NCBI GenBank assembly: GCA_002011035.2
Contig: MTLY02000003.1
Coordinates: 288,001-352,000 of the forward strand
Direction: 5' to 3'
DNA: 64,000 bases
Source: Candidatus Hecatella orcuttiae
GTDB lineage: Archaea > Thermoproteota > Bathyarchaeia > Hecatellales > Hecatellaceae
Below the pieces are notes generated by a model. The model saw only the letters and a list, made by a program, of their open reading frames with translations, made no database searches and was not told where the DNA came from. Shown here piece after piece: positions 1 through 64,000 of the stretch; positions within the stretch are counted from its first letter, which is position 1, and each line of letters begins with the position of its first letter. Both the position numbers and the translations under genes were made by a program.

Positions 1-28
1 CGTAGACAAGATACAGCATGGTTTTCCC

Positions 29-914
29 TCACTCGGCTTTTCCGTGCACCTCGCCCAGTTCCTTGTACTCTTCGCTTTCCATCTGCAGGGTGGTATGCCT
101 GATCCTGTATTTTTTCTCCATCTCCGCCTTGATGCTGTTCATAATCTGCTCGCTGTCTTTCAGGTGCCGCTTATCGACGACGATGTGGGCGGTCAGGTAG
201 TGCATGTAGGAGGTGATGCTCCAGACGTGGAGGTTGTGCACGTCTCTGACCCCCGCAATCCCCTTTATGGTTCGGTCGATTTCCTTCAGGTTCATTTTCC
301 GGGGAGCCCCTTCGAGGAGAATGTGGACGACCTCCCTCATCATCCGCCCGGTGTTGAAGATGATGATGAAGGCGATGGCGACGCTGAGAAGGGGGTCAGC
401 GTAATACCAGCCGGTGAAATACATGAGAATCCCCGCAGCCACCACCCCCACGGAGGACAGGGCGTCGCCCAGCACGTGGAGGAAAGCTGCCTTAACGTTC
501 AAGCTCATCATACATGGCATATGCTCACCGACCTCTTGGCTTTGGTCCTCTGCCTTCTAGCCGGGAAGATGGCCCTCAAGCCACCCACTTGGGATAAGAC
601 CTTCGGATACTACCGGGTGGAAATCCTATCCGCCTTAGCCAACGGCATCACCCTCATCCTCGTAACCTTCTACATCTTCTACGAGGCCTACCGCCGGTTT
701 GTGTCTCCCGTCGAAGTTCGCACCGTTGAGATGATCATCGTCGCCGTAATCGGCTTGACGGCGAACCTCGTGTCCATGACGCGTCGCTGAGCAGGGCGAG
801 GCTGCCAGATATTATTCCGCCGAAGATTTCAACCGCCATGATTCCCGCGGTTACGCCGATGGCGATCTGCAGGCTTTTCTGCTCAGTCCGCTTTTCTCTG
901 CTGGGGTTGCCCAT
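29..914 (-). pseudogene. Cation diffusion facilitator (CzcD/ZitB-like Zn/Co/Cd transporter) disrupted by an internal inversion (~513-780)
   Basis: N-terminus (..GSLALLSDA) on - at 780-914, middle (WHMLTD..TFGYYRVEILSALANG..GLTANLVSM) on + at ~515-778, C-terminus (SLNVKAAFLHVLGD..DVHNLHVWSIT..HTTLQME) on - at 29-511. Confidence 0.85.
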
Positions 915-986
915 GTGTACACCGCATTTTCCGTTGAGCTTCAACATTCACCTAAATCAGGCTGCTGATTCTCTAGACGTAACGGC

Positions 987-1388
987 TCAAAAGAATTTTG
1001 CAGGCGGCGATATGGGCGGGTGGAGGAAAGGTATCCCTATCAGGGCGAAGGCGAAGGCTAAGGCCACCATGATCACCACCAGCATAAAGACAGCCAGAAG
1101 CGCTATGCCGAAAGCCCCCAGCCAGCCTGTCTGAAAAAACGACCTGATGAGCGCCAGCCAGATGATGAAGACCAAGAACCCTCCGATGATGGGGGTGAAA
1201 AGCGCTGCTAAGAGAACAGAGAAGAGGCTGATGACCACGACGCCGACAAGGGTTAAGGCAAGAGCCTGAGGATAGGTCGCCCTGCTGCCCGCGACAACCC
1301 GGGCTGCAAAGAAGACGGAAAGAGCAGTGATCAACCATACAGCCACGCTTATGATGAGGAAGCCGGCTAGGTTGATGAGCGGCAGCAT
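987..1388 (-). CDS. Hypothetical membrane protein (about 4 TM)
   Basis: 133-aa uniformly hydrophobic ORF. Confidence 0.7.
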   Translation of the reverse strand: MLPLINLAGFLIISVAVWLITALSVFFAARVVAGSRATYPQALALTLVGVVVISLFSVLLAALFTPIIGGFLVFIIWLALIRSFFQTGWLGAFGIALLAVFMLVVIMVALAFAFALIGIPFLHPPISPPAKFF

Positions 1389-1486
1389 ACAATGGACTAA
1401 GATAGAACGGAGTAATTATATCTTTGGAAAGACCTCGCTCCCCCGAGGCTAAACTATAAATGCTCCCTGAACAACGCATCAAAGTC

Positions 1487-1906
1487 ATGGGCTCCATCAA
1501 GTACTACGCCGCGCCGGATGTGAGAGAACTTTTCGAGAACATCGTAACCAAGCTAGGCTTCAGCCATGTGGACTGTGGCAAAATCAGCTTCTTCCGGAGT
1601 CAAGGCTCGAAAAGCCGGTACACCGTCGCCCGAGTCTACGGGCTTCCGAGAATTTGGCAGCAGGCCTTAGGCCTTGAACCGCACTACGTGCTGGAGGTAA
1701 TCTCAGAAAGATACGACAGACTAACCGAGGAGGAAAAAGAGAAAACCCTCATCCATGAGGCTCTCCATATTCCCAGAGGCTTTCAAGGTGGTTTCAGGCA
1801 TCACAAGGGAAACATCGACAAAAGAAAGATTGACAGACTTCACAAGGCCTACAGGAAATGCTTTGCAGCCTCAGCCTCGCAGAGTATATCCGTTACTAAA
1901 CATTAA
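1487..1906 (+). CDS. Putative zincin metallopeptidase
   Basis: LIHEALHIP HExxH motif; TATA-like ctataaa at 1454-1460 favours the ATG at 1487. Confidence 0.75.
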   Translation: MGSIKYYAAPDVRELFENIVTKLGFSHVDCGKISFFRSQGSKSRYTVARVYGLPRIWQQALGLEPHYVLEVISERYDRLTEEEKEKTLIHEALHIPRGFQGGFRHHKGNIDKRKIDRLHKAYRKCFAASASQSISVTKH

Positions 1907-1939
1907 ATAAGCCTCTCTAACTGCTGGTTTGAAACAGCC

Positions 1940-3076
1940 ATGAAAAAAGAGTGGGTTATTCTCTTCGTTTCCTTTTTCACCGCCTTCTCCTACCTTTTCG
2001 CTCTTCAGTCCTACCCACCCATAATCCCCCAGGTGATGGAAGAGTTTGCGCTGTCGTACACCGCGGCCAGCTTGCTGATGTCCTTGGTGACCTTGGCAGG
2101 AATCTTCCTGTCGCTGCCCGCTTGGGTTTTTATCTTCAAATGGGGGCTTAAAAAAGTCGGCGCTCTAAGTCTCGCCCTCTGCACGTTGGGGGGTCTTGTC
2201 ACTTTTCTCAGCGGCTCCTTTCTCATGCTGGGGTTGGGGCGGGCTATCTTGGGTGTGGGCGGCGCTTTGATCAACATCATCAGCTTCGCCATGGTGCCTC
2301 TTTGGTTTCCTAGGAAACATAGGGGAAAAGCCATGGGCATCAAAGGACTGGATATGCCTGTGGCCACCGTGGTCGCTTTGAACTTCCTTCCTCTGGTGGC
2401 GGCAAGCTACGGCTGGAGAGCCAGTTTCGCAGCCTCCACCCTTCTCCTCCTAGCGTCCACGGCGGTCTTCATTCTTCTGTTCGAGGATAGGCCGCTGGGA
2501 AACTCGGCGGCCAAGATGTTCGAGGGCCTCTGGAACAGGCAGATGTGGCTTTTGGGGGCAGTCTGGTGTTTCGTCAACATGGGGACCATAGCCTATTCTA
2601 CTTGGGCTGGAACCTTTTTCCTCCAGCTTAAAGGTGTCCCCGCCCACTTGGCTTTTTTCATGGCGGGCATTTTGATGCTGACTGCTCTACCGTTAAATCC
2701 CGTGGTTGGAACCCTATCCGACAGGTTGGGGAAGAGAAAAATATTCATCACTCTCTCGATGGCTCTCATGGGAGTTTCCTTCACGCTCATCGCCTTCCTC
2801 TCCCTTCCTCTGCTCTTTTCAGCAGTAGTCTTGCTGGGATTTTCCGCCTTCTACGCTCCAGTCATCTTCGCTTCGACCTCCGAGCTTCTTCCAGAGGAGA
2901 AAGCAGGATTAGGCTTCAGCATCCTGTTCACCTGCGGTTTTGCGGGGACCTTCCTTGGCCCTTTCTTAGTGGGATATATTCAAGACGCATTCCCTGGAGG
3001 TACTCCCAGCTTCTTAGCCATGGCCGTTTTCTCCGTTTCAGCATTGATGTGCAGTAGGCTTCTGAAGGTGCGTTGA
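1940..3076 (+). CDS. MFS transporter
   Basis: About 12 TM segments; motif A-like GTLSDRLGKRK. Confidence 0.9.
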   Translation: MKKEWVILFVSFFTAFSYLFALQSYPPIIPQVMEEFALSYTAASLLMSLVTLAGIFLSLPAWVFIFKWGLKKVGALSLALCTLGGLVTFLSGSFLMLGLGRAILGVGGALINIISFAMVPLWFPRKHRGKAMGIKGLDMPVATVVALNFLPLVAASYGWRASFAASTLLLLASTAVFILLFEDRPLGNSAAKMFEGLWNRQMWLLGAVWCFVNMGTIAYSTWAGTFFLQLKGVPAHLAFFMAGILMLTALPLNPVVGTLSDRLGKRKIFITLSMALMGVSFTLIAFLSLPLLFSAVVLLGFSAFYAPVIFASTSELLPEEKAGLGFSILFTCGFAGTFLGPFLVGYIQDAFPGGTPSFLAMAVFSVSALMCSRLLKVR

Positions 3077-3188
3077 AAATCTCTTCCCTTTGCTTGGCTT
3101 CATATTTAACCCTCTCAGCCTTCACGTTATGTCAGTGGCGAAAAATTCTAGGCTGACGGTGACGCGGATTTAAGGTGTGGAGTTATAA

Positions 3189-4082
3189 ATGGACTCAGCC
3201 GGACTGCCTCGTTTCCCTGCTTTCAAGCCTTTGGAGCTGAGCGATCGGGCGATGGTGGAGAAGGCCTTCCGGGAAAACCAGCCTCAGATTTCCGAGCACA
3301 CTTTCACCAACCTTTTCGTTTGGCGGGGATCTAAAGAGGTTTTCCTCTCCCAGCTTGACGACTTTCTCCTCGTCCGGAGAAAACATCGGGGAAAATATTT
3401 TTTATTCCCTCCCATCGGGTGGAGAAGTCTTTCCAGCGTGGTAGAGGAGTTGAAATCTCTGGCCGGGGGTGAAACCCTAGAATTCTACGGCCTAACCTCG
3501 GCTCAGGCGGAGGAGCTCAGGCGGAAGGGCTTCCAGATCACGTCAAGCCGCGCCGATTGGGACTACGTCTACCTAGTCAGCGACCTAGTCAACTTGCCCG
3601 GCCCGAGGTTTTACAGTAAACGGAAGGAAATCCAGAAATGCCTTTCGAACCACAAGTGCGAATACAAGGCCCTCACGTCAGAGATTCTCAGCGACTGCCT
3701 CAGCCTTCAAACCCGATGGTGCAATGTGAAGCACTGCGAAGCGGAGCCGGGGCTTACGGGGGAAAACTAAGCCATCCGAGAAGTTTTCACCCATTACGGG
3801 GAGTTGAATGTTTTCGGGGGAGCCATCTACGTCGACGGCTGCTTAGAGGCTTTTGCCCTCGGGGAAAAACTGAACGAGAACACTGCGGTGGTGCACTTTG
3901 AGAAAGCCAACCCTGAGATAAGAGGCCTCTACCAGCTGATAAACCAGTGGTTCTGCAAGAACGTCCTCCAAGGTTTCACCTACGTAAACCGGGAGCAAGA
4001 CCTGGGCAGCGAAGGTCTCAGGAGGGCGAAGATAAGCTATCGCCCTCACCACATGGTGGAAAAATTTTTCGCAACAGGATAA
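3189..4082 (+). pseudogene. DUF2156 / GNAT-fold (aminoacyl-PG synthase C-terminal-like) protein interrupted by one in-frame TAA at 3768-3770
   Basis: ORFs 3189-3770 and 3804-4082 share a frame; motifs SEHTFTNLFVW, DYVY, VHFEKA, YVNREQDLGSEGLRRAKISYRP. Confidence 0.8.
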
Positions 4083-4223
4083 AAGACGGCTAGAGAATGT
4101 TACTAGTTTTGAAATGTTTTACAACCACGAAATGGCCGTAAAGGTTTCTTGAACGATAAGTTTAAATGCGAAGTTTGTTGGTATTTTGCTGTCGCAAATT
4201 TTCCCTTGAGGAGATCATATGAC

Positions 4224-4493
4224 TTGAGAAAGCTTGGGAAGACTTTACATGTTTCTCAAGCTACAGGGAATGTGATCGTTAAAGCCTCAGTTAACCCTAA
4301 GATTGGAGAAAAAGTTTTCGACGGAGACCTTAAACTGGTGGGCTCCGTCTTCGACGTCTTCGGACCTGTGACGTCGCCCTACGTTTCCGTCAAACCCGTT
4401 CAACCTCTCCCCAAGGGATATGAAAAAACTCTCTTTTTAAGCGACCAAAAGAAGGAGCGAAAAAGGAAAGGGGAGCGGTTGAAATCTGTCTAA
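4224..4493 (+). CDS. gar1: H/ACA RNP protein Gar1/Naf1
   Basis: LGKTLHVS..VGSVFDVFGPVTSPYVSVKP; immediately upstream of TFB (conserved archaeal pair). Confidence 0.85.
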   Translation: MRKLGKTLHVSQATGNVIVKASVNPKIGEKVFDGDLKLVGSVFDVFGPVTSPYVSVKPVQPLPKGYEKTLFLSDQKKERKRKGERLKSV

Positions 4494-5412
4494 AAAAGTT
4501 TTAGTTAAAAACAGAGTTTGCCCGGAGTGCGGGGACCCTAGGCTGATGAGCGACTACGACCAAGGTGAACTGGTCTGCATGAGCTGCGGCTACGTCCTCG
4601 ACGACAAAATCGCCGACACAGGCCCGGAGTGGAGGGCCTTCGACGATGAGCAAAAAGCCAAAAGGACCAGGGTGGGGGCTCCGCTTACCTACACGATCCA
4701 CGACAAGGGGCTTTCCACTCTCATCGACTGGCATAACAAGGATACTTCCGGCCGGGACCTCTCCCCGGTGCAGATGAGCCAGGTTTTCACGTTGAGGAAA
4801 TGGCAGCGGAGGACTAGGGTGGCGGATGCCTCAGAGAGAAACCTCGCCTTCGCCCTTTCCGAGATGAGTAAGATTTCCTCATCCCTCAACCTCCCCAAGA
4901 GTATTCTGGAAACAGCCGCGGTCTTCTACCGGAAGGCTGTGAGGAGGAGGCTTATCAGGGGCAGGTCTATTCAGGGTGTAGCCGCTGCCACCATCTACAT
5001 GTCCTGCCGGAAATGCAACATCCCCCGGACGCTGGATGAGATCGCCCAAGCTACCCCTGTGGGGAAGAAGGAGATCGGCCGCTGCTATCGGTTTTTAGCC
5101 AAGGAGCTGGATGAGTTCATTCCGCCCATCTTCCCGTCCAAATACGTGTCCAAGATCTCCAACCAGCTCTCCATCATGGGGAAGGCCGAGCTTGTAGCCG
5201 CCACCATCCTAGAAATCGCCAGCAGCCTCCGCCTGACCAGTGGAAGGGGCCCCACCGGCGTGGCGGCCGCCGCGGCGTACATAGCCTCGGTGCTCGCTGG
5301 GAACAGGAAGACTCAGAGGGAGGTGGCCTTGGTGGCCAATGTCACCGAGGTCACCATCAGAAACCGGTATAAGGAGCTCATGGACCGCATTCAGATAAAA
5401 GTTAAGCTTTAA
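4486..5412 (+). CDS. tfb: Transcription initiation factor IIB (TFB)
   Basis: Zn ribbon CPECG..CMSCG begins upstream of the listed ATG 4546, so a CTG start at 4486 is likely; GPEWRAF, cyclin repeats, VTEVTIRNRYKEL. Confidence 0.95.
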   Translation: MSKKVLVKNRVCPECGDPRLMSDYDQGELVCMSCGYVLDDKIADTGPEWRAFDDEQKAKRTRVGAPLTYTIHDKGLSTLIDWHNKDTSGRDLSPVQMSQVFTLRKWQRRTRVADASERNLAFALSEMSKISSSLNLPKSILETAAVFYRKAVRRRLIRGRSIQGVAAATIYMSCRKCNIPRTLDEIAQATPVGKKEIGRCYRFLAKELDEFIPPIFPSKYVSKISNQLSIMGKAELVAATILEIASSLRLTSGRGPTGVAAAAAYIASVLAGNRKTQREVALVANVTEVTIRNRYKELMDRIQIKVKL

Positions 5413-5545
5413 GAAAAATTTTCCCTCAGCCCTGTTTTCGGAGGCTGAAAAGTTTTCACTCTCCCGTATCCAACGGGATAACTTTACTGCCTACCCTTCT
5501 CTAATAGATGGGGTGAAAGAAATTCACCCCGTCGCCTAGACGTGG

Positions 5546-6736
5546 GTGCGGCTGGATAGGAGAAGGTGCGCTGGTGTGGAGAGACGCACGCTCTTGGGGT
5601 TGAATTTCAACGTTTTCCTTCTAGGTTTAGTAAGCTTCCTCACCGACGTCAGCAGCGAAATGGTCATGCCCATTCTGCCTCTTTTCATCGTCTCCCTCGG
5701 CGGCGCCGGGCTGGCCGTAGGCCTGATAGCCGGGCTGAGTGAGAGCGCCTCCAGCGTCCTCCGGGTTTTCTCAGGCTACTGGTCTGACCGGTATGGGCGG
5801 AGAAAGCCCTTTGTGGCCTCTGGCTACGCGGCTTCCGCGGCGGCTAAGCTTTTCTTCCCCCTCTCCACAACTTGGGCTCACATCCTAGTCCTCCGGCCTT
5901 TGGAGAGGGTGGGTAAGGGGTTGAGGACGGCTCCCCGAGACGCCATCATCGCTGAGTCCCTAGCCTCCGGGGTGAGGGGGCGGGGTTTCGGTGTTCACAG
6001 GGCCATGGACACTTCCGGGGCTATCCTAGGCTCGGTTTCAGCCTTCCTCCTCTACTGGTTTTGGGGCTGGGAGCTGAGGCCGATTCTTTGGGCCGCGGCC
6101 TTGGTGGCCTTCTCCTCCTTGGTTCCCCTCTACTTTGTGGGGGAGAGGAGGTTTAAGCCTCAGGCTAAGACCTTTAAGCTCAGCCTAGCCGGGCTGCCGG
6201 GGAACTTGAAGCTCTTCGTCGCCGCGGCCACAGTCTTCGCCATGGGAAATCTCAGCTATATGTTCCTCATTCTGAGAGCTCAGGAGCTCTTCGCGGGGAG
6301 AGCCGCTGTGGCCGTGCCGCTGCTGCTCTACGTCCTCCTCAACGTGGTCTTCGCCACCCTAGCTGTTCCCTTCGGGGTGCTCTCTGACAGGATAGGGCGG
6401 AAAGGGGTGCTGTTCGCCGGGTACGTCCTCTTCGCCTCCGTCTGCTTGGGTTTCGCCGCCCTCAGCTCCCTGCCCGCCTACGTCGCCCTGTTTGTCCTCT
6501 ACGGGGCGGTCTACGCCTTGGTGGAGGGAAACCAGAGGGCCTTCGTGGCGGACTTCGACGTGAAGGAGCTGAGGGGCACAGCCCTCGGGGTTTTCCACAC
6601 CTCGGTAGGCCTCGCTGCCCTTCCAGCTAACTTCCTTGCAGGAGCGCTCTGGCAGTATGTCAGCCCAGCGGCAGCCTTCGCCTACGCAGCTGCCCTTTCC
6701 ATGGCTGCGGCTCTGCTTCTGTTGAGGGTGAAGTAG
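5546..6736 (+). CDS. MFS transporter
   Basis: GYWSDRYGRRK, ERVGKGLRTAPRDA, multiple TM. Confidence 0.9.
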   Translation: MRLDRRRCAGVERRTLLGLNFNVFLLGLVSFLTDVSSEMVMPILPLFIVSLGGAGLAVGLIAGLSESASSVLRVFSGYWSDRYGRRKPFVASGYAASAAAKLFFPLSTTWAHILVLRPLERVGKGLRTAPRDAIIAESLASGVRGRGFGVHRAMDTSGAILGSVSAFLLYWFWGWELRPILWAAALVAFSSLVPLYFVGERRFKPQAKTFKLSLAGLPGNLKLFVAAATVFAMGNLSYMFLILRAQELFAGRAAVAVPLLLYVLLNVVFATLAVPFGVLSDRIGRKGVLFAGYVLFASVCLGFAALSSLPAYVALFVLYGAVYALVEGNQRAFVADFDVKELRGTALGVFHTSVGLAALPANFLAGALWQYVSPAAAFAYAAALSMAAALLLLRVK

Positions 6737-6760
6737 GCTTGTTTCCTCAAACTTCTGGGG

Positions 6761-8074
6761 CTAGGGCTCGGTGAGCCTCGAGGGTAGAATGTCCCGTTTC
6801 ACGATGTCTTCGTAGGTCTCCCGTCTTTGGATAAGCTCCACGCCATGCTCGCTGAGAAGCAGGGTCGGCGGCCGGGGGTAGGCGTTGAAGGTGGAAGCGG
6901 CCACTTGGCAGTAGGCTCCCACGTCTAGGAAGGCTATGATGTCGCCTTCCTCCACCCGGGGCACCCTGCGGTTTTTGGCGAGGATGTCCCCTGCGAAGCA
7001 CAGAGGCCCGGAGAAGTGGACGGCTTCCTCCTCCGCCCTGTCCGCCTTGTTGGCGACGGCAGCCTCATAGTGCCGGTTGAATTCTGTGAAGATGCCGGGG
7101 AGCAGGTTGGTGGAGGCGTCGACGGAGGCAAACTTGCCGGCGGGGGTGTCCTTCACGTTTCCCACTCGGGCTAGGAGAACCTCCGAGTCGCCTACCAGAC
7201 ACCTCCCCGGCTCGAGGATGAGCAGAGGCTCCCCCAGCCGGCTGAGCCTAGGCCTCAACGCCCCCACCAAGGCCTCGGCTATGGCCTCCGGAGCTAGGGC
7301 AGGGTCCTCCGGCTTGTAGGGGATGCCGTAGCCGCCTCCGAAGTCAAGGCATGTGGGGGTGAAGCCCAGCTTTTCTTTCAGGAGTTCCACAAAGTCCAGA
7401 ACCCTCTCCACAGCCTCGGTGAAGGGTTCGGTGGAGAGAATCTGGGAGCCGATGTGGAAGTGAACTCCCACGGTTTCCACGTTCTTCATCCTCAGAGCGG
7501 CTTCGTAGACTCGGAAGGCGGCTCCGCTGGGAATGTCCACCCCGAACTTGCTTTCTTTTACAGCCGTAGCAATGTAGGGGTGAGTCGGCACCTGGATGGA
7601 GGGGTTCACCCTCACCATTATCTTCGGGGTTTTACCCAAGCTTCCCGCTGCCTCATCTAGCTTTCTGAGCTCCGAAAGAGAGTCGACAACGATGAAGCCC
7701 ACGCCAGCCTTGAGGCTTTGGGTGAAATCCTCCCCGGTTTTGTTGTTGCCTGTGAGAACCAGCTTCTCCGGAGGGATGCCGGCTGAGAGGGCGATGCGGA
7801 CCTCACCTCCCGGCAGAACCTCGGCTCCCGCGCCCTCCTGCGCCAGTATCCTCACCACTGCTAGGGTGAAGTTGGCCTTGACCGCGTAGGCTATGAGCAC
7901 CTTTTCGTAGCGGCCGCGGAAAGCGCTGTGAAGCTGCCGGTACTTTTCGCGGATGCGGGCTTCTGAGACCACGTAGAGGGGTGTGCCGTAGCTGTCAGCT
8001 AACTCCACCAAGTCGTAGCCGTCCAGTGTCAGCCGGCCTTCTGGGTTGACGGCGAAATGTTCATGCTTAACCAT
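6761..8074 (-). CDS. lysA: Diaminopimelate decarboxylase
   Basis: YAVKAN (PLP lysine), SKFG, HFHIGSQI, DFGGG, EPGR, GPLC. Confidence 0.85.
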   Translation of the reverse strand: MVKHEHFAVNPEGRLTLDGYDLVELADSYGTPLYVVSEARIREKYRQLHSAFRGRYEKVLIAYAVKANFTLAVVRILAQEGAGAEVLPGGEVRIALSAGIPPEKLVLTGNNKTGEDFTQSLKAGVGFIVVDSLSELRKLDEAAGSLGKTPKIMVRVNPSIQVPTHPYIATAVKESKFGVDIPSGAAFRVYEAALRMKNVETVGVHFHIGSQILSTEPFTEAVERVLDFVELLKEKLGFTPTCLDFGGGYGIPYKPEDPALAPEAIAEALVGALRPRLSRLGEPLLILEPGRCLVGDSEVLLARVGNVKDTPAGKFASVDASTNLLPGIFTEFNRHYEAAVANKADRAEEEAVHFSGPLCFAGDILAKNRRVPRVEEGDIIAFLDVGAYCQVAASTFNAYPRPPTLLLSEHGVELIQRRETYEDIVKRDILPSRLTEP

Positions 8075-8320
8075 TTCTCTTTTCCTCTCACCTACGCTGA
8101 GCTGTCACCATTTTTTGATGGCGGCCCTCAGAAAAAGCAGCGCAGCACGCTGCCTTGCCGAGGTTTGCGAGCGGAGGGGGTCTTAATCTAACCTCTTAGA
8201 TGTAAATATATAAAAAGTTAGTTTAGACAAAATTCTAGCCGCGGACCGGGTCCAAAGAAGAGGTTTTCCCACTTTAGAGGCGACAAGCCATATATGGGGG
8301 GTCCGCCTTAACTATAGCTA

Positions 8321-8548
8321 GGCCGCCGGGGAAGCCCGGCTTCTTACCGGCTTGGTGGGGGAAGCCTTGCCAAGCCAGGTAAGAGTCGATATCGCAGCAT
8401 ACCTCGAACGGCTTCGCTCAGGGGACTGGGCTTGAAACCCTGAGTGAAACCCGCCCTAGTATGCTGCGAAGACGGAGGATACCGCCGGCAACGAGCGAAA
8501 ATTGGGCGGTAGCCGGTGGGAATCACCAGCTGGGACCCAGAGGCGGTC
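8321..8548 (+). ncRNA. Unidentified ~230-nt highly structured RNA
   Basis: Closing stem 8321-8327/8542-8548, several long internal helices, TATA-like atatat at 8290-8295 and a T-run just after the 3' end; no convincing ORF. Confidence 0.6.
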
Positions 8549-8618
8549 GAACCTAATTTTTCCCTAGGAACTGAAAGGTTGAGTTTCACGGTTTCTAAAA
8601 ATTTCCCATGTCAGTCTT

Positions 8619-9302
8619 TTAGATCGTTATGCCCTTATCGGTGATTTTGAACGGCACCCACGATGTGCTGTGTTTGACGCCTTTCATGGAGTAGACGCGG
8701 AGGTATCTTTTCAACTCTCCTCCCTTTTCATCCATTTTCATCTCTAAAACCCCGTCGAAGATGAAGCGGAGGAAATTCATGAAATGCTCGTCGTGGATGC
8801 CGCTTTCGAGAGTGAAGAGGCCTGAACCCTTACTCTGCTTTATCCTAGCCAAGAGGATGGGCAGAAACTTCTGGCCTGTCCCAGGCCCCGCCTCCATAGC
8901 CAACGTGGAAACAGAGTCAAAAACAACTCTGAAGCCAAGCCAGTTTTTTCTGGCTTCCTCAAACGTTATGCTTAACTGAGAAGGGCTGGCAAGCGTGTCC
9001 ACGAAATACTTGCAGGCGCATTCAAAACCAAACCGCTTAGTGTAACAGTCCACATGTCTCAATCTGTCAGCCGCTAGGTAAGGTTCAACGTCGAAGCCCA
9101 TGAAATTCATGCTCGCCTTGAACGTTTCCGGGCTTTCATCGGTTAAAACGCAGAGAACTTGTTCCCCTCTTTTCAGACTGTTCCGGATGAAATGTTTGGT
9201 GAAGATGCTTTTCCCAACTCCCGGCGGGCCGACGAGAAGAAGCACTCCGCTGGGAATAGGGCCTTCCACTAATTTACGGGCTCCGGGAAAAACTTCTGAC
9301 AT
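8619..9302 (-). CDS. KaiC/RAD55-like RecA-superfamily ATPase
   Basis: Walker A GPPGVGKS, Walker B VVFDSVS, FDGVLEM, LRVYSMKGVKHS. Confidence 0.85.
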   Translation of the reverse strand: MSEVFPGARKLVEGPIPSGVLLLVGPPGVGKSIFTKHFIRNSLKRGEQVLCVLTDESPETFKASMNFMGFDVEPYLAADRLRHVDCYTKRFGFECACKYFVDTLASPSQLSITFEEARKNWLGFRVVFDSVSTLAMEAGPGTGQKFLPILLARIKQSKGSGLFTLESGIHDEHFMNFLRFIFDGVLEMKMDEKGGELKRYLRVYSMKGVKHSTSWVPFKITDKGITI

Positions 9303-9316
9303 GCGGCCCCTCCTGT

Positions 9317-10120
9317 CTACATGGGTTTTGGCTTTTCGAAGAAGTTTATCTGAAATTCGCAGTAGGGGTCGCCTTTGGCTTCGCAGAGGCTTTCTTTCCC
9401 ATGGCAGACCATGTCAGGTTCTAGATGTTGAAGCAATCCGGCCCAAAAACCGCGTTGGAAGTCGCAAGCAGGCTCCGTGGACTTTCGCTCGACGCTTTCA
9501 AAACTGCCACGGAGGCGGATGACAGCTTTTTTCTTAGGTTCGAAGGAGGCTGTCTCAATTTTATTTGCCCATCCCGAACTTGTGGTGGCTTCCACCACCT
9601 TGTTGAACAACTCCTTTCCTGCGAAGCCTTTCTCCGCCACCTTTTTGGCGAAGATGCCTCCCGCCTCCTTCCCCGCTCGGTAGAGCATGAGGGAAACTGC
9701 CCTCGGCTGGTACATTCGCTCAAGCCCTTCCCGAAGTCCGCGGAATATTCCCAAATCCAGACTGATATGCCTGAAGGCCCTGCTCAACGATGAACGCTCC
9801 CGCCATAGCATGGCAATCAAGCTTAGGGCGATCACCGTCAAGAGTATTTTGGGGCCAATCCATATTTTCAAAACTCCCGGATACCATCGGGCTGGGAGAA
9901 CCGCAGCCTGACCCGGATTGGTTGCCACGGTTAAGAAAAAATAGATTTCCTGCACCGTCAGAAAAAGGGATGCCATAACCATGAAAAGAAAGGGGCTTCT
10001 CAATTCCCCAGTGGAAACTTTAAACTGTTTGACGAAGTATCCGAATAAACCAGCCCACAAGCAAATGTTCAAAATGTAAACCGCTAAAACAAAAAACCAA
10101 TAACTCAATCTACTGACCAA
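9317..10120 (-). CDS. Membrane sensor with about 3 TM and a C-terminal V4R domain
   Basis: Hydrophobic N-terminus; V4R motifs PACDFQRGFWAG and ESLCEAKGDPYCEF. Confidence 0.8.
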   Translation of the reverse strand: MVSRLSYWFFVLAVYILNICLWAGLFGYFVKQFKVSTGELRSPFLFMVMASLFLTVQEIYFFLTVATNPGQAAVLPARWYPGVLKIWIGPKILLTVIALSLIAMLWRERSSLSRAFRHISLDLGIFRGLREGLERMYQPRAVSLMLYRAGKEAGGIFAKKVAEKGFAGKELFNKVVEATTSSGWANKIETASFEPKKKAVIRLRGSFESVERKSTEPACDFQRGFWAGLLQHLEPDMVCHGKESLCEAKGDPYCEFQINFFEKPKPM

Positions 10121-10272
10121 TAATCTTTTCCTAGAAAGAAATTTAAACTTTGCCTAAAAAACAGATTACGGCGCCTCACGCCTACACTCCTTCCAGTTGA
10201 AAGGTTTTAGCGCGGGAGCGTCAAAACTAAAAAGGTTGAACCTAAAACCTGTTTAGGGAGGGCCGTCCCCTC

Positions 10273-10293
10273 GGGGCCGTGGGCTAGCCTGGT
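10273..10293 (+). repeat. attL: 21-bp copy of the tRNA-Pro 5' end
   Basis: Identical to 23078-23098 and diverges immediately afterwards. Confidence 0.92.
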
Positions 10294-10362
10294 TTAACTT
10301 ACGATGTTACCGTAGCATAAACTTTATTAGAGAGGTTTGCGAAGAGTATTTTTTGAGGAGAA

Positions 10363-11685
10363 GTGTCCAGGGTAAGAGATTCTAAGGGGCGTTTTCTGAG
10401 GCAGGAGCACAGCTATTCCGCGTTGATGGGCTACCCTCAGGTGCGAAATTGGATAGACAATTACAGGAGCAAGGAGACCCGGGAAGCCTACATGCGCTGT
10501 TTGGAGACGGTGGTCAAGGAGACGGGGCTGTCCCCTGGCAGGTTGGTTAAGCTTCCAGTAGACAGGGCTAGGCACGCGGTCATGGGGGTGGTTCGGAAGC
10601 TTGTGCAGGATGGTAAGCTTACCATGGCCAAGCAGATTCAGATAGCCTTGAAGGGTTTCTTTGAGGCCAACGACAAGGAGCTTAAATTCAAGAGGGCGGA
10701 GCAGGTGAAGAGGGTTTCCAAGAAAGTTCATGCCCAAATCACCCCCACCCAGGAGGAAATCTACCGGATGGTCGACGCCCTGCCGGAGAAGAGGAACAAG
10801 GCCATTATACTGTGTCTTTTCCAGAGCGGTGTCCGGGTGGGCTGCCTCTGCCGGTGGACCTATGGACTGGTCAAAGACCAACTTTACCCTGAAATAAAGG
10901 TCCCCACGGTCTTGAAGATCACCAACGAAATCGACACCAAACTAAGCGGCTACGGGCTCCCCTACTATTACACTTTCCTCCAAGCTGAAGCAGCCCAAGC
11001 CTTGAGAGACTACTTGGATGAGCGAAAAGCCAAGGAGGGAGAGCTTAAGCCGGAGGACCCTGTTTTCGCCCCCCTGACAAGCAAGGCTACCAAGGAGGGC
11101 ATCGACGAGGTTAGAGTTTTAGAAGTGGTGAAGAGGGCGGCGAAAAGCATAGGCCTAGACCCCCGAGGCGTTTGGACCCACACCCTCCGAAAAAGCTTCA
11201 GGAAGGTCCTCTACGCCGCCAACATCGAAGACGACATGGCTGAAGCCCTGATGGGCCACAAGCTCCGGGGGTCGAAGGAAAGCTACTTCGACAAGAAAGA
11301 CCTGAGAGAGATTGCGGCCAACTACATGAGGGCTAACTTTTCAAGGGCCACCGTGCAGGTTACAGAGGAAGCATGGAAGGAAATCCGACGTCAACAGCTA
11401 CGCCGCGACATGAAGGAGCTTTACGGCGTCGACTTAGAGGAGCTTCTACGCCCCAAGATTGCGAAGATGAAAAGGCCGCTCACCATAGACGAGGAACTGG
11501 AGACCCTTGAATCCAAAGTTCGAGAGCTGTGGGGTATGAAACTGGCCAAGAAGCAAGAACCCAACGGCAGCGGCTTGGAACACCGCATAGTCCGCGAGGT
11601 GGAACTAGTCGACCTCCTGAACCAAGGCTGGGAAATGGTTAAGGAGCTAAGAGACGGCAGGATCCTAGTGAGAAAATCCGCCTAA
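10363..11685 (+). CDS. Tyrosine recombinase / integrase
   Basis: SGVRVG (R), HTLRKSF (HxxR), LMGH, SY catalytic Tyr; intact, not split by att. Confidence 0.92.
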   Translation: MSRVRDSKGRFLRQEHSYSALMGYPQVRNWIDNYRSKETREAYMRCLETVVKETGLSPGRLVKLPVDRARHAVMGVVRKLVQDGKLTMAKQIQIALKGFFEANDKELKFKRAEQVKRVSKKVHAQITPTQEEIYRMVDALPEKRNKAIILCLFQSGVRVGCLCRWTYGLVKDQLYPEIKVPTVLKITNEIDTKLSGYGLPYYYTFLQAEAAQALRDYLDERKAKEGELKPEDPVFAPLTSKATKEGIDEVRVLEVVKRAAKSIGLDPRGVWTHTLRKSFRKVLYAANIEDDMAEALMGHKLRGSKESYFDKKDLREIAANYMRANFSRATVQVTEEAWKEIRRQQLRRDMKELYGVDLEELLRPKIAKMKRPLTIDEELETLESKVRELWGMKLAKKQEPNGSGLEHRIVREVELVDLLNQGWEMVKELRDGRILVRKSA

Positions 11686-11969
11686 TATTTAGGAGGGACT
11701 TTTCCCCCAACGATGGTCTCTATCTCTCTTTTCCGTTCTTTATTGAGCAGAAACATGTCCTCATGGGGCTTCTTGTACCTTTGAAGTAAACCCTCCTTAG
11801 CGAGTTTTTCCACCTCATCCTTATACCAGCTGGTAGGGTAACATTTAGGCAAACCTTTCGGAATGTCGGTTTCCGCTATGTAGTTTCTACCCCAATTCCT
11901 ACCCATGACCAGCTTCTCGATGATGAGCCTTCTGATCTCCTTTCGTTCATCCTCGGAGGGTTTTCTCAT
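11682..11969 (-). CDS. Hypothetical protein, probable winged-helix fold
   Basis: 95-aa ORF from ATG 11969, divergent from the wHTH regulator. Confidence 0.6.
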   Translation of the reverse strand: MRKPSEDERKEIRRLIIEKLVMGRNWGRNYIAETDIPKGLPKCYPTSWYKDEVEKLAKEGLLQRYKKPHEDMFLLNKERKREIETIVGGKVPPKY

Positions 11970-12060
11970 AAAGTACTTTACCTTAAAGTAATATTTAAAG
12001 GTATTTTCAGTAATGCTTATATAGCCAACCACCAACTAACTAACATGAAGGTACCCGGCT

Positions 12061-12369
12061 ATGGAAAGGAAACCTGTGATAGAAGGAACGTTCAGCCGCC
12101 TCTTCGAAACACCCTTAGGCCGGGTGCTGGACGTGCTCATTCTCCACCGCGGCTACGACCTCTCCCTCAAAGAATTAGCCAACTATGCGGGCATTTCCCC
12201 GAAAACTCTCTGGAAGACCATGGCCAAACTCGAAAGCCTAGGCATCGTCAAACATACCCGCCGAATCGGCAACGCGAAAATGATCACCTTTAACCAAGAC
12301 TCTAACCCCCTAGGAGAACATCTTATCGCCCTAGAATATAGTATACCCCTCAAAGAAATGGAAAGTTAA
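12061..12369 (+). CDS. Winged-helix transcriptional regulator
   Basis: LSLKELANYAGISPKTLWKTMAKLESLGIV HTH plus wing. Confidence 0.8.
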   Translation: MERKPVIEGTFSRLFETPLGRVLDVLILHRGYDLSLKELANYAGISPKTLWKTMAKLESLGIVKHTRRIGNAKMITFNQDSNPLGEHLIALEYSIPLKEMES

Positions 12370-12600
12370 ACCTTCTCCGATACGCAAGTTATAAAGCTGA
12401 ATCTGCATTTCCCCGGAGCCTTCAAGCATATCACCTACTCCCCGGAATGGAAAAAGCCGGCGTTCACCAGCTAGTGCCTATCAATCCCCCAAATACCCTC
12501 TGTTAGGCACTGGAAAACCCCTACGTGGTGACTGTGGAGGTCTGAAACGGTGAAACCCATAAAATCAAGGAAATGTAGGAAACTAAACTAGATGGTTCGC

Positions 12601-13014
12601 TTACCTCAATTGTTTGATGGCTTTATCTATGATTTCAATTGCTTCTTTGAACCTTTTCTTGTTGAAATCCAACATGGATATGCCCATCGGGGGGTCTGGA
12701 CTATGAGAAAGTCCATGAATTGTCTCATCGTACGTATTCCTAATGATTCTATAAGTCTTTGCATCTAACTTCCGAACAAGGTCCGGTGTCAAATATGAAT
12801 AGATCTCCCTATGATAGTTGCGACCGCCGGTAAACCCGCTTTCTAAGTCTGAGGCTATGTCGCTTCTAATAATCTCAAGTTCTTCCCTTATACGTCGCTT
12901 TAATTCGGTTTTTTCATATTTTTGTACCCAAGAATAATGAGCTATGGAAGCCAAAAATCCGATAACTATGCCTAGACTTATCGAAAGGAGAGATGCCCAA
13001 AGAATTTCCATCAA
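12601..13014 (-). CDS. Hypothetical protein with N-terminal membrane anchor
   Basis: One N-terminal TM followed by a helical soluble part; AT-rich relative to flanks. Confidence 0.65.
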   Translation of the reverse strand: MMEILWASLLSISLGIVIGFLASIAHYSWVQKYEKTELKRRIREELEIIRSDIASDLESGFTGGRNYHREIYSYLTPDLVRKLDAKTYRIIRNTYDETIHGLSHSPDPPMGISMLDFNKKRFKEAIEIIDKAIKQLR

Positions 13015-13112
13015 TTTAGGTTACCAACTATATATAGTGCTCTATCTTGTTTAGGCTTTTTTCATGTCTTTACGTTTATTAAAGGGTTTTTCCTTAAACT
13101 TCTCGAGAAAAA

Positions 13113-13241
13113 ATGGAAAAACCTGATAGATGCCCAAAATGCGGAAAAGTCCGTAAAGGATACGTATTCCCTGCTGGACCTCAACCACCCCAAAACGTCG
13201 AATATTGCGATTGCGAACCCGAGCCACCCTATGCTAAGTAG
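13113..13241 (+). CDS. Small CPxCG zinc-finger protein (42 aa, below the ORF track cutoff)
   Basis: Manual translation MEKPDRCPKCGKVRKGYVFPAGPQPPQNVEYCDCEPEPPYAK. Confidence 0.5.
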   Translation: MEKPDRCPKCGKVRKGYVFPAGPQPPQNVEYCDCEPEPPYAK

Positions 13242-13364
13242 GCTTTCTCAAAAGTTGTGTCCATCCTTGTTCAATGCTGACCAAATTTTTGGACCGCATT
13301 CAAAGCAAAGGATGTTGAGAGGGGACCCTAGCCAAAAATTTGGCGAGGGTAAAGCTGTTGAGGT

Positions 13365-13523
13365 TTAGAGTTTTTTAACCAGCATATCCCCGTCGGTAAC
13401 GGTTACACCCAACAAGTCGCCTTCTTTTATCTCTAGGGCCTCCACCACTTCTTTTGGGATGGTCATTCGTAGGCTGTTCCCTATTCTTGTAACCTTGACC
13501 TTTAACATTATTGGCATGCTCAT
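13365..13523 (-). CDS. AbrB/MazE/SpoVT-family DNA-binding protein (52 aa)
   Basis: Manual translation MSMPIMLKVKVTRIGNSLRMTIPKEVVEALEIKEGDLLGVTVTDGDMLVKKL. Confidence 0.85.
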   Translation of the reverse strand: MSMPIMLKVKVTRIGNSLRMTIPKEVVEALEIKEGDLLGVTVTDGDMLVKKL

Positions 13524-13631
13524 AAGTTATACAAGGGTTATACTTAAATATAAGTGTATCCCTAATTATAATTGCGGATATACTCCGTATAACAAGAGAG
13601 ATGGGTAAAAGTATGGGGGTGAGAAAAAGGG

Positions 13632-13886
13632 TTGCCTAAGAAAAACTATGTGCAAAGAAAATTCCTGAACCCAATTGACCTGCACGTCTCCGTTCCCGGA
13701 GGCCTCTGGGAGGAACTCAAACGCCTGTTCTACGACCCCAGCTTCCACGTGGATGACAGCCATTTCTTAACGAGGATTCTGGAGGAATACCGCGACTACA
13801 AGTGGCCAAGAAAAGCCCTCTTAAATTTGGTTGAGTTGCACCGTGAAGAACTTGGCAAAGAAAAGGGGGTGAGCAAAGGGCCTTGA
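13632..13886 (+). CDS. Hypothetical protein, possible ribbon-helix-helix
   Basis: LHVSVPGGLWEELKR..SHFLTRILEEY; SD gggggtg upstream of the TTG. Confidence 0.55.
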   Translation: MPKKNYVQRKFLNPIDLHVSVPGGLWEELKRLFYDPSFHVDDSHFLTRILEEYRDYKWPRKALLNLVELHREELGKEKGVSKGP

Positions 13887-14056
13887 ACGACTATGTATTA
13901 GGCGCTCTAGAAACCTTGGCTTGGGTTCGAAAACAGATAGAAGCTGGGAGGAAGCCCGCGGAGCTTAAAGCCGAAATCAACAGCCTTCTCAAAGAGATCC
14001 TAGACAACGCGGCATTGCACGCTCTAGGCAAGGTTAAAGCCCAAGCCACCATCTAA
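13883..14056 (+). CDS. Small helical hypothetical protein (57 aa)
   Basis: Manual translation MNDYVLGALETLAWVRKQIEAGRKPAELKAEINSLLKEILDNAALHALGKVKAQATI; TTG overlaps the upstream stop; SD gggggtg. Confidence 0.6.
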   Translation: MNDYVLGALETLAWVRKQIEAGRKPAELKAEINSLLKEILDNAALHALGKVKAQATI

Positions 14057-14380
14057 AACCTCCCTCTACCCTATTTTTTTAGAAAATTTATGTCTAAAAT
14101 TTTAGTCAAATACTCGAGAAAATTTTAAAATTTTCGATCAGAAGTTTAAAATCGATGAAGTTCCCTATCTTTACTAACTACGTAATGAGGGTGATCGCGG
14201 ACTTGTACTCCGGTTGGATCGGGCATGGGCGGCCCAATAATTTCATTCCGCGATCCGTATGAGTGAAAGGACTGTCCTCCGAAAGCTTTTTTCCTTTGTT
14301 CACTCGAGCTTAAGGACTTTTCAAAATCCCAAACTTTTAGAGGGGGGTCGAGACGGCTGAACAGAAAAGATTGTGCATCT

Positions 14381-14650
14381 TTGATTTTAGAAGTACTCAA
14401 AAAGGCTGAGAGGCCGCTAGACGTAAAGAAAATTCAAGAACTAGCCGGCATCGCCCATTGGTCAGTTGCCTTGAACCACTTATTACAGTTGCTAATTGAG
14501 GGCCAAATAGCCGGCTTCAAGACCAGCAAATCATGGATATTCTTTCTCCCGGAGAACCTTCCTAAAACTCTTCTTGAGGAGAAACTCCAACCCAAAAACA
14601 CGCTTGGGGGGACTGTATACGGCTTGAGAGAGGTGAAAGGTGAATCATGA
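14381..14650 (+). CDS. Winged-helix DNA-binding protein
   Basis: ILEVLKKAERPLDVKKIQELAGIAHWSVALNHLLQLLIEGQI..SWIF. Confidence 0.65.
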   Translation: MILEVLKKAERPLDVKKIQELAGIAHWSVALNHLLQLLIEGQIAGFKTSKSWIFFLPENLPKTLLEEKLQPKNTLGGTVYGLREVKGES

Positions 14651-15528
14651 GCGAAAAGACCCCCACACCCTCTCCACGAGAGGATGTTTTCGCCATCATG
14701 GAGAGGAAGGACGAGGACCAGATTATTGCGGAACTGAAGGGGGCCTACCTGGATGAATTCGTCTACTCGTTCGAGCATGGTGATCGTCGTGTAGTTGGGC
14801 TTTCATGGTCAGGGGTAAAGGAGATAGCGTGGCGGCTGGGTTCAATCAGCGTAGACGACCTAACCGTTGAGGATAAGGGTGATTTTTGGCTAGCCAAATG
14901 CTCTGCGACTGACCACGTGAGAGGGAACCGGCGTTGGGGAGCCGCGGTCCAACCCAAAAAAATCGGCGACAAAGAAGACGTGTTTGCCCTCCCTAAGGCT
15001 GTTTCCAAAGCTCAACGAAATGCTATCAGAGCGGTCATCCCCGAGGCTATGATTAAGACATTCATAGACCGGTTTCTCGAAGAGAGCCGAACCAAGCAAC
15101 CATCTCCTACCCCTTCCGCAGAGGTTAAAACCGCCGCTGAAAAATCGTTGGCAGCCAATAATTTGGGCGAAATAACAGAGCTTAAAGCAAATGATGTTCC
15201 GCTGGCCATCTTAACCGTTAAACATGATGAAGCTTTCCTTACGCCTCAGCAGAAGTTTCATCTTTCCACGCCTCCTTGGGGCTCGTTTTTTGTAGCTAAG
15301 GTTTTGGAAGCTATGGTGGCGAAAGATGCCGAATTGGCGATGAAGGGGGAGATAGGACCGACCGATTTGTTCAGCTATAACATCGATGAAGAGGGGGGAA
15401 TTCTGCGAGAGGTGTATGTGCGAAACTGGAGAACAAAGGAAAGGCTTTCTCAGATTAAGAACGCAGCACGATGGACCCTAAGTAAAATGCTGGAGCGGAG
15501 TAAAACGCCGCAGGCTGGGGGCTCCTAG
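14647..15528 (+). CDS. Putative Rad52-superfamily single-strand annealing protein
   Basis: GLSWSGVKEIA..beta strands..PKAVSKAQRNAIR annealase-type helix; Pro-rich linker and C-terminal domain. Confidence 0.55.
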   Translation: MSEKTPTPSPREDVFAIMERKDEDQIIAELKGAYLDEFVYSFEHGDRRVVGLSWSGVKEIAWRLGSISVDDLTVEDKGDFWLAKCSATDHVRGNRRWGAAVQPKKIGDKEDVFALPKAVSKAQRNAIRAVIPEAMIKTFIDRFLEESRTKQPSPTPSAEVKTAAEKSLAANNLGEITELKANDVPLAILTVKHDEAFLTPQQKFHLSTPPWGSFFVAKVLEAMVAKDAELAMKGEIGPTDLFSYNIDEEGGILREVYVRNWRTKERLSQIKNAARWTLSKMLERSKTPQAGGS

Positions 15529-15529
15529 C

Positions 15530-16417
15530 ATGGAGTATGAGAGCATCGTAAGTTGGACGCGGGGTATCATAAGCCAGTATTCCATGGCCCTCACTTTGCG
15601 GCAGATCTACTACCGGTTGATTAGCCAACATCCCAGCATCCCCAACACGAAGAGCACCTATAACATGCTCAGCAAAATCTTGGTTAAAGCCAGGGAGCGG
15701 GGCGACATTCCTGAAGACGTCATCGAGGATCGGAGCAGGGAAACGATAGGCGGCGAAGGGTGGACATGGGACAGCCCCGACGACTTTCTTGAATACGTTA
15801 TGGAGGATTTCTCCTCCAAGTGGATGAGCTACAGTCGAAGCCTATGGGCTAGTCAACCTTGCTATGTGGAAGTTTGGGTGGAGAAAGACGCTCTTTCCCG
15901 GATAATCAGCGACGCTGTGGACGGTTTTAGGGTTAGAACTGCACCGAGCCGGGGCTATTCAAGCTTCACCTACGTGAGGGATGCGGTGAAACGGTTTGAA
16001 GGCTTACCCAACCGGTGGGTCGTAATATTGCATTTCTCGGACCATGACCCCAGCGGCTTGGATATGACAAGGGACCTTCAGGAGCGCTTTGACAGGTACG
16101 GTAACGGCCTCGAAATCCACGTGGAAAGGGTGGCCCTAACCTATGAACAAGTTCAAAAATACGGTTTGCCGCCAAACCCCACCAAGCGGGCGGACACCCG
16201 AAGCAAGGGCTACATCAGCCGATATGGGGATGGGTGCTGGGAGCTTGACGCCATAGAGCCTGACGAGCTTCAGCGGATGGTTAGAGCATCGGTGGCGAAG
16301 CACATCGTTCCCGAAGTTTGGAAGGGAGCTGTGGATAGGGAGGAGCAGGAGCGGGAACGTTTGAGGGTGAAATTTGAGGAATTCACCCGGCTTTTGAAGG
16401 GGAACGACCATGACTAG
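15530..16417 (+). CDS. Topoisomerase VI subunit A-like (Mini-A type) 5Y-CAP/TOPRIM protein
   Basis: TLRQIYYRL, VEVWVEKDAL, HFSDHDPSG, RVALT, WELDAI. Confidence 0.75.
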   Translation: MEYESIVSWTRGIISQYSMALTLRQIYYRLISQHPSIPNTKSTYNMLSKILVKARERGDIPEDVIEDRSRETIGGEGWTWDSPDDFLEYVMEDFSSKWMSYSRSLWASQPCYVEVWVEKDALSRIISDAVDGFRVRTAPSRGYSSFTYVRDAVKRFEGLPNRWVVILHFSDHDPSGLDMTRDLQERFDRYGNGLEIHVERVALTYEQVQKYGLPPNPTKRADTRSKGYISRYGDGCWELDAIEPDELQRMVRASVAKHIVPEVWKGAVDREEQERERLRVKFEEFTRLLKGNDHD

Positions 16418-17939
16418 TTTTTACTATGACCATTTTATCCCCTACGTTCAAAATAAGGTGAAGTGGGATGATCCCCTAGTTGACACCATCGCCAGGGTGG
16501 GTTTCTCCGCCTTCACCGACAATCCTTTAAACCTGTTTTTGAAGGGCCCCTCCAGTATTGGCAAGTCATATATTGTGAAGCATACCTTAGCTGCTTTCCC
16601 AAAGAAATGTAAATGGAACTTAGGGGGGATAAGTCCCAAGGCTCTAATCCACGACCCAAGGGCTGTTTTGGTCGATGAGGAGGGCAACATCCTCGAGCCC
16701 CCCACTGTTTCCAAGAAAGATGGCCCTGAAGCTTGGGAGGAATATAAAAGCAAGTTAAAACGCAGCCGGTATCTGATAGATCTTAAAAATGTTATTCTAA
16801 CTTTCCTTGAAAGCCCAAGCGAAGACACCTTCAACATGCTGAGGCCTATCCTAAGCCATGATGAAGTGGAAATAGAATACCGCATAGCCCCAAGAGGGCA
16901 AAGTGAGACTCATACCAAGAATATTGTGGTGAAAAACTGGCCTGCCATGATCTGTGCTACGACAGACAAGGATTATTTAGAGGACTTGGCCACCCGGAGC
17001 ATAACCGTAACCCCGAATGAATCCATTGAAAAATTCGCCGAAGCGCATAAAGTCACCGCGAAAAAGTATAGCATGCCCTCTTTACCCCAAGAGGACCTAG
17101 AATTTAAAGCTATCCGGGACTGGATAGCTCAAAAAATAGGTTCCGGCGTAAATGTTGTTTCCCCTCAGGCTGAAATGGTGGCTGTGTGGTTTCCCCACAA
17201 TTTAGCCCGAGACATGAGGGACTTCGACAAATACCTGAGCTTCGTAATTGGCAATTGCATCATACACGAGGAAGACAGGCCTAAGATTCGAATCAACAAG
17301 CTATGGGAGTTCACCATCACAACTTTGGATGATTTCTTGGCGATCGACCGTTTTTGGAGCCAAATTATCAAAACTACCCGGATGGGGATCTCCGCTGGGG
17401 CCATCGAACTATATGAGAAGGTCCTTATTCCCCTTAGTGAGGAAGGCATTAATCTTAACACAATAACCATACGTGAAAGGTATTCCGAAGTTTTCAAAAA
17501 ACCCATAGCTCCCTCCAACCTTTCAGGCAAACTGAAAGAGCTTCTAAATTTGAACTTGATCGAAGAGGCGACCGACGAGGCGGACCGTAGAAGAAAGCGG
17601 TATATCCTCATAGACAGTGATAAGGCTGAAAATGTTTCAAATTACTTCAGTAATCGATTGGTGGGCTTATTTGACCAAGACATCCTCAATATGTGGTTAG
17701 ATTCTCTAAAAAATTATTTCACGCAAAAAGGACTTTGTAAAGAATCATTCAACTACGAGTTCATCTACAAAGGTGATGTTATAAAAACTGAATTTTTGCT
17801 GAAATATCTTAACTCTTTCAATTTAGTTCAAAAAACCAATTCAAGCTTAGAAATTAAATCAAAAAACGAAATGAAACATTCTGAAGGAAATCTCGAAACA
17901 CTTCAAATTAAAACTTTTAGGGAGGCTGAAACTGGTTGA
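16410..17939 (+). CDS. P-loop ATPase, putative MCM/AAA+-like replicative helicase with C-terminal wHTH
   Basis: LFLKGPSSIGKS Walker A, ILTFLE, EDLATR, RDMRD. Confidence 0.65.
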   Translation: MTSFYYDHFIPYVQNKVKWDDPLVDTIARVGFSAFTDNPLNLFLKGPSSIGKSYIVKHTLAAFPKKCKWNLGGISPKALIHDPRAVLVDEEGNILEPPTVSKKDGPEAWEEYKSKLKRSRYLIDLKNVILTFLESPSEDTFNMLRPILSHDEVEIEYRIAPRGQSETHTKNIVVKNWPAMICATTDKDYLEDLATRSITVTPNESIEKFAEAHKVTAKKYSMPSLPQEDLEFKAIRDWIAQKIGSGVNVVSPQAEMVAVWFPHNLARDMRDFDKYLSFVIGNCIIHEEDRPKIRINKLWEFTITTLDDFLAIDRFWSQIIKTTRMGISAGAIELYEKVLIPLSEEGINLNTITIRERYSEVFKKPIAPSNLSGKLKELLNLNLIEEATDEADRRRKRYILIDSDKAENVSNYFSNRLVGLFDQDILNMWLDSLKNYFTQKGLCKESFNYEFIYKGDVIKTEFLLKYLNSFNLVQKTNSSLEIKSKNEMKHSEGNLETLQIKTFREAETG

Positions 17940-18067
17940 AGTGTCCCATCCTGCCAAATCACAGTACAGACATCGACGGGCGTTGCTCAAGGGAAGCCTT
18001 CTGCCGGTATGCCCGCCTCCCAGAGTGTCCGCGCCGCCGCGGCAGAGCAAGGGAGGGAAAGCCGTAG
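17936..18067 (+). CDS. Small Cys-rich basic protein (43 aa)
   Basis: Manual translation MKCPILPNHSTDIDGRCSREAFCRYARLPECPRRRGRAREGKP; TTG overlaps the upstream stop; SD ggagg. Confidence 0.45.
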   Translation: MKCPILPNHSTDIDGRCSREAFCRYARLPECPRRRGRAREGKP

Positions 18068-18106
18068 TGGCCTCCCTTTTTCATGTTCACGTTCATGGTG
18101 TAAAAG

Positions 18107-18319
18107 ATGAAGAGAAAGAAAACCCTCCAAACTGAGGAAGCGGTTCCGAGCTACGCCGCAGATGGCCCCTGGCCATTCCCTTGGGTGTCCATCAGACTGG
18201 AAAGTGAAGGCGAGGCCTTCAACATCACCCTGCACACCCTCGTTTCCGTCGACGCCATGGCAAAAAGCGTTGAGAAAATCGCCGACGAGTTGAGGAAGTT
18301 GAGGGGCTTGAAAATATGA
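18107..18319 (+). CDS. Small hypothetical protein
   Basis: 70 aa; ATGA overlap with the next gene. Confidence 0.55.
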   Translation: MKRKKTLQTEEAVPSYAADGPWPFPWVSIRLESEGEAFNITLHTLVSVDAMAKSVEKIADELRKLRGLKI

Positions 18320-21300
18320 GCCAACAGGAAGCCCAAAAGAAAAACGGCGAACCCTTAACAGCCGTCGCCTACGTGGACACTTCCAAACTCCCCAAAGGTT
18401 ACCGGTGGTCAGGGACACCGGGCCGGTCGGCCATTCTTACGCCCCGCGGCGTGGCGATTCCCCCGCCGGGTCCTAGAGGCTACGAAACCTACGGGTCAGC
18501 GGAAAAAGAGCAGCGAGAATTTGAACGGTTAGCCACGAAAATCGAGATCCGCGGAGGCCCCAAAGCGGGGAGAGCCGTCACCGTCACAGGCCTCGCCCCC
18601 GGCGAAACCGTGGAAGAGGCTGCCCGCCGGGCGGCTAGGGAGCATGTGAAATTGGCCACAGGCAGAGAGCCTAGGGTCCAAATCGTCTACGGAGCCCGGG
18701 TGGCTGCGAGAGGCGGGAGAAGGGTGGTTGAACCCGTAGCGGGGATAGTCCAACCCACTGGCGTACCCGTGTTCGCCTTGAAAGCTGAACTCACCCCGAA
18801 AGCCAAACGGGAAGTCGAAGCCTTCCTAGCGGGAACCCCCTACAAGGAGCCGGAGTTGAGGGAAACACCGGAAGGCGTCGAACTAGCCTACAAGGTGGAG
18901 GAGCCCGGTGAAACCTATTGGGTGGTGGAAGGCTATCCTGAGCGGCGGTTTGCCACCGAGGCGGAAGCCCGAGCCTTCGCCGAACTGGTATCAGGCCCAA
19001 GAGCCGAATTGGCAGCGGACCTAGGAGGCAGGGAGGGGGCGATCCCCCTAGCCCCCGGCATCTTCAAAACCATCGAGGACACCGTGTTCGACCCCGACGC
19101 GCCCATCCTAGGTTATGTGGAAATTCCCCGCAAACCTTTGGCTGTTCACCCCCTCGGAGCCTACCCGGCTCCCTTCACCACTTACAGGGAAGCCCGGCCT
19201 TTTACCAGCGTTTTTGAAACCCCAACCGGGGAAACCATGGTCGAACCCGACGTCTTCGCTGAACCGCCTTCTCTGCCCAAATCCTTAACCGAGCAGCGGC
19301 TTGAGAAGCTTTTCGCCCTAGAGAAAATGCTGGGAGAGCTTGAGGGACCTCCTGAAGAGTTCGCCGCCCTCGGAGCCTACGCCATAGGGGTCCCCCCGAC
19401 CAAGGAGGAGTTTGAGGCTGTCACAGGCTACCGGCCTGAAAGGGAGGCCGCCCAGCTTCTCGGCAGGTCCATAATCGAGTATGAGAAGGCCTTCGCCGCG
19501 CCCGTCTACGGCATCACCGAGAACATCGTTAGAACCGTGGAAGACATCCACGGAGCGGTCACGGGAAGAGAGCTTTTCCCCATCCCCTATGCCGTGAGGG
19601 TGAAGGCTGCCCCTGAAGAATTCCTGTCCCTAGAAGCCCGCGCCGTCACGGGGAGGATTTCGAAGAAAGAACTGGAAGCCGTCGCCGCCTACAGGCCTGA
19701 GTTCAGGTTTGAAGTCGTCCCTGAACTTGAAAAACCCTACACGCCGAAGCCCTACGCCCCCACAGCCTTCCAAGCGGTCCTCACATCGGTTCTGGAAACT
19801 GGAAAACCCCTAGCCGAACCTCCACCTGAAGCCCTCCCAGGTTTGGGGAGGTTGGCTGTCGGCGTTCCCCCCACCGAGAAAGAACTTGAAGCCATCACCG
19901 GCTACCGCCCCACCGTTAGGCCCGTCCTTTCCAAGGAGATGCGGCGGCTGCTCAAACCTGAGATGCGGGGTTACGCGTTGGGCTCCCTTCTCTACGAGGC
20001 CGCGCTGTGGTATGGAATAAGCAAACCCTTGGAGAAAGGGCTTAGGCTCACCTCCAAAGGTATAGGCAAAATAGTTGAATATTATAGGGCTCCCTTCAGA
20101 CCAAGGGTTCCTCCCACAACCAGATACGTTGAACGAGTCCCCGGGGCCCTAGTTAAGAGGGTGGGGTATCCGAAGAGAACTCAGAAAACTTTCCGGGAAA
20201 TCCCCTATACGAGGCTTGGCGTGGAAGACCTTAAAGTGGTCCCTCCTGAAGGGTACAGGCCTCCCTTGGCTAGCCATTTACGGGTCATCGAGGTGACCGC
20301 AAAGCGGCAGGCCAAGCTTCCAGAATATTTCGTGATAACAGCCAAAGACGTAACTGATGTAATCCCATCCAAAGAGGCGGTTTCCCTATTTCCCAAAATC
20401 TTGGGGAAAACCCGTAGAATCCAAGTCCCTCCAACCCAGGCGACGGAGTTCATCTTCAGAATTAAGAAGGGCAGAATCCGGTTGGTGGCGGAGGTTCCCT
20501 CGACCATGCGCGGTGTCCCCATAGCGATGAGGCCTTGGAAGAGGGTAGGGGGTCTACAAGAAACCTTAGGCCCTAAGTTTCGATGGACCCCCGTCAAACC
20601 TAGAGCTAGGGAGATTCTGAAGATTGAAGAAGAGTTCACCAAGGAAGTAGGCTACAAACCTCGAACACCGATTCCCCCCAGCCGCCAAACCTTCCTAGCC
20701 CCGCCTCCACCGGGGAGGCCCTATGAAGCCATACCCGCCCCGCCTCCCTCGGTCATGGAGAAAGCCGTCGAAGCCGTGGACCCCTTCGCCCGGTGGTCCC
20801 CCATCCTAGCCGCCCAAGCCTACCTCCAACCCCGGGTCACGTATCCCAAGGGAACCGACATGTGGGCCCGGTTGGAGGGGAGGTTTAAACTCCCACCCGA
20901 ATACCGAACACCCACCAAGTTAGGCGTAGCCCCCACCCGCAAGCCTAAGTTTAAACCCTACCCCAAACCGTACCCCGCCATCCTCCGCATGAGAAAAAGA
21001 GGGAAACTCTTCGAAAGGGGAACCGTCGGGTTTAATGTCGACGTGGACCGCGCCTTACGCCCCTTAACAAAGATAACCCGCCAACCCGCCCGCAAACCTA
21101 AGGAGGCCCCCGCCGCCGACATCGCCCAAGAGATCTTCCCCAGGATGAGGGAGAGGCCCACCGTCGGGGTTACGCCCACTCCCCGTTTTAAGGTGGCCCC
21201 TGGGCAGAGGGTAGGCGTCATGCCCCGGCAGCTTCTCAGACAGGTTGCTGAAACTGTTCAAATGCAGGTTGAGCGCCCATGGGAGAGAAGACGGATACGC

Positions 21301-21507
21301 CGTCCTCCACCGCTGTTCCTGTTTCCCCCCCGACGTGGGAAAACTAAGAAGACACTCTTGCCTGAATGGCGCTACAAGGAATACCGACACTACATAGGCG
21401 ACCCGTTTCAGGGAATGAGGGGTCCCCTCAAAAACTTGAACGCCTTCTTGGCCGGCAAGAAGCCGGCGAAAAAGAAGGGGAAACGCAAGAAGCGGAGGAA
21501 AAGGTGA
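18316..21507 (+). CDS. 1063-aa Pro/Arg/Glu-rich protein with internal repeats and a basic tail
   Basis: Long uninterrupted ORF; three G(V/R)xxxxxE(L/F)EA(V/I)xxYRP repeats; ends KKPAKKKGKRKKRRKR. Confidence 0.85.
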   Translation: MSQQEAQKKNGEPLTAVAYVDTSKLPKGYRWSGTPGRSAILTPRGVAIPPPGPRGYETYGSAEKEQREFERLATKIEIRGGPKAGRAVTVTGLAPGETVEEAARRAAREHVKLATGREPRVQIVYGARVAARGGRRVVEPVAGIVQPTGVPVFALKAELTPKAKREVEAFLAGTPYKEPELRETPEGVELAYKVEEPGETYWVVEGYPERRFATEAEARAFAELVSGPRAELAADLGGREGAIPLAPGIFKTIEDTVFDPDAPILGYVEIPRKPLAVHPLGAYPAPFTTYREARPFTSVFETPTGETMVEPDVFAEPPSLPKSLTEQRLEKLFALEKMLGELEGPPEEFAALGAYAIGVPPTKEEFEAVTGYRPEREAAQLLGRSIIEYEKAFAAPVYGITENIVRTVEDIHGAVTGRELFPIPYAVRVKAAPEEFLSLEARAVTGRISKKELEAVAAYRPEFRFEVVPELEKPYTPKPYAPTAFQAVLTSVLETGKPLAEPPPEALPGLGRLAVGVPPTEKELEAITGYRPTVRPVLSKEMRRLLKPEMRGYALGSLLYEAALWYGISKPLEKGLRLTSKGIGKIVEYYRAPFRPRVPPTTRYVERVPGALVKRVGYPKRTQKTFREIPYTRLGVEDLKVVPPEGYRPPLASHLRVIEVTAKRQAKLPEYFVITAKDVTDVIPSKEAVSLFPKILGKTRRIQVPPTQATEFIFRIKKGRIRLVAEVPSTMRGVPIAMRPWKRVGGLQETLGPKFRWTPVKPRAREILKIEEEFTKEVGYKPRTPIPPSRQTFLAPPPPGRPYEAIPAPPPSVMEKAVEAVDPFARWSPILAAQAYLQPRVTYPKGTDMWARLEGRFKLPPEYRTPTKLGVAPTRKPKFKPYPKPYPAILRMRKRGKLFERGTVGFNVDVDRALRPLTKITRQPARKPKEAPAADIAQEIFPRMRERPTVGVTPTPRFKVAPGQRVGVMPRQLLRQVAETVQMQVERPWERRRIRRPPPLFLFPPRRGKTKKTLLPEWRYKEYRHYIGDPFQGMRGPLKNLNAFLAGKKPAKKKGKRKKRRKR

Positions 21508-21746
21508 TGGTGTCGAAGAGGTTGGTTAAAATCACCCTCCGAGCCCGCAGGAAGGGGCCCCCTGTTTGCCGGTACTGCCATCGACCCCTCCAGCCTAGGG
21601 AACGGGCCTGGAGGTATGTCACCCGATATGGCGTCGTCTACGCTTGCCCAACCTGTGAGGAAAACCCGGTCATCACCCCTGTGCTCCCCGTTCCCCGCAA
21701 AAAGAAACCCGTTCAGGTGGAACTACCGCTTGGAAGGCCCTCTTAA
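21507..21746 (+). CDS. Small zinc-finger protein
   Basis: CRYC..CPTC; ATG overlaps the upstream TGA. Confidence 0.6.
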   Translation: MVSKRLVKITLRARRKGPPVCRYCHRPLQPRERAWRYVTRYGVVYACPTCEENPVITPVLPVPRKKKPVQVELPLGRPS

Positions 21747-22068
21747 AGCCCAAGAGGAAAGGCTGCGGAGAGAGTTGCGGAGGCTTGAACGCAGCCTAGG
21801 CCTAGTTCCAGGTGAGTTACGCCTAGAATGGATGCCGACGGAAGACGGAAAAGAAAACGACGGTGAAGTGAAAGGGGGAACTGTCCGCATTTATGCTAAA
21901 GATTTTAAAAAGGCCAAACAGACCCTCAAACATGAGTTAGTGGACTTGGTCCTGTCAAGGTATGAGCAGCCTTGGAGGGACTTGGCTTTCACCCTTCTTG
22001 AAAACTTCACCAAGTCCCAATATCGACGAAAGGAGGCTTTGGTCGAACGGCTTTGCAACCTAATTTAG
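21730..22068 (+). CDS. Minimal zincin-like protein with degenerate HExxD motif
   Basis: GEVKGGTVRIY..TLKHELVD. Confidence 0.55.
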   Translation: MEGPLKAQEERLRRELRRLERSLGLVPGELRLEWMPTEDGKENDGEVKGGTVRIYAKDFKKAKQTLKHELVDLVLSRYEQPWRDLAFTLLENFTKSQYRRKEALVERLCNLI

Positions 22069-22156
22069 GCGGAAAGGCGGCCCTCCAAAAAGGGCCAAGG
22101 GTCGGCCTCCCTTTTCCCTTGGTTTGGCCATGGCCCACCGCCCCGCAAACAAGGAG

Positions 22157-23065
22157 ATGGTGAAACTGGAAGTGGTTGAAGAGGAGGTTGAAGAGGAAAA
22201 GGGCTTAGCCGCCGCCAGCCTCTTCCGGCAAGCCTATAAGAACCATGGCTACGTGCAGCTTTTCATCATCGGCCCCCAAGGCGTAGGCAAGACCACCTAC
22301 TCCTTGCAAATAGCTTGGGAAGTCTACCGGAGCCTCCACCCGCAACTAACCGACCAAGAAGTTTGGGACCTAGTCTTAGACCGGCTTTTCTTCGACGTTC
22401 GCCCTTCCATCGCCCTGTTCCGGTGGGCTCGGCAACACGGCAAACGCATCCCCCTGGTAATCTACGATGACGTAGGCGTCCACCTGTCCAAGTACACTCC
22501 GTTTCAGAAGGGAGGCTACGGGGTGGTGAAGGCTGTGGCCTCTCTCTTCGACACCATAAGAACCATCTGTAACGGTGTGATCATCACCAGCCCTAAGCTT
22601 CACAGCATAAAAGCGGTGCAGGAGCTTTCCTGGTACAAGGCTAAAATCTTCAAAACCGATGACGGCCTAATCCGCCAAGCTAAGGTTTGGGAGTACACCG
22701 AGGAAGTGTGGGGGGACCCTTGGCATTCATGCATAATAACGGATGACTTCTACCTGTGGCTCCCTCCCGACGTGAGAAAACGCTATGAAGAAAAACGAGG
22801 GGAAACCGTCGACGCCATCTTGGATGAGTGTGAACGAGCCCTAACCAAGACTCCGAGATATACTTTAAATTGCTGTGAAGTATATGAGCTATACCGGGAA
22901 TGTGGTAACTTGAGAGAAACAGCTAGAAGGTTGAATAAGCCTTATTCAACCATCCAGGGAGCCTTAGACCGCCACCGCCGACACACAGGGATGAACGACG
23001 ACGCCTCAAGGGTTTATGGTAATGCTCCCGGAAAAATCCACATTCCTGAAGAATCAAAAAATTGA
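22157..23065 (+). CDS. Fusellovirus B251-like ATPase with C-terminal HTH
   Basis: IIGPQGVGKTTYSLQIAWEVY..LFFD..RIPLVIYDDVGVHLSKY..IRTICNGVIITSP resembles SSV1 B251 as recalled; GNLRETARRLNKPYSTIQGAL HTH. Confidence 0.7.
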   Translation: MVKLEVVEEEVEEEKGLAAASLFRQAYKNHGYVQLFIIGPQGVGKTTYSLQIAWEVYRSLHPQLTDQEVWDLVLDRLFFDVRPSIALFRWARQHGKRIPLVIYDDVGVHLSKYTPFQKGGYGVVKAVASLFDTIRTICNGVIITSPKLHSIKAVQELSWYKAKIFKTDDGLIRQAKVWEYTEEVWGDPWHSCIITDDFYLWLPPDVRKRYEEKRGETVDAILDECERALTKTPRYTLNCCEVYELYRECGNLRETARRLNKPYSTIQGALDRHRRHTGMNDDASRVYGNAPGKIHIPEESKN

Positions 23066-23077
23066 ATATGCTACGTT

Positions 23078-23186
23078 GGGGCCGTGGGCTAGCCTGGTCT
23101 ATGCTTGGTGGCTTGGGCCCACCAGATCGCCGGTTCAAAAGGGCGCAGGCGAAGGCTGAGCCCTGAAACTCCGGCCGGCCCCACCA
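23078..23186 (+). tRNA. tRNA-Pro(TGG) with a 30-nt T-loop intron (23140-23169), encoded CCA; contains attR
   Basis: Acceptor ggggccg/cggcccc, anticodon arm ggtgg-cttgggc-ccacc, canonical BHB (ttca/tgaa helix, bulges aaa and act). Confidence 0.92.
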
Positions 23187-23254
23187 CAGAGCTGAAGTTT
23201 TCCAAGCCTAGGCCCAAAAAACTTTAAGGTTCAGGGCGGCTCTGATCTAATCGC

Positions 23255-23407
23255 GCCGGGGTCGCCTAGAAGCACCCCTAAAGGGTGTTGGGAAACCTGG
23301 TAGGGCGCAGTTCCCGCGCGAAGGGAGCCCAAGCCTGCTAACCGGCTGAGGCAGCGAGTCTGTGGCTCGTTGGAGCCTCATGGGTTCAAATCCCATCCCC
23401 GGCGCCA
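23255..23407 (+). tRNA. tRNA-Ser(GCT) with three introns (23270-23295, 23311-23332, 23341-23356)
   Basis: Removing the three segments gives a canonical cloverleaf GCCGGGGUCGCCUAGCCUGGUAGGGCGCAGGC-CUGCUAA-GUCUG with long variable arm, T arm and GCCA. Confidence 0.85.
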
Positions 23408-23477
23408 CCAACCCCACCCCTGAGGGTTGCAGCCGGGCAGCCGGCTTGCTGTCTGTTTCTGTCTCTCCAAAAAAAAA

Positions 23478-23509
23478 GCTATACCATATTTGGCCAAATA
23501 TGGTATAGC
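23478..23509. repeat. Perfect 32-bp palindrome next to an A9 run
   Basis: gctataccatatttgg|ccaaatatggtatagc. Confidence 0.9.
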
Positions 23510-23533
23510 CGGCGTGGGGGTTCTTCCAAGGGC

Positions 23534-23821
23534 TCAGCTTATCTTCGCGGGTTTAAACCTAGGAAGTCTGATGGACTGGTAGGTTCTTTTCCCAACCCAG
23601 CTGGAGAGCAGAACTCTGGTGCTGACCCTGTCCCTCACCGTCCGGTATCCGAGGATGAGGGTTACCTTCCCGTTTTCATGCCGGCAGGAAAAGATTTTAG
23701 CGTGGCGCTTCAGTCTGCAGGTAAGCCTGTAGAGTTCAGCTAAGCCTATGGAGGGGAAAACCTCCTTCCAAACCTCCAGTTTCTCCCGAACCTTCCTCCG
23801 GAGGCTGGGCTTCCGAGACAT
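23534..23821 (-). CDS. Basic hypothetical protein
   Basis: 95-aa ORF with TATA-like ttataa about 30 nt upstream. Confidence 0.5.
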   Translation of the reverse strand: MSRKPSLRRKVREKLEVWKEVFPSIGLAELYRLTCRLKRHAKIFSCRHENGKVTLILGYRTVRDRVSTRVLLSSWVGKRTYQSIRLPRFKPAKIS

Positions 23822-23994
23822 GGGTAACCGAAGCTTATACCCCTCCGAGGCTTATAAGTTGCTATTTAACACCTGTAAAACACTCGGCCGAAAAGGTTCC
23901 TGAAAGCTCGCAGGGAAGGGAAACGTTTAATTTCGTTCCCCGCCCACTATAAGGTCCAGTTGGCAGCGGAGCCAAAACTGGAAGTGAAAGCCCC

Positions 23995-25164
23995 TTGAAG
24001 GAAATGGCGGAGAGAGGCAGAACCCTCACCCGGCCCCTCTACCGGGAGCTAAAGGACTACGCCGCCCAGCTGGGAATCCGGGACATGATCTACCTCAACA
24101 TAGGGGAGCCTGATTTCCCCACGCCTCTGCCCATCGTGGAAGCGGCTAAGAAGGCGATGGACGAAGGCTTCACCCACTACACCGAGGAGCGGGGAATCCT
24201 CGAGCTGAGGGAAGGCATAGCTGAAAGGCTGAAGGCTGAAAAAGGATTGGACATAGACCCCAAAGAAGGCATCCTCATAACCAACGGAAGCTCCGACGCC
24301 ATTTTCCTCACCATCCTAAGCCTCGTAGACCCCGGGGACGAAGTAGTTCTCCCCGAACCCTACTACCCGCCCTTCCTCTCAGCCATCAAGCTGGCCTCCG
24401 GAAAGCCAGTGACGCTTCCCCTGAACAGAGACACCCTCACCCTCGAGCCTGACCAGGTGGCAGCCGCGGTGGGGGCGAAGACCAAGCTCATGGTGGTCAA
24501 CAGCCCCTGCAACCCCACGGGCATGGTCTACGGGAAAGACGTCCTCAAAGCTGTGGCGGAGCTGGCTGTGGACCACGATTTTTATGTGGTCTCCGACGAG
24601 GTCTACGACAGGTTCGTCTACGACGGAGCGGAAAGCCTCAGCATAGCCGCCTTCCCGGGGATGACGGAGCGAACCCTCATCCTCAACAGCTTCTCCAAAA
24701 CCTACGCCATGACCGGGTGGAGGATAGGCTACGTGGCCGGAGACGGGCAGAGGGTCTCCCGAATCCTCCGGGTGAAGGGCGCGGGAAACGTCTGCCCCAA
24801 CTCCATAGCCCAGAAGGCAGCCGTGGCCGCGTTGAGGGAGGGAGAACCCTACGTGGCTCGGATGCTGAAGGAATACGCGGAGCGAAGACAGCTGGTCTGG
24901 GAAGCCCTACAGCGGCTGCCTGCCTTCCGATGCCCCAAACCCCAAGGCGCCTTCTACTTGCTCCCCGATGTCTCCGCTGTCGAAAAGGACTCCCTCAAGT
25001 TTGCGAAATACCTCATCAAGGAAGCCCACGTGGTGGTGGGTCCGGGGGTAGCCTTCGGCCCCAGCGGAGAAGGCCGCATCAGAATCTCCTACTCAGCCTC
25101 CAAGGAAAACCTAACCCAAGCCTTTGAGAGGCTCAGGCAGGCTGTGGAAAACTACGGAGGCTGA
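23995..25164 (+). CDS. Class I/II PLP aminotransferase (AspC-like)
   Basis: GEPDF, NSPCNPTG, SDEVY, SFSKTYAMTGWRIG. Confidence 0.92.
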   Translation: MKEMAERGRTLTRPLYRELKDYAAQLGIRDMIYLNIGEPDFPTPLPIVEAAKKAMDEGFTHYTEERGILELREGIAERLKAEKGLDIDPKEGILITNGSSDAIFLTILSLVDPGDEVVLPEPYYPPFLSAIKLASGKPVTLPLNRDTLTLEPDQVAAAVGAKTKLMVVNSPCNPTGMVYGKDVLKAVAELAVDHDFYVVSDEVYDRFVYDGAESLSIAAFPGMTERTLILNSFSKTYAMTGWRIGYVAGDGQRVSRILRVKGAGNVCPNSIAQKAAVAALREGEPYVARMLKEYAERRQLVWEALQRLPAFRCPKPQGAFYLLPDVSAVEKDSLKFAKYLIKEAHVVVGPGVAFGPSGEGRIRISYSASKENLTQAFERLRQAVENYGG

Positions 25165-25192
25165 ACCTCCACCCTTCCAAGGGGGGCGCTGT

Positions 25193-25777
25193 TTGAAGCT
25201 ATTGGTCCTCAACAATAAGAGTGAAACCTTGGAGCAGCTTTTAGGCTTTCTCGAAGACCGCGGCCTCTCCTACCATGTCAAAACCCCCATGGAGCCCCTC
25301 AGCCTTCAAAACTACCAAGGCGTCATCATCTCCGGAGGAGTCCTCCCGGGCGGCCGGTACAGGGAGATGTTAGAATGGTACAGGCGGCTTCTGAACTCCA
25401 CACTTCTCCCCACCTTGGCCATCTGCCTCGGGCTGAGGATTCTCGGCTACTGCTACGGCTCCAGGATGAGGAGGCTGGAGAAGGCGGAAAAGGGAGTGGT
25501 AACCCTCCGCTTTTTCCGAGAGTTCCCCCTAACCCCCGGGAGAAAGGAGCTGACAGTCTACGAGGACCACGACTATGAGCTTCTCTCCCTCCTCGAGCCT
25601 CTGGAAAACCACGCCAGCTCCCCCACCTCCAAGATTCAAGCTGTGAAACACAAGGCCAAACCTCTCTTCGGAGTTCAGTTTCACCCCGAGGTGGCAGCTG
25701 GAAACGAAGGCTCCATTGTTCTAGAAAACTTTGTAAAACTGTGCTCTGAAAGGCAACCCAGCCCCGGTGGCTCCTGA
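25193..25777 (+). CDS. Class I glutamine amidotransferase (GMP synthase A-like)
   Basis: VIISGG, AICLG, GVQFHPE. Confidence 0.8.
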   Translation: MKLLVLNNKSETLEQLLGFLEDRGLSYHVKTPMEPLSLQNYQGVIISGGVLPGGRYREMLEWYRRLLNSTLLPTLAICLGLRILGYCYGSRMRRLEKAEKGVVTLRFFREFPLTPGRKELTVYEDHDYELLSLLEPLENHASSPTSKIQAVKHKAKPLFGVQFHPEVAAGNEGSIVLENFVKLCSERQPSPGGS

Positions 25778-25841
25778 GGCAAGTGAAGCCGGTATCTTCA
25801 TGTCCCCTGAACAAGCTTAGAAAATAGGGGAGGCAGCGGAA

Positions 25842-26627
25842 CTGGGCGAGGAAATCCGAGAAGGCGACGACGTGGTCCTATACTTGGATGGGAGAAGAAG
25901 GTACCTAACTCGGGTTAAGAGAGGCAGCACCCTCCACACCCACAAAGGCTACTTGGCCCACGACGACCTGATAGGCAAGGCCTTCGGCTCCCCCATCCAG
26001 AGCAGCCTAGGAGCCCGGTTCGTAGCCCTTAAGCCCACCCTCAGGGACTACCTCCGGAAGCTGGCAAGGAGAACGCAGGTCATGTACCCCAAGGACATGG
26101 CCCTCCTCCTGGTCTACGCCAACATAGGCCCAGGGGCCAGGGTTGTGGAAGCCGGCACGGGCAGCGGAGCCTTAACCAGCCTTCTAGCCTTCTACGTCAA
26201 GCCGGAGGGCAGAGTTTACAGCTACGAAACCCACGGCGAGTTCCTTGAAACTGCGCGGAGAAACTTGGAGAGAACAGGCCTCCTGGAGTTTGTCACCCTC
26301 AAGGAGGGGGATGTCACCCAAGGCATCGAGGAAACCCAGGTAGACGCTGTGGTGTTAGACCTAGCCACCCCCTGGCTGGTGGTCCCCTACGCCTTCAAGG
26401 CTTTGAAACCCAGCGGAGCCTTCGCCTCCTTCAGCCCCACCATTGAGCAAGTGGTGAAAACCGTGGAAGTCTTGAACCACCATGGATTCGTGGACTTGGA
26501 AACGGTGGAGTGCATGACCCGGAGGTATCAGGTGGAAAGGGGGAGAACACGGCCTGAAACCTTAGCCGTAGCCCACACAGGCTATCTGACCTTCGGCCGA
26601 AAAGCCGTCTCACAACATGGGGAGTAA
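25842..26627 (+). CDS. trmI: tRNA (adenine57/58-N1)-methyltransferase
   Basis: TQVMYPKD, VVEAGTGSG, LDLATPW, HTGYL; probable CTG start at 25842. Confidence 0.92.
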   Translation: MGEEIREGDDVVLYLDGRRRYLTRVKRGSTLHTHKGYLAHDDLIGKAFGSPIQSSLGARFVALKPTLRDYLRKLARRTQVMYPKDMALLLVYANIGPGARVVEAGTGSGALTSLLAFYVKPEGRVYSYETHGEFLETARRNLERTGLLEFVTLKEGDVTQGIEETQVDAVVLDLATPWLVVPYAFKALKPSGAFASFSPTIEQVVKTVEVLNHHGFVDLETVECMTRRYQVERGRTRPETLAVAHTGYLTFGRKAVSQHGE

Positions 26628-26650
26628 ACCAAGCCTTCCCTGAGAAAGTT

Positions 26651-27334
26651 TCAGAGGTGCAGACCGCATTCTTTTTTGTCCCTACCCCTCCACCTCCCAG
26701 CCCGAGGGTCTTCGCCGGGAGCCACGGGTGTGGTGCACAGGGTGCAGCCGATGCTGGGGTAGTTTCGGTCGTGGAGAGGGTTGTAAGGAACATGGTTTTC
26801 GGTGATGTATTTCCAAACATCCTTGAAAGTCCAGTGGACGAGGGGGTTCACCTTCACCAAGCCGAATTTTCTATCCCTTTCCACCACGGCTGCGCTGGCT
26901 CGGGTGGGCGACTGCTCCCGCCTTATCCCCGTCACCCAAGCTTCCAGCCCCGCCAGCGCCTTCTTCAGCGGTTCAACTTTCCTGATCTGGCAGCACAAGT
27001 CCGGGTTCCGCTGGTAGAGGTTTTCACCGTAGAGCTCCCTCTGCCTCTCGAGGGTGAGCTCGGGGGCGTATCGTTCAGGTTTGATGCCGTATTTTTCCGC
27101 AGCCTTCTCTATCAGTTCGTAGGTTTCCTTGAAGAGGAGGCCTGTGTCGATGTAGAAAACCCTCATCCGGGGGGTCATCTTGGAGATCATGTCCAACAGG
27201 ACCATGTCCTCGGCTCCGAAACTGCAGGCGAAGGCTATGGTCGGATAAAACCTGTCCAACGCCCACCGGAGAGTCTGCTGGGGAGGCTGACCTTCAAACT
27301 TTCTGCGCAGTTCCTCCAACTCCTCATCCTTCAT
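26651..27334 (-). CDS. cysH: APS/PAPS reductase, [4Fe-4S] type
   Basis: SFGAED, DTG, CCQIRKVEPL, SIGCTLCT, C-terminal KECGLH. Confidence 0.92.
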   Translation of the reverse strand: MKDEELEELRRKFEGQPPQQTLRWALDRFYPTIAFACSFGAEDMVLLDMISKMTPRMRVFYIDTGLLFKETYELIEKAAEKYGIKPERYAPELTLERQRELYGENLYQRNPDLCCQIRKVEPLKKALAGLEAWVTGIRREQSPTRASAAVVERDRKFGLVKVNPLVHWTFKDVWKYITENHVPYNPLHDRNYPSIGCTLCTTPVAPGEDPRAGRWRGRDKKECGLHL

Positions 27335-27379
27335 CTTCCCCGCCTCTTTTCCACCGGATATCTTCAACAGTTTCCCCTC

Positions 27380-28480
27380 CTAGCTTTCTTTTAAAGGCAG
27401 CCCATCCGCCGGCTGGGCTGGGCTGATGACCAGAGACCTGAGCCTCCGGGGCACAGGACGTCCCCTCTGGGCGAGGAGTCCGAAGACCATCAGCCCTATG
27501 ATAGTGCACACGAGGAGTGTCATCTCCCCCAAGGTGAACGCAACAGCGCTAAGCCTCAGCAGTTCGATTACCCTGCCTGTGAGGACGTAGCCCAGCCTTA
27601 GGGCGGCGCCGATGATAGCCAAAAGTATGGAGTAAGCAAGGATCAATCGGATGGAAGGGCCCCGCACATACCGTGTCGCCTGAGCTCCGATCTGCGCCCC
27701 CACCGCCGCGCCCACCAGCATGATGACGGCGGCGGTGAGGTCGACGTTGCCGCTCATGGCATGCCTCAGGCTGCCGAAACCTCCGGACAGGCTCATGATG
27801 AAAAGGTCTGTGCCCACAGCCATGAAGGTGGAGCAGCCGAGGCCGTAGGCGAGAGCCGGGGTCCTCAGAAATCCTCCGCCCACACCGAAGAACCCGGAAA
27901 GGGTTCCGGTGGCAAAGCCCAGGAAGAGGACCACCCAGAAGGAGGCGGAAACCTTCGCAGCCTTAAAAGACACCATAGGCCGCCATTCCAGGGAACGGAT
28001 TCGCTTGGAAAGGCCGGAGGCGTAAACTTCCGAGGGGAGGGGTTTTCCTTCGTCGTACCATTTGTCCAGAAGTTTGATGGATTTACGGCTTTCCCACGCC
28101 ATGAACGACCCGATGCCCACCAGCATGGCCAAGGAGGCGCCCAGCACAGCCACATCTGACAGGCCAGTTCCCTTCAGGTGGTTCAAAATCCGAACACCCA
28201 ACTCGATGCCTAGGAGGGTGCCCGCCACCGTCAGGAGGCCCAGTTTCACGTCCACGTTGCCCAAGTGCCAATGTCTGATGCTGGAGATGACGGATTTTCC
28301 GAAGATGTGGGTGATGTCCGTGCCCACGGCCAGATGCCCGGGGAAGCCGAAGACGATGAGGGCGGGAGTCACCATGTAGCCGCCTCCTATGCCTATGAAG
28401 CCTCCGACCACGCCCACCGTGAAGCCTATGAAAACCAGTAGAATAGGGGAAACTTCAACCCCGGAGGCAGCTGGCAGCAC
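27380..28480 (-). CDS. TauE/SafE family sulfite exporter
   Basis: Duplicated GFIGIGGG..AVGTD and GFFGVGGG..AVGTD motifs. Confidence 0.88.
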   Translation of the reverse strand: MLPAASGVEVSPILLVFIGFTVGVVGGFIGIGGGYMVTPALIVFGFPGHLAVGTDITHIFGKSVISSIRHWHLGNVDVKLGLLTVAGTLLGIELGVRILNHLKGTGLSDVAVLGASLAMLVGIGSFMAWESRKSIKLLDKWYDEGKPLPSEVYASGLSKRIRSLEWRPMVSFKAAKVSASFWVVLFLGFATGTLSGFFGVGGGFLRTPALAYGLGCSTFMAVGTDLFIMSLSGGFGSLRHAMSGNVDLTAAVIMLVGAAVGAQIGAQATRYVRGPSIRLILAYSILLAIIGAALRLGYVLTGRVIELLRLSAVAFTLGEMTLLVCTIIGLMVFGLLAQRGRPVPRRLRSLVISPAQPADGLPLKES

Positions 28481-28493
28481 CCTACATCAGCCC

Positions 28494-28718
28494 TTAGGAA
28501 AGCGCAGACTTATCCTTCCCCTTCTCGAAACGGAAGGCTTCGGTGAACTTCTGTCCTGCCATGCCTAAGGAAAAGCCAAGTATAAGCATTATGGTTATTA
28601 CGAAGACGGCGGAAAGAGGAGCGCCGCCCTGAAAAACACCGGCGGAATCGTGGAAGAAAGAGGTGTTGATAACAGCGTGTAAAACTAGAAGGGAAACAGC
28701 TCCCCAAAGAACCAGCAT
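28494..28718 (-). CDS. Small 2-TM membrane protein in the TauE-cysH operon
   Basis: Two hydrophobic segments; co-oriented and adjacent to TauE; start uncertain. Confidence 0.5.
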   Translation of the reverse strand: MLVLWGAVSLLVLHAVINTSFFHDSAGVFQGGAPLSAVFVITIMLILGFSLGMAGQKFTEAFRFEKGKDKSALS

Positions 28719-28854
28719 AAGGAATGCTTTCCCGTTAACAGTAAACCTTCTTTCAGAGGTCCCGGCAAACTAAATCCCTTCTCATGGTCCCTGCCCTCGA
28801 AGGATGGTGTAAATTATAACATTGTTATATTTAAATTTTAAACCAAAAAACCGC

Positions 28855-30126
28855 CTAAGCCTTATATCTAAGTAGGGCGGCGACGCCTCCGAAGGATTTC
28901 AGCAACATCTCTCCCTCCTCGTGGGAAGTCGAAATCATCTCAACCTCCCCATTGGACTTTTCCGCCAGCTCAGTTAAGGCGTCGATGAGGTCTGTTTTCT
29001 CCCCCAGTTGAAGGGCGGCGACGCCGCATCGGGGGCAGGGTTTCTTGGAGGTTTCAGCCTCTAGGCTGAGCAGCTCCCCCTCTTTGACAGTTCGCTGCTC
29101 GGAGAAGCCGCAGGCGGAGCACTTCACGGTGACGGCGAGGAGGTCTAATTCTTCCGAAAGCAGCAGAACCCTGACCGAGCCGGCTTCCAGATGTTTCCGA
29201 ACCTCCTCCACACCGTAGACGGCTAAGCCTGAGTCTCGGCCCAGCTCTCCGAGGAACTGCTGGACGAGCTCCCTCTCCTGCACATATCGGACGTTCTTCA
29301 GGATTTCAGGGGCCTTGGCCATGACTTCCTTGACCCCCTGCTCATCCACGTAGGCCGTGTCCACCACAGCCAAGACCTTGTCCTGAAGCGTGTAGTGGAG
29401 GTATCTGCCTTCGACGAAATCCTGCTTGGTGGGACCGGGGCCTCCTATGATGATACCCTTCAAGTCAGGGATGTCCGAGAAAATCTGAGCAGCATAGCTG
29501 GCCGCCCTCTTGAAGTACTCGTTGATCTCCACTTCCCTAAGCCTTTCAAACCTTCGAGCCGACTGGCCGCCGGCCCGGTGTTTGCCGGCAATGCCTGAAC
29601 TGATGGACTTGACAATTTCCAGCCGCTTACCCCTGAGGATGGCGTAGGTGGCGCCGCTTCCGTCGATGACCATTATCCCGTAGGTAGCCTTCTCTTTGAG
29701 GATGTCGAAGAGAGGTTCTAGGTGGAAACGGGAGTCGCAGCGGTAAAGGTAAACGCCGATGGGTTCCGGGGGAACCAAGACGTAGAGCTCCATTTTCTCT
29801 GAGCCCGGGGGCCCCTGGGCTACGGCTCCGCAGAAAAGCGCCAGCCCGGTGGGTGGCACTTGGTCTATGAGCTTCAGCCTCTGAATGGCTTTCTCAATGG
29901 CGGACTGGACATTGTGGCGGGTGGTCCGAGATTTAATATTGGAGGCGGTTCCGTACTCCTCCCGCAGGTTGGCTATGACATCGCTGACCTGGCGGCCTGG
30001 GGGAATGTAGAGGGTGATAAGCTCGGTGTGGCGGCCTTCCTTGGAGGCCAAGTCCTCCAGCAGCCTCTTGGCTTTGAAAACGCCCACGGACCGGCTTTGT
30101 TTACCTGTATTCTCCATCCTAGTCAT
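28855..30126 (-). CDS. prf1: Peptide chain release factor aRF1
   Basis: TASNIKS, YRCDSRF, GGQSARRF. Confidence 0.97.
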   Translation of the reverse strand: MTRMENTGKQSRSVGVFKAKRLLEDLASKEGRHTELITLYIPPGRQVSDVIANLREEYGTASNIKSRTTRHNVQSAIEKAIQRLKLIDQVPPTGLALFCGAVAQGPPGSEKMELYVLVPPEPIGVYLYRCDSRFHLEPLFDILKEKATYGIMVIDGSGATYAILRGKRLEIVKSISSGIAGKHRAGGQSARRFERLREVEINEYFKRAASYAAQIFSDIPDLKGIIIGGPGPTKQDFVEGRYLHYTLQDKVLAVVDTAYVDEQGVKEVMAKAPEILKNVRYVQERELVQQFLGELGRDSGLAVYGVEEVRKHLEAGSVRVLLLSEELDLLAVTVKCSACGFSEQRTVKEGELLSLEAETSKKPCPRCGVAALQLGEKTDLIDALTELAEKSNGEVEMISTSHEEGEMLLKSFGGVAALLRYKA

Positions 30127-30337
30127 AGGAAAACCGCTTCCCAGAAAACACGCCCTTAACGCTCGGCTTTTGGAAAAGTTTCCGTCGGCTGATTTCCTGA
30201 CAGGTTATTCCCTAACTCATAGCCCGGTGAACACCAGCAGTCCATAATGCGGCTTCATGGGTTTTAAGGTTTATGGGCCGGGAAGCGGAAATTTCTTATT
30301 CTAAAGGCTTCTAGTTTACTAAGCGAAGGGACAGCCT

Positions 30338-31018
30338 TTGAAACTGGTCATCAAACTGGGCGGCTTTCTTTTCCCCCAGAAACCCAGCTCTCGCAGGCTG
30401 AGGGAATACGCTGGAGTTTTAAAGAGGCTGGCTGACGAAGGACATCGCCTCCTCGCCGTCACCGGAGGCGGAGGGCTGGCGAGGAGCTACATCAACCTAG
30501 CCCGGAAGCTGGGAGCTGATGAAGGAACCTGCGACCAGCTGGGCATCGAAGCCTCCCGGATGAACGCTCGCCTGCTGGCCTTGGCCCTCGACGACTACGC
30601 TTTTCCCGAAACCCCCACCACTCTAGGGGAGCTGAAAAAGTTTTTCCAAGGGGGGAAAATCGTGGTCATGGGCGGCTTGACACCCGGCCACTCCACCATG
30701 GCTGTGGGGGCTTTGGCGGCGGAGGCTGTGAAGGCGGACTGCTACATCATCGCCAGCGACGTGGACGGAATCTACACCGCGGACCCTAAGGTGGATGAGG
30801 AGGCTGAAAAACTGGAGGAAGCCTCCACCGCCCAGCTGCTGGAGATGGCGATGAAGAAAAGACTGTGGGCAGGATCCTACCAGCTGGACCCTTTGGCCTT
30901 GAAGGTTTTAGACCGTTCGAGGATACCCGCCTACTTCATCGACGGAAGGAAAACTGAAAACCTAGTCAAGGCGGTGATGGGGCTGAAGGTGGGCACCCGT
31001 ATCTCCGCCTCCCGGTGA
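30338..31018 (+). CDS. pyrH: Uridylate kinase
   Basis: VIKLGG, GGGGLAR, DQLGIEASRMNA, PGHST, DVDGIYTADP. Confidence 0.92.
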   Translation: MKLVIKLGGFLFPQKPSSRRLREYAGVLKRLADEGHRLLAVTGGGGLARSYINLARKLGADEGTCDQLGIEASRMNARLLALALDDYAFPETPTTLGELKKFFQGGKIVVMGGLTPGHSTMAVGALAAEAVKADCYIIASDVDGIYTADPKVDEEAEKLEEASTAQLLEMAMKKRLWAGSYQLDPLALKVLDRSRIPAYFIDGRKTENLVKAVMGLKVGTRISASR

Positions 31019-31090
31019 AAGGGCGGGCTGGAGAGGCTTCCATTTAAATATAGGTCGGTTTTCAGAATAAACCCAAGAGGGGCTGCGGGG

Positions 31091-31360
31091 TTGCTGGAGA
31101 GGATTTTCGGCAGCAAGACGCAGACGAGGTTGTTGGAGTATTTTCTGGCGAACCCCAACAAGGTCTTCAACCAAGCTGGGCTTTCCCGTTTTCTGAACTG
31201 CTCTCCTTCTTCGGTGGCAAGGCTCATCCAGCCTTTGGTGAGGGAAGGAATCCTCGCCTACGAGCAGATCTCCGGGCAGATGAAGGTCCTAGCCCTCAAC
31301 ACCGAGTCGGAGAAAGTGAAGCTCCTGCTGGAGTTCTACGAGAAATACAAAGCTCTTTGA
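31091..31360 (+). CDS. Winged-helix transcriptional regulator
   Basis: IFGSKTQTRLLEYF..SPSSVARLIQPLVREGIL. Confidence 0.75.
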   Translation: MLERIFGSKTQTRLLEYFLANPNKVFNQAGLSRFLNCSPSSVARLIQPLVREGILAYEQISGQMKVLALNTESEKVKLLLEFYEKYKAL

Positions 31361-31379
31361 CCCGAAGGCCGCCCGGGAT

Positions 31380-31622
31380 TTAGGAAGTTTTCCTGATGAG
31401 AAAGTGAAAATCCTTACCTGTCTTCCAAACTTTCAAAAGTTCATTTTCAGTCCTTCTAGCCCAGCTTCGAACATCCTCTTCCGAGGCAGGGTCGTCGGCT
31501 ATGACCTCCAAGACTTCACCCTCAGCCATCCCTCCGACTTCCGCCGCTGTTCTGAGGACGGGCTCAGGGCATGTGAGGCCGCGGGCGTCCAGCACTTTGT
31601 CAGGTCTCGGGCTTTTTTCCAA
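31380..31622 (-). CDS. tusA: TusA/SirA sulfur carrier protein
   Basis: LDARGLTCPEP, ADDPAS. Confidence 0.9.
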   Translation of the reverse strand: MEKSPRPDKVLDARGLTCPEPVLRTAAEVGGMAEGEVLEVIADDPASEEDVRSWARRTENELLKVWKTGKDFHFLIRKTS

Positions 31623-31782
31623 CCCACTCCTCCTCCGAGGCGGCTTATGGAGATGGGGAGTTGGAAGTTTTTGAATTTTTTGGTAACACTCCGGGCCCGA
31701 ATTAGATAGGGTTAAGTTTAAGGGTTCAACTAATTAACTGAAAGCCTAAAGGTTCGTTTGGGGGTTATAAATTCTGCTCCTC

Positions 31783-32283
31783 GTGGTCGGTGAGCCTGTA
31801 AAGCGGTGGAAGTGCGCCTACAAGGCCTGCGAGGCCCTCTGCTGCAGGATGGAAAGGGAATTAACCCTGAAGGATATAAGGGAAATCTCCAAAGCCGCCG
31901 GGAAAAAGGTGGAAGACTTCGTTCAGGTTAAACCCAACAGGAGAGGCGCTGTACCTTTCACTCTAAAAAGAAAAAGGGGCCGATGCGTCTTCCTCCAAGA
32001 AAACTTCCAATGTCAGCTTCACCCCCTAGGGGCTAAACCCTCCCTATGCCGGATATACCCCTTCCTCCTAAGCCGGGTCATCTACGGCGACGAGCCCATC
32101 CTAGAAGTAAGGCCCGCTCAAGATTGCCCGGGAATTGGTAGGGGGCCGAGGTTTGGGGAGGAAGCCGTAAAGACTGTGGCGGAAAGCGCGAAAAACTACC
32201 TAGAGGGGCTGAGGGAAGTCGTCAAACTTTCCCGACGGGGACTGAAACCTGAGGAAATCCTAGAGAAACTGGAAGCCGCCTGA
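31783..32283 (+). CDS. YkgJ-family Cys-cluster protein
   Basis: CAYKACEALCC, CVFL, KPSLCRIYPF, CPGIG. Confidence 0.85.
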   Translation: MVGEPVKRWKCAYKACEALCCRMERELTLKDIREISKAAGKKVEDFVQVKPNRRGAVPFTLKRKRGRCVFLQENFQCQLHPLGAKPSLCRIYPFLLSRVIYGDEPILEVRPAQDCPGIGRGPRFGEEAVKTVAESAKNYLEGLREVVKLSRRGLKPEEILEKLEAA

Positions 32284-32404
32284 AAAAAGTATGAAAAAGA
32301 CATAAATTTCATACCGGTTCTTCCGCCATGCTGGGAGACGGAGTCCGCAGCCTATCCGGGCTTCCCGCGCAGTTTGCTTCAAAAACGTTTTTGGGAAGAG
32401 GAGG

Positions 32405-32956
32405 ATGGATAAAAAAAGGGAGCTTCAAAAACTGAGCGAAGAAATAGCCTCCTGCAGAAAGTGCGACCTCTACCAAACGAGACGGAAAGCCGTGCCCGGG
32501 GAGGGAAAGGAGGATGCTGAAATATTCTTTGTGGGCGAGAGCCCAGGGGAGGAGGAAGACAGGCTAGGCCGGCCTTTCGTGGGTAGAGCGGGGAGGTTCT
32601 TAGATGAGCTTTTAAAGGCCTCAGGTTTGAGAAGGGAGGACGTGTTCATCACCTCGGTGTTGAAGAGTCATCCCTCAGGAAACAGGCCGCCTAAGAGAAG
32701 CGAAGTGGAAGCCTGCCTGCCTTATCTGAAGAGGCAGCTGGAAATTGTAAACCCAAAACTCGTAGTCCTCCTCGGCAACGTGGCCCTTCGGTCTTTGCTG
32801 GGGGCTGAGAAGGTTTCTCAAACCCACGGCTTCGTCGAGAAGAATGGCAGGATGTTTTTCGCCACCTACCACCCCTCCGCTGGGATGAGGTTCCCTAAGA
32901 TCAGGCGGAGAATGCTGGAGGACTTCAAGAAGCTGAAGACCTTCATCCGAGGTTAG
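32405..32956 (+). CDS. udg: Family 4 uracil-DNA glycosylase
   Basis: CRKCDL, VGESPG, PFVGRAG, YHPSA. Confidence 0.92.
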   Translation: MDKKRELQKLSEEIASCRKCDLYQTRRKAVPGEGKEDAEIFFVGESPGEEEDRLGRPFVGRAGRFLDELLKASGLRREDVFITSVLKSHPSGNRPPKRSEVEACLPYLKRQLEIVNPKLVVLLGNVALRSLLGAEKVSQTHGFVEKNGRMFFATYHPSAGMRFPKIRRRMLEDFKKLKTFIRG

Positions 32957-33135
32957 GGAGAGGAAAGGAAGGGAATGAGCTTCAGCATCCAAACATAGAT
33001 CAAGATGATGAGCAGCACCGGGATCATCAGCATTAAATAGAAAACTAGGAGAGGAGACGGCCTCTCCTTAACCTCCAACGGTGGCTTCTTCTTTTTCCAA
33101 AACTTCTTTTTTCTCTTGAAGAGACGCCTTTTCAT
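32953..33135 (-). CDS. Small membrane protein with a basic N-terminus
   Basis: Lys/Arg-rich start followed by one TM helix. Confidence 0.5.
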   Translation of the reverse strand: MKRRLFKRKKKFWKKKKPPLEVKERPSPLLVFYLMLMIPVLLIILIYVWMLKLIPFLSSP

Positions 33136-33224
33136 GGGAGGAAGCCGTCCTGAAAAACCCTCTTGACGGAAAGATGATAAGCGTCTTTTTACCAATGTTT
33201 AAATATCCTAGGGACAAATAAGGT

Positions 33225-33293
33225 TCTTGATGATGAGGTCGTCCCAGACTGATCGTCCCGAAGCGAAATGATGACCACGCGACGAACTGAATC
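33225..33293 (+). ncRNA. Box C/D guide sRNA
   Basis: C ATGATGA 33230-36, 12-nt guide, D' CTGA 33249-52, C' ATGATGA 33268-74, 12-nt guide, D CTGA 33287-90; TATA tttaaata upstream. Confidence 0.88.
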
Positions 33294-33365
33294 TTCACTA
33301 CCCTCCCGCTGAAACCTTTCTGAACCGCCCAAGAGCCGCCAGCCAGCTTCGGTCGTGAAATCCTT

Positions 33366-33614
33366 ATGAAAACGGAGAGCAATCCTCAGACTGTTTCGGA
33401 AGGTTTTCCGGGAAGAAAAACGTTGGAAACAGGGCTTAAGCCCCTCTGCAAATGTGCAAGCTGCGGCCAAATGCTCGGAAAGGCTACGAGGGACAACCCT
33501 TGCCCACGCTGCGGAAGCTCCTTTTTCACCGTAAAATATGAAAAGTCTCCCGGGATGGAAAAATCATGGGCAAACCCCTCCGATTTGGCGTGCACACCGC
33601 CCTCGAAGGTTTAG
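33366..33614 (+). CDS. Small zinc-ribbon protein
   Basis: CASCG..CPRCGS; overlaps the next gene, start uncertain. Confidence 0.45.
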   Translation: MKTESNPQTVSEGFPGRKTLETGLKPLCKCASCGQMLGKATRDNPCPRCGSSFFTVKYEKSPGMEKSWANPSDLACTPPSKV

Positions 33615-34534
33615 GTTTCGAAGACGTTCAAGCCCTCTGCTTGGAGGCGGAACGTCTGGGCTACGATTTCTTCACGGTAACGGACCATTTTTATCCCATG
33701 GGAGAAGCCTTCTACCCGAATTCCGGCTATCCCCTCGAATGCTGGAGCGCGTTGGCGGCTCTCGCGGCGGTGACGGCTAAGATAAGGATAGGCCCCCTTG
33801 TAACCTGCACCCTCTACAGAAACCCATTGGTATTGACTAAAGCAGCCACCACGGTGGACATCATCTCCCACGGGCGGCTGACCCTAGGCTTGGGGGCAGG
33901 CTGGTATGAGAAGGAGTTTAAAGCCTTCTTCGGGGTCTTTCCCCCTGCAGCCGAAAGGTTCCAACGCTTCGAGGAGGAAGTTCAGATAATAAAAAGCATG
34001 CTGGAGAACAGGGAAACCACGCATAGGGGGCGATACTACCGTCTTTTAAGGGTGGAAAATCTTCCCCCACCCGTTCAGAAGCCGCGGCCGCCCATCCTCA
34101 TCGGAGGCACAGGCGAAAAAAGACTGCTTAAAATAGCCGCTAAACATGCCGATGAAGTTCAATTATATTTTAACCTCCCAGAGGCGGAGGTTAAAAGAAA
34201 AGTAGAAGTATTAAAAGAACACTGCAAAAACGTAGGCAGAAATTTCGGGAACATAGCCCTCCACATGGGTCTCTACGTTTTCCACCCTAAGATGCAGCGG
34301 TATTTTGAAGATATGCTGAGGCATCTGGCTCAGGTTGAAAACAGGCCGCTTGAAAAAATCAGAGAAAACTACCTCCCCCCCGACGCTGACCCGGAAGAGT
34401 ATGTGGGCTTGATTCGAAAATATTCAAGCTTGGGAATCAACTGCTTCAACCTCGTGCCCATAGGGCCGCTTCCCGAACGGGGTTCTATGCTTAGGCGTTT
34501 TGCCGAAGAGGTGAAAGCCGTCTTCAAAGCCTAA
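33566..34534 (+). CDS. LLM-class (probably F420-dependent) oxidoreductase
   Basis: AERLGYD..DHF, LECWSALAALA, GRLTLGLGAGW, PPILIGG. Confidence 0.88.
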   Translation: MGKPLRFGVHTALEGLGFEDVQALCLEAERLGYDFFTVTDHFYPMGEAFYPNSGYPLECWSALAALAAVTAKIRIGPLVTCTLYRNPLVLTKAATTVDIISHGRLTLGLGAGWYEKEFKAFFGVFPPAAERFQRFEEEVQIIKSMLENRETTHRGRYYRLLRVENLPPPVQKPRPPILIGGTGEKRLLKIAAKHADEVQLYFNLPEAEVKRKVEVLKEHCKNVGRNFGNIALHMGLYVFHPKMQRYFEDMLRHLAQVENRPLEKIRENYLPPDADPEEYVGLIRKYSSLGINCFNLVPIGPLPERGSMLRRFAEEVKAVFKA

Positions 34535-34613
34535 GGAGTAGCTTGGATAACTTTATATGAGGAGGATTCCATATCCTTCCAACAATCTTTCACGAATAAC
34601 GTTGGTGATGGGA

Positions 34614-34838
34614 ATGTCTATGAAAGAAAAAGTGGAAAAAGCTGTTGAAAAGATAAGGCCTTTACTTCAAGCCGACGGTGGAGACATCGAGCTGATGGGC
34701 GTGGAGGGCAACGTGGTCAGGGTAAGGCTGACCGGAGCCTGTGCCGGATGCCCTATGTCTCAGATGACCCTCCAAATGGGCGTGGAGAAATCCCTCAAGG
34801 AGCAAGTTCCAGAAATAGAAAGAGTAGAAGCCGTGTAA
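34614..34838 (+). CDS. NifU C-terminal / NfuA-type Fe-S carrier
   Basis: IRPLLQADGGD, GACAGCPMS. Confidence 0.9.
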   Translation: MSMKEKVEKAVEKIRPLLQADGGDIELMGVEGNVVRVRLTGACAGCPMSQMTLQMGVEKSLKEQVPEIERVEAV

Positions 34839-34888
34839 AGGGGTTTCTGTCTACCTTTTAGGCTTTCAACTCTCTCAATCAGCTTGGC

Positions 34889-35893
34889 TTAGACCTTTTT
34901 TCTGCCGTATTCTTCCGCAGCTTCAACCATGGCCTTCATGTTGGCGATGGGTGTGTAGGGGGAGAGGCCGCATCCCGGAGCCAAGATGTCGATGCCTTCT
35001 TCGATGATCCTCCTACTCTCCCTCTTGACGTCTTCAGGTTTCCCTTCGATCATCGTCTTGACAGGGTCCACGTTCCCTATGATGGTTGTTTTGCCCTCCA
35101 CCAGCGCCTTCGCCTCCTTGACGCTGACCTTCTGGTCGATGCTGAGGCCCTTCACGCCGCTTTCAGCCATCTGCCGGAGGATTGGCGTGGCGTTTCCGCA
35201 GACATGCAGGGCGGTGGGGCATTTGATGCTCTCCGCAGCCTTCTTCAGATAGGGCAAAGCATACTTGCCGAAGAACACCGGGCCGATGGTTGAAACTATG
35301 GGCTCTAGGAACGTCACCACATCCGCCCCCGCTTCAGCTAGGGCGTTGCCGAACTCAGCGGCCACCTGCCAAGTGATTTCAAGGATTCTCTCCACTTCTT
35401 CCGGCTTGGTTATGATAAGCCTCATTTGGAGGTCGAAACCCTGAACGGTCCCCGCCAGGTTGTAGGGGCCCACGATTCCGGCGATGACGGGAACATCGTC
35501 ACCTACTTTTTTTCTGAGAAGCTTCACCGCTTCCACGATGACGGCCATCTTGCCCTCGGTGGGCGAGGGCACCCGGAGGCTGCTGGGATCGCTCACAGGC
35601 TTGGTGACCGTGGGCGTGAAGTCCTTTTTTCCTTCATGGTAGTCGACGGTGCAGCCTAGGGTTTCTGCCTCCGCGTACATGCCGAAGGGAACCCGCACCG
35701 CTTCGAAGCCGGCTATTTCATGGGCGGCCAAAGCTAGGGTGGCCATGGTTTCAGCTTTCACATGGGCTTCAGGCCAGAAGGCACCGCAAGCTTCCATAAG
35801 CTCTAAGGTTCCCGTCTGGGTTACACTCAGCGCAGGAACTCTGTCAACCTCCCGGCCCAGCAAAGCGTTCATAAATCTTTCTTTAGGAGTCAT
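34889..35893 (-). CDS. MtaA/CmuA-family corrinoid methyltransferase (UroD fold)
   Basis: MTPKERF, WPEAH, Zn ligands LHVCG and APGCG, GNVDP. Confidence 0.85.
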   Translation of the reverse strand: MTPKERFMNALLGREVDRVPALSVTQTGTLELMEACGAFWPEAHVKAETMATLALAAHEIAGFEAVRVPFGMYAEAETLGCTVDYHEGKKDFTPTVTKPVSDPSSLRVPSPTEGKMAVIVEAVKLLRKKVGDDVPVIAGIVGPYNLAGTVQGFDLQMRLIITKPEEVERILEITWQVAAEFGNALAEAGADVVTFLEPIVSTIGPVFFGKYALPYLKKAAESIKCPTALHVCGNATPILRQMAESGVKGLSIDQKVSVKEAKALVEGKTTIIGNVDPVKTMIEGKPEDVKRESRRIIEEGIDILAPGCGLSPYTPIANMKAMVEAAEEYGRKKV

Positions 35894-35977
35894 ACCTTCA
35901 CCCGACTGGGCTTCCTCAGTCTGGTTACAATATTTTGTCAACAGTATTTAAAATTAGGCTAGATCGGCTTCGCGCCT

Positions 35978-36568
35978 TCATCGCTGATGTCCATGATGGG
36001 ATGCTTCTCCCGGTTCTAGGTGGAATTCTCTTTCCAGCCGCTCCAGAAGCTTTATGTACTGTTGATGTTTTCCTTCCCCCACCATCGTCTTCTCCACTTC
36101 CTCAAACTTCTCCAGCAACTCCACATGTTCTTTCTTCCCCAGAACCTGTTCGGCCAAAGGGTAGAGAACGTCGTCTTCCTTGGAGATATGCTGGGTGAGC
36201 AGGTCCACGTAGCCTCTGGCATTGGCCACGATGGCATGTTTAGCTTCCTCATCGCCGCCTCGATATCTTTCCACAGCCTGCGCCATCGCCTTCACGAATT
36301 CTCTCCCCCGCTCATGCTCCATCCTCATCGTCCCTGTAGGTCCGCCTTCCCTAGGAAGGCCGCGTCTCTCGAGGACGGGGAATAAGGTTTGCTCCTCTTT
36401 ACCGTGGTGGCAGCGGTCTGCAAAGGTTCTGATGAAGTCGATGACCTCCTCAAAGACAGCTGGGGAGACCTCCTCGCCTCCCTCAAGTTTCTGGGCGGCT
36501 GCGGTTAGGACTTTAAGCATCCGCTTGATCATCCTGTGCTCTTCTTTCAGAATATCAGTCGCAAACAT
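35978..36568 (-). CDS. Hemerythrin/HHE domain protein
   Basis: EEH, HHGKEE, EHERGR, HISKED. Confidence 0.9.
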   Translation of the reverse strand: MFATDILKEEHRMIKRMLKVLTAAAQKLEGGEEVSPAVFEEVIDFIRTFADRCHHGKEEQTLFPVLERRGLPREGGPTGTMRMEHERGREFVKAMAQAVERYRGGDEEAKHAIVANARGYVDLLTQHISKEDDVLYPLAEQVLGKKEHVELLEKFEEVEKTMVGEGKHQQYIKLLERLEREFHLEPGEASHHGHQR

Positions 36569-36717
36569 GACTTACACTCTTGCCTTTGGTGTAGGGTTAA
36601 ACCAACAAAAGTTTTTCGGGAAATAAAAATGTAATATCCCACTAACAGGCATCTATAGCCTGTAACAGCCTAAGCTAAGCAGGTGGACAGCGGCAGCGTA
36701 CCCTCCAGGGGAACCCC

Positions 36718-37872
36718 ATGCGAATCCTCCTAGTGTCCCAGTATTATTTGCCCTACGTCAGCGGCATAACCACCTACATCGAACGCTTGGCAAGAGGCCT
36801 CTCCCAACGCGGCCACAGGTTGACTCTGGTCACGTCCCAGCACACTAAGGGGCTGCGGAGGCTTGAGACTGGAAACAGCCTCACCGTGCACAGGGTTCCA
36901 GTGCTGTTCAAGTTTCAGAGAGGAGCCTTTGCCCCTCGGCTCCTCTGGGAGGCTCTCAAACACATGCGGTCCAGCGACGCTGTCAACCTGCATGTTCCCC
37001 TCTTTGAAAGCGGCCTTCTGGGGGTGATGGCTAAACTCTGCGGTAAGAGGCTGTACCTCACCTACCACTCAGACCTAGCCCGAGGGAAAGGCCCCCTCTT
37101 CTGGGTGGTGGAGAAGCTCTACTACCTATCCCTCAAGCTGGCTTGCTTTCTCAGCGACGGCATCGTCGTGAACTCCCTAGGACATATGAAAACTTCGAAG
37201 GTCAAGAATTATGCGCGAAAGTGTGTTCAGATCACACCACCTGTGGACGTGGAGCGGTTCAGGAGAATAGCCGACACCGAGGATTTTCGGAAGAAAAACG
37301 GAATAGAACCCGGGGAAAAAATAATCGGAAACCTAGGAAGGTTCGCCCCTGAAAAAGGCCTAGAGTACCTGATAAAGGCTCTACCCCTAATCCTGCGGGA
37401 AATCCCCGAAGCGAAGGTCGTCCTAGCCGGCATCGGGGAGAAGATGGTCGGCGGGGAAAAAGAATCCGTGAAACCCCAGCTGGAGGCTCTCATCGAAAAC
37501 CTGGGAATGGCCGGCCGCGTGAAATTCTTAGGCTTTCTGGACCACGAATCCCTGCTAAAGTTTTACTCCACCTGCGATGTCTTCGTTTTCCCCAGCATCT
37601 CCGTGGACACCTTCGGCTTGGTGCAAGCGGAAGCCTTACTCTGCGGAACCCCGGTGGTGGCCACCGACCTGCCGGGGCCTAGGGACGCCGTGGCCTTGAC
37701 TGGAGGCGGCCTCCTTGCCAAGCCCGGAGACGAGGTTTCCCTAGCCCAAGCCGTCGTAGCCGTCCTCAAACACCCGGCTAAGTTTACTGTCTCCAGAAAC
37801 CGGCTTCTGGAATTCTTCGGTGTGGAAAAGACAGCGGCCGAATATGAGAAGCTCTTCCAAAAACTAGCCTAG
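36718..37872 (+). CDS. Glycosyltransferase family 4
   Basis: GRFAPEKG, FVFPS..DTFGLVQAEALLCGTPVV. Confidence 0.9.
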   Translation: MRILLVSQYYLPYVSGITTYIERLARGLSQRGHRLTLVTSQHTKGLRRLETGNSLTVHRVPVLFKFQRGAFAPRLLWEALKHMRSSDAVNLHVPLFESGLLGVMAKLCGKRLYLTYHSDLARGKGPLFWVVEKLYYLSLKLACFLSDGIVVNSLGHMKTSKVKNYARKCVQITPPVDVERFRRIADTEDFRKKNGIEPGEKIIGNLGRFAPEKGLEYLIKALPLILREIPEAKVVLAGIGEKMVGGEKESVKPQLEALIENLGMAGRVKFLGFLDHESLLKFYSTCDVFVFPSISVDTFGLVQAEALLCGTPVVATDLPGPRDAVALTGGGLLAKPGDEVSLAQAVVAVLKHPAKFTVSRNRLLEFFGVEKTAAEYEKLFQKLA

Positions 37873-38730
37873 GGGAAGGTAGAGAGACAGAATCGTGACT
37901 ATGAGCCATGCGAAAAGCCCGGCTGCCAGCAGTTTGTCTTTGAAGGCTTTCTCAGGCCTCCGCGCCATAGGATGGCCTTGGAGGGCGAAGTGGTTGAAGC
38001 GGAGGATCAGGAAGATCACGATGGGAAAGGTGGCTATCATCAAGAAGCTTCGGTCGAAGACGGTGGAGGTGTAGATTCCGTAAGCAACTATCAGCACCGA
38101 GGAAATGACCGTCAGATTACCCTTGAGTAGGTCGGGTGTGTAGTGGCTGAGAGCGGAATTCTGCGCACGAATTCCGTTCCCCAGCAGCAAGACTTCCCCC
38201 AGCCTCTTACAGATGGTTAAATACACAGCGAGAAGAAAAGCCGTCAGAATCAACCAAGGAGAAAGGACGGCTCCGATAAGGAAGGCTCCAGCCACAGCCC
38301 GCCAAACGTAGTTGGAAGATAACGTCATCAAATCCACGAAAGCCAGCCGTTTGAGAAAGAAAGAGTAAAGCTGAGAGGTCAGGAAGATCATCAAGGCGGA
38401 AACCCCGAACAGGACGTTCAGCCAAAAAGCCGGCAGCATGGCCAACGCCAAAACGGCACCCAAGACCATGGCTGCTGGTTTACCGACCTTGCCTGAGGGA
38501 AGCGGTCTCCTCCGTTTTTCCGGGTGTTGAAGGTCCCTAGAATAGTCGACGAGGTCGTTTATCACGTAGTTAGCGCTGGAGATAAGGCAGAGCAAGAGGA
38601 AGCCGGTCAGCAACGGCGGGTAAAACTGAATGTTCCCCAGCTGCCTAGCGAAGATTATGGCTACAAATATCAGGAGGTTTTTATACCACTGCCAAGGCCT
38701 CATCAGCTCCAAGAGGGATGCAAGCGACAT
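37864..38730 (-). CDS. UbiA-family polyprenyl-phosphate phosphoribosyltransferase-like protein
   Basis: MRPWQWYKN, YVINDLVD..D..HPEKRRRPLPSG, KRLGE. Confidence 0.85.
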   Translation of the reverse strand: MSLASLLELMRPWQWYKNLLIFVAIIFARQLGNIQFYPPLLTGFLLLCLISSANYVINDLVDYSRDLQHPEKRRRPLPSGKVGKPAAMVLGAVLALAMLPAFWLNVLFGVSALMIFLTSQLYSFFLKRLAFVDLMTLSSNYVWRAVAGAFLIGAVLSPWLILTAFLLAVYLTICKRLGEVLLLGNGIRAQNSALSHYTPDLLKGNLTVISSVLIVAYGIYTSTVFDRSFLMIATFPIVIFLILRFNHFALQGHPMARRPEKAFKDKLLAAGLFAWLIVTILSLYLPLG

Positions 38731-38809
38731 TGCGCAGGAACCCCTTCCAGTGGAAGGTCGCCGGGGAACAGCGAGCGGGAGATGTTCACAGTATTGTCCT
38801 TCACCCACA

Positions 38810-39874
38810 TTAATGCTTATTCCCAGCCGAGGCAGGGAGACGGCTGGATTTAAGCTTCAAAAACAGGGTTGAAGACAGGTGAAAGGTTTTAGTTAAAACG
38901 GTGTAGGCTCCGAAACCAGCCATCACTACCATGCTTTGAACGAGGAACGTGAAATACCTATCCATGAGAAGGCCGAAGCCCAGCAGGTCGTTTTTGGTAA
39001 GCAGGAAAGTAGCGGCAAACCAAGACAGAACCAGCAACCTAGGCCTAGCCTCCAAAGGGGAGGCCAGCGTGAAAAACAATCCCATGAAGAAGAAGGGAAC
39101 CACCACGTAGCCGGCTCTGAAAAACAGAGCCAAGTCCACCGGTGAACCTGGGGAAAGCCCCACCAGCCCCACAAACTGGAAAAGCCTCATGAGAAAGGGA
39201 ACCCCCACCAAGTGGATGAGCCACAGAGCAAACGCCCCTATAGACGTCAGCAGAGCCAAAAGCGCGGTTAAAAGCCCGCCTTTATCCCTGCGGACAGCTT
39301 GAGCTACCGAGTAGAAGAGTAGGGTCAACACAAGGACGGAGAAAGCCAGTTGATGGGTGAGGGCTGTGGCTATGGCGGCCGCCGCGGCCATAAGCCGGTA
39401 GTTCGCGTTGATGAGGTACAGCATCACCAAAACCAGCGGCAGGCTGAGAAGCTCAGGGAAAGCCCTCGCAGTATAGATGGTCAACTCAGGGGAAACCACG
39501 AAAAAGAAAGCTGCGCAGAGCCCAGCATAGGGGCTGTCGAACACTCTCCTCGCCAAAGCATAGGTAGCCGCCACCGTGAATGAGGCTGTGAGGACTGTTA
39601 CCAGAGCCGAAAGGGTCATGGGGTCTATCTGGGTGGCCACGCTGAGGGAAGCCACGTAAATCCGGTAGAGGGGAACGTAGAGCCCTCTGAAGCCGCCTCC
39701 GTAGGACAGTTCCTCAAGAGGGTAGACGCCTGAGTCCACCGTCGCCCTGATGATGCCCATGTGGTACATGGTGTTGCCGTACATGGGGATCACAGGCCCG
39801 CTGAAAACCCTCAGCCTATACCACGCAGCCGCAGCCGCCAAGGCTAAGAGGAGCAGAGGTCTGAGGGCTTTCAT
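38810..39874 (-). CDS. Polytopic membrane protein, GT-C-like
   Basis: About 10 TM; GNTMYH early loop, YVPLY, ALTH, MDRY. Confidence 0.65.
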   Translation of the reverse strand: MKALRPLLLLALAAAAAWYRLRVFSGPVIPMYGNTMYHMGIIRATVDSGVYPLEELSYGGGFRGLYVPLYRIYVASLSVATQIDPMTLSALVTVLTASFTVAATYALARRVFDSPYAGLCAAFFFVVSPELTIYTARAFPELLSLPLVLVMLYLINANYRLMAAAAAIATALTHQLAFSVLVLTLLFYSVAQAVRRDKGGLLTALLALLTSIGAFALWLIHLVGVPFLMRLFQFVGLVGLSPGSPVDLALFFRAGYVVVPFFFMGLFFTLASPLEARPRLLVLSWFAATFLLTKNDLLGFGLLMDRYFTFLVQSMVVMAGFGAYTVLTKTFHLSSTLFLKLKSSRLPASAGNKH

Positions 39875-40395
39875 GGGGCTACCGGCCTCACCCTGTATAT
39901 TCGAACCTCCGGATTCTCATACACGAGGACAAAATACTGGGAGTCGTCGAACTTCTCAACCTGAGGATAGATCCACCCCAAACCGGAGTGCACAGACCTT
40001 TTCAGAGGAACATAAACGTAGTCAGCCCCATGCTCCACCGCCAGCTCGTAGGCTTCGGCGGCGGAGTCTGTCCGGTAAATTCGATGCACAGCCAGCATCT
40101 TCTCCACGGGGTCCGGAGCGTTAGCCCAGTCTCCTCCAACCAAAGGTATCCGGGTGGTCATGCCCATGATGAGCTCCCCTCCGAAGATGCCGGCTACAAA
40201 CCTTGCATCCTCTTCAGTGTTCCCCCTGATCCACCGGGTTGCCTCCAGTTCGCCCTCGGTAACCACCGGGTCAAGCCAAGGGTCTGCTTCCTCTACCACT
40301 TGGCTTATTCCCACGTAGGAGAGAGCTGAGAAAAGGGCGACTACCGCGGCCAGTTTCAACATCAGCCCCGCAGTCATCCTCGACCCTTCACCCAT
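39871..40395 (-). CDS. Membrane-anchored protein resembling a GT-C/STT3 C-terminal extracellular domain
   Basis: N-terminal TM; ELEATRWIRGNT, GADYVYV, LVYENPEVRIYRV. Confidence 0.65.
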   Translation of the reverse strand: MGEGSRMTAGLMLKLAAVVALFSALSYVGISQVVEEADPWLDPVVTEGELEATRWIRGNTEEDARFVAGIFGGELIMGMTTRIPLVGGDWANAPDPVEKMLAVHRIYRTDSAAEAYELAVEHGADYVYVPLKRSVHSGLGWIYPQVEKFDDSQYFVLVYENPEVRIYRVRPVAP

Positions 40396-40511
40396 GGCTC
40401 TTCACTGTGGGTTAAGCGAAAGTTTGTAGTCTAAAAATATTAAATATTTAATCTATAGCCTGAGAAACCTATTAGGCTTGAAGCCGACTTTGGCCGGTGG
40501 GGGGTTTTCTT

Positions 40512-40811
40512 ATGGCTTTGGAAATAGGCTTCGGGGAGGGAGCTGTCTTCCTCCTAGCATTTCTGTACATGCTCTTCCTTCCCGGCTACAACCTCCTCAG
40601 AAGCACCGGCAGACTGAAGAAGCTGGAGTTGGAGGAGAAAATCCTACTAAGCTTCAGCCTCAGCGTTGTCATGGTGGGGTTAACCGCCTTGATCCTCAGT
40701 CGGGTGGAGGCTTGGGGGCTGACTGTTCAAAATCTCCTGATAGCGGTAACAGCCGTGCTGGTAGCTACGACAAAAGAGTTCCTGAATTTTCTGAGAAAAC
40801 CTTTTTCTTAA
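40512..40811 (+). CDS. Small membrane protein (DUF1616-like)
   Basis: LFLPGY..EKILLSFSLS; 3 TM. Confidence 0.65.
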   Translation: MALEIGFGEGAVFLLAFLYMLFLPGYNLLRSTGRLKKLELEEKILLSFSLSVVMVGLTALILSRVEAWGLTVQNLLIAVTAVLVATTKEFLNFLRKPFS

Positions 40812-40947
40812 ACACTCGCTTGCCGGCAGAGAAGCTGAAGACCTCAAATCTGACTTCCTTGGCCTCCTCAGGGACATGGCAGAGTGAAAACTTAAATGTG
40901 GGAGGCCTCAATAATTTATTCGATAAATATTCCAGCGTATCCTGGCT

Positions 40948-41736
40948 ATGGAACTCTCGATAACCTTGATGGCAGTTCCAAGGCTTAGAAAGTCCCATGC
41001 CAAACTGGCGCGGGAGCTGGAAAGGCTTCCCTGCGACTCCGTTTTCCTGAACTTTTCCAGAGGCCTAGAGGAATATGTGAGAGAACTGGCAGAGGGTCTG
41101 CCCTACGAGTATGTGTTGGCTGAGATCAAAAAATCCAAACTGGTGCAGGAGCCGTCCGGCGGCTGGGAGTACTACGCGGAGCCAATTTTGAGAAATCTTA
41201 AACATCTGCGGCGCATGAAGCCCGAGCTCGCCTTCCACTGTTACGAGAGCCCCTCCTACGACTACCTAGCCGCCAAAAGCGCTGAGAAAACAGCCCTCAT
41301 GACCTTGAGGACGGCGGCTACCGGCAAGGTTGACGCTGCCGCTTGGAGAAGCCATCTGGAGGATGAAATAAGACTGAGGGAGGAAGCCGTTGAGGAGGAG
41401 GCGGAATTCATCGCCAGCATGGCTTCAAAATACGAAAAGCCCGCCTGCGTCACAGGTCTGCCGGGCCGCGGCTTGAGGGATGAGCTGGCGGAAAGAAACG
41501 TGGAAGTTAAGCAGAAGTTTCTAGACCTCCCTTATTTCTACACGCCTTTGGAGATGTTGAAAAACGAGTTAACGAGGTCTCATGTTTCCGATGAGAAAAT
41601 CGTCCAACTGGTCAGGGAGCATGTCGACTACGTGAGAAAACACGTGATACCAAGCAAAAGCCTAGACGAAGCCTACCAGCAGTGGGTAGGAAGCAAAAAC
41701 AGCCAAGCCCGCTCCCTCTTCCACTTCGGCAAATAA
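40948..41736 (+). CDS. Hypothetical protein
   Basis: 262-aa ORF with host-like composition. Confidence 0.7.
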   Translation: MELSITLMAVPRLRKSHAKLARELERLPCDSVFLNFSRGLEEYVRELAEGLPYEYVLAEIKKSKLVQEPSGGWEYYAEPILRNLKHLRRMKPELAFHCYESPSYDYLAAKSAEKTALMTLRTAATGKVDAAAWRSHLEDEIRLREEAVEEEAEFIASMASKYEKPACVTGLPGRGLRDELAERNVEVKQKFLDLPYFYTPLEMLKNELTRSHVSDEKIVQLVREHVDYVRKHVIPSKSLDEAYQQWVGSKNSQARSLFHFGK

Positions 41737-41781
41737 TCTTTAACCGAACTGCGAATCGCCCCGAAAAAGGCCTTTTTCGGT

Positions 41782-42174
41782 CTAGCCCAGCTTTTCCCTG
41801 AGCAGTTCAGCTAGGGTTTTGGCTTCACCGTGCTTTTTGAACACCAGCCGAGTCTTGGGTCTGAGGGGCATGCGGAGGAGGTTGAAAATCTGCATTATCA
41901 TCCCCGCGGTTACAGGGCCTCGGAGCCGACCGTTTTTTATCTGCAAAGCCAGGTTTTCAACCACCTCTTCTGTGATGTCTGGATATTGCTGGTAAGCCGT
42001 CTCTAAGAGTTCTCTTCCCCGCCCCGTCAGCCTCCCCATGACGATCTGAAGGGGGGTGGGCTCCACGGTCTCTTTCGGGGGAGAAGGCTTCTCCTCCGAG
42101 GCTTCGACCTTCGCTCTCAGCTCTTTCAGCTTTCTGAGCTTCAGCCGCTCCAGTTCAGCGTCTGCTTCAGCCAT
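41782..42174 (-). CDS. PDCD5/TFAR19-like DNA-binding protein (divergent)
   Basis: DAELERLKLRKLKEL, LTGRGRELL, YP..VENL. Confidence 0.55.
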   Translation of the reverse strand: MAEADAELERLKLRKLKELRAKVEASEEKPSPPKETVEPTPLQIVMGRLTGRGRELLETAYQQYPDITEEVVENLALQIKNGRLRGPVTAGMIMQIFNLLRMPLRPKTRLVFKKHGEAKTLAELLREKLG

Positions 42175-42299
42175 GGCTTTCTCAAACTTCTGTTGGTCTT
42201 CAACTGGATGATAAACTTATGGGTTGTAGCCGTGGAAGATGGACATGTTTTTATTGCTGAGCTTTGAGGCATAGGTTATAGGCTTTTCAGGGGTCTGGG

Positions 42300-42740
42300 T
42301 TGAAGCAGAGCAGGAAAGGCTTTGAGTTCTTGGAGCATGCCAGCGACATCTACGTAGCCGCCTACGGGGAAACCTTGGAGGAGGCTTTTGAAAACGCTGC
42401 CAAGGCCATGTTCGAAGCTATGACAGAGTTGCAGCTTGTAGAGCCTAAAATGGAGGTTGAAGTCTCCGCGGAGGGAGGAGACCCGCAGGAGCTTCTCTAC
42501 AACTGGCTGGAAGCCTTGCTGGTTAAATACGAGGTAGAAGGTTTGCTCTTCTCCCGGTTTAAAGTAGACAAGATAGTCGAGAGAGAAGACGCTCTGAGGC
42601 TGAGGGCTTCTGCCTTCGGTGAACCTCTAGACCTCGGGAGGCATCCCTCTAAAGTGGAGATTAAAGCTGTAACCTACCATATGATGGAGGTCAAAAAGGA
42701 AGACGGCTGGGTGGAGCTCAGGGTTCTTTTCGACATATAA
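42300..42740 (+). CDS. Archease
   Basis: FEFLEHASD, EIKAVTYH, VLFDI; upstream of rtcB. Confidence 0.95.
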   Translation: MKQSRKGFEFLEHASDIYVAAYGETLEEAFENAAKAMFEAMTELQLVEPKMEVEVSAEGGDPQELLYNWLEALLVKYEVEGLLFSRFKVDKIVEREDALRLRASAFGEPLDLGRHPSKVEIKAVTYHMMEVKKEDGWVELRVLFDI

Positions 42741-42855
42741 ACAATTAAGCTTAAGTTACTCCGGTGAGTCCTTATGGTAGAGCTGTTAACAGCCTGGACG
42801 CTGACGGCGTGAGAAAGCAGACGGATTGATTCAGAGGCTTTTGGGAGGAGTGAAA

Positions 42856-44307
42856 ATGGCGGAGATTCCAATCCGCAAGATCGGAGAGTACGTTTGGGAA
42901 ATACCCAAGTATAGGCCTGAAATGAGAGTTTCCGGAATCGTTTACGCAGACAGCTTCCTCTTAGAAAAAATGAAAACCGACAGAACTCTTCTCCAATGCG
43001 CCAATGTGGCTACGTTGCCTGGGATTTACAAGTACGCCATAACCATGCCCGACGGCCATGAAGGCTACGGCTTCCCCATAGGAGGGGTGGCGGCCGCTGA
43101 CTACGAGGAAGGTGTCATCAGCCCCGGAGGCGTCGGATACGACATCAACTGCGGAGTACGTCTTCTGAAGACCAACTTGACGGAGAAAGAGCTGAGGCCT
43201 AAACTTCCCCAGCTTCTTGAACTGATCTTCAGGAAAGTTCCCTCAGGCTTGGGAAGCAAGGGCAAAATCAGACTTTCAACCCATGAGCTTGATGAAGTTG
43301 CCAGAGAAGGCATCGAGTGGGCTGTGGAAAAAGGCTACGGATGGGAGGACGACCTGAAACGCTGCGAAGAAAGCGGACGCATGCCAGGGGCAGACCCCTC
43401 TAAGGTCTCCAACACCGCCAAAAGTCGCGGAGCCCCAGAACTGGGGACGCTGGGCAGCGGAAACCACTTCCTCGAAATTCAGCGCATCGACAGGGTTTTC
43501 AACCCTGAGGCTGCGAAGACTTTAGGCCTCCAAGATGAAGGCTGGGTCACCGTCATGATCCACACGGGCTCCAGGGGCTTCGGTCACCAAGTGTGCTCCG
43601 ACTACCTCCGCATCATGGACAGGGCTGTCCGAAAATACGGCATCCAGCTGCCGGATCGGGAGCTAGCTTGCACCCCTGGGCAGAGCCCTGAGGCTGAAGA
43701 CTACTTCAAGGCTATGGCCTCCGCGGTGAACTACGCCTTCACCAACCGCCAATGCATAACTCACTGGGTTCGCCAAGCTTTTGAGGAGGCTTTCGGCCGG
43801 TCTGCGGAGGAGTTAGGCTTAGAAGTCATCTACGATGTAGCCCACAACATCTGCAAGAAAGAGGAACACATGGTGGAGGAAGGAAAGGTGCGGACTGTGT
43901 GGGTTCATAGGAAAGGCGCCACCCGGGCTTTTCCACCAGACCACCCGGCTCTACCCGCCGGATATAGGGCGATGGGTCAGCCTGTCCTCATCGCGGGGAC
44001 TATGGGAACCAGTTCCTGGCTGCTTCTGGGAACCAAGAAGGCTATGGAGCTGAGCTTCGGCTCCACTGCCCACGGAGCCGGGAGGTTCATGAGCAGGTCT
44101 GCGGCTACCCGAAAGTTTGGAGGCCCGCAGGTGAAGGAAGCCTTGGAAAGGCGAAGCATCCTCATCCGAGCGGCCAGCATGAGGGTGATAGCGGAGGAGG
44201 CTCCTGAAGCCTACAAGGACGTGGACAGGGTGGCTGAAGTTTCCCATCAGCTGGGAATAGCCACTAAGGTTGTGAGGCTGACGCCCTTAGGCGTCGTGAA
44301 GGGCTGA
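42856..44307 (+). CDS. rtcB: tRNA-splicing ligase RtcB
   Basis: MPDGHEGYGFPIG, GYDINCG, GSGNHFLE, HRKGAT, HGAGR, EEAPEAYK. Confidence 0.97.
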   Translation: MAEIPIRKIGEYVWEIPKYRPEMRVSGIVYADSFLLEKMKTDRTLLQCANVATLPGIYKYAITMPDGHEGYGFPIGGVAAADYEEGVISPGGVGYDINCGVRLLKTNLTEKELRPKLPQLLELIFRKVPSGLGSKGKIRLSTHELDEVAREGIEWAVEKGYGWEDDLKRCEESGRMPGADPSKVSNTAKSRGAPELGTLGSGNHFLEIQRIDRVFNPEAAKTLGLQDEGWVTVMIHTGSRGFGHQVCSDYLRIMDRAVRKYGIQLPDRELACTPGQSPEAEDYFKAMASAVNYAFTNRQCITHWVRQAFEEAFGRSAEELGLEVIYDVAHNICKKEEHMVEEGKVRTVWVHRKGATRAFPPDHPALPAGYRAMGQPVLIAGTMGTSSWLLLGTKKAMELSFGSTAHGAGRFMSRSAATRKFGGPQVKEALERRSILIRAASMRVIAEEAPEAYKDVDRVAEVSHQLGIATKVVRLTPLGVVKG

Positions 44308-44382
44308 GGCTTCCAACCCGCGCTACCGTTTCTTTTCCTCAACTAAGACATTTTTCACTTAAATGACGGAGAAGGAGGAAGA

Positions 44383-45738
44383 ATGCCGAAAGGCGGGTGC
44401 AAACCGTTCTCCCTCCTCATTTTGACAGTCCTTTCCACTGCTTTTTTGGCGAATATGCCAAACTTCGGGGAGTTGAATGGGGCTCCGCCCTTAACCGACG
44501 TGGAATATCGACAGAAGGTGGAGGAGTTGTTGAAGGCGGTTCTGGGGGGAATCGAAGAAGTGAGAGGTCTATCTCCACCTGAGGAAGTTAGTTTGAGAAT
44601 CATCAGCGCAGAATGGGCTCGGGAAAACTGGGGCCGAAGATACGTGGAGGCAAACCTTGAGAAGATAAAAGTGGAGGAAAACATATACAAGGCGCTGTTT
44701 CTCCTCCCCGAAGACGCCGGCCTAGCTGAGGTTCTCGTCGAATGGTCAGGAGACTACGCTGCCGGAGTCATAGAAAACGACATTTTCGTGGTGAGGGAGA
44801 ACTTCGACCCTAAGGGAGCTTGGGCTGAGAGAACCCTCGCCCACGAAGTCACCCACATAATACAGGGTGAACACTTTGAAATTCTCGAAAAAGAGAAACA
44901 CGACGAGAAGCAGGCCTGGGCTGCTCTCATCGAAGGAGATGCTGAACTCACTGCTGGAAAGTATATGGAAAGAATCGAAAGCTTGCCAGCGTCTGAAACC
45001 GCTGTTTTGCTTCCCGCGGGCTTCCTAGCCTCCGCCTCAGCATCCAACTCCGGAGATCTTCCCTTCATGAGGATATTGCGCTTTCCCTACGACTACGGCG
45101 AAGATTTCGTGGAAACCTTGTTCGAGAGGGGAGGCTGGGAGTTGGTGAACAAAGCCTACAGCAGTCCACCTGTCACCACTGAGCAGGTGATGCATCCGGA
45201 GAAATATTTTTCAAAGGAACCTCCCGTTGAAGTTGATGGTTCCTCTCCTCCCCTGCCTCCGGAGTGGAAGCAGAAAAGAAGCGACAGGTTTGGAGAGCAC
45301 TTCATCCTGGTGGTGTTGGGTACGTGGATCCCCTTGGAGGACGCTGCGGAGGCGGCTGAGGGGTGGGGAGGAGACCGTTTCACCTACTATGAGAAAGGAG
45401 AACGCTACCTCTTCGTGTGGGAGATTTCATGGGATTCGGAGGAAGACGCTGCGGAGTTCCATGACGCTTGGAGTCGGATGATGAAAACATTGGACTCCGA
45501 GGAAATCCGAGAAGACCTCTGGGCTGTACAGCAACGCTACTTTCAACTTACGACGGAGGGCTCTACAACCCTCATCCTAAGCTCCGATGACCTGTCCGCC
45601 CTGGAGCCTTCGAAATCCTCTGGCATCCTTTCGGTTTGGCTTGTAGTGGGGGTGACGTTCATTCTAGCAACGGCCCTCGCTTGGTGGGTGAAGAGAAAAA
45701 GTAAAGCGAGAGTAAGTCAAGCTTTTCCGCTCACTTAA
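44383..45738 (+). CDS. Cell-surface zincin metalloprotease-like protein
   Basis: Signal-like N-terminus, LAHEVTHIIQ, ALIEGDA, C-terminal TM plus basic tail. Confidence 0.8.
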   Translation: MPKGGCKPFSLLILTVLSTAFLANMPNFGELNGAPPLTDVEYRQKVEELLKAVLGGIEEVRGLSPPEEVSLRIISAEWARENWGRRYVEANLEKIKVEENIYKALFLLPEDAGLAEVLVEWSGDYAAGVIENDIFVVRENFDPKGAWAERTLAHEVTHIIQGEHFEILEKEKHDEKQAWAALIEGDAELTAGKYMERIESLPASETAVLLPAGFLASASASNSGDLPFMRILRFPYDYGEDFVETLFERGGWELVNKAYSSPPVTTEQVMHPEKYFSKEPPVEVDGSSPPLPPEWKQKRSDRFGEHFILVVLGTWIPLEDAAEAAEGWGGDRFTYYEKGERYLFVWEISWDSEEDAAEFHDAWSRMMKTLDSEEIREDLWAVQQRYFQLTTEGSTTLILSSDDLSALEPSKSSGILSVWLVVGVTFILATALAWWVKRKSKARVSQAFPLT

Positions 45739-45887
45739 AATGGAAACAGGCTTTTCTTGCATTTTTCCTAAGCCGAGAGCCATAAGACTACCTTGCTCGT
45801 TTTCGCCGATAACGTTGGGGAACGCCCTTGAAAGAAAACAGATTTATTGGGGAAGGAGCATTTCTCTGATAGTTTAAGGTGAGATTT

Positions 45888-46454
45888 ATGGTTGAGGCGC
45901 TGGTGTTTTTAGCTCCAGGATTCGAGGAAATAGAAGCTTCAACGATCATCGATGTCCTCCGAAGAAGCAACGTGAAGGTAACTGTGGCAGGTTTGAAGCC
46001 GGAGGTAATCGAAGGCGCACATGGTATGAAAGTCGTCCCCGACAGCTCCATCGACGAGGTGTCTGTGAAAGACTTCGACGCGGTCATATGCCCCGGAGGA
46101 GCTCCAGGATACGAAAACTTGAGGAAAACCCCCAAAGTCCTTTCGATGGTTAAGGATGCCTTCCAATCCCGTAAGCTCGTCGCAGCCATCTGCGCAGGCC
46201 CCACCGTCCTCTCCGATGCAGGGGTCCTCAAAGGCAGGAAGTGCACGGTTTACCCTGGCTTGGAAGGGGAGCTTAAAAAAGGCGGAGGTAAACCTGTGCG
46301 GAGGGACCTAGTCGTCGTCGACGGGAACATCGTAACAAGCAAGGGCCCGGCTACAGCGCTTCCCTTCGCCTTAAAGCTGGCGGAGAAACTGGTGGGAAAA
46401 GAGACGGCTAAAAGGGTTAGGAAGGAAACGCTGGCGAACCTAGCTCTCAAGTAG
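45888..46454 (+). CDS. DJ-1/PfpI (YajL-like) protein
   Basis: GFEEIE, PGG, AAICAGP, TSKGP. Confidence 0.92.
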   Translation: MVEALVFLAPGFEEIEASTIIDVLRRSNVKVTVAGLKPEVIEGAHGMKVVPDSSIDEVSVKDFDAVICPGGAPGYENLRKTPKVLSMVKDAFQSRKLVAAICAGPTVLSDAGVLKGRKCTVYPGLEGELKKGGGKPVRRDLVVVDGNIVTSKGPATALPFALKLAEKLVGKETAKRVRKETLANLALK

Positions 46455-46487
46455 CAGGTCCCACCCTTCCCAAGGAGGCATCCTACC

Positions 46488-47042
46488 GTGGAGGTGAAGG
46501 TAGGCAAGGCTAAGCTTCGCCTTCTCCGCGGAGACATAACCGAGCAGGAAACCGACGCCATTGTGAACGCGGCGAACCCCAGCCTCATGGGAGGCGGCGG
46601 AGTAGACGGAGCCATCCACCGGAAGGGCGGACCGAAGATACTGGAAGAATGCAAGAAAATTAGAGCCTCCCAGTGGCCTGAAGGCCTCCCCACAGGAAAG
46701 GCAGTCATCACCTCCGGAGGGAACCTTAAAGCTCGGTACGTCATCCACACCGTGGGGCCAATATGGCGTGGGGGAAACAGCGGGGAACCTCGCCTTTTGG
46801 CGGAGGCTTACCGCAACTCCTTGGCACTGGCAGTTTCCCGAGGTTTGAAAACGGTGGCTTTCCCCTCCATCAGCACAGGAGCCTACGGTTACCCCATTAA
46901 GGAAGCCAGCCGGGTTGCTTTGAAGACGGTTAAAGATTTTCTGGAAAAAGAAGATAAACTGGACGAGGTGGTTTTCACCCTCTTCAGCCAGAGCGACTTG
47001 ACAATCTACGAGGAGGCCGCCAAGGAACTTTTCCGCGTCTAA
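46488..47042 (+). CDS. Macrodomain protein (O-acetyl-ADP-ribose deacetylase-like)
   Basis: GDIT, AIVNAAN, GGGGVDGAIH, FPSISTGAYG. Confidence 0.93.
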   Translation: MEVKVGKAKLRLLRGDITEQETDAIVNAANPSLMGGGGVDGAIHRKGGPKILEECKKIRASQWPEGLPTGKAVITSGGNLKARYVIHTVGPIWRGGNSGEPRLLAEAYRNSLALAVSRGLKTVAFPSISTGAYGYPIKEASRVALKTVKDFLEKEDKLDEVVFTLFSQSDLTIYEEAAKELFRV

Positions 47043-47093
47043 GCCGGCTTAAGGAAAACAAATGGTTAAGGGTGTAATGGAGGAAATCCGGTT

Positions 47094-47921
47094 ATGGCGG
47101 CCTTCAAGGTTGCTGTGGTCAGAGGAGAGCGCTCTATATCCACGGTGCTGAAGGCCCTTAAACTCTTGGGAGGAGTTCAGGAGATCTCCGGCAGGCCTGT
47201 TCTGATCAAAGTAAACTTCATCGCTGTAAAGACATGGGACACAGGCACAACCACTGATCCCCTTGTGGTGGAGGCCTTGATCAAGACTTTCCAGCAGACA
47301 GATGAGCAGGTTTATGTGGTGGAATCTGACGCTACAATCACAAACGCAGCGAAGGCCGCCAAAGTAACAGGGGTACTTAACCTCTGCGAGAAATACGGTG
47401 TTCCTTTTCTCAACCTCAGAAAACTCAAAGAGAAAGTCACTCTGCCGGTAGACTCGCCTGAGGTGCTCCCTCAGATAAAAGTTCCCAAGCTGGTGGCTGA
47501 AAGCCACATCGTCAATGCTGCTAAGCTGAAAACCCACTCTGAGACGGGGGTAACCCTCGGCTTGAAGAACATGTTCGGCTTGCTTCCGGACAAGCTTAAG
47601 TTCAAATACCACCTCAAAGGCATCGAAAAGGTGGTTGTAGACGTTAACACCGTCCTAAAGCCAGCGCTCACCGTAATAGACGGCTTCGTAGGCCTGAAGG
47701 ACGGGGGCCCTGTCAAAGGGAAGCCTGTTAAGATGGATTTGATCATCGCCAGTAAAAACGTAACCGCCGCTGATGCCACAGCAGCCCGCATCATGGGCTT
47801 CGAGCCTGAGAGGATATACCACATTCGCCGCGCCGCGGAGAAAGGCCTCGGCAGCCTAACCGCCATTGAGGTGGTAGGTGAGCCCTTGGCTGAATTGGCT
47901 CAAGACTTTCAGAGGCTGTGA
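47094..47921 (+). CDS. DUF362 family protein
   Basis: VLIKVN, TTDP, KLKTH, TLGLKNMFG, IDG. Confidence 0.85.
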   Translation: MAAFKVAVVRGERSISTVLKALKLLGGVQEISGRPVLIKVNFIAVKTWDTGTTTDPLVVEALIKTFQQTDEQVYVVESDATITNAAKAAKVTGVLNLCEKYGVPFLNLRKLKEKVTLPVDSPEVLPQIKVPKLVAESHIVNAAKLKTHSETGVTLGLKNMFGLLPDKLKFKYHLKGIEKVVVDVNTVLKPALTVIDGFVGLKDGGPVKGKPVKMDLIIASKNVTAADATAARIMGFEPERIYHIRRAAEKGLGSLTAIEVVGEPLAELAQDFQRL

Positions 47922-47981
47922 AAGATGAAACTCAGAGAAATAAAGTTTTTATCTTTTCTCAACTAAATATAGCTGGGATCA

Positions 47982-48911
47982 TTGTTGGAAAAAACCATCA
48001 TTGAAGCTGCGGAAAAATCTGGCCTCCGACGGGGAACGGTAACCTTGAAGCGGGGCTTCGCCCACATGCAAAAGGGCGGCGTTATCATGGACGTCACCAA
48101 CGTGGAGCAGGCTCAAGTGGCGGAAGAGACTGGGGCTGTGGCGGTTATGGTTTTGGATAAGCTCCCGGCTGACGTTCGGAAGGCAGGAGGAGTCGCTCGA
48201 ATGTGCGATGTGAAAACCATTGAGGAAGTTATGGACCACGTTACCATTCCCGTCATGGCCAAATGCCGGATAGGCCACTACATGGAGGCTGAAATCCTCG
48301 AAGCCATAGGCGTCGACATGATCGACGAAAGCGAGGTTTTAACCCCGGCTGATGAGCACCACCACATTGACAAGTGGCCGTTCACTGTGCCCTTCGTCAA
48401 CGGAGCCAGAGACCTAGGGGAAGCCCTCCGAAGGATAGCGGAAGGCGCTTCCATGATCAGAACCAAAGGGGAGGCTGGAACGGGAAACGTGGCTGAAGCG
48501 GTGAGACACGTAAAGGCAGTGATGGGACGGATAAGGGAGATCCAGAAGGCAGGAGACGAACAGCTTCTCGATGTAGCTCGAGCCTACCAAGTTCCCTTTG
48601 ACCTCGTCAAAGAAACCGCTTCGCTGGGCAGGTTGCCTGTGGTGAACTTTGCAGCCGGAGGCATAGCCACCCCCGCAGATGCAGCTTTGATGATGGCTCT
48701 GGGATGCGACGGGGTTTTCGTGGGTTCCGGCATCTTCAAGTCTGAGGACCCTTTGGAGAGGGCTAGGTCCATCGTTCTAGCTACAACCTTCTGGGAAGAC
48801 CCTGAAGTAGTCGCTGAAGCTTCCAGGATGGTGGTGGAGAGAAAATCCATGCCGGGCTTGGACATCAAGGCCTTGAAGCCCGAAGAGTTGATGCAGACGA
48901 GAGGGCGCTAA
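47982..48911 (+). CDS. pdxS: PLP synthase lyase subunit
   Basis: [36 protein letters not shown]. Confidence 0.97.
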
Positions 48912-48912
48912 G

Positions 48913-49539
48913 ATGGCTTCCGTCCCTGAGCTGAAGATAGGAGTCATAGGGCTTCAGGGCGCTGTCGCGGAGCATGTGGAAGCTCTCAACTCCACCTTGA
49001 AAGAAATGAAGCTCAAAGGAGCGGCCTACCCCATAAAACGCCAAGCCCAGATAGAAGACGTCCACGGCTTGGTGATCCCCGGAGGGGAAAGCACAACCAT
49101 CGGAAGACTCCTCCAGCAGAGAGGTATGGCGGAAAAAATCGTCAAAGCAGCGGAGAAAGGAACTCCCATCCTCGGCACCTGCGCCGGACTCATCCTTATG
49201 GCTAAAGAGGTCTACGACGCCAAAGTCAGCCTTCTCCCTCAACCCCTCTTGGGGTTGATGGATATGAAGGTGGTGAGGAATGCCTTCGGGCGGCAGAGGG
49301 AATCTTTCGAGGACCTTGTTGACATTCCGCTGCTGGGAAGAGACCCTTATCCCGGTGTCTTCATCAGGTCCCCGCTGGTGGAGAGAGTTTGGGGGGAAAA
49401 TGAAGCCATAGGAAGGTGGAGGGAAAAGATCGTGGCTGTTCAGCAGGGAAACCTCCTAGCCACAGCCTTCCATCCCGAGCTTTCCCGCGACCGAAGGTTT
49501 CTTCAATATTTTGTTAAGCACATTCTAGATGCACTTTAG
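48913..49539 (+). CDS. pdxT: PLP synthase glutaminase subunit
   Basis: PGGESTT, GTCAG, RNAFGRQ, FHPEL. Confidence 0.97.
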   Translation: MASVPELKIGVIGLQGAVAEHVEALNSTLKEMKLKGAAYPIKRQAQIEDVHGLVIPGGESTTIGRLLQQRGMAEKIVKAAEKGTPILGTCAGLILMAKEVYDAKVSLLPQPLLGLMDMKVVRNAFGRQRESFEDLVDIPLLGRDPYPGVFIRSPLVERVWGENEAIGRWREKIVAVQQGNLLATAFHPELSRDRRFLQYFVKHILDAL

Positions 49540-49613
49540 TCGCTGTTGAAGCTTCATGGCTTGGCTTAAGTTTTTAAATATTAAAACCACCATTAGCTTA
49601 ACAGTGTCTATGG

Positions 49614-49847
49614 GTGGTTTCAGTGGGGATCATCTACATTCTAGTTGTAACTGAAATCGGGAAAGAAGGCGACGTAAGCGCCGCTTTGGAGAAGATCAAA
49701 GGAGTAACCGAGGCTAAAACCGTCTACGGAGAATTTGACGTGGTGGTGAGGTTGGAGACGTCGACGTTGAAAGAGTTAGACGAAATCGTAACGGCTCTCC
49801 GGAAGGTCCCCGGAATAATCCGCACCGTAACCCTGATTTCATCCTAA
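49614..49847 (+). CDS. Stand-alone Lrp/AsnC ligand-binding (RAM) domain protein
   Basis: VYGEFDVV..IRTVTLI. Confidence 0.85.
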   Translation: MVSVGIIYILVVTEIGKEGDVSAALEKIKGVTEAKTVYGEFDVVVRLETSTLKELDEIVTALRKVPGIIRTVTLISS

Positions 49848-50767
49848 TCTAAATCCAGAAACTTCCTCGCAGCGCCCAACAGCTTCTTCAAGCTTTCAAA
49901 GTTTTTCTCAGGGATTTTTTCGAGAAGAACACTTAGGGGAACCTGCTCGCCTCGTTTAGTCTCCACCAGCCTCCAGCCCACCGTCTCCGATAGTTTCCTC
50001 CTGGTTATCGGGTATCTGATTTTTTCCACCAGCTTTTCGAAGGCTTCCAAGCCGAAGCAGTCCATGAGGGGAGGAAACTGCCCTGTCTTCAGAAAAGCCT
50101 GAAAGCGGTGAGCGTCCACGTACATGGAGAGGTTGTTGAACAAAACGTAGACGGGGGCTGTTTTAGCTGTTTTCTCAACAGCTTCAGCTAGCTTTCTCAA
50201 CTCCTCGTTGGAGTACTGGTAGTAGTAGAGTCGCTCCCCCAAGCCGTGAAGGCGGAAGTAGGCCTTGTCCGCGATGTAAAAAGGGGGGTGGCCCAGAAGA
50301 GGGTCAACGCAGTGAACCAATTGTAGCTTCTCGAAGAGGGCTGCAAGCCCAGCTTGGAGTTCGGGGTTAAACCATTCTCCGCCTCGGGTTTCCCATACCA
50401 AGTTAAGACCGTCTCTTTTAGCCTTCCTGAAGAAGATTTCAGCTTTTTTCAAGTTTTCCGGAGTAGGACGGAAAGAGCCGGGAGTTTGGATGAGGAGAAC
50501 ACGGCTGCCTAGGATCCGGCAGGTTTCCACCATGCGCTGGAAGGCTTCAGCGCTTTCAGGTTTCCATTCTAGGCGGTGGGTGTGGCTTAGGTCTCTGTGG
50601 GCCTTCACCGTGAACTCGAAGCCTGAGGGGGCCTCCCTTCTCCACTTGGAGAGCAGGGTGGGGCTGTGGTAACGGTAGAAGGTAGAGTTGATTTCCACCA
50701 AGCTTAGGGCTTCATAATACCTGGGTTTGGAGACGGGAAACCCGCAGCATCCTACCTTGACAGGCAT
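49844..50767 (-). CDS. DUF72 family protein
   Basis: VEINSTFY, FTVKAH, YFRLHG, VLFNN. Confidence 0.88.
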   Translation of the reverse strand: MPVKVGCCGFPVSKPRYYEALSLVEINSTFYRYHSPTLLSKWRREAPSGFEFTVKAHRDLSHTHRLEWKPESAEAFQRMVETCRILGSRVLLIQTPGSFRPTPENLKKAEIFFRKAKRDGLNLVWETRGGEWFNPELQAGLAALFEKLQLVHCVDPLLGHPPFYIADKAYFRLHGLGERLYYYQYSNEELRKLAEAVEKTAKTAPVYVLFNNLSMYVDAHRFQAFLKTGQFPPLMDCFGLEAFEKLVEKIRYPITRRKLSETVGWRLVETKRGEQVPLSVLLEKIPEKNFESLKKLLGAARKFLDLD

Positions 50768-50844
50768 TCCCTTCCCCCATAGAAAAATGCTCGGATTAGT
50801 CTTAAATGCAACTTCCCTTTCAAGTTTAATAGGAGAAGATTTTC

Positions 50845-51546
50845 TTGAAGGGGCCGAAGCCGCCTGTGGCCGTGAGGGTTAAGAGTCTAGACGACTTCAC
50901 GAGGCTTGCTCTAGCCTTAACCGACTCCCCGCCTTTGCTGTGGCAGTTCAAGTACGAGAAAAAATACATCCTGAGCGCCTTCACCGTGTACATGTCTTGG
51001 AAGGGGGATATTCCCCTTCTGGCCTATATCCCTCTGAGGAAGAAACCCAGCTCCTTCCTTGCCTACCGGAGCAATGGGGAAGGGGAAGAATGCCTCTTCA
51101 CCGACAACATCGAAGACACTCGGTACGTTTACGCTCCCATAATCAAACTGCGGGAGGCCCCCCAGTTTTTTAAGGCCTCCCTCCAAGGAAAGTTCCCTCA
51201 TCCTCCCCAGCCCTTGGGTGTCGAGCTGGACAGTCTTTACTCTCTCATGCGCCTTCTCTATCTTGTCTCCTCCAAGGAGTACATGGCTTTCCCCATCTGG
51301 CATTTTCGACGGCATGGAAGACGCATTCTAGGAGTATGCATTCCTTTCGAGCATTATTATGAAAGCAACGCTCTACCCGTCTTCTTCTACATCCGGGTGG
51401 GAAGAGCATCCCATGAGCCCTTCCTCCGCTACCTGACATCCCGAAGCGGAGGGGAATCCATCAGCTACAGCCGAAGCACAGGGGACCCCAAATTTTTCTA
51501 CGCCAAAATCATAGACGTGGAGGACATGCCCCTCTTTCCCGGGTGA
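50845..51546 (+). CDS. Hypothetical protein made of two similar domains
   Basis: VKSLDDFTRL..LWQF..FLAY..YAPII and LDSLYSLMRL..IWHF..FLRY..YAKII halves. Confidence 0.7.
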   Translation: MKGPKPPVAVRVKSLDDFTRLALALTDSPPLLWQFKYEKKYILSAFTVYMSWKGDIPLLAYIPLRKKPSSFLAYRSNGEGEECLFTDNIEDTRYVYAPIIKLREAPQFFKASLQGKFPHPPQPLGVELDSLYSLMRLLYLVSSKEYMAFPIWHFRRHGRRILGVCIPFEHYYESNALPVFFYIRVGRASHEPFLRYLTSRSGGESISYSRSTGDPKFFYAKIIDVEDMPLFPG

Positions 51547-51553
51547 TCCGCTG

Positions 51554-52324
51554 TTGTTCCGAGACCAGATTCAAACCTCCGCCAAGAGGAAACAGTCCAA
51601 CATCGTTTTAGCCCTCGACCTCACCGGTCTAAGCCCTGAAAGGTTGCTGGCGGAAAGCTTGAACTTAGTGAAGAGGCTTTCCAGCCTCATCTGCGCTGTG
51701 AAAGTCAACAGGCATCTGACACTTCCCCTAGGCCTCCGGGGAGGAGTTGAGAAGATTGTGCAGCAGGCTCACAGGTTCGACCTCCCCGCTATCATGGACT
51801 GCAAGCTCAACGACATAGGCTCCACCAACCGGGTGATAGCTGAAAACTTTTTCCAAATAGGCTTCGACGCCCTCACGGTAAGCCCCCACACGGGATGGGA
51901 AAAAGGACTGGAGCCCGTTTTCACCCTAGCCCGGGAGATGGGGAAAGGGATCATAACTCTCGTCTACATGAGCCACCCCGGAGCTGAAGAGGTCTTCGGC
52001 TTAAAAACGCAAGACCCTGAAACAGGCGAAATGCAGCCTGCCTACAAGCTTTTCGCCAAGTGGTCCCGGAGGTGGAAGGCAGACGGAGCTGTCGTAGGAG
52101 CCACTAGGCCTAAGATAATCTCAGAAGTCGACGGCCTCTTAGGGAAAGAGGTTCCCATATACTCTCCGGGAGTAGGATTTCAAGGCGGCATGGTTGAGGA
52201 GGCCATGAAAAGTGGAACCCGGTACCTGATAGTGGGGAGGACTATCTTCACGGCAAAGGAGCCGGAGGCCGTTGCAGAGCAGATTCGTGGCACTGTGCTA
52301 AAAGTGGCTCCTCAACTCTTCTAG
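51554..52324 (+). CDS. pyrF: Orotidine-5'-phosphate decarboxylase
   Basis: LALD, DCKLNDIGST, MSHPG, PGVGFQGG, IVGR. Confidence 0.93.
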   Translation: MFRDQIQTSAKRKQSNIVLALDLTGLSPERLLAESLNLVKRLSSLICAVKVNRHLTLPLGLRGGVEKIVQQAHRFDLPAIMDCKLNDIGSTNRVIAENFFQIGFDALTVSPHTGWEKGLEPVFTLAREMGKGIITLVYMSHPGAEEVFGLKTQDPETGEMQPAYKLFAKWSRRWKADGAVVGATRPKIISEVDGLLGKEVPIYSPGVGFQGGMVEEAMKSGTRYLIVGRTIFTAKEPEAVAEQIRGTVLKVAPQLF

Positions 52325-52659
52325 CCGCTGGCGGAAGCCCCTTTTCCAAGGTTTAGCGTGCCTGTTTTTGCCAAAGCTCGTTTTTCAGCAGGTCTCTCAC
52401 AGCAGCTCTCATTACTGCGCTACGGCTGGAGTACATGCCGGCTTTGATGAGTTCATCCATCCCCTCAACCAAGGCCTCGGGGAGTTTGACGGTGAGAAGC
52501 TTCATGGTGGCGGACAAGGGACAACGCCGTTGGTAGATAACGCGTGGAAAATTATAAAGATTTTGCTAGCCCAGCCGAAAGGACGGCGGGAAGAGTTTAC
52601 GGAGATTATTTAAGGGGAGAGTGTTCCTATTCTTCTGGACTTGAGGAGCGTTAAACCGG

Positions 52660-53997
52660 TTGAAGTTTGCCGTGGTGGGTCTAGGCCAGGCTGGGGGGAG
52701 AATCGCGGACCTCTTTGTTCATTATGACCTCCTGCATGAGAAAGCTCATGGAAGGAACATCCCCGTTTGCTTGGCCATCAACACTTCGCAGTCGGACTTA
52801 AGAGGATTGAAGGCTATCCCTCCTAGGGACAGAATTCTCATAGGTCAGAGTTATTCCAAAGCCCATGGAGCAGGAGCTAACATCGACGCGGGGGCGGAAA
52901 TAGCCAAAAAAGAGCTGAGTTACATCAAGAAAGCCTTAGGAGAAAGAGGAGCCTTTAACACCGAGAACATCGACGCCTTCTTTCTGATAGCTGGACTTGG
53001 GGGCGGAACCGGGTCAGGGGGCACCCCCATCTTGGCTAAGGAATTAAAGATGTACAACATGCCTGTGATCGCTTTAGGCATCCTGCCCAGCAATGATGAA
53101 GGGGGCTTGATGGCCATAAACGCCTCCCGGAGTCTGATGTCGCTGCATGAAACAGTGGACGCTTTAATTCTATTTGACAACAACAGGTGGAAGACTCCGG
53201 GACTGCCCATTCATGAAAGCTACTCTCACATGAACCATATGATCGTCAGAATATTCCCGCTGGTTCTGGGGGCGGGAGAAGTTAAAACTCCGGCGATGGT
53301 AGGCAGCAAAGTAGTGGACGCCTCCGACATCCTGAACTCATTGAAAGGTTTCACTGTCTTCGGATATTCTGAGGCCTCGGCGCGAAGGGGTTTCTTGGCG
53401 TTCAAAAAGAAAGGCAAATTCGATCAGCTTAATCCGAAAGACAAATGCCGCTCCGTTTTGCAGGACGCCGTCACTCGACTGTCCACAGACTGTGTTCTAG
53501 GCAGCGCTGAAAAAGCCCTTCTGATGCTCGCAGGTCCTCCCAGCGAGCTGAGTAAGGACGGGTTTGATGAGGCTGTCCGCTGGTATGAAGCCAATTTGAA
53601 AGGAGCGGAGGTCAGAGGCGGCGACTTCCCTCTGCCTAAGTCAGATAAGGTCATGGGGATAGTCTTCCTCTCCGGGATTTATGACATCCCTAGAATAAGA
53701 GAACTCATGGATGCAGGGATCAGACACCGGAAGACCCTTGATGAAAAGAAAAGAGTTCACCCTCTCCTTCATTATAAGCTGAAATACGGAGAACATTTGA
53801 GGACGGTTGAGTTTCAGCCCTCCATCGCTGAGGAAACACCGATTTCAGGCTGTCCCACGTGTGGAAGCGGTGATTTGATGGTGCTCAAATCTTGGGAGGT
53901 GAAACCCAAAACCAAGAAAGGCCCAGCCATGCGGGTGACCATTTATTCATGCGAAAGCGGCCACAGGTTCAGAAAAACCACAAAAACTGAGGCGTAA
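52660..53997 (+). CDS. CetZ-like tubulin/FtsZ-family GTPase with a C-terminal Cren7-like Zn-ribbon domain
   Basis: VGLGQAGGRIAD, GLGGGTGSGG, FDN, VVDASDILNSL, RGGDFP; tail CPTCG..KSWEVKPKTKKG..YSCESGHRFRK. Confidence 0.88.
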   Translation: MKFAVVGLGQAGGRIADLFVHYDLLHEKAHGRNIPVCLAINTSQSDLRGLKAIPPRDRILIGQSYSKAHGAGANIDAGAEIAKKELSYIKKALGERGAFNTENIDAFFLIAGLGGGTGSGGTPILAKELKMYNMPVIALGILPSNDEGGLMAINASRSLMSLHETVDALILFDNNRWKTPGLPIHESYSHMNHMIVRIFPLVLGAGEVKTPAMVGSKVVDASDILNSLKGFTVFGYSEASARRGFLAFKKKGKFDQLNPKDKCRSVLQDAVTRLSTDCVLGSAEKALLMLAGPPSELSKDGFDEAVRWYEANLKGAEVRGGDFPLPKSDKVMGIVFLSGIYDIPRIRELMDAGIRHRKTLDEKKRVHPLLHYKLKYGEHLRTVEFQPSIAEETPISGCPTCGSGDLMVLKSWEVKPKTKKGPAMRVTIYSCESGHRFRKTTKTEA

Positions 53998-54126
53998 ACC
54001 CTTTTTTACTAGAGCCTGAAAACTGAAGGTCAAGGGGTTGGGTCCGCTGGAAAGCTGTGCGGAGATAACCTTATGCAGTAGAGGTGTTATATCAGAGTTT
54101 AACATATTATTGATGAGGGAGCCGAG

Positions 54127-54456
54127 ATGGGCGGCGGCAAGAAGAAAGGATTATCCGCTATGGAGAAAGCCCAAAGGCTCAAGGAAGAAAAGGAAAAAGC
54201 TGGGAGGAAGAAAGGCAAGCCTGCCCCCTCCAAAAAGGTTTCCATAACCTATGGATTCCCTGAGGTAGACGACGAAACCCTGACCTCCGAGCTGGGGAAA
54301 ATGAAAGCGGTGACACCTGCGGCTTTAGCCTCAGCCTTCAATATTAAGGTGAGTATGGCTGAGGACTACTTGGAAAGCCTCCAAAAAAGAGGCCTCGTCA
54401 GCCTTGTGAGAGGCTGCGAGCGTCTAAAAATCTACAAGCCCACTGCTGCCAGCTAA
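54127..54456 (+). CDS. rps25e: 30S ribosomal protein eS25
   Basis: MGGGKKK.., KAVTPAALASAFNIKVSMA..IY. Confidence 0.88.
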   Translation: MGGGKKKGLSAMEKAQRLKEEKEKAGRKKGKPAPSKKVSITYGFPEVDDETLTSELGKMKAVTPAALASAFNIKVSMAEDYLESLQKRGLVSLVRGCERLKIYKPTAAS

Positions 54457-54457
54457 G

Positions 54458-54835
54458 TTAGTCTCCCAGCCTTTCCACTCGGATTATCTGGCCTTCCTTG
54501 GCAGACCTGAAAAGCTCCAAGTTTTCGGTGACTTTTCCCACCACGTTCACGGGGCTGTAGGGTTGAGATTCACCGTAGAAGATGCAGAGGGCGCTTCCCA
54601 CAGGCCAGTAGGCTATGGCCCCTGTTTCCACCGTCTTCTTTTCCTTCTCCAGCCCCACTTTGATGGGAGTGGTGAAGTAGACCTCTTCCTTCCATACGGC
54701 CAGCTTACCCTCTAAAGGGAGCGCCTTGAGGATGGCTGCCACCGTCTGGGGGGCTAGAAACCTAGCCAGTTCTCCTCTGCTTTCCCCTAGGCCTTTGACG
54801 GTTATCTTTATCGGGATTCTACCCGTGTTCTCCAA
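54458..54835 (-). CDS. Cyclophilin-like fold protein (DUF369)
   Basis: APQTV..LPL, EVYF, IAYWPVGSALCIFYG, SPVNVVGKV. Confidence 0.85.
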   Translation of the reverse strand: MENTGRIPIKITVKGLGESRGELARFLAPQTVAAILKALPLEGKLAVWKEEVYFTTPIKVGLEKEKKTVETGAIAYWPVGSALCIFYGESQPYSPVNVVGKVTENLELFRSAKEGQIIRVERLGD

Positions 54836-55176
54836 GCGGTTTCACCTTCAACCAGCCAGTCTATGGCAGTTTACAGATTTAAAATTAACCTACCGGTCAG
54901 TGGTTTATGGCCTCGAAATTAACCAGTCATAGTTCTCGTGGAGTTTTATATGCCATAACATCTATTCTCCCTTCTATTTTCTTAAATTGGCTTGCTTTAT
55001 GAATTTAAACACCTAGCCCGAGGTACCGAAGATGATCGACTCTACTGGAGAGGAGTAGCGCCACCAACACCCTCTAGGCGGTGGAATCTTGAGGAAAAAT
55101 TTAAATATTTCATCCTAATTTCAAACCTCTCGCAAATAGAATAATATCACGGGAAGCGTTAAGGAGGATTGAAAAA

Positions 55177-56841
55177 ATGGCAGCTCAAGCAATTCCAGCT
55201 GTAACTGAATCCGGTCAACCTGTACTGATCTTGAAAGAGGGAACAACCCAGACGAAGGGAAGGGAAGCCCAGAGGAACAACATCACCGCCGCCAAGGTTG
55301 TGGCTGAAATCATTAGGACATGCCTCGGCCCCCGGGGCATGGATAAAATGCTCATCTCCAGCTTCGGCGACGCCACCATAACCAACGACGGAGCCACCAT
55401 TCTGAAGGAGATGGACATTCAACATCCAGCCGCCAAGATGATGGTGGAGACGGCTAAGGCCACCGACCAAGAGGTTGGCGACGGAACCACCAGCGTCGTG
55501 GTGCTGGCTGGGGCTTTGCTGGAGAAGGCGGAAGCTCTCATCGATAAAAACGTTCACCCCACCCTCATCGTCGACGGCTACAGCAAGGCTGAAGAGAAAG
55601 CCTTGGAATTCGGCCGGAAGATAGCCATACCAGTGGACCCAAAGGATAAGGGGATGTTGAAGAAGGTGGCGATAACCTCCATGGCCAGTAAGCTGGTTTC
55701 AGAGAATCGGGATTACCTCGCAGACTTGGCTGTGGAAGCCATTCTGCAAGTCGCCCAGAAAACTGACGAAGGATACAAAGTGGACATCGGAGACGTGAAG
55801 GTGGAGAAGAAGGCGGGAGCCTCCATCACCGACACCCAGCTTATTCGAGGGGTAGCTGTGGATAAGGAAGTGGTTCACAGCGGTATGCCTAGGAGGGTGG
55901 AAAAGGCGAAAATAGCCCTCTTGGAAAGCCCCTTGGAGATCGAGAAGACAGAGTTTGACGCCAAGATCAACATAGAGACTCCGGAGCAGATGAAGAGCTT
56001 CATGGACGAGGAGACCAGAATTTTCAAGGAGATGGTGGATAAGATTGCTGCCACTGGGGCCAACGTGGTCTTCTGCCAGAAAGGCATCGACGACATGGCT
56101 CAGCATTTCTTGGCCAAACGGAGTATCCTAGCCATCAGGAGGGTTAAGCAGTCTGACATGGAGAAGCTTTCCAAAGCCACGGGTGGAAGAATCGTCACCA
56201 GCGTAGACGCCTTAACGTCGGCAGACTTAGGCTCCGCTGAGCTAGTGGAGGAGAGGAAGCTGGGAGAAGACAAGTGGACCTTCGTGGAAGGCTGCAAGAA
56301 CCCCAAGTCCCTCACCATCCTAGTGAGAGGCGGAACTGAGAGAGTTACCGACGAGGCTGAGAGGTCTATCCACGACGCTCTTTCTGTGGTGAGAGACGTA
56401 GTGGAGAACCCCAAGATCGTCGTGGGAGGAGGCGCCTTTGAAGCAGAGGTTTCCACCCAGCTGAGAAACTGGGCTCAAACTCTCACAGGCAGGGAGCAGC
56501 TGGCTGCTTTAGATTTCGCCGACGCGCTTGAAAGTATCCCGCTGACTTTGGCTGAGAACGCAGGCGCAGACCCCTTGGACATCCAAGTGGAGCTCAGGTC
56601 GAGGCATGAGAAAGGTGAAAAATGGTACGGCGTCGACGTCTTCGCAGGGAAGGTGGCAGACTTGGAGAAGCAAGAGGTGTTGGAGCCTTTGAGGGTGAAG
56701 GAGCAGATAATAACTTCAGCCCACGAAGCTGCAGCCATGATCCTCCGTATCGACGATGTTATTGCCGCTTCTAAGATGAAGGAGTCAACCCCGCCTAAAG
56801 GCGGAGGCGCCGGAGGGGAAGAAAGCTCCGAATTTGATTAA
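55177..56841 (+). CDS. Thermosome (group II chaperonin) subunit
   Basis: [29 protein letters not shown]; acidic tail. Confidence 0.97.
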
Positions 56842-57763
56842 GGTTTCCAAGATGGAGGTGTAAAAAGATGGCAAGCGCAGGAAGTGTTCCGGTACTGATC
56901 CTGAAAGAAGGAACCGGGAGAACCCGGGGTAGAAACGCTCAGAGAAACAACATCATGGCAGCGAGAATCATCGGAGAAGTTCTAAAGAGCACCCTCGGGC
57001 CCAGAGGCATGGATAAGATGTTGGTGGACAGTCTCGGCGACGTGACGGTAACCAACGACGGAGCCACCGTCCTCAAGGAAATCGACGTCCAACATCCAGC
57101 CGCCAAGATGATGGTGGAGGCGGCTAAGACCCAAGATACCATCGCCGGCGACGGAACCACCACCGTAGTGGTTCTGGCAAGCGAACTGCTCAAAAAGGCT
57201 GAAGAGCTGCTGGACCAGAACATTCATCCAACCGTGGTGGTCGGAGGCTACAGGAAAGCGGCCGCTCAGGCCTTGGAGGAGTTGGGCGGCATCGCCAAAG
57301 GCGTGGACATCAAAGATAAAGAAGCCTTGAAGAAGGTGGCGTCCACTGCCATCCGAAGCAAGTCAGTGGCCTTGTCTAAGGAGCTGGTGACTAACCTAGC
57401 CATCGAGGCAGTGGATCTCATCGCCGAACGTCGAGGAGACAAGTGGGTTGCCGATGTTGAGCAAATCCAGATAACCAAAAAGCACGGTGGAAGCTTCACT
57501 GACACCCGGCTTATCAAAGGGATCATCGTGGATAAGGAAGTGGTTCACAGCGGTATGCCTAGGAGGGTGGAAAAGGCGAAAATAGCCCTCTTGGAAAGCC
57601 CCTTGGAGATCGAGAAGACAGAGTTTGACGCCAAGATCAACATAGAGACTCCGGAGCAGATGAAGAGCTTCATGGACGAGGAGACCAGAATTTTCAAGGA
57701 GATGGTGGATAAGATTGCTGCCACTGGGGCCAACGTGGTCTTCTGCCAGAAAGGCATCGACGA
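55858..57763 (+). repeat. 236-bp identical direct repeat (55858-56093 = 57528-57763) inside the two thermosome genes
   Basis: Line-by-line comparison showed no mismatch; flanks are diverged. Confidence 0.9.
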
Positions 57764-58529
57764 GATCGCCCAGCATTTCCTAGCCAAACAGGGCATCCTA
57801 GCTGTGAGGAGGGTTAAAAAGTCTGACATGGAGAAGCTTTCAAGAGCCACAGGAGCCCGCATCGTCACCAACTTTGACGACCTGAAAAAGGAAGACTTGG
57901 GTACAGCTGAACTGGTGGAAGAGAGGAAGTTCGGAGACGACAAGATGGTCTTCGTGGAAGGCTGCAAGAACCCCAAGTCGGTAGGCGTCCTGATCCGCGG
58001 AGGCCTAGAGCGATTCGTCGACGAGGCTGAAAGAGCCGTTCACGACGCTCTTTCCGTGGTGGCCGATGTTTACGAGAACCCCAGGATCGTGGCGGGCGGA
58101 GGCTCTCTGGAGATGGAGTTGGCTAAACGTCTCAGGAGCTACGCAAGCAAAGTTGGCGGCCGGGAGCAGTTGGCTGTGGAAGCCTTCGCTGACTCCTTAG
58201 AGGCTATCCCCCGAACTCTGGCTGAAAACGCGGGAATGGACCCAATAGACATCCTAGTGGACCTAAGAGCCCAACACGACAAGCCTGAGGGCCTCTCCGT
58301 GGGAGTAGATGTGTTCTCTGGGAAAGCAGCTGACATGGAGAAGCTAAACGTCCTCGAGCCGGCGAAGGTTAAGGAGCAAGCCATCAAGAGCGCCGTGGAA
58401 GCAGCCTGCATGATCCTCCGCATCGACGACGTCATCGCAGCGGCTAAGACGAAGCCTCCTGAAACGAAAGGCGGCGGTCCAGGCGGTGGACCAGGAGGAC
58501 TGGGAGGCGGCGGAATGCCTCCGATGTGA
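56868..58529 (+). CDS. Thermosome (group II chaperonin) subunit, second paralogue
   Basis: Same motifs; Gly/Met/Pro-rich tail. Confidence 0.97.
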
Positions 58530-58660
58530 CAAGGTAAGTCGCTGCTCTAAGTTCCCTTCACTTTCTTCATTTTTTATGAATATTCTAACCGGTTTTTTCC
58601 CTGTGAAGGTTTATAATTTCCAGCCGTCTTAGATAAGGAAGTCTTTTAGCCGGGGTCACT

Positions 58661-58829
58661 GCCGGGGTTCCGAGGCTGTGGGAAGACAGCCGTCGGGCCG
58701 AAGGCTGAGTGGACTAACCTGAAGGAGGGTAAGGGTTCAAAAGCGCGGGCCTTGAGTTGAACCGCTGGCAAAAGATAGCCCGTGAGCCTCCTGAGGCTCG
58801 CAAGGGTTCAAATCCCTTCCCCGGCGCCA
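58661..58829 (+). tRNA. tRNA-Ser(TGA) with three introns (~58669-58702, 58717-58740, 58757-58776)
   Basis: Spliced product GCCGGGGU-GGCUGAGUGGACUA-AAGCGCGGGC-CUUGAGA-GCCCG with long variable arm, T arm aaggg-ttcaaat-ccctt and GCCA; the 5' exon may instead start at 58649. Confidence 0.82.
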
Positions 58830-58933
58830 TTTCTTATGTGCAGCGCCCATTTTTCTTCCCCGCGGCGGGAGAGGCAATGCCTAAAATAGGCAGGGAGGAG
58901 AAATTAACCAAGCTAGGCTGAGGTGAGTTTGGG

Positions 58934-59137
58934 GTGGCGAGGGTCGACTGCTCAAACGTTGAGGTGAACTTGAAGAACTGCACATGCACCTACGAGCCTT
59001 GCGGTAGGAAGGGAGTTTGCTGCCAGTGTCTCCTCTATCATCGAGAAAAGGGCGAGTTACCGGGCTGTTTCTTTCCTCCTGAGGTTGAAAAAATCTACGA
59101 CAGGTCGATTCAAAGATTCCTATCCATCCACAAGTGA
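58934..59137 (+). CDS. Small Cys-rich protein (DUF6485-like)
   Basis: NCTCTYEPCGRKGVCCQCLLYH..LPGCFF..YDRS. Confidence 0.75.
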   Translation: MARVDCSNVEVNLKNCTCTYEPCGRKGVCCQCLLYHREKGELPGCFFPPEVEKIYDRSIQRFLSIHK

Positions 59138-59271
59138 GGGCTTCACACTTAGGACTTAACGAGTCAATGCTGAGGAGGTTTCGCGGCGTGGAGGAAAGGA
59201 TTTATCTACTCCCACCACCTCTTCTGTTTTGAGCTTGGCTAGCCGCGAAGAAAACAGTGAGGGTGTGAAAG

Positions 59272-59373
59272 GTGGAAAGCCGAAAGCGTCTATGCCCGGA
59301 CTACGGAAAACAGCGATGTCCCCTCTACAAGACGGATGGCATGATATACGACATGTGCATCATCTGCCGGTAG
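59272..59373 (+). CDS. Possible 33-aa Cys-rich microprotein
   Basis: Manual translation MESRKRLCPDYGKQRCPLYKTDGMIYDMCIICR; SD gagggtg upstream. Confidence 0.35.
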   Translation: MESRKRLCPDYGKQRCPLYKTDGMIYDMCIICR

Positions 59374-59440
59374 GGACTGGCTGAGCTGCGGCGAGACAGA
59401 GCCTATTTTAGGCTTAATTCAGCCTTTTTTGGCCTCCCGG

Positions 59441-60865
59441 TCAACTGGATTTTAATGCCACGGTTTCAACCCTGATGGTGTTGGTGGTGCCCACTCTGCT
59501 TTTGGGATCTCCGGAAACTAGGATAATGCGGCTAAGCCTTTTCGCATCACCCTTTTTCGCCAAGATTCTTTTAGCCTCCCGGAGGATGAGGTCGCTGTTC
59601 ATGGGTTCCTCCGCTAAATAGGGTTCTACCCCCCAAGATAGGAGGAGCCTCCGCTGTAGCGAAGGGTCTGCGGTGAAGACTAACAAAGGGTTGGGCGGTC
59701 TGTAGCGGGATATTCTGTAGGCGGTTGAGCCGGACCGGGTGGGGACCACGATGGCCGCAGCCTCCAAGCCTATTGCCAGCCGGCATGCGGTGTAGCTGAT
59801 CACATCTTCCGGTGTCCGTTTGGCCGAGGATTCGCGTTGGGCTAGGATCTCCCTGTAGGGAAGTTTTTTCTCCACGGTCTCAGCCACCCGGGCCATGACC
59901 TTAACAGCCTCCACCGGATAGTTTCCCACAGCGGTTTCCTCCGAAAGCATCAAAGCGTCGGTGCCATCGAAAACAGCGTTGGCTATATCGCTTACTTCCG
60001 CCCTTGTAGGCCGAGGATTCTGCACCATGGACATGAGCATTTGGGTTGCCGTTATAACCGGTCTACCGTGGAGGTTGCAGTCTCGGATCAACTGCTTCTG
60101 CAAGATGGGTATGTTTTCCACATCCATCTCCACCCCCAAGTCGCCGCGCGCAATCATGATGCCGTCAGATTCCCTAATGATCCTGCGGATATCTCTGAAG
60201 GCGGAGGCTCGCTCGATCTTGGCGATAACCCCTGCTTTACTCTTCCTCCGTTTGATAAGCTCTTTCGCGGCGATGATGTCCTTGGAGCTTTGAATAAATG
60301 AAAAGGCAACAAAATCCACTTCTTTTTCAAGCCCAAATTCCAGATGCTCCGCATCTTTCTCCGTAATAGGCGGCATCTTCACCATGAAACCGGGAATGTT
60401 CATCCCCTTACCTGAGTGCAAAGTCCCGCCTGTTGCAACTTTGCACGCTACATTTTTTTCGTCGGTGTCCACCACCTCCAACCTGATGGTTCCGTCAGCT
60501 AGGTAGATTTTATCTCCCTTCTTCACCTCCTGAGGGAGAGAGCTGTAATTCACGGAGACCCTATGGGAGTCCCCTTCAACCATCTCGGTGGTTAAGGTGA
60601 ACGTTGCCCCCTCCGTCAACCGGACGGAGCCTTCCTTGAAACGCCCAATCCTCAGCCTCGGGCCCGGTAGGTCTTGGATTATTCCTATGGGCGTATGTAA
60701 CTCGTGGGATATCCCCCTGATCAGCTCAATAACTCTTCCATGCTCCCGGTGGGTTCCGTGGGAGAAGTTTAGGCGGGCCAGCTTCATTCCTGCCTTAACA
60801 AGCTGCTTCAAAACCTTGTAGGAGGAGCTAGCCGGACCGATGGTGCACACGATCTTCGTCCGCAC
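59441..60865 (-). CDS. pyk: Pyruvate kinase
   Basis: TKIVCTIGPAS, RLNFSHG, AKIE, MIARGDLG, TRAEVSD, MLSEETA. Confidence 0.97.
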   Translation of the reverse strand: MRTKIVCTIGPASSSYKVLKQLVKAGMKLARLNFSHGTHREHGRVIELIRGISHELHTPIGIIQDLPGPRLRIGRFKEGSVRLTEGATFTLTTEMVEGDSHRVSVNYSSLPQEVKKGDKIYLADGTIRLEVVDTDEKNVACKVATGGTLHSGKGMNIPGFMVKMPPITEKDAEHLEFGLEKEVDFVAFSFIQSSKDIIAAKELIKRRKSKAGVIAKIERASAFRDIRRIIRESDGIMIARGDLGVEMDVENIPILQKQLIRDCNLHGRPVITATQMLMSMVQNPRPTRAEVSDIANAVFDGTDALMLSEETAVGNYPVEAVKVMARVAETVEKKLPYREILAQRESSAKRTPEDVISYTACRLAIGLEAAAIVVPTRSGSTAYRISRYRPPNPLLVFTADPSLQRRLLLSWGVEPYLAEEPMNSDLILREAKRILAKKGDAKRLSRIILVSGDPKSRVGTTNTIRVETVALKSS

Positions 60866-60868
60866 CCT

Positions 60869-62257
60869 TCAGCCCCCTTCAGAGGACACCCGCACAGCTA
60901 CGATGAGGTCGTTTACATTCGTCCCCGTAGGCCCCGTCATAATGGTATCTCCGAGTTTATCCAGAAAGCTGTGAGAATCATTGTTTTGCAGGTAAAAGTC
61001 CGCATCCAATCCAGCCTCCCTCGCCTGGCTTAGGGTGTAGCCGTCAACGATTCCTCCAGCAGCCTCAGTGTAGCCGTCAACGCCGTCGGTGTCCACGGCT
61101 GCGATGGCCAGACCCTTGACTCCTTCTATAAGTCTGCAAGCCGAAAGTACCAGCTCTTGGTTTCTCCCGCCTTTGCCCTCGCCTTTAACCTTCACGGTAG
61201 TTTCTCCTCCCAAAATTATTGACCTGTCTTTTGCCTCCGGCTTAGGCTTCAAATACTTTGCCATGGCAGCTATCACCCTGCCAGCTTCCCGTGCCTCGCC
61301 TTCGAGGAAAACGGTTAGAACCGAAGCTTCCACTCCTCTGGAGTTCAGGTATTCCGAAGCAGACCGGCATGCCAACTCATTGTTTCCGAGGATGAAATTG
61401 TGAACTTTCCGGAAGACCTCTTCACTTGGTTTGGGCGATTCAGGGATCAGGCCTCCGACCCCTTCTTCAAGAGTCTTGCGGACGGCTTCTGGGGCATTGT
61501 CCCAAAGCCTATACTTTTTTAACACGGCAACGGCGTCCCTGAAGGTGGTGGGATCAGGGGCGGTGGGCCCTGAGGCTATGGTTTCAAGGGAATCGCCCAC
61601 CACGTCGGAGATGATGAGCCCCACGGTTTCAGCCGGATAGATCCTCCCAGCCAGCCGGCCTCCCTTCACCTGGGAGAGATGTTTTCTCACGGTGTTAATC
61701 TCATGGATGGTGGCTCCGGATTTGAGGAGAGCTCGGGTGATGTCCTGTTTCTCTTCAAGGCTTACTCCTCCCGTGGGCGAAGCCATGAGCGCAGATCCCC
61801 CTCCGGAAATCAAGCAGAAGGCCAAGTCCCTTTCACCGAGCCTGTCCGCGAGCTCCAACATTTTAGACACAGCGTTCGGCGCCTCAACCGTGGGAATGGG
61901 ATGCCCGGCTTTCACCAGCCAGATGGGGCCTGTGCGGAACGCTCGCTCCTGATATTTTGGTGCCACGATAATTCCCTCGGTGAGCCTATCGCCTAAAACC
62001 TCATACAACGCTTCAGCCATGGCAGCTGAAGCCTTACCGCCGCCGAACACGTAGATCCCTTCAACCTCTTTCAAGTCGACGGAAAGATGGTCTATCCTGA
62101 GGAAGTCTCCTTCCAATTTCAGACGACCTCTGAGCAGATGTTGAGGGTTTACGGAAGCTAAAGCTGCCTCCATGGCTTCCAAAGCTAAACGGCGGGCTTC
62201 CGATTCCACTTTTTCCCTTTCAATGAGCTGTTTTTTGTTTCGTATGAAATCTGTCAA
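60869..62257 (-). CDS. gck: Glycerate 2-kinase (MOFRL family)
   Basis: GHPIP, LISGGGSAL, SDVVGD, GGETTV, GGRNQE, TGTNVND. Confidence 0.92.
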   Translation of the reverse strand: MTDFIRNKKQLIEREKVESEARRLALEAMEAALASVNPQHLLRGRLKLEGDFLRIDHLSVDLKEVEGIYVFGGGKASAAMAEALYEVLGDRLTEGIIVAPKYQERAFRTGPIWLVKAGHPIPTVEAPNAVSKMLELADRLGERDLAFCLISGGGSALMASPTGGVSLEEKQDITRALLKSGATIHEINTVRKHLSQVKGGRLAGRIYPAETVGLIISDVVGDSLETIASGPTAPDPTTFRDAVAVLKKYRLWDNAPEAVRKTLEEGVGGLIPESPKPSEEVFRKVHNFILGNNELACRSASEYLNSRGVEASVLTVFLEGEAREAGRVIAAMAKYLKPKPEAKDRSIILGGETTVKVKGEGKGGRNQELVLSACRLIEGVKGLAIAAVDTDGVDGYTEAAGGIVDGYTLSQAREAGLDADFYLQNNDSHSFLDKLGDTIMTGPTGTNVNDLIVAVRVSSEGG

Positions 62258-62350
62258 TACGCCTCACCCGATAACTTTCTCCGCAGCCATGCGGCCTTTG
62301 AAAGGCTCAGACGGACTGCCTTCAAACTGGTGGTGTGCGTGGAAATCTTT

Positions 62351-64000
62351 TCACCAGCGACGTTTGAAGGCTTCCAATTTCCCTCCATGAGTCCACCATT
62401 GAAGGGGAAGATAGAGGGTTGACTCCCTAGCGTAAACGTCTATCTGGGTTGTGCCACAGGAAGGACAGCGGTGCAGGTAGCCTCTGAAAGTTTTTTGACA
62501 TAGCCCGCAGTAGGTGAGAGGGAAATCGTAGGCGAAAAAGCTGAGGCCGAAGCTCTCGCAGAGGTTAACCGTTTGTTTAAGAAGCTTCTGAGGGGATCTT
62601 TCCTCTTCTAAGGTGACGGCGGTGAAATGGCCGCCTTTTAACAGCGGATGAAATCTCCCCTCAATCCTCAGCCTTTCATCTTGGGGGAGAGCTGATTCTT
62701 CTGGAAGGAGAGGAACATAGGTGTAGTAGGGGTGTTCTTTTCCACCTTGAACATTAACCATTTCCCAGCCGTACTTTTTCCCATCCAACTCTGCTAGGCG
62801 TGAGGAAGCTTCACTGCCTACGATCTGCGAAACAGCTAACCTTATCCCTTTTTCTTCGGAGATGGCGGCTGCGAGGTTGGCTATGTTTTCCACCAGCCGA
62901 ACGGCGAAATGTTGAGGCATAAGCTCCTCGTAGATGTCGTAGCCTACATGAACCCTCACAGCTTCGTTGAGACCTACTATGCCAATGGTCTTCACTGAAT
63001 TATTCAGCCTGTAATAGGCTTCGCCGCTTTCCACATGGGTTAGACTGGGCAGCAGTCCTTGCTTCATCCGGTCCTCTATTTCCTTTCCTTTTATCTCCAA
63101 AGCCTTAACTGCTGTTTTAACTGCTTTTTCCAAGTAGCTGAAAAACTTGGAGTCGTTTCCCTTAGCCTCATAAGCTATCCGGGGTAGGTTTAAGGCTACC
63201 GTGTTCAGGCATCCCGTCCGAAGCGTATCTACCTCCCAGTCGCCTGTCCACTCTCCTCCAATCCTCTCCCCGCTGGCCAGATAGCTGGAGTTTTCTTCTG
63301 GCTCCTTGGTTAAATTGGCTATGTAAATGGCGCCGTATTTGGCGGCTAGCTCATGGGCCTTAACCAAAATTTCCTCGCATTTTTTGCTGAAACTTCCAGC
63401 CCTGAGCTTTAACACCAGCCGAGGATTGAAGAGAGGTTTTCTTGAACTCAAATCCAAGGCTGCCTCCAGCAGGAGGCTCGCAAGAGTCTGAGCTTCTTCT
63501 TCGAAGCTTTGATATTCCTCCTTTCCGCCGCTTCGTCTGACAGCTGTCAGCGCCCTAAGACGTTTAGGGATGAAAACCTCTAAACCGAGAGTCACCCCTC
63601 CGCTTCCAAAGCTTTTGAATGCTACCCGGGTGAGAAAGCCCTTCAAAGCCGCTTGAGCTTCCGCCTTAGGGATTCCTCGAAGATGAGGTGCTAAGAATAT
63701 GTTGAAATAGTCGAAGGCTTGCTGTCCTGAAATTTCTCCCCCGAAGGCGTCTATCAACCCCTCAACCATCAGCAGGGAATCCGAGAAACTATCAGGAGGC
63801 GCAAGCGAAGGGGCAGCGTGACTTGTAGCTTTGAAGCCCCCGGCAAGAAAAGGTCTGAGGTCGTGGTAGATGCTCTGAGGCCTCAGCACCCAATAACCGG
63901 AATCGCTTAAGTGGATCTGGCCTGAAAGATGGGCGTCGGCTAGGTCCCTAGGAAGGACGTTGAGAAGCATGAACTCCGTCATAACTTGGCTCCCAGCCGC
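62351..64000 (-). CDS. Class III ribonucleotide reductase (NrdD)-like protein, apparently catalytically degenerate; 5' end lies outside the window
   Basis: DAHLSGQIHLSD, LNLPRIAY, TIGIVGLNE, PYYT, FHPLLKGGH, CGLC..CPSCG; glycyl-radical motif replaced by RESTLY. Confidence 0.8.
   Translation of the reverse strand, partial: AAGSQVMTEFMLLNVLPRDLADAHLSGQIHLSDSGYWVLRPQSIYHDLRPFLAGGFKATSHAAPSLAPPDSFSDSLLMVEGLIDAFGGEISGQQAFDYFNIFLAPHLRGIPKAEAQAALKGFLTRVAFKSFGSGGVTLGLEVFIPKRLRALTAVRRSGGKEEYQSFEEEAQTLASLLLEAALDLSSRKPLFNPRLVLKLRAGSFSKKCEEILVKAHELAAKYGAIYIANLTKEPEENSSYLASGERIGGEWTGDWEVDTLRTGCLNTVALNLPRIAYEAKGNDSKFFSYLEKAVKTAVKALEIKGKEIEDRMKQGLLPSLTHVESGEAYYRLNNSVKTIGIVGLNEAVRVHVGYDIYEELMPQHFAVRLVENIANLAAAISEEKGIRLAVSQIVGSEASSRLAELDGKKYGWEMVNVQGGKEHPYYTYVPLLPEESALPQDERLRIEGRFHPLLKGGHFTAVTLEEERSPQKLLKQTVNLCESFGLSFFAYDFPLTYCGLCQKTFRGYLHRCPSCGTTQIDVYARESTLYLPLQWWTHGGKLEAFKRRW

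Follow-up and report, generated by a model that had tools for sequence, protein, structure and literature searches.

A 12.8-kb integrated element with a fusellovirus B251-like ATPase in Candidatus Hecatella orcuttiae, a candidate satellite of plasmid–virus hybrid build

The plasmid–virus hybrids pSSVx and pSSVi are about 5–6 kb in size and smaller than the 12.8-kb element described here. The Sulfolobus satellite pSSVx is described as encoding homologues of B251 and A154 and as spreading with its helper SSV2 (PMC9608457), in agreement with the precedent invoked by the original prediction (a B251 homologue and helper-dependent spread). B251 was initially described as DnaA-like, and the same review links it to ‘replication and packaging’ (PMC9608457). 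Small circles of haloarchaea and nanohaloarchaea that combine plasmid-type replication genes with a spindle-virus ATPase are presented as proposed satellites, and the haloarchaeal SRCEs are given there as 2.7–9.0 kb, which is also less than the 12.8 kb of the present element (10.1101/2025.02.15.638363). For Bathyarchaeia a spindle-shaped provirus with such an ATPase has been reported (PMC10541130).

Here, we analyze a stretch of 64,000 nucleotides (the window) from contig MTLY02000003.1 of Candidatus Hecatella orcuttiae, a member of Bathyarchaeia. It contains an element of a kind that is already described, namely plasmid–virus hybrids and cryptic integrated elements carrying a spindle-virus ATPase.

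Integration site and integrase

An exact 21-nt repeat (24 nt with one mismatch) at positions 10273 and 23078 flanks 12.8 kb of DNA. The two att copies (10273–10296 and 23078–23101) are 96% identical over 24 nt with the first 21 nt exact, so the exact repeats read originally are real; by our own arithmetic chance would produce about 4e-5 such exact 21-mers in 18 kb. The left copy (attL, 10273..10296) reproduces the first 24 nt of a tRNA-Pro gene (21 exact, then one mismatch) and forms the left boundary of the element. The right copy coincides with the 5' end, i.e. the first 21–24 nt, of an intron-bearing tRNA-Pro(UGG) gene (23078..23186, + strand) with an insertion of about 30 nt in the T-loop and an encoded CCA. 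This gene was missed by ARAGORN on the native sequence and by Rfam at the gathering score. The tRNA-like part of the Rfam tmRNA model fits 23078–23186 with a 32-nt T-loop insertion (E 1.2e-4), and after in silico removal of about 28–32 nt from the T-loop ARAGORN reports tRNA-Pro(TGG) with its start at 23078; a tRNA was called in 157 of 480 deletion variants, and all 40 calls inspected were tRNA-Pro(tgg). Recombination by a tyrosine integrase took place between the element and the first 21–24 nt of tRNA-Pro(UGG), and integration left the integrase gene whole and the tRNA gene complete at attR. The flanking genes are housekeeping ones (Orn/DAP decarboxylase, KaiC-like, V4R, aminotransferase, GATase and TrmI).

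The integrase itself (10363..11685, + strand, 440 aa), unsplit by integration, is a tyrosine recombinase that scores above the cut-off of PF00589 (3.1e-9), matches phrog_216 (7.6e-14) and has its catalytic motifs, as expected from the earlier reading of an intact integrase; a XerA-like model gave 2.5e-16 but stayed below its cut-off. Convergent with it and overlapping by 4 nt lies a 117-aa ORF (11682..12035, − strand) without Pfam or PHROG match, possibly a small winged-HTH protein (weak AbiEi-N-like match only, E 0.0048). The element carries a block of small DNA-binding regulators. Two of them had been correctly recognized from the start, a winged-HTH regulator of 102 aa (12061..12369, + strand; HTH_11 6.6e-7, HTH_24 2.2e-4) and a 52-aa DNA-binding protein of AbrB/MazE (SpoVT-AbrB) fold (13365..13523, − strand; PF04014 4.4e-13, TIGR01439 1.1e-8). 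The ribbon-helix-helix label proposed for two small coupled ORFs of 84 and 57 aa (13632..14056, + strand) is plausible by eye but finds no support in HMMs, as no match was obtained at E ≤ 0.1 except phrog_3364 for the 57-aa ORF (0.077). A 137-aa protein (12601..13014, − strand) has a single hydrophobic segment in residues 1–30, an N-terminal transmembrane helix, and no family match in Pfam, PHROG or NCBIfam. The AT-rich intergenic stretch 14057..14380 (GC 0.44–0.47, short palindromes at 14091–14152), located upstream of the replication operon, is a candidate promoter, operator or origin.

Replication operon and second module

The element has a translationally coupled replication and recombination operon that encodes an HTH protein, a Rad52-fold annealase, a Topo mini-A and a P-loop NTPase of primase-fused type. 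Its tight coupling was rightly described before: successive genes of the element overlap at stop and start by 1–8 nt or abut (4 nt at 14647–14650, abutting at 15528/15530, 8 nt at 16410–16417, 4 nt at 18316–18319 and 1 nt at 21507). The operon opens with the HTH protein of 89 aa (14381..14650, + strand; HTH_52 at a weak E of 0.0045). The following protein of 293 aa (14647..15528, + strand) had been called annealase-like, and its AF2 model agrees: Foldseek returned RAD52 (E 3.4e-5, probability 1.00) and also Mgm101, Red-beta and RecT. The Rad52 fold comprises the N-terminal ~150 aa, with block-mean pLDDT >90 across residues 51–140; 24 homologues including itself were found, and the C-terminal ~110 aa are common to two uncharacterized host chromosomal proteins (paralogues). 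The third protein, read at first as TopoVI-A-like, is a Topo mini-A with stand-alone 5Y-CAP and Toprim (15530..16417, + strand, 295 aa; phrog_6247 2.5e-70). It shows 35–39% identity to phage proteins, some of them annotated as ‘DNA topoisomerase’, and all Mini-A motifs are present (R-Q-I-Y-Y, E...D-H-D-P-S-G and C-W-E-L-D-A-I), in agreement with the list in PMC7671362. The fourth, a 509-aa P-loop NTPase of MTBMA_p00010 type with a C-terminal HTH (16410..17939, + strand; ESM Atlas feature score 0.98), has no Pfam, PDB or PHROG match. In ESM Atlas it shows a structural TM of 0.78 to a cluster with 55% archaeal members, most commonly Bathyarchaeota, and in primase-fused clusters this domain is joined to Toprim primases. 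Of its earlier helicase-like label the P-loop part stands, and the protein is a putative replicative helicase or loader.

The second, GC-richer module consists of a 70-aa ORF, a 1063-aa orphan, a Zn-ribbon protein, a 150-aa orphan and a B251-like AAA+ ATPase with an added HTH. The 70-aa ORF (18107..18319, + strand) is coupled to the giant gene by a 4-nt overlap and has no credible family match, DUF2321 at E 0.016 being the sole one in Pfam and PHROG. The 1063-aa protein (18316..21507, + strand) contains 12% Pro, 17.5% K+R against 11.4% D+E and a poly-basic C-terminal tail; its gene was assessed for composition and codon-position GC. It accounts for a quarter of the element. It was its own sole match both in 5.8e9 proteins and in 1.84e9 representatives, and no neighbours were found in ESM Atlas. 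The AF2 model (mean pLDDT 38.5) predicts it as mostly disordered, which for a single-sequence model is weak evidence. It had been introduced as a repeat protein, but TRF shows no real tandem repeat, and by eye three loosely similar motifs of ~20 aa can be seen.

The Zn-ribbon protein (21507..21746, + strand, 79 aa) probably starts at the ATG at 21507 that overlaps the stop of the giant gene by 1 nt; with CxxC...CxxC and a weak Zn-ribbon match (NF011481, E 0.0034) it justifies the zinc finger named earlier. The 150-aa orphan (21616..22068, + strand; start 21616, 21628 or 21730) lies immediately 5' of the ATPase. Its zincin-like label has to be dropped, as the motif is H-E-L-V-D instead of HExxH and no convincing family match exists; the sole match in four libraries was Pfam SLIDE (E 0.091). 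BLASTP and hhalign also detected no homology to A154: it resembles neither the SMF1 protein at the A154 position nor the ORF that is conserved 5' of the ATPase gene in six relatives.

The fusellovirus B251/DnaA-like AAA+ ATPase (22124..23065, + strand) probably starts at 22157, which gives 302 aa. Its original assignment as a P-loop, B251-like protein is confirmed by phrog_5484 (8.1e-37) and by 35% identity to the DnaA-like protein of SMF1 (E 4e-27). Walker A and B are intact and a transmembrane segment is absent. With tblastn it matched 67 archaeal virus records (Sulfolobus, Sulfolobales, Betafusellovirus, Acidianus, Bicaudavirus and Aeropyrum), SMF1 being the best.

Structural genes, relatives and public runs

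At E ≤ 0.1 the 19 ORFs gave no match to capsid, portal, terminase or VirB4/VirD4 families of Pfam/NCBIfam, nor to any structural or packaging PHROG. Hydrophobic segments occur in only three of the ORFs of at least 30 aa, one apiece. As far as tests of homology and hydrophobicity reach, the capsid, VirB4 and VirD4 are missing as originally stated. A homologue of A154, the second marker of pSSVx and fuselloviruses, was not detectable in the element, in contrast with pSSVx. The host genome (97% complete) has this ATPase copy only, and a search of it for a helper provirus encoding a related ATPase was negative. Apart from the ATPase, Mini-A and housekeeping genes, it also lacks homologues of any ORF of at least 60 aa from nine virus-like or MGE-like contigs.

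The two nearest relatives of the ATPase (68% and 61% identity) occur in contexts that are not visibly viral. One (L001) lies at a different chromosomal place between housekeeping genes, where ATPase and one two-TM ORF form an islet. Most of the more distant relatives (33–39%) have small two-TM ORFs and large membrane proteins as neighbours, much as in spindle-shaped viruses. In the examined loci L016, L021 and L037 the ATPase adjoins two-TM ORFs of 62–75 aa, L037 and L013 also encode large proteins with hydrophobic segments at both termini, and in L007, from the host's own family, it is surrounded by numerous small multi-TM ORFs and a protein of 856 aa that has a signal peptide and a C-terminal anchor. 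The element has none of these small two-TM or multi-TM ORFs or large membrane proteins. That the distant contigs look virus-like is a matter of membrane-protein architecture only, since 0 of 21 neighbouring proteins matched a structural PHROG. Two scans of IMG/VR revealed no relative of this ATPase.

The search for the same synteny gave no syntenic relative, and the gene combination is still unfamiliar from described families: a second element gene was absent from all 27 ATPase loci and all 17 annealase loci, and among four further ATPase loci it was present only at L008. There Mini-A, an ATPase of the same family and an integrase occur in another integrated element that has no two-TM ORF among its non-antisense genes.

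All genes of the element are open, integrase, Mini-A and ATPase have their catalytic motifs, and neither pseudogene nor frameshift was seen. A contig of run X2 is 100% identical across 8500–23507, and three further runs agree with it in all listed pieces. The proposed look for attP and empty attB was negative in contigs of four public runs from four studies, which contain the integrated form alone at host depth; contigs can hide rare forms. In run X5 the depth of the element is 9.98–12.4 vs 9.1 and 12.6 of the flanks. CRISPR spacers were equally silent, as none of 80 host spacers matches the element beyond 13 nt.

Candidate explanations

Tentatively, we prefer to see here a cryptic integrated element that is intact, resides in a Bathyarchaeia archaeon and has a plasmid–virus hybrid build (of the pSSVx, pSSVi and SRCE kind), a candidate satellite most likely helped by a spindle-shaped virus. 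Because homology and hydrophobicity tests give the picture of an intact element without a capsid, the two readings of the original prediction, a satellite or a new small provirus, were a fair pair; the satellite part goes beyond the data, which contain no helper, A154 homologue or excised form.

Because the ATPase carries an added C-terminal HTH (residues ~250–290; by alignment and HTH_38, E 0.0044), which its two closest relatives also have, a DnaA-like role in replication or loading would be equally conceivable. It is possible, though rather unlikely, that the element is an integrative plasmid without virus dependence, in which this ATPase is an origin-binding initiator or helicase loader and which is mainly inherited vertically with occasional transfer by unspecified means (e.g., vesicles or cell fusion). 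An AAA+ domain followed by HTH is also the layout of DnaA, and this reading agrees with the first description of B251, with the non-viral contexts of the closest ATPase relatives, with the integrated form at host depth and with the gene set of L008; Mini-A is the only recognizable initiator of the element. However, the HTH match is weak, the archaeal occurrences of this ATPase family are in spindle-shaped viruses, related viruses and their proposed satellites and not in the role of a general plasmid initiator, and within the element the ATPase gene is placed opposite to the replication operon, in the GC-richer module and behind a hairpin/T-run.

An autonomous temperate virus of a new kind is improbable. 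Its structural proteins would be the orphans (the basic proline-rich 1063-aa protein and those of 150 aa, 70 aa and 137 aa with one TM), and the ATPase would drive assembly or egress. Indeed about 4.4 kb (18107–22068) code for proteins without detectable relatives (the giant searched in large protein libraries, the others in family libraries and phage records), co-oriented in one block with the ATPase, where spindle viruses keep their morphogenesis genes, and the strongly basic tail of the giant could bind DNA. Yet the pair of hydrophobic helices typical of spindle-virus capsid proteins, which accompany the ATPase in relatives, is missing from every ORF, the giant has no signal peptide or anchor and is mostly predicted disordered, the lack of orphan relatives in any collection searched would be unusual for virion proteins if the virus were in circulation, and contigs of the four runs give no sign of an episomal or over-represented form.

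That a spindle-shaped provirus lost its genes for morphogenesis and decayed to a now immobile remnant is very unlikely: ATPase relatives in larger virus-like gene sets, the surviving islet at L001 and the lack of an excised form in the four runs would fit, but no damaged gene was seen, the att copies differ at one position only, integrase and operon coupling are kept, the full replication module is not shared by fuselloviruses such as SMF1, and no larger close relative exists among 31 ATPase or 17 annealase loci.

According to the preferred satellite reading, the excised circle would be replicated by its own module: Mini-A would cut or nick, the P-loop protein would unwind or load, the annealase would handle single strands and host polymerases would synthesize DNA. 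Transfer from cell to cell would most likely depend on a co-infecting spindle-shaped virus, the B251-like ATPase, guided by its HTH to its own DNA, feeding the element into helper virions, in the way in which pSSVx is thought to enter them. If this reading is true, the element may travel in the particles of another virus.

Boundaries and tRNA target of the integrated element

The 12.8-kb region 10273-23101 of the Candidatus Hecatella orcuttiae window is, on solid grounds, an integrated mobile element that is intact, brings genes of its own for integration, regulation and replication and lacks recognisable means of transfer. The window corresponds to G000:C3:288001-352000 of the host genome G000 (1.75 Mb, 3 contigs, 97% complete). 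The att repeats proposed originally were recovered as the single long direct repeat in 8000-26000, with copies of 24 nt at 10273-10296 and 23078-23101 that contain one mismatch and are exact over the leading 21 nt; the computed chance expectation of such repeats is about 4e-5. Housekeeping genes lie on both flanks, and the V4R gene of the left flank is not conserved within the family (1 weak match among 13 other genomes).

A tRNA gene begins with the right att copy at 23078, and therefore the element recombined with the 5' end of a tRNA, a type of integration described as "considerably less frequent" than that at the 3' end in the survey of thaumarchaeal integrated elements (PMC6563490). The gene is missed by ARAGORN and by Rfam at the gathering score. 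Acceptor stem and T-arm of the Rfam tmRNA model align to 23078-23186 (E 1.2e-4) if 32 nt are taken as inserted into the T-loop, and ARAGORN reports tRNA-Pro(TGG) from 23078 once about 28-32 nt of this insertion are deleted in silico. Such deletion variants gave a tRNA call in 157 of 480 cases, and all 40 examined were tRNA-Pro(tgg) in ARAGORN. The T-loop insertion of this tRNA-Pro(UGG) gene (23078-23186), about 30 nt long, is at a non-canonical place for an intron, and the CCA is encoded. The 5' end of the gene is a stable target: among the 13 other genomes of the family 6 gave a match, the first 24 nt being identical in the 6 loci read. At two loci of related genomes (L042 in G023 and L048 in G035) the tRNA-Pro sequence diverges right after nucleotide 24, exactly at the end of the att core; the cause could be an intron at this place, or an att copy that other elements left behind. 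A second tRNA-like gene with acceptor- and T-arm-like ends and apparently several insertions is located 70 nt downstream (about 23253-23410). It is called neither by ARAGORN nor at the Rfam gathering score and gave weak, partial tmRNA and tRNA-like matches only.

The integrase gene (10363-11685) encodes a Phage_integrase domain with 37.3 bits against a Pfam cut-off of 27.1. It lies 67 nt inside attL and has been left whole by the integration into the tRNA gene, with an open frame of 440 aa, which we take to be the behaviour of a non-partitioning integrase of the pNOB8 type. About 8 kb before the window start, at G000:C3:279184-279765, a second tyrosine-recombinase homologue is found (29% identical to the element integrase) that could be the mark of another integrated element or the XerA of the cell. 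Among the regulators, the wHTH protein (12061-12369) and the protein with AbrB/MazE fold (13365-13523) are both well supported by family HMMs; the RHH-like label formerly given to two small ORFs found no HMM support in Pfam, PHROG or NCBIfam.

The element is present in nine listed sequencing runs from 8 studies, with no RNA data among the runs, and contigs from four runs of four studies were compared with the window. One contig spans 8500-23507 without any difference, and other contigs bridge attL and attR. Joints of an excised circle (attP) or of an empty site (attB) do not occur in the contigs of the four runs, and in run X5 the depth of element contigs equals that of flank contigs. This does not mean immobility because contigs drop rare forms. 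In runs X5, X6 and X7 parts of the stretch, such as about 20730-21630, are without contig cover. Contig depth apparently doubles at 17867-18417 in runs X2 and X5, where 18238 is a loose end. The idea that a sibling element has this junction in common was considered and rejected: the string of the loose end is absent from the host genome and from IMG/VR and was found in a contig of an Archaeoglobus MAG (L055), which has only a chance match of about 23 nt with the window. The depth bump is an artefact of this short match to an abundant Archaeoglobus contig. The host genome likewise lacks the string of a second loose end (21249).

Replication operon and second module

The region 14381-17939 comprises four translationally coupled genes. 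For one of their products, a protein of 293 aa (14647-15528) with 24 homologues including itself, the designation "annealase-like" proved right. Its N-terminal domain is confidently modelled by AF2 from the 24-sequence alignment (block-mean pLDDT >90 for residues 51-140), shows the beta-beta-beta-alpha core fold of the Rad52 N-terminal domain, and in Foldseek the top 11 matches of the model are all RAD52 chains, at E 3.4e-5 to 4.4e-4 and prob 1.00, while Mgm101, Red-beta and RecT follow at lower rank. Just half of the model can be aligned, which keeps the TM-scores low (0.23-0.36). Some of the homologues carry acidic C-terminal tails that can be likened to those of SSB proteins. The C-terminal approximately 110 residues of the annealase recur with 32-40% identity in two uncharacterised host chromosomal proteins of about 190 aa (G000:C1:320600-321193 and G000:C2:27505-28077), which consist of a coiled coil and this C-terminal domain. 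The annealase may use a host-derived interaction domain.

The 295-aa protein encoded at 15530-16417 matches phrog_6247 ("DNA topoisomerase") with 2.5e-70 over residues 18-287 and profile positions 33-294 of 303, and it is 35-39% identical to phage proteins, some of which are annotated as "DNA topoisomerase". Topo mini-A is defined as a protein of about 300 aa with 5Y-CAP and Toprim domains only (Takahashi et al. 2019, PMC7671362), and size and domains of the 295-aa protein correspond to this. Following the motif definitions in PMC7671362, the catalytic tyrosine motif RxxY/F-Y is present as R24-Q-I-Y-Y28 and the metal ligands of Toprim (E, then DxDxxG) as W-V-E-K-D and D-H-D-P-S-G. The T2BI box near the C-terminus reads C-W-E-L-D-A-I, with the last L of xWELDAL changed to I; according to PMC7671362 it is the xWELDAL of this C-terminal box that distinguishes Mini-A from Topo VI and Topo VIII. 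All four motifs used in PMC7671362 are found, and the protein is a Topo mini-A. Neither an annealase nor a helicase is annotated beside Mini-A in Xylella phage Sano or Microbacterium phage BirdInFrench.

The P-loop protein (509 aa, 16410-17939) has no Pfam, PHROG or PDB match. The ESM Atlas, the single source for its class, groups it with clusters of the MTBMA_p00010 P-loop domain (score 0.98, structural TM 0.78), a domain that is fused to Toprim primases in bacterial clusters; it is a putative helicase. In the PDB sequence search the annealase had no matches, and those of Mini-A and the ATPase (22124-23065) were at chance level only (E at least 0.11).

GC content rises abruptly at 18 kb, from 0.41 to 0.60. 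A GC mosaic extends over the element, with 42.5% in the P-loop gene, 51% in the Rad52-like gene, 52-54% in the genes of integrase, Mini-A and ATPase and 0.56-0.60 in windows of the giant gene, and suggests modules of different origin. Structured RNA in the GC-rich segment 17936-18100 after the P-loop gene was rejected (folding z-score 0.26), and a 26-nt pattern from this segment had no match in IMG/VR or the genome collection. The giant ORF (1063 aa, 18316-21507) is coupled on both sides, with a 70-aa ORF before it and a Zn-ribbon ORF of 79 aa after it, and its GC content at the third codon position resembles that of other element genes. Beyond the protein itself, no relative was found among 5.8 billion proteins or among 1.84 billion representatives, the latter covered completely with HMMER, and the ESM Atlas contains no neighbour (best score 0.76). 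The giant protein contains 12% proline and is net positive (K+R 17.5%, D+E 11.4%) with a poly-basic tail at its end. Its AF2 model from the single sequence is of low quality (mean pLDDT 38.5), with coil throughout the last 320 residues. Neither an N-terminal signal-like nor a C-terminal hydrophobic segment was detected, so that anchor features as well as homologues that would speak for a large secreted or anchored end-filament protein or adhesin like VP4 or C792 are missing.

The 150-aa ORF (21616-22068) directly upstream of the ATPase gene had been described as zincin-like. This label found no support: the motif is H-E-L-V-D, not HExxH, and Pfam, PHROG, NCBIfam and phage records offer no convincing match. 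Its codon-position GC is atypical with GC3 < GC2, although the sample is small at about 107 codons; that the ORF might not be a real gene was considered. It occupies the position of A154 and has no similarity to it (BLASTP E 3.8 with the SMF1 protein, no PHROG match); six relatives have a conserved ORF upstream of their ATPase, and for this ORF hhalign gives a probability of 0.1%.

The B251-like ATPase and its relatives

The AAA+ ATPase matches phrog_5484 (fusellovirus B251/DnaA-like) with 8.1e-37 over profile positions 8-233 of 239, and tblastn finds matches in 67 archaeal virus records, the best being SMF1 (35% identity, E 4e-27). Walker A (G-P-Q-G-V-G-K-T-T) and Walker B (V-I-Y-D-D) are intact. 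Unlike pI of filamentous phages it has no transmembrane or hydrophobic segment. Residues 250-290 (approximately) form an extra HTH (weak, E 0.0044) that is shared with the two closest relatives. The lineage is rare: 5 of 401 genomes of the class contain it, the host included, as do 7 proteins, itself included, of the collection of 5.8 billion, and two scans of IMG/VR yielded no relative.

Loci were collected with a six-sequence alignment, an alignment of nine ATPases being too divergent, and comprise 25 metagenome and 3 genome loci. The phylogenetic tree has 19 rows, namely the window protein, 3 database proteins and 15 of 31 loci, after loci with <150 aligned residues were dropped. In this tree the window ATPase groups with relatives of 68% and 61% identity (support 94/98), beside a clade from metagenome contigs and apart from SMF1. 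Around the ATPase genes of metagenome contigs with 33-39% identity, and of L007, there are ORFs of 62-94 aa with multiple transmembrane segments and, nearby, large proteins with N- and C-terminal hydrophobic segments. From this architecture we read these surroundings as spindle-virus-like. None of the 21 proteins neighbouring the ATPases of relatives matched a structural PHROG.

The closest relative, L001 (G035:C184:2180-3316), is an islet consisting of a 97-aa ORF with two transmembrane segments and an ATPase 68% identical to that of the window. It occurs at a different chromosomal place: the housekeeping genes on its two sides have their host orthologues some 90 kb away from the element. The islet could be a remnant or a minimal element. 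L007 (G005:C12), an 8.3-kb contig from the host's own family, resembles a spindle-shaped virus. Five of its ORFs are small and have 2-4 hydrophobic segments. It further encodes an ATPase of phrog_5484 type (1.1e-32), an HExxH protein of 126 aa that contains a transmembrane segment and a protein of 856 aa that combines a signal peptide and a C-terminal anchor, and is possibly a Bathyarchaeia virus.

Another integrated element, L008 (G282:C51:1-~10700), was found in a different Bathyarchaeia family, where it adjoins the chromosomal genes of pyruvate:ferredoxin oxidoreductase (POR). It contains genes for Mini-A, a 485-aa P-loop protein, a 251-aa integrase, a 358-aa B251-like ATPase, PadR and a ParB-like protein. 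Common to both elements are Mini-A (32% identity over 280 aa; phrog_6247 1.7e-33) with a P-loop protein right after it, an integrase and an ATPase of phrog_5484 type, although the latter match is weak in L008 (1.1e-8). The two elements do not agree in gene order, their P-loop proteins of 485 and 509 aa are not related to each other, and neither annealase, giant protein nor any other shared gene is present in L008, the contig of which is cut at one end.

Other genes of the element are absent from the 27 loci L012-L038 and from the 17 annealase loci L060-L076, and among L007-L010 a second shared gene occurs in L008 only (Mini-A, 32% identity). For this reason the gene combination, which the original prediction could place in no described family, is unique in everything searched; the novelty does not extend to the single modules, each of which is of known type. 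Closer relatives could be found among Huangdivirus or published Mini-A-bearing elements.

Relation to known mobile elements

The plasmid-virus hybrid pSSVx of Sulfolobus/Saccharolobus, a satellite of SSV2, is of the pRN plasmid type and about 5-6 kb in size. It is described as having no capsid gene, an own replication module and a B251 homologue (PMC9608457; 10.1101/2025.02.15.638363), as carrying homologues of B251 and A154 and spreading in particles made by SSV2 (PMC9608457), and as non-integrative (PMC1635272); AbrB-like C68 and wHTH Stf76 are named as its small regulators. The window element likewise combines the absence of a capsid gene with its own replication module, AbrB-like and wHTH regulators and a B251-type ATPase, and it has a helper-type AAA+ ATPase and no detectable capsid-like ORF. 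In contrast with pSSVx it has 12.8 kb, is integrated by its own integrase, possesses the replication set of annealase, Mini-A and P-loop protein, an HTH in its ATPase and the 1063-aa orphan, and lacks a detectable A154 homologue next to the ATPase. [quoted passage not shown] SRCEs are reported as circles of 2.7-9.0 kb with genes for rolling-circle Rep or primase-helicase, as free molecules at high depth and as targets of CRISPR spacers (all 10.1101/2025.02.15.638363). Plasmid-type replication genes together with a spindle-virus ATPase are found here as well, but the window element is integrated, shows host depth and no spacer match, belongs to another archaeal class and has a different replication set.

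Huangdivirus ("Huangdiviridae"), a spindle-shaped provirus of Bathyarchaeia, is described with a tyrosine integrase, an AAA+ ATPase of ATV/fusellovirus type, VP1-VP3 homologues with a two-helix hairpin and a glycosyltransferase (PMC10541130). Host class, integration, tyrosine integrase and AAA+ ATPase agree with the window element, which lacks VP1-VP3 and the glycosyltransferase; this distinction is drawn from the published description. The wyrdvirus WyrdV4 and the "enigmatic MGEs" of Asgard archaea also combine Topo mini-A with an AAA+ ATPase in a small element; capsid, adhesin and rolling-circle Rep are present in WyrdV4 and not in the window element, and the WyrdV4 ATPase is reported to be closest to pI of filamentous phages. 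The same study suggests that Mini-A may initiate replication and that archaeal viruses and mobile elements exchange it freely (10.1101/2021.07.29.453957). Cryptic integrated elements (CIE) of Thaumarchaeota have an integrase and att sites, usually at tRNA genes, are mostly <20 kb and constitute a class by exclusion without signature gene (PMC6563490). The window element fits this class as well as a plasmid-virus hybrid layout: it has integrase, att sites and multiple genes and no hallmark of viruses, casposons, ICEs or insertion sequences. It differs from thaumarchaeal CIE by its position at a tRNA 5' end, the rarer case in PMC6563490, and by the spindle-virus ATPase.

The denomination candidate satellite is ranked first, since the element fits the CIE class, shares the layout of pSSVx, SRCEs and PL6, and a spindle-shaped provirus with such an ATPase is described from Bathyarchaeia; we consider it somewhat short of an even chance that this would be its nature. 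Several observations speak against it. There is no helper in the host genome, which contains neither a second ATPase copy nor a homologue of genes from the virus-like contigs; the virus-like contig L007 comes from a genome of the same family, and its ATPase is 24-27% identical. None of the 80 spacers of the two host CRISPR arrays (G000:C3:237818-239304 with 20 and 699569-704006 with 60 spacers, 37-nt repeats) targets the element (matches of at most 13 nt) or the other loci examined (at most 22 nt with two mismatches). An A154 homologue and, in the contigs, an excised form are missing. Known satellites are smaller than this element, and the combination of AAA+ and HTH is that of DnaA.

Rather unlikely, yet next in rank, is a self-contained integrative plasmid. 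The ATPases VirB4/TrbE and VirD4/TraG typical of ICEs are absent from 19 ORFs in Pfam and 17 in NCBIfam (E <= 0.1). Defence cargo is not apparent either, as PADLOC gave no credible system among 17 ORFs and only weak HTH-domain matches to two small regulators (best E 7.8e-7).

A virus with structural proteins of an unrecognised kind appears unlikely. The original observation that capsid and VirB4/VirD4 genes are lacking withstood the searches, structural, packaging and conjugation families being found in none of 19 ORFs (Pfam, PHROG, NCBIfam; E <= 0.1). The two-helix capsid protein of spindle-shaped viruses (about 60-100 aa) has no counterpart: no ORF of at least 30 aa in 10273-23101 contains two hydrophobic segments, and only three such ORFs contain a hydrophobic segment of any kind, one each. 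Two-hydrophobic-helix ORFs are present in the relatives L007, L016, L021 and L037. A remnant is very improbable for an element with intact boundaries and an integrase gene left whole.

Bathyarchaeia are among the most abundant sediment archaea, and their mobile elements are barely charted. For their viruses four families with a single spindle-shaped provirus were proposed (PMC10541130). Satellites of archaeal viruses were known from Sulfolobales only, until recent proposals for haloarchaea and nanohaloarchaea (10.1101/2025.02.15.638363) and one Asgard culture, and among the literature matches listed there was none on a Bathyarchaeia satellite. If it were only a cryptic integrative plasmid, the element would be an ordinary member of a large and poorly understood class. 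With small probability it could represent the integrated form of an unseen kind of archaeal virus or the first spindle-virus satellite of Bathyarchaeia, with the giant orphan, basic, rich in proline and largely disordered, as a new type of DNA-condensing or virion protein and with a new cassette of Mini-A as initiating nuclease, Rad52-fold annealase and primase-type P-loop NTPase. As a precisely bounded intact element that has a spindle-virus ATPase without capsid it is a test case for the role of B251-type ATPases in replication, packaging or egress and also for the function of Topo mini-A.
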